DNA of 63,896 nt, filler included, from Streblomastix strix (lineage: Eukaryota), in the NCBI GenBank assembly GCA_008636045.1. It is 3 parts of 3 records of this genome, joined end to end, with 100 filler letters (N's around TTAATTAATTAA, not from the genome) between each part and the next. Parts side by side here need not be neighbours in the genome. Positions count along the whole stretch, not along the records: positions 21,737 to 43,360 come from SNRW01000362.1; 2 more parts are not named here. The stretch is one strand, 5' to 3'. The position numbers and the translations under genes are program-made. Positions 1-63,896 of the stretch are shown one piece after another; positions within the stretch are counted from its first letter, which is position 1, and each line of letters opens with the position of its first letter. Under the pieces are notes generated by a model, which made no database searches, was not told the origin of the DNA, and worked only from the letters and a program-made list of their open reading frames with translations.

Positions 1-85
1 ATGGTTCGGTAAATATACGCCACAAACGGCGATTCAACCGCTGATCTTCCCCATCAGCCAAAAAACTAGTGCTTATGAAAAACAT
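1..85 (-). CDS. Probable exon of a gene running off the left edge (MFFISTSFLADGEDQRLNRRLWRIFTEP...), product unknown
   Basis: GC-elevated open frame on the minus strand, preceded by 'ttacagcag', so either a start or a splice acceptor; truncated by the window edge. Confidence 0.4.
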   Translation of the reverse strand, partial: MFFISTSFLADGEDQRLNRRLWRIFTEP

Positions 86-3027
86 CTGCTGTAACACAAA
101 TATAAATATTCAAATTTTAGTAATATTTTATAAAAACTCAAATTATGTTTCAATTTCGTGCACGAATGACGAACTAAACCAAAAATATTTAAAAAAATGA
201 AATAATTTTGTATAATATAAAAATAAAAGTTGAAATATTTAAACAAAAGAAAATATTAAATAAATTCGAAATATATTTGAATTCGGAAGGCTATACAGCC
301 GGATATATACGTCATAAAAACTGCCTAAAATCGTGTGACGGCATGGGGAGCTAAGGACTTTCTCAAAATTCAAATTAGAATTTATTATGAAATAATTTTA
401 AACGGATATTATTTCATAAAATATTAAAGTTTGTAAATATGAAGTTTTTTTCTTTTTTTTCAATTCACCATAATATGATCACCATTTATAATCCATAAAT
501 CACTGATTGTATGGATAATTATAAAAGTAATAATTTAATACCACAAATTAGTAAAACAAAGGAGAAAATGCTCTTTTTCCTATAATTCCTATTGAATCTA
601 TCTTAACTCATCAATTATATCAAATACTGAAACATAAAAATTGACTTTATATAATAACTAGAAATAATTCCACATATTTTGTTGTAATCTTATAATTTTA
701 ACTTTTTTTATTTTTAAGAAAAAAGTCTTGTTACTCTCTAAACAACAAAATTTAAATTATTTAAATTTCATTATTCTAATATTTTATTATGTTAAATCAA
801 TTGTCGGATAAATTTTTACTTAATAAATCACATTTCAATGATGATCAGGATTTAATTATTTTTTTTAAGAAAAATTTTACGAATATCCAATTTTTTATTG
901 TTTTTTAACAGTTAATTTTATTTAAAATTAGATATTTAATATAAACAAAGCAAATCAGACTAAATTGATATAAACGTTGAAGACCATCTCCGAGCAATTT
1001 CAATTATTGATAAAAATAAAAACAAAAGATTACCAAATATTTTATGTTTTATTTTTCTTTTGTTAAATTAAATTTTTTATTTTTTTATTAGTTTAAAACT
1101 AGTAAAATACAATGTGTTGTAAACGCGTGAATAATAATTTTTTTAAATAATTCTATGAAAATTTTCTTGATATACATAATTTCAATAAATTAATTTCAAA
1201 AAAGTACATATTAATAAATTTTTCCCTCAAAAAATATATTAAAATTTATATTTAAAATATTTAAATTCTTAAATAATTTAAATAATTTTAAATAAATTTT
1301 AAATTAAGATCCATTTTTTAAAGGTTTTAATTTATTTTTTGATTTTGTGAAAATTTATATTGAATTTATGTAAATTATATCAATTAAATGAAAAAAAATA
1401 AAATTTAATTTTATTATTTAATCAAAGTTTTTCCTAATTTCTTGCTGCTCTTTGCATACATTAATGAGTTTGGTATCTGATTTATTTGAAATTAATTTAT
1501 TATCAGGCTCAAATTTAAATATTTTAATATTTTTATCCAAAATTTGGCAGCTAAACTGTAGGAAGGAAAACTTTGTCAAAATTAAAAAAAAAGCCATTTT
1601 GCGCTATTTATCATTGTTTTAAACATTGTTTTATAATATTAATTATAATTTTAATATTTTAAATCTGAAAATTTGAAAAATGTAGGAAATTATACTGGTT
1701 TGTCAAGTATCTTTTTTTACATCATTAAAGGCAAAAGTCATAAAAACGTATGATATTTTAATTTAAATTTAAATTTTAACTATATATTTTACTTATATAT
1801 ATTAATATAGTGACATTTGAACTATTGAATAATATAGCATTAAAAAGTTTCTTGCAAAAAATGTAGATAAATTTGGAGGAAAAAGAAACATTTACGTATA
1901 ATTCACGCAATAGATAATATAAAGTACACAAATATTTGCATAAAAAAAAATTTTTTAGTTTATCAATATTTTGTTGTTTAATACTTAGCCCCATATAAAT
2001 TCAGCATGAATTGATAGTATTTAGAAACGGGTCAATTATTCACTTCACATATTCATTTCACTTAAATTGAAATATGTATAATATAAATGACTCTATGATC
2101 TAAATAACTATAAAACATTATTTAAATTTAATGATTGGTTTGATTGAAATAACACGTAAAAGTGACCGCCTAACCGCCTAGGCGGTCGTAAGGCGGTGCT
2201 TCAGTTTGGTAGGCGTTTTTTGCGACGTATAGCCGGATGTTCGCAGATTAAAAAATTGGGGATCAAGCTTCAAATTACCAAAGTGTTAATGTGTGAGATT
2301 TTACAAATGATGTGTTTTAAATATAAAGCTAAATAATTTTTAAAGCTTCTCTAATCTTATTGTTAATGATGTGCATACGTATATCTTTTAATTAATTAAA
2401 CTTATTCAAGTCACCTTTTTTTAGATTCACTGTGCAGATGTGTGTTACTAATATTACTAACATATTTGTATTCAATATTATCATATACTATCAATCCGCC
2501 ACTAATTATACAATATAAACATCTGTATGTGCTACAAATGCCAGTTATTACAAATAAAACATAAGCAAACTAGAGTAGATGTAAATTTTTGTTATTTTAT
2601 TTTATAATATTGAACACACTAATTATATTCATCTATTTATCAGATAATGAACGATCATTTTGTATTTATAGAAAGTTTTTGTAAATTGAATTAAAACACA
2701 ATTTTACTAGCTAATGATGCATTAAATTTTCATATACATTTATTTTTCTTGATGATGAGAAGTTTATATGCTAAATTTAAAGTAATAATCAGTCTATATT
2801 GTAAAAATTTATAATAGAAAACCGGAAACAAAAATTTCCATCAATCATTTGCTCGAATATTAGCTTTTCAAACATACCATAAAAATAATTTCGTATTAAA
2901 TTTCTTTATTTTGACATTTAGCATATTTTCAATCACTCATTTAACTTTTATTCATTCTAATAATTGTTTTTCCTATATAATTGAATTTATTTTTTTTCCT
3001 ACATTTTTTTAAAAATTTCCATAAGCC

Positions 3028-6000
3028 ATGGATAGTGAAACAATTCAGACACTTATCTTGGATGGTCATCTGGTTGCAAATGATTAAGAAAAAGAGAAGC
3101 CATTTGAGACGGTTGTGAATGTTCTTAGCCCTATATATATGAGTAGAGTAATGACACGAAGTGATTAATTCGTTGCATTTGGCAAAAAGTGGCACATTGA
3201 AGCTTAATTATATTAAATTGATTATTAAAATATGGAAATTGGACTCTTCCTGCATTGCGATGTTTGTTTTGCTTTACTATGTATTTACAATTTATCCAAT
3301 ATTTATTTTTATATATAATTAGGATGCAAAGATTAAGGGTTCTAAATCGTAGGGAATCTATGCATTTACTATGAAGTTCGTTTGTGATGGAAATCCAACA
3401 CCCATAACAAGAGGTATATATACGATTCATTAATAATTATTATATGCACTAGTATATTTCTATTTTAAATTTCGCCGTATTTTAGATATTTTATCAATTA
3501 TTCTTATTTTCTCGCTGTGTCTTTATTAATAAATTTATTTTCAGATTTTTTCCATGAATATACATATGAAAATTCTGGTAATGGAAATAAAGGTATAATT
3601 GTGTACTATATAAATAATATAACAAACTAACTTTAATGAGAATATTTTTTATATAATTAATTTTATTAAAACCTTTATTAATATCAATTTATTCAGACAT
3701 GTTAGTGGGTTAGAATGTCTGGATTGGATCTGGATATGTCTAAAAAGATGGATAGGTGTAAATAAATATATAAAATATTCGATAATAATAATTGTTTTTT
3801 CATTTCTATAAAATTTAACATTAATTAATATTTCATATATAGTTATTTGATTTTATTTATTTATATCAATATTAAGATTATGATTGAAATTAATCTTAAA
3901 CGTTATTACAGAATAGAAGAACTCTAAATTGAGCTCCAATAGAATAATAGCCCAATACTTTTTGATGGCAATGATGAATAAGATTAATTAGAACTGGCTC
4001 TTTGAATGTGTGACTAATTTAATATACAATACGATTTGTTATTATTAAATTATACATATTTTTATATTTATGTTTAGATTTATATGCATATTATATAATT
4101 ATTATTATTATTTATTTTTTTTAAAAAAAATTAGGAGCTTAGATTAAAATTTTGTTCCACCTTAAAGTATGAATAAATTAACATCATATATATTAATTAG
4201 TAAGTAATATGAAATATTAATCATTTTTCCCCAATTTTGATTTTAATTTCATTTCTATGTTTGTATTATAGGGAAATTTGGAAAAAAAGAAGTAGTTGGA
4301 ATGGTGGGACTTATAAATCAGGTATAATAAATAAATAAATAAATAAGTTAATTATTAGAATAATATGTTAATAATTAATATATAAAAAAATAAAATATAT
4401 TATAAATTAATATAATATAAACTTAATTATTTCATATTGAAAATTTAATATTATTATATTTATTGTTTATTGCATATTTACTTAATCATTTATTATCCAT
4501 TATAGGGTGCAACTTGCTATATGAACTCAATTCTTCAATCGCTGTATCACATTCCATTGTTTAGATGGGTATGATATGTATTAATATTTAAATGTAGCAA
4601 TGAACTAAATTACACTCATTATATACAACAATAGTAAATTAATTATTTTTATATATGTTTTTATTATAATATCTACTAATAATAGTGCGTCTATCACATT
4701 CCAGTTAATAAATATAGAAAAGAATTTGAAAATAAACAGAAGGATAAAAAAAGAAAGAAAGAAACTGGAGGATATTTGATCTAAAATACAGAAATGATGG
4801 GAAAAGACAATAATAGTATGAATGAAAAATCAATAACTCAATTAAGTGAAGATTTATAGGAATAGAATTCACAATAATTGAACAAAAAGAAGATATTAAA
4901 TAAAATTCAAATGTCTGAAGCTCTTCAAAGATTGTTTTATGAACTGTAAATAAATAAGGAAAAGTTTGACATAAATATTATATATAAATAACTGAAATAC
5001 AAACATAAATAATATATATAATAAGTATAATATAAATTATTACTAATATAACCTCCTTTATTTGTTTATTTAGACTTTCATTATCTTATATTATTATTAT
5101 TCTTAACATAGAGTCAAAACAGAGGAACTAACTAAATCATTTGGATGGGGTTAAGGTGCTGCTTTTACTCAACACGATGCACAAGAGTTCTGTCAGGAAT
5201 TATTGAAGAAATTAACTGAATAAACAGATGTATGGAATTATATATGAAATATTGTATATGAAATATATAGATTATTTATTGAAGTAAATGTATAATAGAT
5301 AGTAATACTATGTAATATTTGAAAATTTTACTTATTATTATTATTATTATTATATTTATTATTCCAGAATACTTCCTTCCACAATTGCTTCAATAATTTG
5401 TTTGAAGTTCGTGTTCTTAGCTCAATCAAATCAATTGATAAAAATAATAATAAAATTGAAAAGGAATTAATAAAAGAAGAAGAAAATAATAATGAAAATT
5501 CAAAGGAATTAAAAGATGATTAATAATAAATAACGCCTGAAGTTTTAGACAATACATAAATGGATAAAGACATTATTGAAGAAGATTAGCAGAAGTAAAA
5601 ATAAGATATTGTTCAAAATATTTTTAAAGAAGATTTAATACAATCATCATCTTCTTCATCATCATAATAATTGCCTAATTAATCACCTCCTTAATAATCA
5701 ATATTATTTTCTCCATTTATATTAAATAACACTCCCCTATCATAATCTATATAATCATAATCAGATAATTCTATATCAACTTAACCAATCAATTTTGAAT
5801 CAGTTCATGAAGAGATACATTAGGAGATAAGCTTAACAGTTAAAGGCAATAATACTATTTATGATGCTTTGAATCAATTTACTGGGGAATGCCTGTTATA
5901 AGGAGATAATAAATATAATGCTGGGTAAGATATTGGTATTATAGATGCTAAGAAGGTATTGATAACAATTAATGCTATTTTATATATAAATCCAATTTTT

Positions 6001-9000
6001 TCTTATTATTTTAATTTTCATAATTTTTTTTAACTATATTTTTATGTGCAATATTCAGCAAGACTCAATAATTCATTTACCTCCAATATTGTAGTTCCAA
6101 CTAAACAGATGGGAAGTTAATCCAGAAACTCTCCAGCCTCAGAAGTTAGATTCTTCATTTGCGTTTCCTGTGGTATGAAATGTGAATATTATGGATATTT
6201 ATTATAATAACATACTAAAATATAGATAAAAGTTATATAATATATTTTATTTATGAAAATTTAATATAACGATAATATTTTTAATTACTTTATATATATT
6301 ACAACTACAATTCATTCATATCAGATCCTTCACATGAATAATTATATATCCAAACCCACTCCAGAATAAGAATCAAAGTTAATTAATGTTGAATATGAAT
6401 AATAAAAAGAAGAAATACATTAACTAAACATTGCAATAGAAAATGAATTTAATTCTGTATGTGAAATATTAAATGATGTTGAGAATGGATCGGATCTTGA
6501 TAGAGATGTTGATGAATAAGAAGGAATTGATTAATAGGATGAGAAATACCAATATTATGAGCAGCTAAATAATTAGAAAGTATTGATTGAAGAAAAAATG
6601 AATAAGTTGAATGATCAGATAAAGAAATAGAATTATCTTGGGCGGAAGATGAGAAGAATTGAAAGGAGAAAAGAAAAAGAAAGAAAATTAAGAAAAGATT
6701 TAAATGAAAAAGATAAATAATTATAATAAATTAATAAAAAATTTGAATAAAAGCCAAATCAGAATTTGATTTAACCTGACTATTCACAGCGTTTCAACTC
6801 ATTATTATAAAGAATTTTTGATTTAAATTAACATATTTCTGTTTTCTCGTCAATGTAATAAGTTAACTAACCAAAACTTTCATTATAATCAATTCCTAAT
6901 TTAATTTCATAACGCCAGGAAAAATCAAATATTTAATCTTCATCATAAATTTTAGATTCTTCTCCGTCTCTTATAGATAAATCATCTTCATCAAATGTAG
7001 ATTCATCTTCAACAAATTTATATTCATCTTCTTCAACAAATTTAGATTCATCCTCATCAATTTTAGATTCATCGTCATTTACCTTAAACCAAACTCTTGA
7101 TGATGGATACAGACAAATGTTCAAGTTTTGTTTGGGCAAAACAAGAATATCTCCTCCTGATCTGATTTAAGATGAAATTGAAGATAATTAATTATAGAAT
7201 AATTAAATAATAAATAAATTAACAAATAATAAGAAAAGCTAATTGATTAAAGATAATGATGATAAAAACAACATAGAACCTGAATAAGAAAGTGAAATTG
7301 AAGAATAACAGCCTGTGAATCCAGAAGAATATGATTATGTATTACATTCAGTGTGTATTCATTCTGGAGGAATAGAAGGTGGTCATTATTTTGTCTATAT
7401 TCGACCAAACCCACAGAATAATGATGAATAAATGAATAAAGAAATGGATATTGAGAAGATTAAAGAGAAGGAAAAAGATGACAATTAATCAGACAATTAA
7501 TAGCCAGATAAGATTAAGATTGATTCAGATAATAAAATTGAATAAATTAATGAGTAAAAAACCGCAGAATAGAAGAATAATTTGAATAAGAAAGATCCAC
7601 AGAAAAACAAATGGTACAAATTCGATGATTCTGCTGTTGCAGAAGTTACAGAGTACGAAGCAATAAATATGAATTTTGGTGGATTTGTACCAACACCAAA
7701 TAAACAGATTGTTAATATCACTGATATAGAAGGCAGTGTCACATCAGCTTATATGCTCGTTTATATACAGAAGAAATATGTAAATGATATTTTGCATTAT
7801 CCTGCATAATTGTTTGAAGAAGATGAATAAACTGAAAATAAAAATGAATAATAATAGCAAATAAGAAATTAATAAATGATATAAGATTTTGAACCTGATA
7901 ATATTAATAATAATTAAATAATCAAATTATCCTCCAAAATTGGCGTTCCAGAAGAAATAAAAAATGCTATAAAATTGCGCTAAAAAGAAGAATCGTAATA
8001 TTATATTCGCATTTTTACTACAAAATCAATAATAGAATCAAAAGGTGATATTTTAGGAATTAATAATGATGATTAATAATAATAATTTTAAAATTATCAA
8101 TAACAATAATAATTACAATAATAATAATAATAATCTTCTTCTTCATCTTCTTCATAATTTATCAATTAAGATTGGCTTTCCTTATAATAATCTTCATAGA
8201 TGTAACAACAACAAACACAATTTATTCCTCCAAACTCTTACTCACACATCAAACAAACAAATTTAGTATTTGATGAAACTAAGAGGTTGTCTTGCGAGAT
8301 ATCAGTTGATCCAGAAAATACCTTATTAACAGGGTTAAAGCAGCAAATATTCACTAACACTGGAATAAGCGTTGAGAATTAAAGGATTTGGTTTCTCTTA
8401 CCTGAAAGAAGAGATTACAAAGAGATTGAAAGAATAATTAGCGTCAATAACGCAACTGCAGGTAGAGATAAGGATCCTTTTTCTACAGAAGCTATAAATG
8501 ATGTAGAGGCTGAAACATTCGATGTTTATGACTTGTCAAATGATAACAAACCTTTGAATAGGGAAAATAATAGAATTAATTTAACTCCGTGCTATAAGAT
8601 TGAGGCTTTGTCGATATTGAACTAATTATTGAACACTGATCCTTCAGCTGCAGATATTTTTGATAATGAAACAAAGTCAATTAAAGAAATTTGGCAGAGC
8701 ATTATCGATCTAGTTGAAAAGGATTTATTATTTAGAAATGAATTAATTAAGCCCAAGTCAAAAGATGGAATTGGGTGCATGGAAAGCTAAAGAATGATTA
8801 TCCATATGTTTGTATAGGAAATTGAAGATATAAACAAGGATTAAGAAAAAGAGAAACAATAAGAATAAGAATCTTCAATGTAGAAAGAATAGAATAATAA
8901 TATAATATAATTATTATAATTAAACTTAAATGAAGAAACTATATAACCTGAAAAAATTATACATCATAAAGACATGGAAAAGATTTAATTAATCCAAGTT

Positions 9001-11545
9001 TGGAAATATGAATATAGTAGTTAAAATTAAAAGACAAATTAATATGTTTCATTCTTAGGATTAAAAACATTAATTTGTCAAAACGATTAACATATAGCAA
9101 TATTACACAACTGGATTTTGAATAAAGTCCAACAGAGAAGAATCATTAAAAAATAGAAACCAAAATATAAATAATATGCAATTGAAAAAGATAAAGAAAT
9201 TGAATAAGAAACTGGTAATAAACTCGCAGACGAATAAAAATAAGAAGATGAAGTTGAAGTTGAAGACGACATTGAGCAAATAATAGATAATATTAAACTA
9301 ACACTATATGGCTATGATGCATTCACTGGAAGAGCTTCTTACGAGATTCCGTGGAAGACAAGACTTGATTATTTAGGTAAATTAATAGTATTAATGAGAA
9401 ATGTAATTATAAATAATTTTTATGATATAATAACATTAATATTCAATTTGGCGTTATTTAAATAATATATTTTGAATAATATATGTAGGCAACAGAACAC
9501 TGCATACATTCATTGTTGAAGTCAATAGAAATGAAGATAAATAAGAAAAATAATAATAACAGAATAGCAGACTAACACAAAAGAAATAATCCGCACAGTA
9601 ATTCACTTATAAATCTATTCTTGATTGGTAAAAAGAATAAGATTAGAGAATCACTGTGTAATTGAAAGACATAGTAGAGGGAAAAGTATACCAATTATAA
9701 ATTTATTATTATTATTATTATAAATTAAATTTTATTATATAGAAAATTTAAGAATTAATAAATAAGATGATTTATATTTTTATTTTAATATTTTTGAACA
9801 TAGTAAAATGAAAATAATTATCAGATTCCTTTTAATAGAAATGATTATTAGTCAGCTGTAAGAGAAAAATTAGCAGCGGAAATAATGAAAAGAATTGAAA
9901 GAAAAAGATAATAAATATAGAATGGAATTGTATAATTGTAACTTCAAAGAAAAAAATTGAATGAAAATGTAGAATAGAATTAAAATGATAAATAAATCCA
10001 GTAGTAGTAGTAATAATCTTAACAATTATAATCTTAATAATCCAATACTTACCAAGTTATTCCAAATCGCATATAGCTCTTTACAGAATCAAAGGATTAA
10101 GTATAAATATATATTAACTAACTGATACCAGGTCAAATAGAAAGATCTCCTGTTACGTTAAAACCTTGGTGTTATTATTTATTAAAGAATGTTTATGTTA
10201 AAGATTATGTAGAAATTACAGGATTAAAAAAGATTGAAATTCCAATCAGACATGAAAATGTTTATCTTCACAAATTAGTAAATTCATCATTATTATATAT
10301 AAAAATAGATTCATAAAATGATCGTTAAAAAGATTGGCAATAAGTAATCTATAATCATTTATAAAAACAATAAAACAATTCGAACAGCGTTTATATAAAG
10401 ATGAGATTTTTGGTTCAGATAGTATTTCCGCCCTTTGTTAATCCTCTTCCATTATATTTCAAGTATTTGGAAGATGTTAGTGTGGAAGAAAATTATAAAT
10501 TATGTTCATTCAGAGTGAGAATGAATGAAGAAGGATTTATTGATAATGCTAATTAAAATAATAGTAATAATAACATTAACAATAATAATAGTTTAAATAT
10601 AAATAAAATAAACAATAATTAAGATTGGATGCTTGATTTGCTGTAACTATCAAAGAGAAGCTTAAATATCAAGAATGGAATTGCAAATTCTAATAAATTG
10701 CATGAGATAAAAATTAACAGAGATTTATAGAAAGATAATGATGGTCTTAATACTGGAGAAGATATCATTAATGAGGTCAAGAACAAATTAAATGAAAGAA
10801 TTTATAATAAATATAAAGTTAATAAAGAAGAAAATGATAAATATAATAAATAGAAAGCAATCTTATTAGCATAACAAGACAAAAGTGATTAAAATAAAGA
10901 AATTATCGTCAACAGAGCTTATCCTCTTCCTCCAATTAACTATTAGACTTTATTTTTATAGATATAATAATAAGAAGAATAAGAATAAGTCTTATAAATA
11001 GAAAATAACTAAATAGAAAATATTGGTGAATAATAGTAGTAATTATAATAAATTTTCAATATATTATCCTCTGATCAAGTTATATGCTATTAATAAAGAC
11101 TTCTGAAGGCAGCAATGCTTTTGTCAGACACATTTGAAATAAGTAATAATAACAATCAATAAAAACAAAATAGAATGCTAAAAGATAATAAGGACTAAAA
11201 TTTGGAGTAGGAAGAATAAGAAGAAAATAAATAAATCTTCGATAAACGCCAAATTATTGAAGAATTAATCTCTGATAACGATTTCATACTTCCATCTTTG
11301 TCATCTCTGAATCAGAAATTATCACTGAGGAATATTTTATCTGATTATTAGCTTCCATTTAGACTTTCCCTTTACTCACCTAAATTTGCTTCAAAATCAA
11401 GAATCATATTTGAAGAATAATTGAATAATAGAATGAATAATAGAAATAACATCACATGGAATGCTTTTGACTTGAAATAAGAAATAAAGAGCACTCAGGG
11501 TGAATTGAAAGTTGAGGTTAAATTTAATTACAAAATTTGTTTACT

Positions 11546-11642
<97 letters not shown>

Positions 11643-12721
11643 ATGTTTAAGAAATTATATAAAATTATATTTATATATTAATAATGTTCAATACATATTA
11701 TATTACTAATTTATTATTATTATTATTTTTAGCTTGTCCCATTTGACCAACTTCTTCATCTCAACCACAAATCCAACTAATCTACTTCTTTATCATAGAA
11801 CAATAAACGTGATATTCCTGTTTTCTACATTCCTCCATAAACTGTCCGACCAAAAGCCATCAACTTGATAAATATTACTTCATATAAATCTTCTTCATCT
11901 TCTTCTTTATCATCATCATCATCTCGTACTTAAAATGCAATTCCATAGTTAACACTATCACGTCCACAGAATTCATTCTTTGTTGAAATTGATGAGGTAA
12001 GAAAATTAATTTAATTTTTTATTTTATGTTATTTTAATTTTTTTTATTTAATTTCTTAATATTTTTATTTTATTTATTTATATAATAATTATATTATTTA
12101 TAGAGCGCAACACCATTGAAACTCGCTGAATAAATACTGCGCAATGTTGGTCATAAACTGAGATTCAACCAACTATACTCGTAAGATGCTTCATTTGATA
12201 ATCAATCTTTTCTTTAATTAAATCAGCTCTCTTCCAGATAAAAACAATCTAATTCACCTCCACCCATTCAATACACAAGCTCTTTCTAAAGATCCCAATC
12301 TTCGTTTAAATAACAATAATAATAACCTTATTCATAATCATCCTCTTCTCCATCACACATATATTCACCATCAATGCCCATCTCTCCAAATCAATCATAG
12401 TCTCCATATTCACAATATTCACTTTAATTGTCATAATCACCATCATCTACATTTATTCAGTCTTATAAGCCGCTTAATCTGTTCATTAGAACACGAATTG
12501 GGGATGTTTTGAATTTCAAGGATGTGCATGTTCTGTTGGATTAGGAATTGTAGAAAGAATAAACAGAAATGGATAAGGGAAATGTGAATGATAATGAAAC
12601 ATTGAGTTTGTTTGATATCCTTGAATGCGTTCTTGTTGAGATAAAAGAAGTAAAAATTGATTAAAGGGGATTATCATAACATGTTCCAAAAGCGAAATCA
12701 ATTGTCATACACAACAAATGA
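3028..12721 (+). CDS. USP7: USP7/HAUSP-like ubiquitin-specific protease (MATH-like N-terminus, USP catalytic domain, long C-terminal region), multi-exon
   Basis: With TAR=Gln: N-terminal FGKKWHIEA...IGLFLHC (MATH-like); Cys box GLINQ|GATCYMNSILQSLYHIP split by an intron (4310-4560); QHDAQEFC (~5170); His box HSGGIEGGHYFVYIRP (~7360-7405); KWYKFDDSAV; SAYMLVYI; ends ...KAKSIVIHNK-TGA at 12719-12721. Confidence 0.9.
6935..7080 (+). repeat. Coding minisatellite (~21-bp unit, SS[T/S]NLDS-like) inside the USP7-like gene
   Basis: Repeated tcttcaacaaatttagattca variants. Confidence 0.6.
11549..11633. repeat. (TA)n microsatellite in a USP7-like intron
   Basis: About 40 uninterrupted TA units. Confidence 0.95.
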
Positions 12722-13072
12722 GTATAAAATGATTCATTAAACACTACATGATCTTAGAATTTTAAGAGATTTTAGCTAATTTTTTATATTTGTTTTAGAT
12801 TTTATTTAATGTGGATTCGGAATCATTAAAAGATGTTATTTTCTTTTTATACCACCCCAATATAAGTGTCTCTCTTTTTTCTGGAATTTATTTACTCAAT
12901 ATTTGCAACAGTTTGTCTGTTTACATGTAATAAGTTAGATTGCCTTTTTAATACCGATAATAAATTTAATGGGGTGGAATATTTTATGTCCATTGTTTTG
13001 ATTTTTTTTAATAGTATTTAATTTCCAATTTGGTTTAAATTAGAAAAATCTAAAAATTCTGCAGACAGAACC

Positions 13073-15936
13073 ATGGACCCAAATTCACTTCGCCAATAAG
13101 GTGGTGGTAGTGCCAGAAGAACTATTCACACATAAGTCCAATCCAAAAGTAGTGAGGTATGCTATACAAAATTGCTGTGATCGATAAATATCATTTTTAG
13201 CACCAATAATGTTATTTATTTATTAAATAATGATAATTTATTATAATTAAATAATTATACATATTTTTTTAAATAATTTTTTAAATTTTTATATTATGTA
13301 CGGCATTTTTTTGCTGTGCATTTTATTTTTAATTTTTCTCGGTTTTTCTGCATAAGGAGCCACTTTAAATAATTTATTTTCCATAAATAATTAATTAATT
13401 ATTAATTATTGTTTTTAATGTGAAGGTAAAACTACAAATTGCACATCATGCTACACATTTGCGCCTTCCAGAAATCTCTGACGAAGATAAAATCGAAACG
13501 CTTCTATTAATCATCAATAAATCTGTAAATTGTATGAAATTATAAAGAAATTATAATATTTTACAATTTTATTTATGTTTTAGTTGATGGGGCCGAATGG
13601 CGCGGGATTATGACAACAAGTGGAGTAATTGAAGTAGTTTCTGGTTTGATGCTTGAAACAACAAATCCAAAAATCCGCGTATGATGATTAATTTAATATA
13701 AAAAATATATTCTTATTCTATAATATACAGTCTTTATGTGGTACTGTGATTGAGCTATTATAATAGCGTGGTTCTGAAGCTGGAGAGAGAATTGATTGGC
13801 GGACTTTACTTTCACCTTTGATATCACTTTTATTCGTATAATTATTACTATTATTATTATTTTATTTATTTTATTTATATTTCAATGTTTTTTCAGAGTC
13901 AAGATGAAAGAATATCAGATACAGGTAAACTAGCTCTTTTAAAAGCAGTTGAAAAAAATCCCAAATCTGTTGAAGGCTTAATACAACTTGGATTACTTGA
14001 TGAAGCATCAGATTCTCTCGATATTAAATTCCCTTCTTCTTCACCAACTGCTTCTCCATCTTTATCATCATCTTCCTAATAGACAGTCATATCACAGAAA
14101 TTGATACTGAACATTCTCCAAGTTGTTGAGTGTGTTATCAAAGCGAACACCGAAAAATCAATAAAAACGAAGAGACTTTAAAAAACAGCCGAAAGAGTTA
14201 AACTTCTTGATCCACCCAGGTTGATTAGAGGAGCCATTGTATCAATTCTTTCCTTATTTAATGGGGAATAAGTGAAAGAAGAAGAAGAAGCTAAAACAAA
14301 ATAAGCTTAAGTTTAAGAATTAGAAAGCAAAAATAAACAATCGGAAGAGAAAATTCGTATTGCAGAATAGAAACAGAAAATTATTGAACATTAGCTGAAA
14401 CTAACTGAATAAGAGAAACAATTGGAGAAAGACAAGTACAATGAAGAGAAAAGAAGAGCTGATGCTGCAGAATAAGAGAAGCAACACGAGAAGACAAGAG
14501 CTTATGCTGTCTAAACACAAGTAACACGACTCACTGCTGAAAATATGAGTCTTAAAGCAACAATTGCAAATCTATAAGCACAAGTTTAATTAGTAAAGCC
14601 CCATAGAAAATCAACAAGGTCATAAACGCCTTCTCCTTAACCATAATCGATGTCAAGGAATAAATCAACGGCAGTTATGAAAACAAAACAGGAAGAATTA
14701 AACTCTCAAAGAAAAGATGTATAGATTAGTTTGTGGAATTTATTTATGAAAAAGAATTAAAAAAATTATTTTTATTCAATAATTATTCTTTGTTGTTAAA
14801 TAAAAAACATTTATTTTATTATTATTATCTCTTAATATATCAACATATCCAATAATCTAAGCTTTTATTCCTAAAGATAAACTAAAAGGCAGAATTGAAG
14901 GAAGCAGGTTTATCCATTAAGAGAAATGGAGTCCATGTACAGTTACAATTGATCCTGCAGTGAAAGAAGGAATATGCAGACTTGAATTCATGTTTGAAAA
15001 TAGCTTGTTTTGCAGAAGTTTGTATTTACAGAAGAATAAATAGAAAAAGATAAACGAGTTTTTTTTTTGTTATATTATATTAATAATCTTTTCTATTAAT
15101 TAATATTTTATATTTTTCATCCAAAATTGTTTTTCTTTAGGCTTTGGAATTATAGATGCATCTAGTTCAGTTACTGCTGGTAAATGGCCATAAGATGGTG
15201 GAAGTATTTATATGATAAATGATAAAAGATTTTTTTTATACATAAAGTTTTTTAACAAATTTTTTTTATACATAAAATTTTTAACAAATTTTTTTTTTGA
15301 ATTTATTTATTTATTTATATTTTTTTCTTATTTTATTTTATACATTTAATTCAATGTAAATTTAAAGATCGAGAGAAAACTGTTCGATATTAGGATAGGT
15401 AGGAAAAATATATAATTGTATTAAACAATAGTAGTAAAATTTATTGATTAAATAATATTATTATTTAATTCTTTTTAATTAATAAATGTTTCTTTAATAA
15501 ATATTTCTTTTGTATCTATTTTTTATTATCAGTGGATATGTTGACCACATCACAAATGATTCAAGAGGAAATCAGAAAATCGAAGATGGACAGAAAATTG
15601 CTGTTGAAGTCGACATGACAGCAAATCCGCGCAAAGTCCAATTCTTTATTGAAAATAAAGAACAAGTGAATTGCATAATTGGCCTTCCGGCTGAGATTAG
15701 ATTCTGGGTTTGATGATAAATTAATTTTATAAATATATTTCAATCTTTATTTCGTCTTATTTATTATATTACATTTCATCTCCAATTTCTTATTTATTAT
15801 TAATTCATCAATCCAGATTTTCGTGTCTGAGCCAAACTCTTCCTTCACAGTCACCAGATTCGACCATCTCACTGAACCATCATCAAAGGGGTTTCCAGGA
15901 TAGAGATCTTTGTAGTGGGGAAAGAAGTGGAAATGA
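13073..15936 (+). CDS. Multi-exon protein: helical/ARM-like N-terminus, coiled coil, C-terminal SPRY/B30.2-like domain
   Basis: ATG MDPNSLRQ at 13073; GT-AG exons; EQEK-rich coiled coil 14270-14590; C-terminal CTVTIDPAVKEGICRLEF...GFGIIDAS...GQKIAVEVDMTANPRKVQFFIENKEQ...LPAEIRFW...WGKKWK-TGA. Confidence 0.75.
15232..15297. repeat. ~30-bp tandem duplication in an intron
   Basis: ttttttatacataaa(g/a)tttttaacaaattt twice. Confidence 0.7.
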
Positions 15937-16235
15937 ATAATTGAATGAATGAGGGAAAATTAATAGTAATAAAAATTATCATTCAATTCTTGAGAGGATG
16001 TTTGAATCTATTAAATGTCCTATCACTTATACACTTAATTATTCAAACTGTCTTAATATTAAATAAAGGGATTTTAAATTTATTCTGCATAAAATAAATG
16101 TATTTATTTCTTAATAAGAAACTGTTAAATTTTATTATAGAGAATAATATTCACATAAGCAATAAAATAAATACGTTAGTGAAATCGAATCATATTCGTT
16201 TATATTCGAATATATAATAAATGAATCAAATCGCA

Positions 16236-16837
16236 TCACAACCAACTCGCGTTAGTATCGCTAAAATCGCTGCTAAAATGGACCCACTCAAGATTTCCGT
16301 CTCCTGGAGTGAAGCCCATTTCATATTCCCAGCCTTCATTTTCATCTTCATATTCACGATGGTCATCTTTATACATACCTTAATCTTGATTTTTATTTAG
16401 TTAGTTTTATGTGTAGGGTTTGTTTGTGTTCGTGATTATGCGATTTGATTAATATTTTTGGCCTGAGTAAAAAGTTAATAAATTATTGATAATAAATAAA
16501 ATTAAAGTTAAAATAAGAAATAGAACTTGGGCAATTCTGACAAGTCTCGCGAAAAGAGAAGTTATAATTCCCACACTATGAGCAGATCCTATTAAAATGT
16601 AAATAAAGCGATTATTTATAAAATTGAAGTTTCAATGTGCATACCAATCTCCTTCGCGCTGGCGAGGTTGTGAAGAGTTTCCTTAACCTCTTCTTTGTGG
16701 TTTATTTAAGCCACATTAAAAGCAAACTTCCCTAAAAGCGAAATTCAAGACTTGACATTGCTTTATAAAAAAATTTTTGAAATTTTCATAACATAAAAAT
16801 TTCATACTGGACAATACCAATCGCCAGGCCGAGACAT
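16236..16837 (-). CDS. Small protein with two RanBP2-type zinc fingers (likely ssRNA binding) and an acidic tail, 4 exons
   Basis: Spliced translation MSRPGDWYCP|QCQVLNFAFREVCFQCG...REGDW|ICSQCGNYNFSFRETCQNCP|...YEDENEGWEYEMGF...WL-TGA matches W-x-C-x2-C-x3-N-F-x2-R-x2-C-x2-C twice. Confidence 0.88.
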
Positions 16838-17226
16838 GATAATCAATCTTAAGCAATACAAATAAAAAATAAGAATAAGACAATCGAATAAAAAGGAATG
16901 AAAAAATTAATTTCAGAGTCTTCGCTTTTTCAGTATTTGAGATAAAAAATATTATTTATTAATATGATTAATATTTGTAATTTAATTAAATTAATTGATT
17001 TTTTTATTTTAATTAATGAATTTCATTAATAATCAGCTGATAAAGACAATTTTCTATTATTTTTTTGATCTTGGCTAGAATATGTTGAAAATAGTTTTCA
17101 TTTGTAAAATTAGATTTGTACTATATTTTATATAATAAAAGTAAAACAAAATTGTAAGTACTTTGAACAATGATTTATTTGAATGATTTTATATATTTTA
17201 ACCCCTAGTTTAGTATAAAAACATTT

Positions 17227-19627
17227 TCACTCATTCTTTTCCTTATCTTTATCTTTCAATGTAACTTTTTTCTTTGGTTTCTTATCAACTTCCTTCTTTT
17301 CCGGCTTCTGCGGCTCTTATTTCTAGTTCTCTTCCTTCTTTTCTATTTGTTTATCATCATTCTTTTTCTCTTTTAATTTAGATTCATCTTCTTCATTTTA
17401 TTCTTCATTTTCATCATCATCAACGTCATCAACCTCTTTAGGCACCTAAGGGCAGCACCACTATGCGCATTAACTGATAAGAAGAACCAAGAATGCAATA
17501 ACTACAAATAATACCATCGCTACTACTGATGAAGCAGATATTGGCGAACTTCGCATTATTTGGGCCGCCTGATCAAAGAAAGTCATCCTGACTTCGTGGT
17601 AGAAAATCTCAGTTTCGTTGAAAACACGGCTTTTCATTCGAGTCCATCGAGAGAAGTGGAGTAACTCGTCTTTACGAGCAGTAAGACTTTTAGAGACGCT
17701 TTGAAGGAAGAATTCAGCTTTTTATGCATCAAATGGTGTTAATTGTTTGGATTTATGTTCGATTTCTTTTATTTATTCATTAATGTTATTATTATCTATA
17801 TGATATTCATTCAATGTGTAATTATCAACCCATAAATCAGGTCTTTTATTTGATTTTTCAGCCTTTTTCTATTATCTTGTATTTATTTCCTTCGTTTATT
17901 CTTTCTTATTGATCTTATTATCAATATTAGGTCCATAATAATGCCCATTGTCAGTCCATGTTGTCATAGTTTCCATATTGTGAGCAAAGAATATTGGTAA
18001 TAACTATCTCTTCTTCTTCTTCTTATTGCTATTATTATTAATTGTTTGTTGTTTTGTTTGATTTTCATCTATATTTGCATCTGAAATCTAATTAATGGTT
18101 TCATTGTTAATTTCAGATTTAATATGAGTTGTATCCACACCAAAGAAAGTATCAAAATATTTGTTTTGTGCTGCATTGACAAGTGCAAAGAAGAAATTTC
18201 TATTATATTTATTATCATTAATATTATTGTTATTAATTGAGTATGGATTGAATGTTGCTTGGCAGTGGTAATTACGAGCATATTTCACATAATCAGATGC
18301 AAGTTCATTCATATTGAATGGATAATTATATGAATCTTCAACTTCAATAGCATTTTATTTCTCTGAATAATTTGTACCATTATTATTCTTTATATTAACA
18401 TTATTATCATCAATAATTTCTTCATTTTCATTAATTGTAGGATCCAAAGCTAATACAACAGCTGTTTTGTGTGTTTCATGAAGATATGTGAATGCAGAAG
18501 TTGTCAGCCATTCTCCAGGTGCATGTAATCGGTCCTGTATCCAATTCTGTACTATAGAAATGGATTTGTCTTATTTAGTATCATTAATAATGCTTTATTA
18601 CTAATTTATTATCTGTTCATATTATTTGTAGCTTCTGATGGGAAATGCTTCAATATATTCTCCATCATTGTGTGAACATAAGAGAAGAAGTGAATCTTTG
18701 TTTTCAATCAGTTATTTGGCAGAGAAATCTTCTTTATTTTTATCCTATTCAGTTGTTGGACAGAAATTGACTTGTTTCTGAATTAGATTATTTAATGATT
18801 GTACTTATTCATTGTCATATTAACTAGATTCTTGCAATTGGATAATATTGATGATGTGAAATAGCACATTTGTAGAGTGGAATTAACGAGCAACCGTTTT
18901 GAAGTGTTCAATAAGTGATGATTCTTCTTTATTAGTGTTGGTTGATTATGTATTTGTAATCAACAAGAAGTTTGTATGAAATTATAAAGAACTATTTTCA
19001 GTTGCAATTGTTTCTGGCTTAATTATCAAGTCTTTCAATTCATAACCATCAATAGTCTTGAAGGAAGAAGGAAACTTAAAGCTACTTATATTATTGTACA
19101 TCAGATTCAGATTATGCTCAATAACTGGAGCTTAACTCATCTTGAAAGCGAACTTGGCAAATCCTTCAGTGTTTCTCTCTCCAGAATATTCAGCTTATGG
19201 ATAACCATCTTTGAACAGGTAAAAAGTAGGGCTTCTTTTCATGCCATATTTCTTCACAATTTTCCTGTTCGCTCTTCCGTCGATATTCGCGTATGTGATT
19301 CCAGGCTAGGATTGTTAAGATGCTTCTATCCAATATCTTTCTGAGTTGACGCATGCTTAACATCCTGGGGAGTAGAATCTCTGGAAATAATGAGTGAAAT
19401 TCTGTTTCAGAAAAAAATAGGAGGGTTTGAATAAATAAGGCAGACGATACTATGGAAAGATAAAGAAGGTGAATAATTAAATGGGAAATGTATTGGTCAT
19501 ACAAATATACACCAGATTGGATGGTTGAATCGAATGATCTTTCTGTCAGTTCGAGAATATCAGCATTTGATTAGGAAAAAAGTAGGATAAAAATCGAGAA
19601 TAATAACCTAAGACGAATTTAAAGCAT
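17227..19627 (-). CDS. Thioredoxin-domain (PDI/TMX-like) type I membrane protein
   Basis: Signal-peptide-like N-terminus, ADILELTERSFDSTI, RFYSPGCQAC (CxxC), NIDG...PTFYLFKDG...EYSGER; C-terminal hydrophobic helix MVLFVVIAFLVLLIS; ends KEKNE-TGA (KxKxx ER-retrieval pattern); one intron near 19381-19500. Confidence 0.8.
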
Positions 19628-20277
19628 ATTCTCAATTATAAATATGTTAATCTAAATAAAAACAAATAAAAATTAAATTGTTGGTGCTAGAGAAAAACAT
19701 AAAAGAATACAAAAAAATTATAACGGCTGTAAATATAATAATAATTAATTATAATTATTATGAAAATAAATTATAGCACAATAAAAGTATGAAACAATAT
19801 AAATGTAATCGGTGTCTGTTATTATTATTGGTTTTAAATTTAGAATTTTATGAGCAGAATATCATGTCATTAAGTAATTAAATTAGTTAATATATGTATA
19901 AAATTGTGAATAATAAAATTCCTATCTTCAATTATATAAATTTTAATTTGTAATATAAAATTGAAGACGCAAAAATTGAATTTGAAAATTTCTGACTAAA
20001 AAATTGATTGGCAATTTAAATTTCTTCCAAAATTTAAAAATCAAATGTTAGTGGTGATTAATTTAGTGAATTGTAGATTTACTTGAAAATCTATGAATAG
20101 ATAGCCTGCTTTTATCCAAAAAAAAATTATTATCTAGAGTTGTTGAATTATTTTATAGCGGTTTGTATCGCCTGTTAATTTTATCATATTTTTATTCCAA
20201 ATATGAATGAATATTTTATATTTCTAAATTTAACTTATTCTCTTTCTTATCTAACAATTTTATCCTTATTTAGTAAA

Positions 20278-20871
20278 ATGGCACTTATCCCACAGACGCC
20301 AGCACCACCTGTTATATCAAAGGCTGTAATCAATGGAACAATTAAGGACTTCGACATGTAGGCTATTATAAAGAAGGGTAATTATTTCGTTCTTGTGTTT
20401 TACCCTGCTGATTTCACTTTCGTCTGTCCAACGGAACTACGAGCGTTCAGTGAGAAAGCCGAAGATTTTAGGAAGCTTAATTGCGAACTTGCTATGTGTA
20501 GTACGGATTCTGAACATGTGCACTGGAAATGGATCTCTACCCCAAAAGAACAAGGAGGGCTTGGCCCGATGAATATTCCTGTTGTTGCTGACCGCTCGCA
20601 GAAGATCTGCCGATCTTATGGCATACTTCCCGATGATGGCTACGCTTTGCGCGCCACATTTATTATCGACACCAAGAATATTATTCGCCATGTCTCTGTG
20701 AACGACGGCAGTGTTGGGCGATCTGTAGAAGAAGTCCTTCGTCTGGTTGAAGCATTCCAATACTGCGATAAACATGGTGAAGTCTGCCCCGCAGGTTGGA
20801 AGAAGGGGAAGAAAACAATGAAACCAACTCAAGATGGCCTGAAGGAGTTTGTAACTGAAGATCCAAAGTGA
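20278..20871 (+). CDS. PRDX1: Typical 2-Cys peroxiredoxin (AhpC/Prx1 family), intronless, 197 aa
   Basis: FYPADFTFVCPTE, GGLG, GRSVEE and GEVCPAGW motifs; true start MALIPQTPAP at 20278 reads through an in-frame TAG. Confidence 0.96.
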
Positions 20872-21279
20872 TTTTGCAGTTTATGAACTTCGCATATTAC
20901 ACTTAGGTCTTATTTTGGTTTGAAACATCTATTTATATTTATTAATCGCCTTTTTTCGCTGTTGAATAGTCATAATATTTTTACCATTCGCGTTGGTAAT
21001 AAAACAACAAATGAAATAATAGTTTTACTTTATATCATTTTTTTTAAAAAAAGAATCTTTTTTTATAACAAAAATTAAAAAGATTTTGTGTTTAGTTGAT
21101 GACTGGAAGAAACGATGATAAAACTTAGGAAACAGTTAATCATATAAACAATGGTCTAAGAAAATGAAATAATTTAAATAAATGGATAAAAATATTCCTT
21201 TTTTTAATTTTATCTTATTTTATTTATTTGGTTTTGTAAGTACCATCGGACAAGCTCAATTTGTTTCCATCATATATGT

Positions 21280-21613
21280 TCATTTCTTTTCTGCTTTCTT
21301 GCTGGGCTTTGGTTTCTTCTCTCCTTTTGTATCCTTCTTCACTTCTTTTGTTTTCTCTGGCTTTTTAGTTTCTCTATCCTTCTTTGTGCGTCTAGTTTTT
21401 GGTTTCGCTTATGTCCCTGGGTAAATTAAACAAAGTAAATAATAATATATTAATGAAACACATGACTTAATCAAATAATTAAGGTAAATATATATTAATT
21501 TATGTACACACCTTCGCGGAATCCGTTTTTAAATCTGCGTGCGACATCCTTCAAATATCTCATGCGTCCAGTTCCGGTAGTCTTCCTTCTGATTGCTTTT
21601 CGTGACCACTGGT
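21280..21613 (-). CDS. RPL37: 60S ribosomal protein L37 (eL37), last two exons, 5' part lost at the contig end; Lys-rich C-terminal extension
   Basis: [33 protein letters not shown] then intron then [21 protein letters not shown]...KKAEKK-TGA. Confidence 0.93.
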
Positions 21614-21636
21614 CTAAATAAGTAAAGTAAATAAAA

Positions 21637-21736
21637 NNNNNNNNNNNNNNNNNNNNNNNNNNNNNNNNNNNNNNNNNNNNTTAATTAATTAANNNNNNNN
21701 NNNNNNNNNNNNNNNNNNNNNNNNNNNNNNNNNNNN
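21637..21736. other. Artificial contig-joining spacer
   Basis: 100 nt of N with a central TTAATTAATTAA. Confidence 0.97.
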
Positions 21737-21774
21737 ATTCAAATAAAAAATTTATTATAATTAATAAATACAAT

Positions 21775-21904
21775 CTGCGTATTATGACCCTTCCAGCTGT
21801 TCAATGTCAATAAGTGGATGTATATGTTAAAATCTTCTTTCAAAGGCTTAACTAACACAGGTAAGATCAGACTCATTTGATAGATCATTTTGGAGCTCTT
21901 ACAT
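21775..21904 (-). CDS. Exon of an unknown gene truncated at the contig end (mirror of 43193-43325)
   Basis: MQELQNDLSNESDLTCVSQAFERRFQHIHPLIDIEQLEGSQYAD followed by a GT donor. Confidence 0.45.
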
Positions 21905-22600
21905 ATTTATATATAGTCTATATGAGTAAAAATAACGAGAAAAAATATAATTAAAATATAAAAAAAAAATATTTTTCTCAAAAATAAAGGAATGTACAAT
22001 AAATAATTAAATAAATTTGATAATAGTGAAGTAATATTCATTGGTATAAAAAAATGTCTTAAATTTTGTACAAAATTTAAGATAGATCAGTGATTAAAAT
22101 AAGCATATTATTTTTTTTTTATCTTTGCTTTTAATTTCTGATTAATTTATACTAATTTGTTGGCAATTTATTTACATAATAATTCATTAATTTTTTAATA
22201 TAAAATTAATTTTATTTTAAAAGTATAATTATTAATACTAACAAGCCTTTGGCTCAAAAGCTCGATTTTGGCTCTATTAAATTTGGCTTGCCTGGCTGTA
22301 CCTAACAGGCTTACTAAGAATATATTTATTTTCCATTTTGAAAATGTTACTAATTAATAAGTCTACTATATACAAGGATAAATTCAATTGTTTTTATATA
22401 TGGAATTTTTATTAAGTATAAATACAAAAATAAAAACTAATCACATACACAAAAAAAGACTTTCAACCAATTATTAAATAACGTTAATTGAATATGTTTT
22501 GAGAAAATAGTTTAAATATATGATAAGAATTGAAGGGATATATTTCTGAATATCATTTATATAGAATAACAAATAGCTATAATGAATATAATATAATAAA

Positions 22601-25600
22601 TCAATTAAACCCAAATCCATTATCAGTGTTATTCAATGCGTAAAGAATACGCATTTCCATGATTTCTTCTAATTAATACAGTGGAATATCAATTGAATTA
22701 AAGCAAGTATGTCCTTTTGGAAGAGGAAACCTTAAAGATTCTTCTTCCAATTATTCAATTTATTATTTATTTATTTCAGATTTAAGTTAATCATTCAATC
22801 TAATTTCAATTAATAATTTCTCTTCCAATTCATTCAATTCCATTAAATGTGCTTATTCAAGATCATCATCATATTATTCAACATTAATAAGTGCTTAGTT
22901 AGATTTCTTCTCTATCTCACAAGTAACTGAATGAATAAGTTTTGTTATTTGAAGTGTCTATTACAATCTTTATCTTGATTTACGTGAATTTATACGTTGA
23001 ATGTTTAATTCTATTAATGGTTGGTTAGATCTGTTTTGAATTGTAGTTGTTTTAATATCTGCAATATAAGCAATCTTTTCATTTGCAAATGCTTTCAATT
23101 CTGCTTCATTAGCTAATTTCTATATTTCATTCGCATTTTAAGAAGAAAACTTAGTCAAACCTCGATTAAGATGAGTTCTCTGTTAAATGAGACTGTCAAA
23201 ATCTACAATTAAGTTTGAATTCATATTTATTTCATATTAATTATTCTCTATTTCACATTCTTCAATATCTTTCTTAATAAGTTCAATATTTCTTTTGTAT
23301 ATATTAAACATTAACATTTATTCAGCATTTTTGATTTTATTTTCATTAAGTGCTCGGATTGCACATTCATGAATATTAGCTTCAGCCTTAAGTGCATTAA
23401 TATATTCATCAATTCTTTTCTTATATTCAGATATCGATTCTCTATTCTATTTAACTGAAAACAATTATATTATTTCATCATTAATCTTCACATTACATGA
23501 AACCCATTTAATTTCAAATACATATCCATCGCTATTTAAAGGCAATCTTGCAAATCCACCAATGGGCAGATTTCTCACACCTGTACTAAACTATAATAAA
23601 TCCCTCCTTTATTTATCATTCATTCTTCTTATTATATTCCATATCCATTAACTTTATTATTCAGATTATTATCCTTTTATTCCATCATAATGGCAGAATC
23701 TTTCCCATTCAGATACATCAATTTCCTAAGATCCACAAATGATATCATCCAATTCTTTTGGAGTTAGTTATGTTGGTGTAATAATCTCTTTATATTTGGA
23801 ATTAGATTATTATTGATCATTAATATCATTCTCACGTGCATCATCTTATAATATCAATATATGATCTGAGAATAGATATTCATATGGAAGTGATTCTCTG
23901 AAACCTTGAAATAGAGCAGATCTTTATTTTATTGATTTATCAGATCCAAATATCTTTCTTTTTGCATATAGATTAATATATTCAGATTAATTCATGCTGT
24001 TAACTTATATATTCTGTCCATCTGGTTTAAGAGGAATATTTATTATTTTAATTTAATTATTTGTTTGATTAAATGATGAAGAAGAAGAAATATTATTATT
24101 ATTTTAATTTAATATATAATTATCTTAACCTTCTTCTTCAATAGATATCTCAAATGATAAATCAATCTATTTACAATATTCAGGATCATCCAACATATTC
24201 CTCATTCTTTGTGCAACTTCTTATTCTTCTTCTCCCAAATCTTCAATACAAGGAGATTATCCAAGTAACTGTCTCCATATTGAATAATCAAGACGACAGG
24301 ATGTTGATACTTTCTATAGAAGTAATACTTTACCAATCATTACTCCAGCTGTCCACCATGGAAGATAATCTTTTAGTTCTTCATCTGATAATTCATCTTG
24401 GTTCTTTATTAATGGTAAAGATTGTTTCTATTATGATTATATTGGACTCTTCCTGCATTTATCTTATCCATGATCATCTCCAAAAACAGTTAATCTCATT
24501 TCTTTCCCATGATGTCTGAATATTCCATTCAAAGGATTAGTTGCTTCTTTGAAATACTCAGTGCACCATTCAGCTAATAGACCTCCAGCATCGGATCCAA
24601 ATTCATTCTCAAATATAACATACGATTTCTTCTTTAATTTCTTCTCTTTACGCAAATTCCATAATTGAATTTCAGTTGTTTCTAATATTTTCTATCGATC
24701 AATTCTTACTCTTTGTTCACCACGAACATCATTCCTTATTAATGTAACTTCTGACAGATGAGGTCGAGGTGTTATTTATGATTTGTTATATTGTTCTGTT
24801 GATAGAATGAGTTCATATGTTCTGATGTATTACTTACTCGCATAGTTTGCTTCACGGAATGCAATCTTCTCTTCTTGTTATAATGGATCTTATTTTGAGT
24901 TATTTTATTTTGATTATCGAATTTTTTTTAATTCATTCAACCTCTTAATTGATTTCTCAATTTCCCTTCATGCTATTCTGATCTGCATTACAAGTCCATT
25001 TGTATAATATAATGAAGAGAGACTTAAATTCTTAATATGATTATTATATTCTTTTATTCTCCATTCAAGTTATTCTTATCTCTCTTATGCTGGAATATCA
25101 TACTGATCGCACTTCGATAAATCTCTAATTAAATCATTGATGGTTATTTATATAAGCATTTCATCTGATCTTTAGAAGAAAAGTTGCTTATTATGATGAA
25201 GTGGATTATATGCATTAAGTTTCAGCTTTAATTCTGATGAAAATATATTGGATTTGATTTCTGAAGATGATTATGGTTCTGATGAAGAAGAAGAAGATTA
25301 TTATTCTTTGGATTTTTCATCAAGCCCTTGTTTAAATTTTATTCTGCAGAAATATTCATGCAAACTAAAGACCTAGTTAGCAATTTATTTATTGCAGAAT
25401 TCGCATTATCTACTTATTTTTTCCTCAGAATTGAGATTAATTCCATACTCATTACCTGATGATCCTTATTATGAATTTGAGTAATAAGATGGTGAAACAT
25501 CACGATCAATATCATCTTCAAATGATGGAGTGATATGAAAACGTCTCATTCTATTAAATCCTTCAAATTGAAGTATTCATGAATGAATTATAGGAGGAGA

Positions 25601-26497
25601 TTGAGAAGATGAAAATGAAGGTGAAATTGAAGATGGATTAAATGAGAAACTATTTTGGCTTTATGTTCGCGTTAATTAAAAGGAAATACTTGAATTTAAA
25701 CTTTCAGATGAATGTAATGGACTTTATAATTAAAATTAAGATTAGGATTCATCATCATTACTTATGTATGGTGATTATCTAGGTGAAGAGGATTAAAATT
25801 CAAAGGAATCTGGGGGAAAATGTGTTAAGTGAAAATTTTACATATTACTAACATACGGAGATGGATGAAATATAAAAGGAAATTAGGGATTGTTTGAAGC
25901 GATAGGTGATTAATGCTAATTATTTTAATTGAAATTATTTGAGTTAGGTGGAAGAAGAAGACCATTTTAACGTTATTAACGTCGTATTTCATCTGAATCT
26001 ACTGGAAAGTTTGTTCTTGGTGGTGAATTAAGAATAGAAAAAGGAATTTGTTAAATGTTGTTCTATTATATTTGATTCCTTTATTCATTTGAAATTGGAG
26101 GATGAAGGAGATTTGATACTTGACTTCTTTATTCGCCATTATTTGAAGAAGGAGATTATCTAAGGTTGGATCTATAAACTTAATTATGCTCGTATAATTC
26201 AAGTGAATCAATCATATAAGGTTAAATATTTGAAGATAATTAATGAGGAGACTGAGACTATAAATGTAAATCAGATGGCTGTAATTAAACATTTGGTTGT
26301 GTTTCAGTATTTGCATCAGGTGTGTTTTGTTGAATTTGATGATCAATAGGATCTTACTAATGAGCTATATTTTATCCAGTTAAGTCAGACTACTCTGTTA
26401 AAGCACTCTGCTGAGCTCCTGTACTTGAACCTTGAGTGTTTTGCTGATTTTGTTGATCAACATGTTCTTACCTTTGTACTCCTGATTATTCAGTCAT
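22601..26497 (-). CDS. HECT-domain E3 ubiquitin ligase (mirror copy), apparently intronless, ~1298 aa
   Basis: Reverse complement of 38600-42496. Confidence 0.9.
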
Positions 26498-26759
26498 TTT
26501 AACTATAATTTTTATTACTATAAATAAAATATAAAAGATTGTTAAATAAAAATTGTTCAAGTACTTCAGTACTTAGCAGGAAATCAGTTTTTTTTCTATA
26601 TTTTGTTTATTTAGCTTTAAAATTTATTTTATTTTAAATAATTACTATTATTTTTAACTAGATAGCATATTGAACACAAATATTATAATATATAATAATA
26701 ATGATGCTTTATGACCGAGTAATAAAAATTTTGTACACAGTTATCTTTTTGATGCAATA

Positions 26760-28288
26760 TCATTCATTTCTACGCTTAGAGTCATTTGAATGGAAACACT
26801 CTGAAATTAATGAAAAGATCTTGAACTTAAAGTATAAATCTAAAAATGTACTGCTACTAGCATTGTTTCTGAATATATGTTGATAGAAATTAATATCATT
26901 AATGATAGCAAACAATTATATAATTTTATTGCTAATATTAAGAACAATTTAAACACACTTATCTGTTTTCATTTCTCTGAAAATCTTAAAGAATGATGGT
27001 CGTTCTTCTAATAAATAATTCTGTTATACTTATAATTAGTAGTCGTAACTAAGAAATTATTAATATAAAGTAGATCATATATGAATAAAAAAAAGAAATT
27101 TTGAATATGAATAAAATTAGTTTTCAGTTAATAATTAATTACCTTCTCTAATACATTTAAGACAAAGTAATTTGTGAAACAGGAACTGGTGAAATTTGAA
27201 GTGCATTCTATTAATATTAGTTCACTATTGCAAGAGTTGAGGGTGGAGGTGAGATATTTTAATTACTAAAATTATTTCTTTAATTTTCTCTTCCTTAATT
27301 TATTATTATTGCATCCCTTGGACTGGATATTTTGCATATTGGACATTCATTTTTGGATTATTGCCAGTGCACTGAACATTTTAAATGAACCTTAATAAAA
27401 TGATTATTATAATTAAAATAATATTAATAAATGTTTCTAATACAATAAAAAATATTAATATACTTAATGACCACATGCTCTGTATATTTCAACTCCATTT
27501 TCAAAAGACCAATCTATTATTTCTTCTTACTTCAATATAACATTAGAATTATTCATATTAATATCACTCGATTGTTCCTATTCAATAACTTAACTTCTAC
27601 TCCTGCTTCTGCTTCTACTTCTCGATAATGCTTCTCCTACTTACTGTTAATTATGATTTTATTTATCAAGTAGATCTCTATATATTTATGGACGATTAGC
27701 AATAATTTATTACTAAATTAATAAAATAAAGATTATTAATAATAAAATTTATAAGTTTAGTAATATCAAACATATTTCATTAATTTCTTAATATGTGCTT
27801 TAGGAAATTTCTTTAAACAAATTGGACAAAACTAACTGAATAATGGAATATGAGATGTTGGACAGTACTATATTTTTTATTGATATATCAAATATTATAA
27901 ATTGGGAAAACATAATTAAAATTAGAAGAAATTTAATTTATAATATACAAACACATACTTATAAATTCTGTTGTATTTCAAATATTTCTCTTTAATATCT
28001 TTTAATTCTTCTATTCTCTAAACAAATCTTAATTTTCCAATATGTCATAATTTTGAATAGGTAAATAATTGACATTAAAATCCAAATAGGAAAACTTATT
28101 AAGATCAGAATTAATTGAATAAGAAGGTAAAAGAAAGTTATGAACAATCTGCAAATGTGATATAAATAAAAATAATATATTATAATTTAATAATAAAAGT
28201 AAAATTAAAAGAATACACACATTAACCCAATCACAACAAATATTATTCCCCAAATTATATCTTTTGTTTCTTCCTCTAAATCGAACAT
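26760..28288 (-). CDS. Membrane-anchored RING-H2 E3 ligase (mirror copy)
   Basis: Reverse complement of 36809-38337. Confidence 0.75.
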
Positions 28289-28808
28289 CTTTGATATAAA
28301 CAAATATAAAACAAAATAATTAAGGAATTTTGTAGTAAATCGTAAATTATAGGTAGTATTTTATGTATAAGATAGTATACATTGAGTGCATCAACATTAA
28401 CTAAATTTATTTTCTTCGGGAGACCAGTATTAGTGGAGAGAATTGGATTAGATGTTTAGAAAATTTAGGCATTTTTACCGATATTTTCATAATTATATTT
28501 TATTTAATTTTATTGTAATATGTTCTATACAGCAATAAATTTAATATTTATATGAAATTGAAATAGAATTTAGGCTTATGGATGTCGTAAGAGTTGTTTT
28601 AAAAGCGAAAAAAATAAATATCCTGATTTTAGGCTAGTTTAGCTTAAATTTAGGTTTGTTATAAATTTATCATAATTTAAATTTACTTTAATTAGGTTAA
28701 AATCAAAATTTTTGGAAAAATTCAATAAAATTCGAAATTTTTTTTGAAGCGAAATGAATAAAGTAACGACTTGCAAGAGAATCAAAGAATGATCTTAAAA
28801 ATAAACTT

Positions 28809-29102
28809 ATGATGAGGATTATAACAACTGCATAAGGAAATTTGACTTCAATTTCAAGTTCTGGATACAATTCAGCATTCCCTTTGATCATGACTTATTT
28901 CATAATCTCTTTCATCAACAACCCTAACGGATTGTTTCCTATATCATAGTGCTTTGCTCTTCACCTTTTTTTATTAATTGGAAGCTTACTCCCCTATATG
29001 GCCTAATTCCTCGAACAAACAAGAATTTACGCTCTTAGCTCATCAGCCCCAGTCCTCGCGTCGCGAATAATACAATCTTTCACACCAGACGAGTACAGCA
29101 AA
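28809..29102 (+). pseudogene. 98-codon open frame, possibly the 5' part of a membrane-protein gene interrupted by the TIR element
   Basis: MMRIITTAQGNLTSISSSGYNSAFPLIMTYFIISF...FTPDEYSK has no TGA, lies divergent from the RING gene and abuts the 26-bp TIR. Confidence 0.35.
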
Positions 29103-29368
29103 GTAGTTATGAGAATATGGAGAGTGCCCCACATAGAAAAATAAAATAAAATAATGTTAATAAAATAATAATAATAAATAATAATAATAAATAATGAAAA
29201 TAAATAATATTAATAAAATAATTTAATAGAAAATAGACATTTGAATATGATTAATGAATATATGATATTGAATATAATTATTAGTATTGATTAATGAATT
29301 GATTAATGAATTTGATTAATGATGTATGATTTTTGAACGTATGGCACTCTCCATATTCTCATAACTAC
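29103..29368. mobile_element. 266-bp MITE-like element with perfect 26-bp terminal inverted repeats
   Basis: gtagttatgagaatatggagagtgcc (29103-29128) and ggcactctccatattctcataactac (29343-29368); AT-rich interior with gattaatgaat repeats; no TSD visible. Confidence 0.7.
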
Positions 29369-29626
29369 ATGGTGAGGTTAATGGATTTAGTTGAAGTTGC
29401 TACGCAGAAATTTATTAATGGAAACCTAAAATTATTGATGAATTCAGCCGTAAGCGGAGGTCATACCGACATAGTAAATTGAACATTGAATTTTGAATGT
29501 TTATGAATTCATTGAAGAAATCATTGATGAAATCCATTAGTAAATTGAACATAAAATATATTTGTTTTTATGCAATGAGCCGCAGGCGGAGGTCTAACGA
29601 CATGCACCGAGTCCTAAAACATCAAT

Positions 29627-32402
29627 AAAATATATGTTATTGGCACGTATAAATGGAATAGGTTATGAATGGCTTATGACTGCACCGAGTGCATCGAATG
29701 CATCGGGTCAGAAACTTTTATAAAAAGCTGTGGCCAACTGGACAACTGGCTAATAATTGAGAAAAAAATAAATTTATTTAATGTTTCACGTATTTATTTG
29801 TTCGTTGTTGTCTTCATTAGCATCTTCGTTGATATCTTGGTCTTCTTCTCTTAATCTATCATATAATTTTACTAAATCTTCATTCAATTTATATATCCAT
29901 TTTCGTTTTCCAAATATTGTTTTTTATATTCTTTGACATTTATTTTTGAGCTAAAATTAAAATGATTTCTCTTTAACATCGAATGGTTTAAATTATAATG
30001 CTATAGTGCAAGGCACGACTTCCTTAAAAGTTTGATAATTTTACAAGATTACATCATCAAGTTATGAACGTGATGCTCTAATTATGTCCTTTTTCGCTTT
30101 TGTGAATGGAATGATTCTTTAGTTCCAACCTTCAATATTACTGGTAATAAAATAGGTAAATAAATTATTGTAAAAGTCAGTTGTGAAACCATTAGATAAT
30201 GATGTGAAATATTCAACGTCATCCCTATGAACTGCCTTACATCTGCACACAACATAACGCCTATCATTCGCTTCAATTTTGATTGGGAAATCGTTATTGG
30301 TTACTATTATCAAATTTATTACATTTTCTGATGTTCGACGAGGTTAATTTTTTTCATTTATTCTTATTTGATTATCTGTTATAATCGACTTCAACGCATC
30401 CATGTTCGAATATCTTGCTTCTCCAAAATTTTTAAGTTCATTGGATATTCCAAGCATTATATTTTCAACGACAGAATTAAATTGGCCTGTAAATTCGCTA
30501 ATATCTGTAATATTTTTAATTGAATAACCAGCTAATAATTCACATAAAATATCAGTGAATCTATTTTTGCCTATACCTTGACTGCCTTACAATATCAATG
30601 TCACCTCTGATTTTACACCTACATTTTATATAATAAATGCAATCCAATTTAGAATATTATTATATAAATTTTCATCATCTGCTGCTATTGTTTTATATAT
30701 TAATTCTAAATAATCGTTAATAAGGTCCTCATTAACCGAAGATAATTATTAATATTTATAGCATTAAAATATACTGCAAACGTCTTATTCATCACTCATA
30801 AATTTTATTGCTCTCAGAGCAAATAAAGGATTAAATTTTTCTAGAACAAGTTTTAATGTTATTTTCTTTTATCCATCTTCCCATAATCTAACCATTTACA
30901 ACTAATCATAAGCTACTGTTTTATTTATGTATTAAATTTTATTCTTTTAATTTACTGCATCGTATTATTTAACTATAAATACTTAACCTCCATCACATGG
31001 AGCATATCGTAATATTCTAGTTAAGTCCTGAGCTATTGGTTCGTATTCATTATATTTATAGATACCATTTTATAACTTTTTTTACATATCAAATAGTGTG
31101 AAACTATCTTTTAAATCAATTTTTTATACTTCAATTTAATTTTTACATCTTTTTTCATTCACTAGCATAGGCATTACATATTCTTAATAATATTTTGGAT
31201 TATATTTTTTAATTATTTTTTATAAAACGAATGGATGCGATTATTTTTATTCATATCTTTTTTTAGCTGCATCAAATTATTATTTTGCTCTATCTGTTAA
31301 ATTATTATTAATTTTTATTTTTTCATATATTTCTTAAATGAATTGATTATCAATTCCTTCTATATTGATTATACTATTAATTGCTGCAAATAATGGAAGT
31401 AAAGTTATTTCATCATTTAAATTATGACTCTATGAGTCGTTATGTATTTCAAGACCACTAATTCCTTTACATAACATAATCACAAAATCCTTTTTCATAT
31501 CGATTAGTCCTGTTGGTTGTAATAGTGGCTTGTCTTATTCATTATATTATTCCTTTTAGTTTGGCATGACCTATTAATTAACATCCAAATCTATTCCGAA
31601 TATGTTCAAAATTTATCCTAAATCACATAAATTTATTTTATATAAATAATCATTTATAGCTTCATGTTAACATATAACTTTAATTTCTCCAATTTATTCG
31701 TTCTAATCTTCAATTTATTTTGTGGCTTTAACTCTATCACGTATTTTCGACCCGCATTACATAATCCATCTTTGTTTATCATCAATACATGCAAATATAT
31801 CCACATTAAAATTATCACATTTATAAACTTATATATTTGATGTTTTCTATAATTAAAATTCATTGATATCGCAATAAATATGAAGCCCTCCATGTGCTGT
31901 TTTGATTAATCCAACATTTTAAGGCATTTTTTCAATGATTGATTCTCGAATTTATTTTTAAATTAATTTATCTAAATTTTTATTTATATCAATATCAACA
32001 ACAGCAAGATTTTAACATTTTGATTTATCGATTACTCTACCTGAACATGATTTGCATGTCTTACCAATGATTGAAAATTTATTGTAATCATAAGTATTCA
32101 CATATAAATTTTAGATGCGTTCTTAAATTATTAATAATTAGCTAGTTTGTGCTTGATTGCCTTTTGATTCCATTAATATATTGATAAAAAGTTGAATTTA
32201 TATACAACAAACTCGTTTATTTTTAAAATAAGTTTATTTTTTTATTTTTTAAGTTTTTTATTTTTCATCAATAAATTGGCCAGTTGGCCAGATGGCCACA
32301 GCTTTTTATAAAAGTTTCTGACCCGATGCACTCGATGTACTCGGTGCAATCAATAGCCATTCATAACCTATTCCATTTTTTCATGCCAAAATCATATACT
32401 TT
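29627..32402 (-). mobile_element. IR-flanked primase-helicase unit (mirror copy)
   Basis: ~145-bp inverted repeats at 29627-29772 and 32257-32402 around a single ORF. Confidence 0.75.
29786..32173 (-). CDS. Prim-Pol-like primase fused to SF3/D5-like helicase (mirror copy)
   Basis: Reverse complement of 32924-35311. Confidence 0.88.
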
Positions 32403-32694
32403 CAGATTGAGCTAAAATGGTCATATTCGGAATCAGCGCATATGAATTGTATATATAGTTGATTATCAAATGATTTTAAAATTTCATGAAAATAAAGTTA
32501 TTTTTTATTTTTTTTATTTTTTTAATTCCTATATATAATGACTGTAAAAATTTAAGCCAAAAAATAAGCCAAAAAATTAATGTTTCCATATTGCCTTGAG
32601 AATGATGTTTATATACAATGTTGATACGTAGAATTCAAAAATGACGTTTAAATCGAAATCTTAAACGGTCGATGAATCCGAATATTGCAATCTA
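32403..32694. other. Non-palindromic 292-bp spacer at the palindrome axis
   Basis: Symmetry breaks here; residual degenerate inverted match (atattcggaatca / tgaatccgaatat) and a taagccaaaaaa doublet near the midpoint. Confidence 0.9.
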
Positions 32695-32840
32695 AAAGTA
32701 TATGATTTTGGCATGAAAAAATGGAATAGGTTATGAATGGCTATTGATTGCACCGAGTACATCGAGTGCATCGGGTCAGAAACTTTTATAAAAAGCTGTG
32801 GCCATCTGGCCAACTGGCCAATTTATTGATGAAAAATAAA
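32695..32840 (+). repeat. Upstream inverted repeat with iteron-like motifs
   Basis: 3x 9-mer tgcaccgag/tacatcgag/tgcatcggg (32749-32775), cttttataaaaag near-palindrome, 3x 8-mer tggccatc/tggccaac/tggccaat (32799-32822). Confidence 0.88.
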
Positions 32841-32923
32841 AAACTTAAAAAATAAAAAAATAAACTTATTTTAAAAATAAACGAGTTTGTTGTATATAAA
32901 TTCAACTTTTTATCAATATATTA

Positions 32924-35311
32924 ATGGAATCAAAAGGCAATCAAGCACAAACTAGCTAATTATTAATAATTTAAGAACGCATCTAAAATTTATATGTGAA
33001 TACTTATGATTACAATAAATTTTCAATCATTGGTAAGACATGCAAATCATGTTCAGGTAGAGTAATCGATAAATCAAAATGTTAAAATCTTGCTGTTGTT
33101 GATATTGATATAAATAAAAATTTAGATAAATTAATTTAAAAATAAATTCGAGAATCAATCATTGAAAAAATGCCTTAAAATGTTGGATTAATCAAAACAG
33201 CACATGGAGGGCTTCATATTTATTGCGATATCAATGAATTTTAATTATAGAAAACATCAAATATATAAGTTTATAAATGTGATAATTTTAATGTGGATAT
33301 ATTTGCATGTATTGATGATAAACAAAGATGGATTATGTAATGCGGGTCGAAAATACGTGATAGAGTTAAAGCCACAAAATAAATTGAAGATTAGAACGAA
33401 TAAATTGGAGAAATTAAAGTTATATGTTAACATGAAGCTATAAATGATTATTTATATAAAATAAATTTATGTGATTTAGGATAAATTTTGAACATATTCG
33501 GAATAGATTTGGATGTTAATTAATAGGTCATGCCAAACTAAAAGGAATAATATAATGAATAAGACAAGCCACTATTACAACCAACAGGACTAATCGATAT
33601 GAAAAAGGATTTTGTGATTATGTTATGTAAAGGAATTAGTGGTCTTGAAATACATAACGACTCATAGAGTCATAATTTAAATGATGAAATAACTTTACTT
33701 CCATTATTTGCAGCAATTAATAGTATAATCAATATAGAAGGAATTGATAATCAATTCATTTAAGAAATATATGAAAAAATAAAAATTAATAATAATTTAA
33801 CAGATAGAGCAAAATAATAATTTGATGCAGCTAAAAAAAGATATGAATAAAAATAATCGCATCCATTCGTTTTATAAAAAATAATTAAAAAATATAATCC
33901 AAAATATTATTAAGAATATGTAATGCCTATGCTAGTGAATGAAAAAAGATGTAAAAATTAAATTGAAGTATAAAAAATTGATTTAAAAGATAGTTTCACA
34001 CTATTTGATATGTAAAAAAAGTTATAAAATGGTATCTATAAATATAATGAATACGAACCAATAGCTCAGGACTTAACTAGAATATTACGATATGCTCCAT
34101 GTGATGGAGGTTAAGTATTTATAGTTAAATAATACGATGCAGTAAATTAAAAGAATAAAATTTAATACATAAATAAAACAGTAGCTTATGATTAGTTGTA
34201 AATGGTTAGATTATGGGAAGATGGATAAAAGAAAATAACATTAAAACTTGTTCTAGAAAAATTTAATCCTTTATTTGCTCTGAGAGCAATAAAATTTATG
34301 AGTGATGAATAAGACGTTTGCAGTATATTTTAATGCTATAAATATTAATAATTATCTTCGGTTAATGAGGACCTTATTAACGATTATTTAGAATTAATAT
34401 ATAAAACAATAGCAGCAGATGATGAAAATTTATATAATAATATTCTAAATTGGATTGCATTTATTATATAAAATGTAGGTGTAAAATCAGAGGTGACATT
34501 GATATTGTAAGGCAGTCAAGGTATAGGCAAAAATAGATTCACTGATATTTTATGTGAATTATTAGCTGGTTATTCAATTAAAAATATTACAGATATTAGC
34601 GAATTTACAGGCCAATTTAATTCTGTCGTTGAAAATATAATGCTTGGAATATCCAATGAACTTAAAAATTTTGGAGAAGCAAGATATTCGAACATGGATG
34701 CGTTGAAGTCGATTATAACAGATAATCAAATAAGAATAAATGAAAAAAATTAACCTCGTCGAACATCAGAAAATGTAATAAATTTGATAATAGTAACCAA
34801 TAACGATTTCCCAATCAAAATTGAAGCGAATGATAGGCGTTATGTTGTGTGCAGATGTAAGGCAGTTCATAGGGATGACGTTGAATATTTCACATCATTA
34901 TCTAATGGTTTCACAACTGACTTTTACAATAATTTATTTACCTATTTTATTACCAGTAATATTGAAGGTTGGAACTAAAGAATCATTCCATTCACAAAAG
35001 CGAAAAAGGACATAATTAGAGCATCACGTTCATAACTTGATGATGTAATCTTGTAAAATTATCAAACTTTTAAGGAAGTCGTGCCTTGCACTATAGCATT
35101 ATAATTTAAACCATTCGATGTTAAAGAGAAATCATTTTAATTTTAGCTCAAAAATAAATGTCAAAGAATATAAAAAACAATATTTGGAAAACGAAAATGG
35201 ATATATAAATTGAATGAAGATTTAGTAAAATTATATGATAGATTAAGAGAAGAAGACCAAGATATCAACGAAGATGCTAATGAAGACAACAACGAACAAA
35301 TAAATACGTGA
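32924..35311 (+). CDS. Prim-Pol-like primase fused to SF3/D5-like helicase, intronless, 795 aa
   Basis: One TGA-free frame under TAR=Gln: LAVVDID (DxD), KTAHGGLHIY (AEP motif II His), Walker A LILQGSQGIGKN, Walker-B region GISNELK, LKSIITD..IRINEKN.P, motif C IIVTNN, Arg finger DRRYVV. Confidence 0.9.
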
Positions 35312-35324
35312 AACATTAAATAAA

Positions 35325-35470
35325 TTTATTTTTTTCTCAATTATTAGCCAGTTGTCCAGTTGGCCACAGCTTTTTATAAAAGTTTCTGACCCGATGCATT
35401 CGATGCACTCGGTGCAGTCATAAGCCATTCATAACCTATTCCATTTATACGTGCCAATAACATATATTTT
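35325..35470 (-). repeat. Downstream inverted repeat of the primase-helicase unit
   Basis: tggccacagctttttataaaagtttctgacccgatgca...agccattcataacctattccattt is the reverse complement of the upstream repeat cores. Confidence 0.88.
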
Positions 35471-35484
35471 ATTGATGTTTTAGG

Positions 35485-35660
35485 ACTCGGTGCATGTCGT
35501 TAGACCTCCGCCTGCGGCTCATTGCATAAAAACAAATATATTTTATGTTCAATTTACTAATGGATTTCATCAATGATTTCTTCAATGAATTCATAAACAT
35601 TCAAAATTCAATGTTCAATTTACTATGTCGGTATGACCTCCGCTTACGGCTGAATTCATC
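35485..35660. repeat. GC-rich direct repeats with mini-hairpins beyond the downstream IR (mirror at ~29437-29612)
   Basis: atgtcgttagacctccgcctgcggctca and atgtcggtatgacctccgcttacggctga; atgttcaatttacta twice; one extra iteron copy actcggtgca. Confidence 0.7.
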
Positions 35661-35728
35661 AATAATTTTAGGTTTCCATTAATAAATTTCTGCGTAGCAA
35701 CTTCAACTAAATCCATTAACCTCACCAT

Positions 35729-35994
35729 GTAGTTATGAGAATATGGAGAGTGCCATACGTTCAAAAATCATACATCATTAATCAAATTCATTAATCAATT
35801 CATTAATCAATACTAATAATTATATTCAATATCATATATTCATTAATCATATTCAAATGTCTATTTTCTATTAAATTATTTTATTAATATTATTTATTTT
35901 CATTATTTATTATTATTATTTATTATTATTATTTTATTAACATTATTTTATTTTATTTTTCTATGTGGGGCACTCTCCATATTCTCATAACTAC
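35729..35994. mobile_element. 266-bp MITE-like element with 26-bp TIRs (mirror copy)
   Basis: gtagttatgagaatatggagagtgcc ... ggcactctccatattctcataactac. Confidence 0.7.
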
Positions 35995-36808
35995 TTTGCT
36001 GTACTCGTCTGGTGTGAAAGATTGTATTATTCGCGACGCGAGGACTGGGGCTGATGAGCTAAGAGCGTAAATTCTTGTTTGTTCGAGGAATTAGGCCATA
36101 TAGGGGAGTAAGCTTCCAATTAATAAAAAAAGGTGAAGAGCAAAGCACTATGATATAGGAAACAATCCGTTAGGGTTGTTGATGAAAGAGATTATGAAAT
36201 AAGTCATGATCAAAGGGAATGCTGAATTGTATCCAGAACTTGAAATTGAAGTCAAATTTCCTTATGCAGTTGTTATAATCCTCATCATAAGTTTATTTTT
36301 AAGATCATTCTTTGATTCTCTTGCAAGTCGTTACTTTATTCATTTCGCTTCAAAAAAAATTTCGAATTTTATTGAATTTTTCCAAAAATTTTGATTTTAA
36401 CCTAATTAAAGTAAATTTAAATTATGATAAATTTATAACAAACCTAAATTTAAGCTAAACTAGCCTAAAATCAGGATATTTATTTTTTTCGCTTTTAAAA
36501 CAACTCTTACGACATCCATAAGCCTAAATTCTATTTCAATTTCATATAAATATTAAATTTATTGCTGTATAGAACATATTACAATAAAATTAAATAAAAT
36601 ATAATTATGAAAATATCGGTAAAAATGCCTAAATTTTCTAAACATCTAATCCAATTCTCTCCACTAATACTGGTCTCCCGAAGAAAATAAATTTAGTTAA
36701 TGTTGATGCACTCAATGTATACTATCTTATACATAAAATACTACCTATAATTTACGATTTACTACAAAATTCCTTAATTATTTTGTTTTATATTTGTTTA
36801 TATCAAAG

Positions 36809-38337
36809 ATGTTCGATTTAGAGGAAGAAACAAAAGATATAATTTGGGGAATAATATTTGTTGTGATTGGGTTAATGTGTGTATTCTTTTAATTTTACTT
36901 TTATTATTAAATTATAATATATTATTTTTATTTATATCACATTTGCAGATTGTTCATAACTTTCTTTTACCTTCTTATTCAATTAATTCTGATCTTAATA
37001 AGTTTTCCTATTTGGATTTTAATGTCAATTATTTACCTATTCAAAATTATGACATATTGGAAAATTAAGATTTGTTTAGAGAATAGAAGAATTAAAAGAT
37101 ATTAAAGAGAAATATTTGAAATACAACAGAATTTATAAGTATGTGTTTGTATATTATAAATTAAATTTCTTCTAATTTTAATTATGTTTTCCCAATTTAT
37201 AATATTTGATATATCAATAAAAAATATAGTACTGTCCAACATCTCATATTCCATTATTCAGTTAGTTTTGTCCAATTTGTTTAAAGAAATTTCCTAAAGC
37301 ACATATTAAGAAATTAATGAAATATGTTTGATATTACTAAACTTATAAATTTTATTATTAATAATCTTTATTTTATTAATTTAGTAATAAATTATTGCTA
37401 ATCGTCCATAAATATATAGAGATCTACTTGATAAATAAAATCATAATTAACAGTAAGTAGGAGAAGCATTATCGAGAAGTAGAAGCAGAAGCAGGAGTAG
37501 AAGTTAAGTTATTGAATAGGAACAATCGAGTGATATTAATATGAATAATTCTAATGTTATATTGAAGTAAGAAGAAATAATAGATTGGTCTTTTGAAAAT
37601 GGAGTTGAAATATACAGAGCATGTGGTCATTAAGTATATTAATATTTTTTATTGTATTAGAAACATTTATTAATATTATTTTAATTATAATAATCATTTT
37701 ATTAAGGTTCATTTAAAATGTTCAGTGCACTGGCAATAATCCAAAAATGAATGTCCAATATGCAAAATATCCAGTCCAAGGGATGCAATAATAATAAATT
37801 AAGGAAGAGAAAATTAAAGAAATAATTTTAGTAATTAAAATATCTCACCTCCACCCTCAACTCTTGCAATAGTGAACTAATATTAATAGAATGCACTTCA
37901 AATTTCACCAGTTCCTGTTTCACAAATTACTTTGTCTTAAATGTATTAGAGAAGGTAATTAATTATTAACTGAAAACTAATTTTATTCATATTCAAAATT
38001 TCTTTTTTTTATTCATATATGATCTACTTTATATTAATAATTTCTTAGTTACGACTACTAATTATAAGTATAACAGAATTATTTATTAGAAGAACGACCA
38101 TCATTCTTTAAGATTTTCAGAGAAATGAAAACAGATAAGTGTGTTTAAATTGTTCTTAATATTAGCAATAAAATTATATAATTGTTTGCTATCATTAATG
38201 ATATTAATTTCTATCAACATATATTCAGAAACAATGCTAGTAGCAGTACATTTTTAGATTTATACTTTAAGTTCAAGATCTTTTCATTAATTTCAGAGTG
38301 TTTCCATTCAAATGACTCTAAGCGTAGAAATGAATGA
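36809..38337 (+). CDS. Membrane-anchored RING-H2 E3 ligase, multi-exon
   Basis: N-terminal hydrophobic segments (IIWGIIFVVIGLFITFFYLLIQLILILISFPIWILMSIIYLF); FCPICLKKF ... ACGHQ|VHLKCSVHWQQSKNECPICK; probable TGA at 38335-38337. Confidence 0.75.
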
Positions 38338-38599
38338 TATTGCATCAAAAAGATAACTGTGTACAAAATTTTTATTACTCGGTCATAAAGCATCATTATT
38401 ATTATATATTATAATATTTGTGTTCAATATGCTATCTAGTTAAAAATAATAGTAATTATTTAAAATAAAATAAATTTTAAAGCTAAATAAACAAAATATA
38501 GAAAAAAAACTGATTTCCTGCTAAGTACTGAAGTACTTGAACAATTTTTATTTAACAATCTTTTATATTTTATTTATAGTAATAAAAATTATAGTTAAA

Positions 38600-41500
38600 A
38601 TGACTGAATAATCAGGAGTACAAAGGTAAGAACATGTTGATCAACAAAATCAGCAAAACACTCAAGGTTCAAGTACAGGAGCTCAGCAGAGTGCTTTAAC
38701 AGAGTAGTCTGACTTAACTGGATAAAATATAGCTCATTAGTAAGATCCTATTGATCATCAAATTCAACAAAACACACCTGATGCAAATACTGAAACACAA
38801 CCAAATGTTTAATTACAGCCATCTGATTTACATTTATAGTCTCAGTCTCCTCATTAATTATCTTCAAATATTTAACCTTATATGATTGATTCACTTGAAT
38901 TATACGAGCATAATTAAGTTTATAGATCCAACCTTAGATAATCTCCTTCTTCAAATAATGGCGAATAAAGAAGTCAAGTATCAAATCTCCTTCATCCTCC
39001 AATTTCAAATGAATAAAGGAATCAAATATAATAGAACAACATTTAACAAATTCCTTTTTCTATTCTTAATTCACCACCAAGAACAAACTTTCCAGTAGAT
39101 TCAGATGAAATACGACGTTAATAACGTTAAAATGGTCTTCTTCTTCCACCTAACTCAAATAATTTCAATTAAAATAATTAGCATTAATCACCTATCGCTT
39201 CAAACAATCCCTAATTTCCTTTTATATTTCATCCATCTCCGTATGTTAGTAATATGTAAAATTTTCACTTAACACATTTTCCCCCAGATTCCTTTGAATT
39301 TTAATCCTCTTCACCTAGATAATCACCATACATAAGTAATGATGATGAATCCTAATCTTAATTTTAATTATAAAGTCCATTACATTCATCTGAAAGTTTA
39401 AATTCAAGTATTTCCTTTTAATTAACGCGAACATAAAGCCAAAATAGTTTCTCATTTAATCCATCTTCAATTTCACCTTCATTTTCATCTTCTCAATCTC
39501 CTCCTATAATTCATTCATGAATACTTCAATTTGAAGGATTTAATAGAATGAGACGTTTTCATATCACTCCATCATTTGAAGATGATATTGATCGTGATGT
39601 TTCACCATCTTATTACTCAAATTCATAATAAGGATCATCAGGTAATGAGTATGGAATTAATCTCAATTCTGAGGAAAAAATAAGTAGATAATGCGAATTC
39701 TGCAATAAATAAATTGCTAACTAGGTCTTTAGTTTGCATGAATATTTCTGCAGAATAAAATTTAAACAAGGGCTTGATGAAAAATCCAAAGAATAATAAT
39801 CTTCTTCTTCTTCATCAGAACCATAATCATCTTCAGAAATCAAATCCAATATATTTTCATCAGAATTAAAGCTGAAACTTAATGCATATAATCCACTTCA
39901 TCATAATAAGCAACTTTTCTTCTAAAGATCAGATGAAATGCTTATATAAATAACCATCAATGATTTAATTAGAGATTTATCGAAGTGCGATCAGTATGAT
40001 ATTCCAGCATAAGAGAGATAAGAATAACTTGAATGGAGAATAAAAGAATATAATAATCATATTAAGAATTTAAGTCTCTCTTCATTATATTATACAAATG
40101 GACTTGTAATGCAGATCAGAATAGCATGAAGGGAAATTGAGAAATCAATTAAGAGGTTGAATGAATTAAAAAAAATTCGATAATCAAAATAAAATAACTC
40201 AAAATAAGATCCATTATAACAAGAAGAGAAGATTGCATTCCGTGAAGCAAACTATGCGAGTAAGTAATACATCAGAACATATGAACTCATTCTATCAACA
40301 GAACAATATAACAAATCATAAATAACACCTCGACCTCATCTGTCAGAAGTTACATTAATAAGGAATGATGTTCGTGGTGAACAAAGAGTAAGAATTGATC
40401 GATAGAAAATATTAGAAACAACTGAAATTCAATTATGGAATTTGCGTAAAGAGAAGAAATTAAAGAAGAAATCGTATGTTATATTTGAGAATGAATTTGG
40501 ATCCGATGCTGGAGGTCTATTAGCTGAATGGTGCACTGAGTATTTCAAAGAAGCAACTAATCCTTTGAATGGAATATTCAGACATCATGGGAAAGAAATG
40601 AGATTAACTGTTTTTGGAGATGATCATGGATAAGATAAATGCAGGAAGAGTCCAATATAATCATAATAGAAACAATCTTTACCATTAATAAAGAACCAAG
40701 ATGAATTATCAGATGAAGAACTAAAAGATTATCTTCCATGGTGGACAGCTGGAGTAATGATTGGTAAAGTATTACTTCTATAGAAAGTATCAACATCCTG
40801 TCGTCTTGATTATTCAATATGGAGACAGTTACTTGGATAATCTCCTTGTATTGAAGATTTGGGAGAAGAAGAATAAGAAGTTGCACAAAGAATGAGGAAT
40901 ATGTTGGATGATCCTGAATATTGTAAATAGATTGATTTATCATTTGAGATATCTATTGAAGAAGAAGGTTAAGATAATTATATATTAAATTAAAATAATA
41001 ATAATATTTCTTCTTCTTCATCATTTAATCAAACAAATAATTAAATTAAAATAATAAATATTCCTCTTAAACCAGATGGACAGAATATATAAGTTAACAG
41101 CATGAATTAATCTGAATATATTAATCTATATGCAAAAAGAAAGATATTTGGATCTGATAAATCAATAAAATAAAGATCTGCTCTATTTCAAGGTTTCAGA
41201 GAATCACTTCCATATGAATATCTATTCTCAGATCATATATTGATATTATAAGATGATGCACGTGAGAATGATATTAATGATCAATAATAATCTAATTCCA
41301 AATATAAAGAGATTATTACACCAACATAACTAACTCCAAAAGAATTGGATGATATCATTTGTGGATCTTAGGAAATTGATGTATCTGAATGGGAAAGATT
41401 CTGCCATTATGATGGAATAAAAGGATAATAATCTGAATAATAAAGTTAATGGATATGGAATATAATAAGAAGAATGAATGATAAATAAAGGAGGGATTTA

Positions 41501-42496
41501 TTATAGTTTAGTACAGGTGTGAGAAATCTGCCCATTGGTGGATTTGCAAGATTGCCTTTAAATAGCGATGGATATGTATTTGAAATTAAATGGGTTTCAT
41601 GTAATGTGAAGATTAATGATGAAATAATATAATTGTTTTCAGTTAAATAGAATAGAGAATCGATATCTGAATATAAGAAAAGAATTGATGAATATATTAA
41701 TGCACTTAAGGCTGAAGCTAATATTCATGAATGTGCAATCCGAGCACTTAATGAAAATAAAATCAAAAATGCTGAATAAATGTTAATGTTTAATATATAC
41801 AAAAGAAATATTGAACTTATTAAGAAAGATATTGAAGAATGTGAAATAGAGAATAATTAATATGAAATAAATATGAATTCAAACTTAATTGTAGATTTTG
41901 ACAGTCTCATTTAACAGAGAACTCATCTTAATCGAGGTTTGACTAAGTTTTCTTCTTAAAATGCGAATGAAATATAGAAATTAGCTAATGAAGCAGAATT
42001 GAAAGCATTTGCAAATGAAAAGATTGCTTATATTGCAGATATTAAAACAACTACAATTCAAAACAGATCTAACCAACCATTAATAGAATTAAACATTCAA
42101 CGTATAAATTCACGTAAATCAAGATAAAGATTGTAATAGACACTTCAAATAACAAAACTTATTCATTCAGTTACTTGTGAGATAGAGAAGAAATCTAACT
42201 AAGCACTTATTAATGTTGAATAATATGATGATGATCTTGAATAAGCACATTTAATGGAATTGAATGAATTGGAAGAGAAATTATTAATTGAAATTAGATT
42301 GAATGATTAACTTAAATCTGAAATAAATAAATAATAAATTGAATAATTGGAAGAAGAATCTTTAAGGTTTCCTCTTCCAAAAGGACATACTTGCTTTAAT
42401 TCAATTGATATTCCACTGTATTAATTAGAAGAAATCATGGAAATGCGTATTCTTTACGCATTGAATAACACTGATAATGGATTTGGGTTTAATTGA
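38600..42496 (+). CDS. HECT-domain E3 ubiquitin ligase, apparently intronless, ~1298 aa
   Basis: VIFENEFGSDAGGLLAEW; AGVMIGKVLL; DIPLKPDGQNIQVNSMNQSEYINLY; TPKELDDIICGSQEIDVSEW; LLQFSTGVRNLPIGGFARL; catalytic LPKGHTCFNSIDIPLY ... GFGFN-TGA. Confidence 0.92.
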
Positions 42497-43192
42497 TTTA
42501 TTATATTATATTCATTATAGCTATTTGTTATTCTATATAAATGATATTCAGAAATATATCCCTTCAATTCTTATCATATATTTAAACTATTTTCTCAAAA
42601 CATATTCAATTAACGTTATTTAATAATTGGTTGAAAGTCTTTTTTTGTGTATGTGATTAGTTTTTATTTTTGTATTTATACTTAATAAAAATTCCATATA
42701 TAAAAACAATTGAATTTATCCTTGTATATAGTAGACTTATTAATTAGTAACATTTTCAAAATGGAAAATAAATATATTCTTAGTAAGCCTGTTAGGTACA
42801 GCCAGGCAAGCCAAATTTAATAGAGCCAAAATCGAGCTTTTGAGCCAAAGGCTTGTTAGTATTAATAATTATACTTTTAAAATAAAATTAATTTTATATT
42901 AAAAAATTAATGAATTATTATGTAAATAAATTGCCAACAAATTAGTATAAATTAATCAGAAATTAAAAGCAAAGATAAAAAAAAAATAATATGCTTATTT
43001 TAATCACTGATCTATCTTAAATTTTGTACAAAATTTAAGACATTTTTTTATACCAATGAATATTACTTCACTATTATCAAATTTATTTAATTATTTATTG
43101 TACATTCCTTTATTTTTGAGAAAAATATTTTTTTTTTATATTTTAATTATATTTTTTCTCGTTATTTTTACTCATATAGACTATATATAAAT

Positions 43193-43325
43193 ATGTAAGA
43201 GCTCCAAAATGATCTATCAAATGAGTCTGATCTTACCTGTGTTAGTTAAGCCTTTGAAAGAAGATTTTAACATATACATCCACTTATTGACATTGAACAG
43301 CTGGAAGGGTCATAATACGCAGATT
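43193..43325 (+). CDS. Exon of an unknown gene truncated at the contig end
   Basis: MQELQNDLSNESDLTCVSQAFERRFQHIHPLIDIEQLEGSQYAD then a gtattt donor. Confidence 0.45.
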
Positions 43326-43360
43326 GTATTTATTAATTATAATAAATTTTTTATTTGAAT

Positions 43361-43460
43361 NNNNNNNNNNNNNNNNNNNNNNNNNNNNNNNNNNNNNNNN
43401 NNNNTTAATTAATTAANNNNNNNNNNNNNNNNNNNNNNNNNNNNNNNNNNNNNNNNNNNN
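43361..43460. other. Artificial contig-joining spacer
   Basis: 100 nt of N with a central TTAATTAATTAA. Confidence 0.97.
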
Positions 43461-44989
43461 ATTAATATCTTAATTATGTAATATAATATTAAGATATATA
43501 TTCAAATCATCAAGTTCGCCAAAAGCCACTTTTAGGAAAATTTTCATTTTCTGCCATCATATGATGATGACTAGGAGACGAAGATGAAGTATCTATGTAG
43601 ACGAATATTGGACAATGATTTGAAGGCGGCGCGAAGAGAGAACTTGGAAGATTTATTTATAAAAAAAAGGAGAAAAAGAGCCGCGATACGAAAGATATAA
43701 AGCCGGTTCAATCATAAAAAAGAGCGCGTGGCGAAGATGGGGAACATATATAGAAGATGATGATTGATTTGGAACAGGGAGACTGGGACGAAGGCTGTGA
43801 TGAGCCCATCTAAGGATTTCCGGAAAAACCGAACGAACGACATAGACAATAAGATGCAAGGTAGGGAAGGATGAATAATAGTTAATAAGAGTAGAGAACA
43901 CATGATAGAACGCATTAGAGCCAGGCAAAGTAGATGGCTGAAATTTTAAACAAGAAAATGGCAGTGCAAGCATCAGCATTTAAGCCGCTGGGCTATTCAG
44001 ATAGATCATTCGTATTTTGCGACCTTGGCAAATTCAGATATATGCGATCGGACTGGAAAGTAGTAGCGCCAAAAGGCAGGACAAAGCTGAAATAGGGCGA
44101 TTAATACGCAGAAGCGATGACCGGGCTTATTGATGCATAATAGGCTTTGCTGGTTGCAACTGAGAATGGATTAGGTGGTAATAATAACATTGAGTAGATA
44201 GCACATGCCTATGCAATGCTGTGCGTGGGCGCAAATGCGGTAGCGCAGCTGAGAGAATTTGCAAATGCACCAAGCGAACTAAGAGGAATAGAGGGAGGTA
44301 GCATTTTACCTGCAAATATATTCTTTGATGATAATACTGAAAGTATTAAAAGGTTTCTGAACCTTAAAATGATGGAATTGTTGCATTATCCATATCAACA
44401 AGAGCTGTCCGCATACCCACAGCCTTAAATCCAGAAACCATAGTTGCAGCAGCATTTGTTCCAACCGTTTTAAACACTCGAATCTTTCCAGCCATTATAG
44501 ATAAAGCAAGCACTGTATGCTGCAAGCTAGTTCAATTATGGACGACGAACAGCAGCAGGAAAAGGATTTCAATCAAGAGGACGCGGAGGAAGAGACAGGG
44601 GAGCCTTTGGCTACAATTTTATACCATTAGGAGGGTAGTGAGTCAGTGTGGAATTGAGTAATTAGAGTGGATGTAATGAAGTGGTGAATGATAGTGGGGA
44701 ATAAGGAGTGTAAATTAGTGAGAGAAAGAGTGTTTAGGATGAGGAATCGTTGGGTGAGGGTTTTTACAGTACAATAAACCGTATCCCAACACAAATATGA
44801 TTGGAGCCCGTTTATAACTTTATATTAGAGCTTATCAAAAAATAAATATGGACAAAACAATTAAGGTAGGATGCTACGCAAAATGGAAGAATCAGGAGAA
44901 CAAGACAATATTGGCGCGGAAGCGAAGAGTAATTTATTTTAACGGGAACGAGGAATAGGTGGAGTAACTGGATCAATTGATAAGGGAAG

Positions 44990-46700
44990 AATTGGATCAA
45001 AGAAAAATTAAAGTGATTAACTAATAGGAAGTCTTATTGTGGAACAGAACGTTTGAAATAAAGAAGTCGGGGGGAGGATTGAAGAGAATGATATAATGCC
45101 GACCACTGAACACACAACTGAAATTCCAAAAATTTTACAATGAACGATCTGAATAAGGCACTTGAAATATAGAATAAAGACGGTTGGGCATGCCTAATGG
45201 ACATTAAATCAGCATTTAGCCATGTTGCAATAACTGGGGAGTTAGAGAAATACCTGGCCTTTACGCATATGGAGAAACATTATATGCAAGTGGGAATGCC
45301 ATTCGGAATCTCGATAGCACCGAGAACCTTTGCAAAGACAATTTAAATAACAATAGATAGAGTGAGAAGTAAGAGTCTAGTATGAAAAATTAATTGTGCA
45401 GACGATATTTTGTTCCTGATGCAGGATTAGTAGTAATTGGAGAAAGAAATAGGGTGGATTGTATAGGAGTTTAGGAAATATGGATGGGTGATTAACGAGA
45501 GTAAGAGTAGCTTGAAGCCAGAATAGCAATTTGTGTTCCTGGGATAGATGTATAAATAAGCAACAATGAAAATTTAATTGACTAACGATAAGAGGAAGGA
45601 GTTGAGAGCACTAGTTCAAAGATTGATGAATCTAATAATGCAATAAAGATCGCAAAGGATTAGAAGCATGACAATTTTGGTTGGTAAACTTAGGTTTTCC
45701 ACTCCATAATTCAAACGAGGAGGACTGCATCTATAGCAAATAAATAAATAAATGAGCAAAGCGGCGAGAGTAACGGGCTGGACAAGCGAAATGATAGTAA
45801 CGAAGAAGATTCTGACAGAGCTGTATTGTTGGATGAATCAGCTGGAGAGTAACAAATCAAAGATGATAGATAAGAGAAAAAACCAGATAATAATTCAGAC
45901 ATACGCATCAATTTCGGGATCGGTTGCGAGTGTGATAAGAATAATGTGCGAATTAGAAGATTATACAAGCAATAGAAAGCGGATATGGAGAATTCGAACA
46001 TGCGAGAGATATTAACGATATACAGAGCTGTACAGTTGCCGAAAGAATATAATAACCTATAGGAATATGGTTGAATAATGATAGAAACAGGTAATACAAC
46101 AGCTTGTTTCTCAATAGCAAAAGCAAAGGCAAAATATCATTTGAGGAAAGCGGTAGATTCGATCTTATAAATAGAAGTGGAAAATGGATGGACATCAATA
46201 ATAAGACATATCGCTGGGAAATCGAATAAAGAAGCGGACGCGTTTTCAAGGTTATCGATGGCAGGGGAAAACTCAATAAGGAAGGATGTTTTAGCGGATG
46301 TTTTGAAGGACTGGCAAGTAGAGATAACAGTGGATTTATTTCCAGCAAGAAATAATGCTAAACATAAGAGATATTACACATTGGGGAAGGACTGGAAAGC
46401 CGAAGGACGAGATTCGATGAGAATCTCCTGGGAAGAAGAGTTTGCACTAATACACCCACCGATACCAATAATATATAGGATAATAAGGAAAATATTAGAG
46501 GAGAGAGCTTAAGGAATAATGATAGTACTATGTTGGCCTGGGTAGGTTTGGTGGACATAGTTATAGGAAATAACAGTGAGAGAGACGGAATTGGGAGAAA
46601 ACGAGAAGGTATTGGAGATGGGATCGAAGATTAGGAAGAAGAATCTGAAAGTCTCTCCGGGGAAGATATTAGCTTTAGAGGTAAACAGGGATAAGATGGA
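44990..46700 (+). pseudogene. DIRS pol (RT-RNase H-methyltransferase-like), disrupted
   Basis: Frameshift near 45130, in-frame TGA near 45381, YxDD changed to CADD. Confidence 0.85.
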
Positions 46701-47245
46701 GCAAGATTATTCCGAAATGCTTTGGAAGCTTCCGGATTTTCAAGAAATGCAATTAGATCGATAATAGGTGACTGGCATGGAAGTTGGAGAAAGCACGTCT
46801 GCGTGTTATCAGCCATTTGGAAGTATTTGAGAAGGAGAGGAATAAGTGAGGGGCAGTTAACAAGGATAGATAAACCATATATAATAATAGCAGAATATAT
46901 AACAAACATATTAAAGGATTTGTCGGAAGCATTCGTAATGCAAGCAAGAACTTCAGTATCAACAATGTTTGATTTAGTGAGAAGAGAAGAAATGGATATA
47001 AAAAATAAAGTTATAGAATAGCTAATGTTAAAACCAGTTTCAAATATGAGGAAAGTTATCAGAGAAGTGACAACCTGGAAAATGGAGTAGCTACTCGACT
47101 ACATTGCGAAGCTGAGGGTATAAAGAGATGAAGAAAAACTAACAGTTACTGAGTTAAGGAGAGTAGTCATAACTATATTTATGGTAAATTCAGTCTTAAG
47201 ATTATCAGAAATTCAAAGAGTTATGCTAAATATAACGTAAATAGA
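46690..47245 (+). pseudogene. DIRS tyrosine recombinase, 3'-truncated
   Basis: ASGFSRNAIRSIIGDWHGSWRKH...WKMEQLLDYI...LRLSE (first catalytic Arg box); no HxxR or Tyr region follows. Confidence 0.75.
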
Positions 47246-47247
47246 AT

Positions 47248-47718
47248 AATATATAAATGAACAGCAATAAATTATAACTTAAACAAAAGTTTTTCTTTAA
47301 AATGAAAAAAGAATTAATTTAAATTATTTAAAAATTTCAATATTTTAAATAATTATAAAAGATAAAAAATAAATTATATTAATAAATTTGTTAAAAAAAT
47401 TTTAAAAGAATATGTATTTTAAATAATTTCAATAATTATCAACTAATATAAATGATTTAATAAATCACTTTTTAAATGGGCTGTTAGAGAAATTTAAAAA
47501 AAATTTATTAAACAAAATTTTTAAATGAAATATTAAAAATATTTTAATTAAAATTTCTACGTCCTCATTACTGGAACTATATATATCATAAGTTCGATAC
47601 CCAGCCATCTGGACATTCTCATAAAATGTATGATGATTCATCCTTCCGTGTTGTTAATTAATTTCCTATTCTTCCAATTGTTAAATTCTTCATTCAGTTA
47701 TTTTTTATTCATCTTTAA
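47248..47718. repeat. Direct repeat block A (copy at ~49561-50055)
   Basis: Shared atataaatgaacagcaataaatt ... tgatgattcatc ... ttcattcagttattttttattcatcttt, with scattered differences. Confidence 0.88.
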
Positions 47719-48151
47719 TAATTTTAAATGATTATACATTTTAACGTGGAGTTTGAATCAAAATGTTTTGAAATGCCTTTAGTTATTTTAAAAACTATTT
47801 AGATCAATTTTTTTGCCAACACTTTCATTTTCAAGTCTTCACTTTGTTGTTTATTCCTTTTCTATTTGATTTCTTTTTTAATTTTTTTTCTTTTTCAAAT
47901 TCTTTTCTTAATTATTTTTTGTTTGCTTGACTTTCTTTCTAAATTATTCCTTTTTTTAATCGATTTCTTCTCTAAATTATTCTCTTGTTTGTTCAATTTC
48001 TTCACTAAATTATTCAATTCTTCTATTTAAATATATTCATGATTATTCAATTTTTCTTCGTATTACTTTTCTGTTTATTCAATTTTTTTTCTAAATTATA
48101 TTTTTGATTCTTCAATTGATACATTTTTTTATTCTAAATCAAAAGAATCAT

Positions 48152-48310
48152 TAAATAAATTCAATTTTAAATAATTTTATTTTTTTTATGAAATTATTGT
48201 TTTGTACAAAGAAAGAAATATTTATTAAACTAGTTTTAAATAATTTCAGCAATTTACAATTAATGAAGATAAATTAATAAATTGCATTATAAATTGATCG
48301 TTTGAAAGAA
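48152..48310. repeat. Direct repeat block C (copy at ~50637-50790)
   Basis: aaataaattcaattttaaataattt...tttgtacaaagaaagaaatatttattaaa...ttgcattataaattgatcgtttga at both sites. Confidence 0.88.
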
Positions 48311-48409
48311 TTTGTTATACAGCAGTTTATTGAAAATTTTTCATAACTAAAAGTTGATATATTTTTATTTTGAAAAAATTTGCATTTGAAGTGTTATAAA
48401 TTTATATAG

Positions 48410-49490
48410 TCAGTATTCATAATCATCGTTACTTGAACTATCAGAACTATCGGTAGGATAACCTGCCATAGGGACATTTCCATCTATGCTGTGACGATTC
48501 ATCATTCCAGGTTGAATCTTTATTTCGCTATCATCTTATTAGTTTTATTTCTATAATTCTCAACTACATACGTCTTAATCATCCATTATTGATTTTAAAC
48601 TATTTCTATTTTTTTCATGATTACTATTTAAAATTTAAAAAAATTTCTAAATCATTACTTATTTATCATCATTTTACGAATCTAGTAATTTCTTTAATTA
48701 ATTTCTCATTTTCATGTTTTCATTAATGAAATTGTCCCTTTTTTATTTAATTTCTTTATCAATTTTCTATCTTTTCTTCCAAATTTCTGTTTAAAAATCA
48801 TATTTTTTCTGTTTTAATTCAGTTTTTATTTAATTAATTCCAATTGGAGTACTTGATTAATATGGAGTTTTACCAGATTAAACTAATGGACTTTATTCTG
48901 GAATATTTAGAGCTGATAATTAATACAGTTATTGCATTCAAGATAGAAGAGTTTATTCATCATTTATCCTTTTTCCATCTTATTCCATTCATCTTCATAA
49001 TTTCCATTCTGTTCGTTATCGTAATATTACTCTTTTTGTTTTCATTATTCTTAATCCTATTCATTTTCATTTTCTATTTTTTTCTCGTATTTTTATTCTT
49101 TCTCTTATTACTATCTTATATTCTTATTCTTTTTCATCATTTATTTATTAATTTTATTCGCAGCTTTAGCTGCTGCTCTCATTTTCTTATTTTATCTTTT
49201 TTTCTCATTTTAGTCTTAATATTTATTCTCTTCTTCCTGAGTATTTACAACATTTTCATAATTTTATATTTGGGACTGAAAATATGGCTATGAAAATGTA
49301 ATAATTCAATTACTCTTAATATCATCAATTATTGAGGAAGCGCAGCACCCGCCCAATGTTTGAATCATCATTTTATTAAATTATTAATTATATAATAATT
49401 ATGAAATCCATGATACTTATTACCCATCGTTACCAAAGAATCCATAGCTTAAGCGGATCACATTTCTACCAATATAGATCATGTTTCTTA
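48410..49490 (-). pseudogene. E/K/Q-rich coiled-coil gene or remnant; paralogous C-terminal segments at ~47560-47700 and ~49897-50040
   Basis: Minus-strand QPGMMNRHSIDGNVPMAGYPTDSSDSSSNDDYEY-TGA resembles QHGRMNHHTFYENVQMAGYRTYDIYSSSNED in block A. Confidence 0.45.
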
Positions 49491-49560
49491 CTAAATAAAT
49501 GAATATAGAATTATTAAAAAAATTAATTACTGAATTAAAATTACCAAATTACAGAATATG

Positions 49561-50055
49561 ATATAAATGAACAGCAATAAATTATTACTTAAATAAAAGT
49601 ATTTTTTTAAAATGAAAAAAGAAATTATTTAAATTATTTAAGAATTTTAATATTTTAAATAATAAAAAAAAATAAAAAAAAATAATTTAATAAACTAATT
49701 ATAAAAAATTATATAGATATATTTTAAATAATTTCAATAATCATCAACTAATATAAATGATTTAATAAAACACTTCTTAAATGGGTTGTTAAAGAAATTT
49801 TTAAAAAAAAATTTTTACTAAAAAAAATTTTTAAAAAAAAATTTGTGAAACAAAATTTTTAAATGAAATATTATAAATATTATAATTAAAATTTCTACGC
49901 TCTCATTACTGGAGCTATAAATATCATCAATTCGATACCTAACAATCTGGATATTCTCGTCAAATCTATGATGATTCATCATTCCATGTTGTTAATTAAT
50001 TTCCTATTCTTCTAATTGTTAAATTGTTCATTCAGTTATTTTTTATTCATCTTTC
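49561..50055. repeat. Direct repeat block A'
   Basis: Diverged copy of 47248-47718. Confidence 0.88.
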
Positions 50056-50636
50056 GTAATTTAAACAATTAATTTTAAAAATAAGTTTTACAAAATAAGG
50101 AATACTCAATAATTAACAGTTTGTATAAAAAAAATAATTAGTCATTTTATCAATAATCCGTTAAAGAGAATTTAAAGTAATGGTTTTTTGGAAAAATTTT
50201 CATTAAGAAAGTAGTTTACAATGGTTTATATGTTTAATTCATTATCTTTTGTATCGGTGAGTCTCATCACAACAAACCACGGTATTTTTATTATGTAAAT
50301 ATTATTTAAAATAATATTATTAAAATTGGAATTTATGATAAGTCCCTTTTGTATCATTGATAAAAAGTGCTCAAAAAATTTTTTGGTTTTAACGCACCGC
50401 GCTGGCAATTCAACTTTTCATATTTATTTTTTATCTTTTAGACTAAATTTTACTTTCTAAGTTTCATTAATGCCTTAATCTCACTTAATTTTTAGTCATT
50501 CTGCATATTTAATTATAGAATCAAGTATAGAGAGAGAACCATCAATAGAAGCTAAATTGATGCTACAATCACAACAAGATTATTAATTATTATAAAAATT
50601 TAAACAATTTTATTGTCAAAAATTAAAGTATTCATG

Positions 50637-50790
50637 AAATAAATTCAATTTTAAATAATTTTTTTTATGAAATTATTGTTTTGTACAAAGAAAGAAATAT
50701 TTATTAAATTAGTTTTAAATAATTTCAGTAATTAACAATTAATGAAAATAAATTAATAAATTGCATTATAAATTGATCGTTTGAGAGAAT
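50637..50790. repeat. Direct repeat block C'
   Basis: Diverged copy of 48152-48310. Confidence 0.88.
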
Positions 50791-50941
50791 TTTAAGAAAC
50801 GGTTCATGGAAAAAAAATTCTTTTTATCTAGAAAGCAGTTAATAATGGATTGTATGTTTACTACATTATCTATTATATAAAATCTTAATTTTATTTTCAA
50901 TTTCAAATCTTGTAGTGTTCAACTCGGAGAAAGTCTCGTTC

Positions 50942-53900
50942 ATGTCTTCCGCGTCTTCCTTTTACGCTGGGATGAGTGAGGCTGCTTTAAATGATATTAT
51001 TACTGGCGTTGCGCGCGTTTAAGATAGCCCTAAAGTGGTCGTAGCATATGTCAAACGCTTCATGGTCGCAAATCCTAAGCTGACAAAAACTGCTTGTAAT
51101 TGCATATATAAATTTTGCGATTCTGGTATGAATTAAATTTTTTTGTTTACAATTATTTTATTTTATTTTATTTATTGAAATAGAAACAAACAGAAGTATG
51201 ATGGTCTCAACGGGCGCTGTGCCCACTCTTCTCAAAGTTGTTCGAAAATATCACTCCACAGATATAGATTTGTGCTAAGCATCCCTTAAAGCGCTTCTCT
51301 CACTACTTGTTGATGGTATTTCTGTTTATATTTTAAAATTAGTACTGTTCATACTTATAAATTTCCTTCTTTTTCACAGATAAAAGTAAAGATGAATTTG
51401 CATCTAAGAATGGAGTAGAAATACTAAAGGAAGGGTTTCCTATATTTGTCGAAAAGGGACCAGAAGCCATCATATTGCTATATTAAATTATAAAAATATG
51501 TGCAAAATATGGTATATATTCGAATTTTTGTGGTTATCAACAAATATATTCTTAATACTTCCTAAATTTTTATTTCAGATCGAATGCTTAATAAGATGGT
51601 GGATAGAGGATTGGTGGAAGCTTCATTAATACCATTTGATTTCTATTTCGGGAAAGACGAAACAGTTATGTAAAACTTAATGGGTATGAAATATTATTAT
51701 GAGTTTTATTATTATTAAAATTATTATTATTTCTTTTATTAATTTATTTTTCCTTATTAATTTGTTAATAAATATTTCACAGGAGTACTTGCTGCACTAT
51801 CAGAGTCCGATTAAGGGAAATAAGATATATTAAAAAATGGAGGAATAAAAGCTATAATTGATGGTATCACGGCTTATAGGTAAATAAATTATTATAGTAA
51901 AATTATATCAATGAACAATTTATTTTTTCAATTTATTAGAGAAAAGGACACTAAAACAGTTCGATATGGATGTAATGCTCTTAGACTACTTGCTACAAAA
52001 GGTTAATATTATATTAATGTAAAAGATATTAGAATTTAAATTTATATATTTTTATAACAGAGGAAACTCATAAGCAGATTGCTGCTCTTGATGGAGTCAA
52101 AAGGTTTACACAATTTTATTTAAAGTTATTTATCACAAAGTTCTTATGTGCTGTTTGATCATTAATATATTGTTATTATTATATTTATTAACAACAGACT
52201 TGTATAACTCCTTTCACATTATGGAAAGGAAGATGCAAAGACCTCTCAAAGTATTATGAGTGTACTTGTGTTAATGACAGGTGTGATATAATATATATAT
52301 TAATATATATGATTTAATATATTTTTTTTATAAATTTTTTTATCATTTTACTAAAATTTATATCTATTTATAATATTTAGCCGATTATAGAGATATTGTT
52401 GTGTCTGAAGGAGGAATTGAAGCTTGTTTATTTACAGCTTAAACATTTTATTAAAATATATTTATTGTCAGAGGAGCTTTTAATATTCTTACTTTGCTAG
52501 CTAATGATGGTATGGTTAAATGAAAAATTGAATGAATAATATTAATAGAATTTATTTGTTTCCATTTTATTTATTATTTTTACCAAAACATTATATAGGA
52601 GCCAATGTTGAAACAATATGTGAGACAAACACAGCCGAATTCAAATCACTTTCATAATCATAATAATTAATGCTAACAGCCAAATCAGGAACATAAGGAA
52701 GTTCATAGTTATTTGGTTTTAATTAACCATAAGCAGTAAAGAAGGAGAAGGATAAATAGAAAGAAAAAGAATAAGTGTAAATTAATGAATAGGAAGAAGA
52801 TGGAGATTGGGATAATTAACAAGTGGGAATATAAATTATATAAGAAGAATAGGAAGGAGAATAACAAGAAGGAGAATAATAAGAAGGAGAATAAGAAGAA
52901 TAAAAAGAACCATAATAAGTGCAAATTGAGTTTAAAAGTGGAGTAGCTACCATTACTGAAATATACAAAGAAAATTATAAGAAATCTTTACCTCTTACCA
53001 GAGTTACTTCTGGATTCTTAGGATTAATTGCAAAGAATGGTATATACCATAATATATTAATGTGAAAGAGAATTCTATATTGATGAACAATCAATAAAAT
53101 GATAAGCATTAATTAATATTATTCAAATTATATTTTAAACTATATATATTATTTATTAATAATTAGATAAGGGGAAAGATGAATTATTGAAGTCAAATGC
53201 AATTGAAGTAATGATTGAAGCTATGGAATTCTTCTATGATTCAGTTGAAGTAAGAAATAATACTGCATCTGCTTTTACTTTAATGGCAGGAAAAGGTATT
53301 TACTACAAATATTTGTAATGAAGAAAATGTAATATGGATATATTAACAAAAATGTTGATATTATTTATTTCTATTCATTTTTCTATTTTTTCTCCTTTAT
53401 TTTTGTTTAATAATCATAATCAATATTATATAATTATAGCTGAATTTATACCACAAGTTCAATCACTTTCGTTAATATCCAGACTATTATAATTAGTATC
53501 TAAGCCATTAATACAAACCAGTTTCAGAGATGAGGAAGATTAAAAGAAAGAGAAAGAAAGAGAGAAAGAAAAAGAGATTGAAAAAGAGAAGGATTTATTA
53601 AAATAGAGATAAAAAGATAAGGAAAAATAAGGAGGTGGATTGGCTTCATCTAAATTAACTTCATCTTCAGCAACATTGGGCAGTGCTAGATCAACTGCTA
53701 CATTAACTTATTTAAATTAGACTGTTGATATACAATAATAACAATGTTTGATATTTATGTTATTAAATATATAGATATATATTATCATAAAAATTGAGTG
53801 AAAGATAAAATTGTAACAATTTGAGCTATTATTTGTTTTAAATATTTTTTATTTCATTAACAATAATTAATAGCTTCATATAGATTATCTGTTGTTGCTT

Positions 53901-56900
53901 TACTCAATGCATTAGCTGAAGACCCAAGGTTTAATATTTATTAATATTTTAAGAAATAGATAATTAAATTTATTATTATTATAATACTCAATATGAATAT
54001 TAGATTAAATAAAACATTAGCAACATTAGGAACTACAAAAGAAACAGCAAAACAGGTTTAAATATTAAATATGATTTAAATATTAATATAACATATAGGA
54101 AATAATTGTAATCATAATCATTTTTATTTTAATTATTTTAAATTTTATTGTTTTTATTTTATAGGGATCAATATTCTCAATATTATAAACAGCTTTAAGT
54201 GATGAAAAATTTGATCCAGTCATAATAGATCATTGCAACAATATAATAGGAAAGGTTTAAATTGAAATTATTGTACTATTAATTATTATTTACATATTTA
54301 TTCTATTTTAATATTTATTATTATTTAGGTTGCTTTATCATCGTTTAATAGTCAATAATAAAGAATAATGGCTAAGAGAGCTAGAGCTGAAGAAGAATAC
54401 AAGTTGAATTATTATTTAACTTTAATTTATTATTATTAATAATTTTTCATATATATTATTTTATATACATGTAGGAGATAATTAGCTGAATTAGAAGCAT
54501 AAGATCAAGTAGTAATACCAGAAACCAATAATGAAGAATAAGATAAATCAAATGATAATAAGAAAGATAAGAAAGAGAAGAAGAAGGAGAAGAAAGAAAG
54601 AGAAAAGAAAGAAAGAGAAGAATAAAAGAAGAAGAAAGAAGAAGAAGAAGAAAGAGAGAAGGAGAAACAGAGATTGGAGGAAGAGGAAGAAAAATTGAAT
54701 TTTGATATTGCACCATTCGCTGCAAAAGTATTATTATAAAAATATTAATTATATTCATTCATATTATGTTTATATTATTTATATTTGTAATAGTCCCTTC
54801 CACTTCTTGGAGAAGGTATTAGAAAATATATTGCTATATATGATGCAAATATTATTCAAAATGCTGATGACGTATAAAAATTAAGGTTTTAACAATATTT
54901 TATTAATCATATTTTGTCTTATTTATATTATTTAATAATTTTCCTTTTTAAAACTATATAGTTTTGGATCTAGTGCAGTTGTTGCAGTAACAAACCTGGC
55001 AATGCACGTTGAAATAGAATAATTAAATGAGACTCAATAAGTAATGGGTAAGTTAAATTAATTGTATAAATAAAATAGAATATTAAATAAATATAGATAG
55101 AAAATTAATATTTTAATATTATTAAATATAATTTTAATTCTATTTTTAATAGGAGCAATGATTGAAGCAGTAAAAGAAAGTGAAGAAGATTAGTAAGCAG
55201 CTAAATTGGAGGAAGCAAATGTTGCAGGAGGTTTATTTTAATAAAACATTTATTAATTTATTTAAATCAGAATTTTAAATTATAAAAGATTAATTATTTA
55301 TTAATATTTATTTATTTTGTTTTAAAAATATATTATTTAAAATTATTATTATATTAGATCAAGTATTTTTATAATCGGCAGTGGATAACAGTTCAGATTT
55401 AGTTTGAATATTATATTATTTGAAATGAATTGGAATTCAAATTGAAAATAATAATGAAACTAAATTAAAATATAATAATATTTTTATTTTATATTCATTT
55501 CTTAGATTGACTAAGAATTTCATGATCCTGCCCAAACTTAAGGTTTACAATTAATTCTAATATTTTATATATTTATTTAATTCTCTTTTTTTATTCTATA
55601 ATCATATTATATTTCAATTATAGATGTACCATTAAAGTCTCAAAGCTAAATTAATACCCCTCTTAAAAAAACCGGTTCAGGTAATTATCCAATATTTAAT
55701 ATAATTAATATTTCTTTCTTTTATTTTTAAATTTATACTAATTTTTTTTAGGATCTTCATCATCAACATAAATGTCATCTAGTTAACAATTAGGTTAGAG
55801 CTCAGCTACAGATGTTCAAAGTATGAATAAAAATAATTCATAAACAATATTATTATTATTTATTTATTGCTATTAAATGTTAAATGTATTATAGCAATGC
55901 TAAGACAGAGAAGAGAAAGTCTAAGAACAAGAGCATGGGGTGGATTACTTAACTTAACATCACTACCAAAAATTAGAGGTTCTTTTGTTCAGGTTTATAC
56001 AATATATTAGAAAAGAAACAATTATCATTTTCAGATGATTAAAAAATATTTAATTTTATTCTTATTATTAATTAATATCAAATATTTTTTTCTTTCATAT
56101 TTTTAATTAGTCTGGTGGAGTCCCATTTTTATTGAAATAAATGAGAGATTAATTAATTCTTATGTAAAAGAAAGCGAAGAGTTTTAATCCAATGAGATGC
56201 AACTTCATTATTAAAGTTGTTGCAAATGCTACTGCAGATATTAAAGTATTTTTAGATATAATAAATAAAGAGAATAGAAGGACTTATAAAATTATTAAAT
56301 TCAGTTCAATTTTACTATTATAATTTATTATTATTATATGAAATATATTAATAGGTTGCAGCAATATTTGCTGATACTCCAGGAGCCACAAGAGAGATAT
56401 TTAGAGGATTAAGTATATTAGTGGGTTTATTAGGAAAGGATTAGATTTCCAAAAAGGTAATGAACTTTTATATTAATATAAATTTTTAATTTGCTATTTA
56501 ATTATTACTAAATTATTATTATTTTTTTTTATTAATTTGAAAAGGCTGAAGAATTAGCTCGACATTTAACTCAAGTAGTTTCATCACTCATTATTCATTC
56601 CAAAACGGCTTTAGTAGAAGCAACGGAACCTATTGGAGTATCATCTTCAAATCAGAAGATATATCCAGTAGATATAATGATCAGAACATGCTTAGCATTT
56701 CATAGAACAGATAAAGCAACTGTTAAGAATGCAGCAAGAACTATATTAAAACTTTGCTATTTTGCTCCAGCTACATATTTTGCTAAATTTGAAACATTGT
56801 CACAAATTCAAACATAATCAGTATCAGGTGGTGGAGCAAGTAGAGGCAGAGATGATGGATTAGTTAGAGGAGCTAGATAACAATCAATGAGAAATATGCA

Positions 56901-59900
56901 AAGCACTTCACCATTTGGTTCTGTAGATAGAAAGAATTAATCTAATCTATCCCAAACTAATGTATCATTCAATGAAGATGGATCATAATTCTCTCCATTG
57001 GGTGAAGATGGCATTCTCTCTCCAACATAATCTGCAGAAGCCAGAATAGTTGAGATCCCATAGGGAGTAACTGCAATACTTTCCCTTTATGCTTCATTTG
57101 ATATGATTGCAAGAGAAGATGGAGATTATGACTCAGATGTGAATGAACCAGAGATTGATGATGAGCCAAATTACTAATAAATGGAGAGAGATGAGGATAA
57201 GGATGACAGTGATTCTGATGAGGAAACATTTGAATAGGAGAATAAAAGGAAGGAAGAAGAAGAAAGAAGAAAGAAAGAAGCTCTTCTTGCATCAAAAAGG
57301 AAATAATTAGCTGGTTCATTGAGTGGTTCAAAGGAAAAAGCTAGTGAAATACTCTTATAATTTTCTCGTATTATTGTCTGCTTATCACATTTCGCTGTTC
57401 ATTAATCTAAATTTGGATTATCATATGTTGAAGGTGTTGGAAGAGGAGGACATTAATTGATTAAAGGATAATTATAAGATGAATAAATCCTTGAAGGAGA
57501 AGAAGATAATGGAACTGGATGGTAAATTGAACCAACTTCTGAGTCTAATGGGAAGAAATAAACTACAACCTAATCTTCAAAATAATCTCCACGATCTTTG
57601 AAATAAACTGGAACTTCATCATCACCAAGAAATGTCTCTTAATCATTAGATGGAAGTATTGATTCATCTTCTAATAAACTCTGGGGAGTGTCAAGTTTAG
57701 GATTAACATCATCTCCATTATATGAATAGATATTTAGAACTAAGATGCTAAGACCAATAATTAATTCATTGATGATGCATGTCAGATTGAGAGAGGAGAA
57801 GAAGAGGATGATGGAAGCAGAAGCTATATAGAGAAGTTTTAGAGGATAGAAACCAAAGGTTGGGACTGGCGCTCCTTTGAGTAAAAGAAGCTTAAAAGGT
57901 GAAGGAGGATCAGATACTGCATCTCAATCTGGATCTGTTGCTTAATAATCAGGAGTTGGTACATAATAGAGAGGAAGAGGAAATTTAAAGGCGCTTTAAG
58001 AGAAGGATGAAAAACTGTCTTAAATATCAATGAAAAGCACACGTTCAAAAGCATCAGTCTCAAGTAAGAGAAGTGCAATGTCAGGATCTACTCACAGAAG
58101 CCAGAAGAAATCTTTATCAGATGAAATTCCACCTGCGATTTCAATGGAACCATTGGTGATGTCTCCAATACAATACGAATTATTCTATCTTATAGCAACA
58201 CATCTCTGGAATGCAGCATCGTATTCTAAAAATATTTGTAAGAAAATATATTAGTTAGAAGGTGTAGAGTCAATATGTAGTATATTACAGACACTTATTG
58301 ATGAAATTGAAAAAGATAAGAAAGAAGATAAAGACAATTAACTTAATGAAGAATAATCTAAAACATTACAAGGTCTATCAATAGAAGCACCACAAACATA
58401 ATCATCATCAGGATCATCTTCATCTTCATCATCATCTGGGACCTCAACAGGAATTACATCTTCATCTTCATCATCTTCATCTACCACTTCAAGCTCATCT
58501 TCATCTTCATCTGAATCCAGTTCTATAAGTCAAATAGGAAAGGAAATTAAGACAATTGCTGAGGAAGAAGGAATGAAATTGGAAGAAGGAAAGAAAGTTG
58601 GAGCTGCAGCTGCTGCTGAAGCCGCTGCCGCAAATTAAGATTTATTGGATAAGAATAAACCATAAGGACCATTAAAAAGAATAAAGATTGTTAAGAGAAT
58701 TGATATGGATACAACTACAGCTAAATTATTAACTGGAGTCCTTGGAATGATCTCAGTTGAGCCTCATTCACACAAACATTTCTTAATTCCCCATTGCTTC
58801 CCAATTCTAACAAGATTATTCAGATCTGAATTAGAGAAAGCGCAGAGATTCTGTATGAATGTTCCTCCACCATAAGTAGGAAGAACAAAGACTCCAATAA
58901 AAACTCAAAGTCCAATGGCTGCACCAAATGCTACTTAATAAGCAGGGAAAACAGGCACAACAAATGTTGCTCTTACTCGTTAGGGTTCATCTACAAATGC
59001 AAGTTTGGTCAGATAATCATCAACAACTAATTCAAGCATGGTCCGTTAACCTTCTTTTACTAACACAAGCATTGTCAGTTAATCATCAACTAATTCTAAA
59101 ATAGCTCGTCCAATATCTTCAGGTGCCCAATAAAATAAAAACGGTCAAAAGAAACCAGTTGTATAAGATACAAAACAAGCTGATACTAATCCTGTGTAGA
59201 TTGGTGCATAGTTAAGTAATAAATCAAATACCAGTTCTGAAACTTCCTCTCAAAAATCTTATAAAACTAAACCATTAGTAAATCCTGCTTAAGAATTCTT
59301 AAACAAATACCCAGATTCTATTCTTGCATAAGCAGCAGTAAGGTACTCGTCAATACCAAAAATGAGAGAAACAAAGAAATCTAAGAAAGCGAGATTAACA
59401 GCAATTGGAGATACAATAAATTACATACTTTCCATATTCTGGAATATCACAGGTGCTCCATCAGGTAAGAAAGCGATTCGTGGAGCTGAAGCAATTAATA
59501 CAAATAAAGGAATTGGATTAATTCTGGACTTGTTGTGTGCAAGACGTGATGAAATTCCATTCTTAGCTGAATCTAAAATGATTAAAGCGATTATAGGGAC
59601 ATTATCTTGTCTTGCATACAAAGGTTTAAATTATTATTTAAACTATTAATAAATCATATTTCTTATTTTTAATATATACCAAACTTAGAAACAAACCACC
59701 AACAATTAATTTCAAGAGGGGTTCGAATGTTTGTTGATGCTATAAATGCATTTAAAAATGAACCACTAATTGAATAGTATGGATGTTGTTTATTCTGGAA
59801 TTTAGCTACAACAGACAAAGCAAGAGAGTTGTTGGGTAAAGAAGGTGCATTGGCAATGGCTGTACGTGTATTCAAAGTGAGATCAGTTCCTGCTTCATAA

Positions 59901-60818
59901 TAATAGGTCATTATTGGAGGAGGTGGAGCAGGTGCATCTTAGATCTCTATTTCACGATAATCATCAATGACAGCTAAATCTATCAGATCTACATTGTCAA
60001 AATCTCCATCAAGAGGTACAATATTATCTTCTGCTACTCAATCTGTTCCTCCAAAGCCAATTAATTTCTTCTCAGCTGTACTCATCTTGGAGAAAGCAAT
60101 TGGCACATTAATAAGTTTATGCACACTAAAGAAGAATAGTGTTGCTGCTTAAGAAAACGGACTTATTGAACCACTTATGGCCTTCGTTTAAATCCTTGTT
60201 ACTAATCAAACCATATCATAAGTAGCAACCTCTGGCACACCTTCAACATCAACCACACCACATGGATCTGTTCATAATGCTTATACTCAAGGGAAAGAAA
60301 GTACTTAAACATTGTAAGGAACAACACATTCTGTTGTTTCTGAAAAATCATCCTCTGCATTTGGTTAAGGACTTGGTCAGGTTGATGGCGCAATGTCGAC
60401 ATCACCATTATTATTACGAAGTTTAGAATTAATAACACATCTTGTATAGACACGTGAAGGAGAATACGATGTTGTTAAACACAATGGAATAGCATTTCTC
60501 ACATAATTGATGGAATTACGTTTGTAGGAAGAAGCACTTGTCTTTCGTGCTGCAACTATTCTCTGTACTATTGCACAGGACATGAAGAAAGTGAGATTGG
60601 ATCTTGTAAAGGCTGGTGGATCTAACATCATTCACGAAGCTGCTCGAACATATCAACGATCGTAAAACAAAACTATTGTTAAACTCCTTGCCAAATTATA
60701 GGAGATGGTTTACCCAAAACCAGATCCAAAGTGGAAAGGCGGATAAAATAAAACTGATGCTTCAAAGGAAGTAGCAACACCATCAGTGAAGGACTCAGCA
60801 GCAGCAAAAGCGAAGTGA
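50942..60818 (+). CDS. Very large armadillo-repeat protein with many introns and low-complexity inserts
   Basis: MSSASSFYAG start; ARM-like units NRSMMVSTGAVPTLLKVV, KNGGIKAIIDGI, YGCNALRLLA, SEGGIEACL, YGCCLFWNLATTDKARELLGKEGA, VKAGGSNII; about 30 GT-AG introns; ends AAKAK-TGA. Confidence 0.82.
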
Positions 60819-61197
60819 GCAAATATCAGCAAAATTGTCTTAATTTTTCTTTACTCTTTGTTCAAGTCACAAATACAATACATCAACAATTTCATTATGT
60901 TTAAATATTTCATAATTTTATTTCTAAATCAACACACTCTAATTTTTTGAGCTGAAATAAATGATCAAAGATAAAGAAGACGATGATTTCTTGAGTTTAT
61001 TCCATTGCAAAATTAAAACCAGTGAATAATTTTTTTTTGCATTTTTTCGCTTATTTATATTTTCTATTCTTAAGTATAACTATTATTGAAATTAATTTTT
61101 TAGTTGTCGCACATTTTTAAACTGTAATTTTTGTGGAATATAATTTTTAATTTATTTTTTTGTTTTTTCTTCGTGTATAAAATAGTTTTCACATAAA

Positions 61198-63896
61198 ATG
61201 GCTGCTGCTGCTACAAAAACAGCACGTAGTGGCGGAAACACAACTAATCAGTATGATTTTCATATGTAAGTGTACCAAATTATCGATTTTATTTATTTTC
61301 TTTTTTTGTTTCGTCTATTTCGTCATATGCTCATAGCTAAACGACTACGCACAGAATTCATGAACAACCTCCTTAGCCACAACCGTCTGCATTAACAAAC
61401 ACAATGGTTGAGATTCTCCTCAGCGACATGGACGCATCAAAAGTTTGTTGATATACTTCTGACGTTTTTAGAACATTTTTGATTATCTATTATTTTTCAG
61501 GTGATGACAGATGAGCTAGGAAATATTGTTCCTCTTCAACTTAACCCATATATAGTCTCGTAATACAAATTCACAAACACAATTTCCAGGAGGCGTCTTG
61601 TTAAATACACATCAGATCTTGCTCCCTAAGAACAGACAAGCATGACAAGTGTGGAAATTATTTTAATTTGTTATTTAAAATCAATTTCTTACAGAAAGTC
61701 TTTACCAAAACCAGGATATAGGTTCTAACGGATAAGCACTCAATGACAAGATGAGATTAGAACCAATTCTCTCAACTGATTAATAACTTCGACAACAGAT
61801 TCGAAGGAAGGTTAAGAAAGAGCTTGGTGTGAATGGATCTAATTAACCATATGATGATGGATTGAATGATGATGATGATGTAGAATAACCACAGACACCT
61901 GATTTGGGAGCATCTGGAGACATGAAAGGAGCAGAAGGAGGAGGAGATAAGATTGGAGGAGGCAGAGCTAAAGGAATATGTCAGATAGCAGCTCAATAAC
62001 AGATTAATTCAGGTAATCTTCTTGGAATGGGGATGAAACCACAAACACGATCTCCTTTTGCAGAAGTATTCTCAGATCCAGACAGACAATCTAAAAGAGG
62101 AGAATTCTCTCCTTTCTCATCAAAGACAGTCCCATAAATGGATGCACAAGCCAATGCACAGCAGAAGAAGGGCAATAAGAGAGTTGAATAAGCAAAAGAA
62201 TTGGGGATCCCACTTGATTAGGATGAGGAAGAAGAAGAAGATGGAGAAGATCTGAACTTTGAAGATTTCAGTGCTAAATAAGACAATGTTGATATTGGAT
62301 TCAATGGGAAGAAGAAGAAGAAGAATAAACGCGCTGACAGATCAATTGTTGAGGCTATGGAGAAGAAAGTTGAAGAAAGGTGTATATTAAATCAATTTAT
62401 TCTTAATGAAAGATGAACTGACAATTATAAATATAATATATTCACACAATTACTTTCTTTCATTATTCATTATTTTCATTAATATCAAATACAGACATGA
62501 AAAGAATGTTAGTTCATCTGTTGTACTTGGAGGAGGAGGTGGAACTGGATTAGGAGCTGCTAAGGTATTATTATTATTAAAAGGATTAAATGATTAGTTT
62601 TATATAATACAATTATTTATAATTACCTTTGAAATATGAATATTATTTTCCACTTTCATTCTATTTTTATTCATTCAATATCCTTCTTCATATACATTTA
62701 TATAATCAGGAGAAGAAGAATAAGAAATAATCAAAGATATTACCACCCAATGCGAGATCTCTTGGAGAGAAGAATATCAACTTATACAAATCACCCATCA
62801 GGAAATAAATGGAGGGTGTTTTAATGGGGACAATATTTGAAGGATAAGAGGTTTATATTCATATAGTTGAATAAGATGAAGAATTAAATATTAATAATAA
62901 TATTAATATTCTATTTTTCATTTTCAATTTAATTTGATTATTTCAGGTTTTCGATGAAGATTAAGAAGAGGAAGAAGGAACAGGATCAGTTTCTGGTGGT
63001 GAATAACAAAGTGTGATTCTTTATTCTTCATATTATATATTATATATATTATTGTTTTTAAATCTTTTAATCTATAAATTTAATTAATAGACATAACACC
63101 CACAGAAAGAACAGTTGCTCTTCGTTAATCAGTTGCAGCTTAATCATAAACAGCACAATCAATTGGAGGATAATCAATTGGAGGATAATCAGGTATATAA
63201 ACATATGGAGCATCTTATACAACAAGATCAGATGGGAATAATCTTCCTTCATTAGCAACAAGAAGATCAGGTATAAATATATTATTGGGAATTAAATAAG
63301 GGGAAATAAAATTAGATAGAAATTATTATTATCTATCATTTGTTTATCTTATTTATAATTAATTGCTATTTAGGCCATTCACGTATTCCAATGATGGTGA
63401 CAAAGAAACTTGAACCAAATAATGAACGTGCTCTTGATGACATTGTCAATGAAAAGGAGGTTGAAGATGCTTCCCTTTAAAAGTATGCAAGAAACTACTA
63501 TTATATAAAAATTTAAAAATAATTGAGAAAAATTGTTTATTATTATTTCCATTACTCTTTATATATTAAATTTAGATATGTGCATCTGGGTATCGCTTCA
63601 CCATCGTATTCAGTAACACAATTCCAGAAGTTCATGGTTAAGACTCAATAAGAAACAGACTCATCAGAAAAGGGCGAGATAAACAAGAGTATGTATTTTT
63701 GTTATATCATTTAGTATACATGTTTAATTTATGTTAGAAGAATAGCATAAATCTTACTTACTCTTAATATTTTATTTTAATTATCTCTCTTCATCTACCT
63801 ATTCTTATTCACAGGCGAGGATGAGAAACATTTGTTGATGAAAACATTCAACGAGAAACAAGTTTGCCATATTCTAATAATACAGTTAAAATTAAA
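61198..63896 (+). CDS. Multi-exon gene of unknown function with Gly-rich and acidic low-complexity segments, runs off the right edge
   Basis: MAAAATKTARSGGNTTNQYDFH start with a gtaagt donor; successive GT-AG exons (VMTDELGNIVPLQLNPYIV; GHSRIPMMVTKKLEPNNERALDDIVNE). Confidence 0.7.

Follow-up and report, generated by a model that had tools for sequence, protein, structure and literature searches.

The window, that is, the whole stretch of DNA that we analyzed (63,896 nucleotides, filler included, from Streblomastix strix), consists of three contigs joined by filler. The contig described here is the one at 21737-43360 (21,624 bp). The entire contig is a palindrome, in which two arms of 10,666 bp each are separated by a spacer of 292 bp and bounded by N-linkers. 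No inverted duplication was present in the two remaining contigs of the window. The contig at 21737-43360 ends at the linkers and carries no tandem telomere-type motifs; no tRNA was found in the window, and no Rfam match was obtained in 21737-32900. The features are as follows (IR, inverted repeat).

21737..32402, no strand: arm 1, 0 mismatches against the reverse complement of arm 2
22601..24499, minus strand: main exon of a HECT E3 ligase, a host gene; mirror at 40598-42496, plus strand
27124..27498, minus strand: possible RING-finger exon
29627..29754, plus strand: downstream IR of helicase unit 1; mirror at 35343-35470
29786..32173, minus strand: primase-helicase ORF, 795 aa, code 6; mirror at 32924-35311, plus strand
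32275..32402, minus strand: upstream IR of helicase unit 1, 128 bp; mirror at 32695-32822
32403..32694, no strand: spacer, 24% GC
32403..32447, minus strand: extension of the repeat end within the spacer, left side; 11 bases are inserted here compared with the other two repeat ends
32530..32694, plus strand: spacer, right half; belongs to a repeat family with many copies, with variants in all 4 runs compared
32660..32694, plus strand: extension of the repeat end within the spacer, right side, from the three-end alignment
32695..43360, no strand: arm 2, exact mirror of arm 1 by sequence comparison
32750..32822, plus strand: origin-like IR core

Almost no long frames were obtained under translation table 11, and table 6 opened ORFs of 795 aa and 632 aa. 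The 632-aa ORF, present in each arm, is the HECT gene (PF00632, E 2.8e-45). An earlier note on this DNA had described two identical 10,666-bp arms around a 292-bp spacer, with primase-helicase units placed head to head and with duplicated HECT and RING genes. The identity of the arms and the head-to-head arrangement of the two 795-aa ORFs agreed with our comparison, and so did the duplication of HECT. In contrast, the RING gene was represented by a weak partial match to zf-RING_2 with an E value of 0.014, which is below the Pfam cut-off.

Both protein matches of the HECT ORF were labelled Streblomastix strix. The near-identical one is a two-member cluster, both gene models lying on a single public contig that is as long as this one (21,624 bp), and is thus not independent evidence; the protein collection contained no second contig with the HECT gene at 90% identity or more.

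Each of the two 795-aa ORFs lies inside a pair of 128-bp IRs, and it is the single ORF between them in a unit of about 2.8 kb. The upstream and downstream IRs are 89% identical, with 14 mismatches in 128 and a longest exact run of 38. The core of the IR contains three 9-bp repeats, a near-palindromic AT-rich core and three copies of TGGCCA at an 8-bp period, and we regard it as origin-like.

The helicase half of the ORF matched the C-terminal region of NrS-1 by profile (E 1e-26), and it contains a Walker A/B helicase domain, as in an AEP PrimPol fused to an NrS-1/SF3-type helicase. The structure predicted for the protein had a pLDDT of 83.5, and its best Foldseek match was NrS-1, followed by the ASFV PrimPol and the SaPI5 primase-helicase. 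Residues D60, D62, H98 and D125 and the Walker motifs were conserved in 97-100% of 45 relatives. D60 and D62, H98, and D125 may be the AEP catalytic motifs DxD, H, and D, respectively. Pfam detected no primase family in the ORF, and the N-terminal part gave a single weak sequence match among solved primases (ORF904, E 0.59). Judging from the motifs, the ORF904 match and the naming of some entries in the Trichomonas vaginalis cluster (for example, "Prim-pol domain family"), the N-terminal part may be a primase. We also considered whether the ORF is a decayed helicase copy and rejected this, as it shows 28 departures from the conserved columns, compared to 18-30 in the other Streblomastix copies aligned.

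We then analyzed the axis of the palindrome. The earlier note had placed the inner edge of each arm (32402/32695) at the outer end of the IR. The alignment of the three repeat ends did not bear this out, because the homology of all three extends past this edge. Over the 32 columns that precede the junction, 17 of the 21 aligned bases match between the left and the right of the spacer, which are also separated by an 11-base gap in the alignment, and the downstream repeat end agrees with the right of the spacer in 12 of 18 aligned columns. The arm edge is thus the last mismatch between two diverged copies, and it lies inside the repeat. A link between the axis and the IR therefore exists, as the note had claimed, but the axis lies within a native imperfect inverted pair of repeat ends and not at the tip of one IR.

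At the same single base, the identity steps from about 80% (17/21 plus the 11-base indel) to 100% (10,666/10,666), a pattern that suggests a recent template switch. At the divergence of the unit's own two ends (14/128), the probability that an independent copy is identical over the whole IR is about 4e-7. Thus, one side is a recent copy of the other, whether the copying took place in the cell, during amplification in vitro or during assembly; the copied arm could be either of the two.

The spacer as a whole folded no better than its shuffles (z -1.29; 17 of 200 shuffles were as good). Its first 45 and last 45 bases, on the other hand, pair at -15.3 kcal/mol, a duplex that was matched by 4 of 1000 shuffles and by 1 of 2000 genomic windows drawn; with a cruder anchored alignment, 6 of 200 shuffles were as good.

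Sequence words of the window were found in four runs of termite gut metagenomes, in proportions of 0.73, 0.13, 0.04 and 0.04, representing 2 samples from 2 studies. The run with 0.73 of the words may be the source of the window and hence is not independent. The run search listed no RNA run among those sharing window words. We compared assembled contigs of these runs with 32530-32822 (293 bp), which comprises the right half of the spacer and the IR. The numbers of contigs on this interval, which are contig counts and not copy numbers, were 1025, 72, 24 and 56 in the four runs, and 136 of the 1025 contigs in run X1 were at least 99% alike. All 30 of the 30 bins of the interval were covered in all four runs, and the IR part at 32750-32822 had the heaviest contig coverage in each. 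The right half of the spacer is therefore a many-copy repeat and not a unique hinge.

Among the 32 contigs listed of 1178, none spanned all of 32530-32822. One contig of run X2 bridged the right junction under a 31-base rule, with 8 differences in 76 (about 89% identity). This contig comes from the second study, and it suggests that such a form of the right junction is usual in the family and shows no visible sign of chimerism, a point against the amplification fold-back considered below. Three more of the 32 crossed the right junction, by 3, 11 and 15 bases; the contig crossing by 15, from run X3, resembles by eye another IR variant beyond the junction, which hints weakly at a different native continuation. 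At least one other copy of the right spacer, in a contig of run X1, is followed by about 360 bases of unlike sequence. The window's base at 32670 was absent from every compared contig of the four runs, while its IR base at 32743 occurred in X1 at low depth. The absence is weak evidence for the fold-back considered below, because contigs drop rare variants and the filter omits records.

Because the homology enters the spacer from both sides and the right half is many-copy, two related, diverged ends of a multi-copy primase-helicase element stand natively head to head at this site, with about 230 unpaired bases between them.

We considered how such a site could have become a perfect palindrome. 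The earlier note leaned toward an artefact, and in this it holds up; we also regard it as quite likely that the palindrome is an artefact of one kind or another and not a feature of the cell. The reason that the note gave, the shared end point of the two arms, does not discriminate between a real palindrome and an artefact. De Bruijn graph assemblers collapse a perfect palindrome into one path that is used twice, and the arms then end equally in either case. A comparison of read depth between arms and spacer would likewise be confounded, because the right spacer is many-copy and a fold-back in the tube also doubles the arm.

The Streblomastix strix draft is described as derived from whole-genome-amplified, micromanipulated cells (PMC8767320), and its assembly is called fragmentary and single-cell (PMC10703272); the DNA of the window was presumably amplified. 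During MDA, displaced 3' ends are reported to prime on nearby complementary sequence, and among 475 MDA chimeras, 85% were inversions, for most of which 2-21 nt of complementarity had served for priming (PMC1855051, Lasken and Stockwell 2007). Palindromic amplification products are described as well known (PMC6218980, Warris et al. 2018; PMC13265396).

We think it moderately probable that a fold-back during amplification made the palindrome. The process would have started from the diverged element ends standing head to head across the 292-bp spacer. During whole-genome amplification, a displaced strand would fold back on the paired ends, and its 3' end would prime in the shared sequence just past the last mismatch, perhaps aided by the stem of the spacer ends. 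The priming strand would then copy the adjoining 10.7 kb, the native flank on one side would be lost or left unassembled, and the assembler would write the product out as a perfect palindrome. As a consequence, the second copies of the helicase, HECT and RING would be absent from the cell.

The contig resembles MDA fold-back chimeras in that an exact inverted copy of nearby sequence adjoins complementarity that pre-existed at the junction, with a non-palindromic interval between the arms, in a lineage sequenced from amplified DNA. It differs from them in that MDA chimeras switch at a chance match of 2-21 nt, whereas the switch here lies inside a long native imperfect inverted repeat and the product is a consensus contig. 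In short reads, fold-back junctions are described as generally too infrequent to influence the assembly (PMC6218980, PMC13265396), so the site must be a hotspot or the product of an early jackpot event. Fold-back may well recur at a native inverted repeat that is imperfect and has a short loop, which would answer this objection. As a separate point, one that counts against placing the fold-back in the tube, a recent fold-back in the cell leaves an identical sequence signature.

The same contig could have been produced by the assembler alone, by traversing a single arm twice without any fold-back molecule. In that case, both ends of the spacer would enter near-identical copies, possibly two young head-to-head helicase units that were collapsed, and the second host flank would be missing from the data. 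The abundance of the IR and spacer in run X1 fits this route, and equal arm ends with zero mismatches would be expected of a path used twice. However, it requires an exact match of about k bases beside sequence that is only about 80% alike. With k assumed to be 55, the probability of a 55-base exact run at the end-to-end divergence of the unit is 0.0017, and the longest run is 38. This route also requires that the second flank be absent. We consider it rather unlikely. A real and very recent palindrome in the cell seems distinctly unlikely. It would have arisen from a break or a stalled fork beside the head-to-head ends, by fold-back or template switching, possibly aided by an origin within the element end. 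The interrupted inverted repeat that pre-existed at the junction, the origin-like core and the intact primase-helicase motifs are consistent with this origin. The search of the protein collection, however, found the palindrome in no independent record, and a route to the same product by artefact is described as common in amplified DNA (PMC1855051). The loop, moreover, is at least about 230 bp (about 230-290 bp; spacer 292 bp), outside the 28-80 bp of closely spaced repeats of the Tetrahymena or ODIRA type. The least likely case, a very unlikely one, is a linear molecule with a hairpin end, in which the spacer would be the imperfectly paired terminal loop of an element-capped chromosome fragment, read around by amplification. 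The spacer is AT-rich with ends that pair, its many copies are what one would expect of an end structure in common use, and the contig lacks telomere-type motifs. Yet the spacer in full length has no folding advantage over its shuffles, the other right-spacer copy in X1 continues into unlike sequence, and chromosome ends in a related oxymonad are described as capped by telomeric repeats (PMC8767320).

The comparison with known palindromes is as follows. The Tetrahymena rDNA, as described in PMC5182062, is also a palindrome of about 21 kb with a short inverted-repeat seed and a non-palindromic spacer. Its seed, however, is a pair of identical 42-bp repeats with a 28-bp spacer beside an adjoining breakage site, and its arms are capped by telomeres. 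In the present contig, in contrast, the seed copies are diverged, no telomere motifs are present and the cargo is ordinary host genes. In yeast ODIRA, as described in PMC10766183, the junction also lies at a pre-existing interrupted inverted repeat, and a possible origin is nearby, as here. The repeats preferred there are 2-14 bp in length at 40-80 bp, and the second junction or triplication was not seen in our contig.

If a fold-back during amplification made the palindrome, it follows that amplified single-cell assemblies can contain perfect palindromes that are hinged on repeat ends, and that such palindromes inflate gene counts; HECT is annotated twice on the public contig. If the palindrome is real, a minimal virus-derived replication module would be linked to the amplification of host genes in an uncultured eukaryote. 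A bolder version, namely that oxymonads harbor a family of minimal one-gene replicons, each a PrimPol-helicase between origin-like inverted ends, which stand head to head and cause neighboring host genes to be amplified as inverted copies in vivo, with this contig as a fresh event, seems to us quite improbable.

The native features of the locus are the head-to-head pair of diverged repeat ends and the lone primase-helicase unit. The lone unit of the PrimPol/NrS-1-helicase type with its origin-like inverted ends is probably a real feature, and it looks like an under-described repeat family. Our literature search, with most subscription papers outside its reach, did not find it described as an element in its own right.

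The helicase half is akin to the primase-helicases of Maverick/Polinton-like elements and to the NrS-1 polymerase. Endogenous Polinton-like viruses are reported in Streblomastix strix (PMC10120064), and the genes counted for the T. vaginalis Maverick are reported to include a primase-domain gene (PMC7845603). The Pfam scan of the neighboring ORFs and frames detected no capsid, integrase, packaging ATPase or PolB beside the unit, and its size is far from the 15-30 kb of such elements. A search for a target-site duplication among 6536 candidate end pairs found none; 22 of the pairs had a direct repeat of at least 5 bp, and none of these 22 had inverted termini. Thus, the unit may work like a Polinton-type replication module, but it falls outside the Polintons because its gene stands alone in about 2.8 kb. 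A remnant of a tyrosine recombinase, suspected by eye at 28706-29131, was rejected, being without Pfam support.

An exact search with the IR core found 0 loci in the metagenome, genome and viral collections. At the protein level, 135 helicase relatives were obtained among 6277 candidates, and at least 35 of the 120 listed were labelled Streblomastix strix. The others listed were from Monocercomonoides, Trichomonas, Histomonas and Tritrichomonas, together with many metagenomic proteins. The relatives in Trichomonas vaginalis form a cluster of 198 members, some of which are named Prim-pol, and the family is expanded in metamonads. Relatives detected by protein profile were absent from the 109 candidate stretches of viral contigs and present in 2 of the 428 candidate stretches of metagenome contigs. 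Neither of these two has inverted ends like those of the unit, so that this end architecture is unconfirmed elsewhere. Both match in the helicase part only, and one lies beside a Pox_A32 ATPase and the other beside an HNH gene.

The inverted repeats that bound the primase-helicase unit contain a candidate origin-like core, which is located as follows.

32750-32822 and 29680-29754: candidate origin-like core in each inverted repeat, with three 9-bp repeats, an AT-rich near-palindrome and three TGGCCA motifs

When contigs of public termite gut metagenome runs were compared with 32530-32822, this core was the most deeply covered part of the compared stretch in all four runs. The loose ends of the matching contigs point to many subfamilies.

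Among the matches listed, many full-length helicase relatives of metagenomic origin sit on contigs that are only some 2.3-3.2 kb long. Such lengths would be consistent with other gut protists carrying many copies of a stand-alone unit of about 2.8 kb. The same picture could arise from the shortness of metagenomic contigs. Two further metagenomic contigs carry relatives without the N-terminal part.

L001, 1-2876: helicase relative adjoining a Pox_A32 packaging ATPase; an array of repeats with a 20-bp period is present at 901-1013
L002, 1-2232: helicase relative adjoining an HNH endonuclease

The surroundings of both are a Polinton-like neighbourhood. In alignment A1 of primase-helicase relatives, all five Streblomastix-type copies depart from the family-conserved columns at 18-30 positions, versus 3 in the median relative, a shift across the whole lineage.

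The window also contains the following repeats and gene.

29103-29368 and 29440-29600: a further inverted repeat, degenerate (67 bp, 73%), and short duplicated motifs, directly beyond the helicase unit's downstream end; possibly the remnant of another repeat
17227-19500: ORF of 757 aa that carries a thioredoxin domain at its N-terminus (E 4.9e-09)
47243-50799: dispersed direct repeats on contig 3 (130-235 bp, about 89-90% alike, spaced about 2.3-2.5 kb)

By eye, a host gene with introns on the plus strand seems to be cut by the outer end of the palindromic contig at 21737-22341; a Pfam scan of this interval returned no match. The block at 43757-47528 is richer in GC. Its frames, inspected in the same way, resemble a decayed DIRS-type retroelement with reverse transcriptase-like and tyrosine recombinase-like stretches, and a Pfam scan of the block gave that assignment no support.

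What the first reader, a model, noticed from the sequence alone, without database searches (positions are those of the whole stretch)
32695..35470. Minimal IR-bracketed Prim-Pol/SF3-helicase unit: candidate undescribed self-replicating mobile element
Seen: one intact, intronless 795-aa ORF that uses the host TAR=Gln code, with AEP/Prim-Pol motifs (VVDID, TAHGGLHIY) and SF3 helicase motifs (GSQGIGKN, IIVTNN, DRR). It sits between ~145-bp inverted repeats that end ~85 bp before the ATG and start ~15 bp after the TGA. Known: primase-SF3 helicase fusions are replication proteins of D5-type viral replicons, some Polinton-like elements and pRN1-type plasmids, and are not core eukaryotic genes. No transposase, integrase, pPolB or capsid gene is visible nearby; the neighbours are host E3 ligases. 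Inference: a one-gene unit that primes and unwinds from its own terminal repeats, either an autonomous replicon or transposon, or a module excised from a larger virus-like element. The standard-code ORF track shows only a 64-aa piece of it.
Basis: partly seen in the sequence, partly recalled or inferred. Interest (0 to 1): 0.9.

Follow-up and report, generated by a model that had tools for sequence, protein, structure and literature searches.

The report
Stripped Polinton-like virus replication end
A DNA-copying gene between two mirror-image repeats in a gut protist's genome belongs to a high-copy family and is likely a decaying, stripped-down end piece of an integrated Polinton-like virus rather than a new self-moving element, though a family of such one-gene minis is not ruled out.

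Summary
The ORF (32924-35311, 795 aa, TAR=Gln) and its 128-bp, 89% inverted repeats are real. AEP Prim-Pol and NrS-1-type SF3 helicase folds are confirmed. (1) The unit is one arm of a 10.7-kb near-perfect palindrome that fills a whole contig, likely a fold-back or assembly artefact, so only 278 bp of true left flank is known. (2) The gene belongs to a metamonad family found inside Polinton-like elements: a full-length relative lies beside pPolB, an A32-like ATPase and DUF4108. (3) In public runs the family is high-copy and ends near the right repeat. Variation among copies is mostly synonymous, but this copy's private changes are 21 of 27 non-synonymous, as neutral decay predicts. Best reading (0.5): a chromosomal, internally deleted Polinton-like derivative that kept its terminal repeats and primase-helicase and would need a helper integrase. 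A recurrent one-gene satellite family is possible (0.2) but not shown. No integrase, target-site duplication or empty site was found.

The parts
32924..35311 (+). 795-aa primase-polymerase/SF3 helicase ORF (P0001), table 6
   Evidence: Pfam DUF5906 aa 528-639 E 8.9e-19; AF2 mean pLDDT 86.7
32963..33523 (+). AEP Prim-Pol domain (aa ~14-200); D60, D62, D125 invariant in 75 of 75 aligned, H98 in 74 of 75
   Evidence: VIA Z 9.0 (rmsd 3.5, 152 aligned) to pRN1 ORF904 3m1m, Z 7.9 to NrS-1 6a9w; Foldseek E 1.4e-4 to 1ro0
33587..33943 (+). helical domain (aa ~222-340), inferred primase accessory bundle
   Evidence: secondary structure of models; no specific fold match
34043..35215 (+). NrS-1-type SF3 helicase with C-terminal winged-helix-like part (aa 374-764); Walker A G533/G535/K536, Walker B E579, motif C N626, R638-R639 conserved
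   Evidence: VIA Z 27.3 (rmsd 4.0, 364 aligned) to NrS-1 6k9c
32695..32822 (+). left inverted repeat; holds a 9-bp x3 array (32746-32772), an AT-rich palindrome and an 8-bp x3 array (32797-32820)
35343..35470 (-). right inverted repeat (89% to left); family boundary lies at or just beyond it
   Evidence: summed depth falls 5- to 22-fold beyond it in 4 of 4 runs
32874..32882 (+). promoter-like A-rich 9-mer 50 nt before the ATG, also seen before gene starts of Polinton-like loci L005 and L025
   Evidence: function inferred
32410..32687 (.). 278-bp spacer, the only known left flank; carries the same promoter-like motif (32489) before a 28-codon ORF (32538-32624), so possibly element-derived
21737..32409 (-). 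mirror arm of the contig-filling palindrome, with an identical copy of the unit (ORF 29786-32173) and of the host genes; likely artefact
   Evidence: one mismatch (32403/32694), 6 bp from the spacer
35729..35994 (.). separate 266-bp MITE-like repeat with perfect 26-bp terminal inverted repeats in the right flank

Best explanation
The unit encodes an AEP primase-polymerase fused to an SF3 helicase between two 128-bp inverted repeats, and is likely a chromosomal, internally deleted derivative of a metamonad Polinton-like virus that kept its terminal repeats and its terminal replication gene and is now likely decaying. Shown: the folds and catalytic motifs, a high-copy family ending near the right repeat, relatives inside Polinton-like elements, and no integrase or capsid gene here. 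Inferred: in active relatives the hexameric helicase would load at the short repeat arrays in the terminal repeat, melt the AT-rich palindrome, and the AEP domain would prime and extend, as in NrS-1, pRN1 ORF904 and SaPI PriRep; insertion would be supplied by the integrase of a full-length element. Inferred: the 10.7-kb palindrome is a fold-back or assembly artefact, not part of the element.
For: Protein. Family: all 42 of 120 listed homologues that carry an organism name are metamonad (35 Streblomastix, 4 Monocercomonoides, 1 each Trichomonas vaginalis, Histomonas, Tritrichomonas). Polinton link: L025 holds a full-length relative (38% over aa 6-686) next to DUF4108 (E 5.7e-6), an A32/Zot-like ATPase and a pPolB-like ORF whose 2 closest of 3 homologues carry PF03175; helicase-only relatives lie beside A32 (L003, L009), DUF4108 (L005) and a weak rve hit (L010, E 1.8e-4); these rows are interleaved with the other family members in the helicase tree (quick tree). 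TvMav3 elements have 100-130-bp TIRs, DUF4108, and a 'Poxvirus D5 protein' in 8.6% of 1705 copies (PMC12289875 Suppl. Tables 3, 5). S. strix holds 820 Polinton-type capsid genes, M. exilis 6 (PMC10120064 Table S1). PLV primase-helicase genes beside the terminal repeat are described (PMC11296320). High copy and right boundary: 6746 records laid in X1, summed depth 24-fold higher on the ORF than on the flank, drop of 5-22x beyond the repeat in 4 of 4 runs from at most 3 studies. Decay: 21 of 27 window-private differences non-synonymous (random expectation 80%) against 3 of 13 among-copy differences, Fisher p 0.0017; examples C471, K494, N506, T525 where 74, 63, 72 and 66 of 74 relatives share another residue.
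Against: The left end is not verified: only 278 bp lie left of the repeat, and they carry a promoter-like motif shared with Polinton-like loci (6 of 2000 shuffles, 0 of 179 other tiles; motif chosen after seeing the spacer), so the element may go on to the left. No target-site duplication of 6 bp or more was found. No host-genome copy was seen next to Polinton genes; the link rests on relatives at 35-41% identity from other guts. The ORF is still open over 795 codons. The decay test uses only the 40 of 458 differences that displayed, and the runs may be other strains. In X2, X3 and X4 the ORF-to-flank depth ratio is only 1.3-3.5, and summed contig depth is no copy number.
Confidence: 0.5

Rival explanations
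1. The stretch is the right end of a longer Polinton-like element (or of a nest of such elements); the left repeat is internal or belongs to a rearrangement, and the rest is hidden by the fold-back.
For: Promoter-like motif and a 28-codon ORF in the spacer; in L025 the gene follows DUF4108 directly; the contig gives no sequence beyond the spacer; the right flank is itself a nest of repeats.
Against: The left repeat is an inverted 89% copy of the family's right boundary, the usual mark of an opposite end; none of 103 queries from Polinton-like loci hit the window outside the two ORF copies.
Confidence: 0.25
2. The repeat-ORF-repeat unit is itself the amplified family: a one-gene satellite of Polinton-like viruses that copies itself with its own primase-helicase and borrows integrase, and perhaps capsid, from a helper (closest to the first reader's idea).
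For: Depth in X1 is even along the ORF and ends at the repeat; the repeat bin is 3.7-7.3x the ORF median; variation among copies is mostly synonymous; mis-extended gene models of three distant Streblomastix relatives run into three-fold tripeptide repeats after the C-terminus, as 9-bp arrays would give (3 of 333 stored proteins); the D5 gene is only sporadic in T. vaginalis Mavericks, while its cluster has 198 members on chromosome-size contigs; repeat-flanked mobile helicases are proposed in PMC11296320.
Against: Two repeats per ORF and purifying selection are also expected of full-length elements; no second bracketed copy was seen in any locus; 5 of 5 informative groups of relatives have Polinton-type neighbours; a loose end in 4 X1 contigs looks, by eye, like a left-type repeat joined to another inner sequence (agreement 0.68, weak).
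Confidence: 0.2
3. An extrachromosomal linear plasmid, or a real origin-driven inverted duplication of 10.7 kb of host DNA caused by the element.
For: The inner end of the palindrome falls within 7 bp of the outer end of the left repeat; many unnamed homologues lie on 2.3-3.5-kb contigs.
Against: The unit is joined to intron-bearing host genes and shows neutral decay; arms are identical up to both contig ends; inverted joints with a gap and 2-21 nt of complementarity are the common product of whole-genome amplification (PMC1855051; PMC6218980). Whether this library was amplified is not known here. Short contigs are expected for repeats.
Confidence: 0.05

Closest known systems
Metamonada Polintons/PLVs, especially Trichomonas vaginalis class 3 Mavericks (TvMav3; PMC12289875) and the Metamonada MCP group of PMC10120064
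   Same: Same gene family by sequence and tree with members beside pPolB, A32-like ATPase, DUF4108 and rve; repeat length matches the 100-130-bp TvMav3 TIR; host genetic code used, as reported for S. strix endogenous viruses.
   Different: 2.8 kb and one gene instead of 15-26 kb and 10-14 genes; no pPolB, integrase, ATPase or capsid; repeats only 89% alike; TIR sequence not compared.
PLV 'replicative end module' and repeat-flanked mobile D5-like helicases (Barth et al. 2024, PMC11296320)
   Same: Primase-helicase gene directly beside an inverted repeat proposed as its origin.
   Different: No tyrosine recombinase or GIY-YIG nuclease next to it; sits in a protist chromosome between host genes; repeats on both sides are inverted.
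AEP-SF3 replicases: phage NrS-1 polymerase, pRN1 ORF904, SaPI5 PriRep5, ASFV PrimPol, poxvirus D5
   Same: Domain order and folds; catalytic residues kept.
   Different: 12-20% identity only; activity and origin binding untested; not in a phage, plasmid or giant-virus genome.
Non-autonomous TIR derivatives of DNA transposons (recalled, no call)
   Same: Ends kept, mobility genes lost, helper needed.
   Different: The retained gene is a replicase, which such derivatives do not normally carry.

Membership tests
AEP-SF3 primase-helicase (NrS-1/pRN1 type) | N-terminal AEP Prim-Pol fold with DxD, His and third Asp | tested here: met
   Z 9.0 to 3m1m, top 15 VIA rows all AEP-fold proteins; D60/D62/D125 75 of 75, H98 74 of 75
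AEP-SF3 primase-helicase (NrS-1/pRN1 type) | SF3 helicase with Walker A/B, motif C, arginine finger | tested here: met
   Z 27.3 to 6k9c
AEP-SF3 primase-helicase (NrS-1/pRN1 type) | Primer synthesis, ATP-driven unwinding, origin binding | not testable with these tools
   needs biochemistry
Complete Polinton/Maverick or PLV | Capsid proteins and A32 packaging ATPase | tested here: not met
   no coding room in the 2.8-kb unit; no hit of 103 queries from Polinton-like loci outside the ORF. DNA left of the spacer is unknown
Complete Polinton/Maverick or PLV | Integrase (RVE or tyrosine recombinase) and, for Polintons, pPolB | tested here: not met
Complete Polinton/Maverick or PLV | Terminal inverted repeats | tested here: met
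   128 bp at 89%; right one coincides with the family boundary; left one not shown to be terminal
Complete Polinton/Maverick or PLV | Target-site duplication (about 5-6 bp, recalled) | tested here: inconclusive
   only TATAT/TATA matches inside the repeat; ends are fuzzy
TvMav3 | TIR of 100-130 bp with DUF4106, DUF4108, primase and pPolB genes | tested here: not met
   length fits, genes absent from the window; present in relative L025 in part
PLV replicative end module (PMC11296320) | Primase-helicase gene next to the terminal repeat | tested here: met
   stop codon 31 bp from the right repeat
PLV replicative end module (PMC11296320) | Adjacent recombinase | tested here: not met
Autonomous DNA transposon | Own transposase or strand-transfer domain | tested here: not met
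   aa 14-764 are accounted for by AEP, a helical domain and helicase; forms longer than 1392 aa were not searched
Extrachromosomal plasmid (pRN1-like or transpoviron-like) | Free circular or linear form | not testable with these tools
   only contigs were available; this copy is joined to host genes

The most novel reading that the evidence does not exclude
Oxymonads carry a family of 2.8-kb one-gene mini-Polintons: terminal repeats with 9-bp iteron arrays plus a primase-polymerase-helicase that copies the unit in cis, spread as satellites by the integrase of full-length Polinton-like viruses. It would be a eukaryotic nuclear element whose only gene is a replicase, and a living example of the mobile end modules proposed to drive replicon swapping in Polinton-like viruses.
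Probability: 0.2. Interest if true: 0.75.

Novelty: new variant of a known kind. Interest (0 to 1): 0.42.

Why it matters
It assigns a large family of metamonad 'hypothetical' or 'Poxvirus D5' genes to the replication module of the poorly classified Metamonada Polinton-like viruses, shows an intact AEP active site in it, and points to a candidate origin (9-bp and 8-bp arrays around an AT-rich palindrome) that can be tested in vitro. If the bracketed one-gene form recurs, it would be a minimal satellite and a direct test of the end-module turnover model. It also warns that the contig-filling palindrome here should not be read as biology without unamplified reads.

Tried and rejected
No host genome was held, so copies, empty sites and flanks could not be compared. 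Reads could be laid only on 32924-35770, so the left repeat, spacer and palindrome joint were not examined in runs. No RNA holder listed. Viral contigs: 2 distant phage helicase loci with A1, none with P0025 or P0173, no exact match to a 21-nt repeat motif. Rfam: 0 matches in 32200-36800. Homologue searches with L025's DUF4108 (21 hits) and pPolB (3 hits) gave no named eukaryote, so co-location in Streblomastix was not testable. PMC12289875 supplements: no row for the T. vaginalis gene looked up; file 8 is cut and only part 1 of 3 of file 5 was read, so a listing of this unit there cannot be excluded; bioRxiv supplements were not seen. Ten paper searches listed no description of a one-gene repeat-bracketed primase-helicase element in a eukaryote genome; subscription papers and Repbase are not covered, and PMC2080659 was not held. 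The careful tree did not finish; the quick tree was used. The profile search gave 28,661 hits at E<=0.001 without names or context. Rejected: a domesticated host gene (high copy, intronless, neutral decay); a hairpin-ended replicon junction (spacer is not palindromic); a DDE or HUH transposon (no such domain). Earlier notes held nothing by sequence or place.

Full report
1. Observation. The ORF at 32924-35311 is open for 795 codons under table 6, with 54 TAA/TAG read as Gln; its Gln codon use and GC3 (0.18) resemble the neighbouring HECT ORF (0.16). The named motifs are there. The inverted repeats are 128 bp with 14 mismatches. Each holds a 9-bp three-fold array, an AT-rich palindrome and an 8-bp three-fold array. 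The host neighbours are a weak RING piece and a HECT gene.

2. The window is three contigs joined by N-linkers. The middle one (21737-43360) is a palindrome from end to end: arms of 10.7 kb, one mismatch 6 bp from a 278-bp non-palindromic spacer. The unit and the host genes are therefore present twice, identically. An inverted joint with a gap and a short imperfect complementarity is the usual chimera of multiple displacement amplification (PMC1855051, passages; PMC6218980, passages), and an assembler would also give symmetric ends. Whether this library was amplified is not known here, so I put artefact at about three in four. The consequence is that only 278 bp of left flank are known.

3. 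The protein. AlphaFold2 on 75 sequences gave mean pLDDT 86.7. The first 340 residues, folded alone, match pRN1 ORF904 Prim-Pol (Z 9.0, rmsd 3.5, 152 aligned) and NrS-1 (Z 7.9), and the top 15 rows are all AEP-fold proteins; Foldseek agrees (E 1.4e-4). Residues 374-764 match the NrS-1 helicase (Z 27.3). Catalytic residues of both domains are kept in 74-75 of 75 sequences, this one included.

4. The family. Of 135 hits among 6277 candidates, 120 were listed; 42 carry an organism name and all are metamonads, 77 are unnamed gut-type metagenome or run assemblies by source, and 1 has a function name only. The nearest, at 88% over the helicase half, is named from Streblomastix strix, and the runs that hold the stretch are mostly termite-gut, which with the genetic code points to an oxymonad host. 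The T. vaginalis cluster has 198 members; the 15 listed lie on contigs up to 20-40 Mb. In the helicase tree (79 rows, quick method) the window groups with the Streblomastix rows (support 99).

5. Context of relatives. Of 29 loci fetched, 18 are close relatives. They include five distinct groups with identifiable neighbours, and all five have Polinton-type genes: A32 ATPase (L003/L004; L008/L009), DUF4108 (L005), a weak rve hit (L010-L013), and L025. L025 is the only locus with a full-length AEP-SF3 homologue (38%); it lies after DUF4108, with a pPolB-like ORF and an A32/Zot-like ATPase upstream. The other close loci are too short or have no identifiable neighbour. None shows terminal inverted repeats around the gene. 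In print, TvMav3 has 100-130-bp TIRs and DUF4108, with a 'Poxvirus D5 protein' in 8.6% of copies (PMC12289875: section 6 and supplement file 1 part 1 read); whether that is the P0056 family I could not establish. S. strix has 820 and M. exilis 6 Polinton-type capsid genes (PMC10120064: section 9 and table rows), which roughly tracks many versus 8 NCBI-named helicase genes seen here; this is only suggestive. AEP-SF3 fusions are known PLV replicases (passages of PMC4642659, PMC12220804 and 10.64898/2026.06.19.733378), and PMC11296320 (passages and part 1 of 2 of section 9) proposes end modules in which the primase-helicase sits beside the terminal repeat that serves as its origin. Passages of PMC3671162 and PMC7845603 added background only.

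6. Copies in public runs. On 32924-35770, run X1 laid 6746 records, mostly 90-99% alike. Summed depth is even along the ORF in X1, peaks on the repeat (3.7-7.3x the ORF median in the four runs) and drops 5- to 22-fold beyond it in 4 of 4 runs from at most 3 studies. So the family is high-copy and ends near 35470-35490; loose ends show no single sharp terminus. Other copies carry different 9-bp arrays at the same place (table 7). Of the 40 of 458 differences displayed, 27 are private to the window (95% or more of X1 depth reads another letter): 21 are non-synonymous, as random change predicts (80%); of 13 that vary among copies only 3 are (Fisher p 0.0017). Several private residues fall at near-invariant positions. 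The family is under purifying selection; this copy looks like an inserted copy that has drifted, which also fits the 11% difference between its repeats. The sample of differences is small and chosen by the tool.

7. Left end. An A-rich 9-mer 48-51 nt before an ATG occurs at the ORF start and once in the spacer, before a 28-codon ORF, in 0 of 179 other tiles and 6 of 2000 shuffles, and before gene starts in L005 (2) and L025 (2, one of them not at a known start). The motif was chosen after seeing the spacer. It suggests that the spacer is element-derived, so the left repeat need not be the end. No Polinton gene was found elsewhere in the window and no target-site duplication.

8. Mechanism. Shown: folds, motifs, repeat anatomy, high copy, right boundary, Polinton-borne relatives, no integrase or capsid. 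Inferred from NrS-1, pRN1 and SaPI replicases (established knowledge, structures matched): a hexamer loads at the arrays, melts the AT-rich palindrome, primes and extends. Inferred: a full-length element with this gene at its end lost its interior, or a short derivative was inserted by a helper integrase; the protein has no strand-transfer domain and cannot insert the unit alone. I give 0.5 to this remnant reading, 0.25 to the visible end of a longer element, 0.2 to a recurrent one-gene satellite family and 0.05 to a free plasmid or a real duplication.

9. Novelty. The protein type and its place beside a terminal repeat are known for Polinton-like viruses. A repeat-bracketed one-gene form in a protist chromosome was not found in ten paper searches, but only one copy, decaying and with an unverified left flank, is in hand. 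Verdict: new variant of a known kind, interest 0.42; 0.75 if the satellite family proves real. An earlier AI note on an origin-and-initiator cassette in a giant virus (e1-8196899) is an untested analogue only.

Noticed in passing
window 21737-43360: The whole middle contig is a palindrome with one mismatch; host RING and HECT genes appear twice. Its inner end lies within 7 bp of the outer end of the left repeat, which is unexplained if the fold-back were random.
   Followed up: partly
window 35729-35994: 266-bp MITE-like repeat with perfect 26-bp terminal inverted repeats, no duplication seen at its ends; high summed depth, and weak joints to other places of the ORF in X1.
   Followed up: partly
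window 35480-35728: Right flank holds two similar 17-bp direct repeats and shows ~95-bp deletion joints in X1-X4, so it is itself a variable repeat.
   Followed up: no
window 43600-47100: Degenerate retroelement with raised GC (0.36-0.40): weak RVT_1 hit (E 8e-4, below cut-off); RNase H, methylase and tyrosine-recombinase-like motifs judged by eye and recalled as DIRS-like.
   Followed up: partly
window 47243-50799: Several direct repeats of 92-235 bp at 89-91% identity, 2.3-2.5 kb apart: a probable tandem duplication.
   Followed up: no
window 11545-11645: About 100 bp of (TA)n microsatellite.
   Followed up: no
L025 1-9384: A Polinton-like contig (pPolB-like, A32-like, DUF4108, AEP-SF3) binned in a bacterial genome record; it has two 9-bp three-fold arrays 57 bp apart between pPolB and DUF4108. 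L026 and L027 are similar probable contaminants.
   Followed up: partly
L010, L012, L013: Near-identical gut-metagenome elements with a helicase-only relative, a weak rve hit and two unassigned ORFs of 540-570 aa, about the size of the Metamonada capsid protein; not tested.
   Followed up: no
L006 605-3145 and L014 133-2571: Relatives of 810-850 aa whose N-terminal part is not matched by the family profile, suggesting another N-terminal domain on the same helicase.
   Followed up: no
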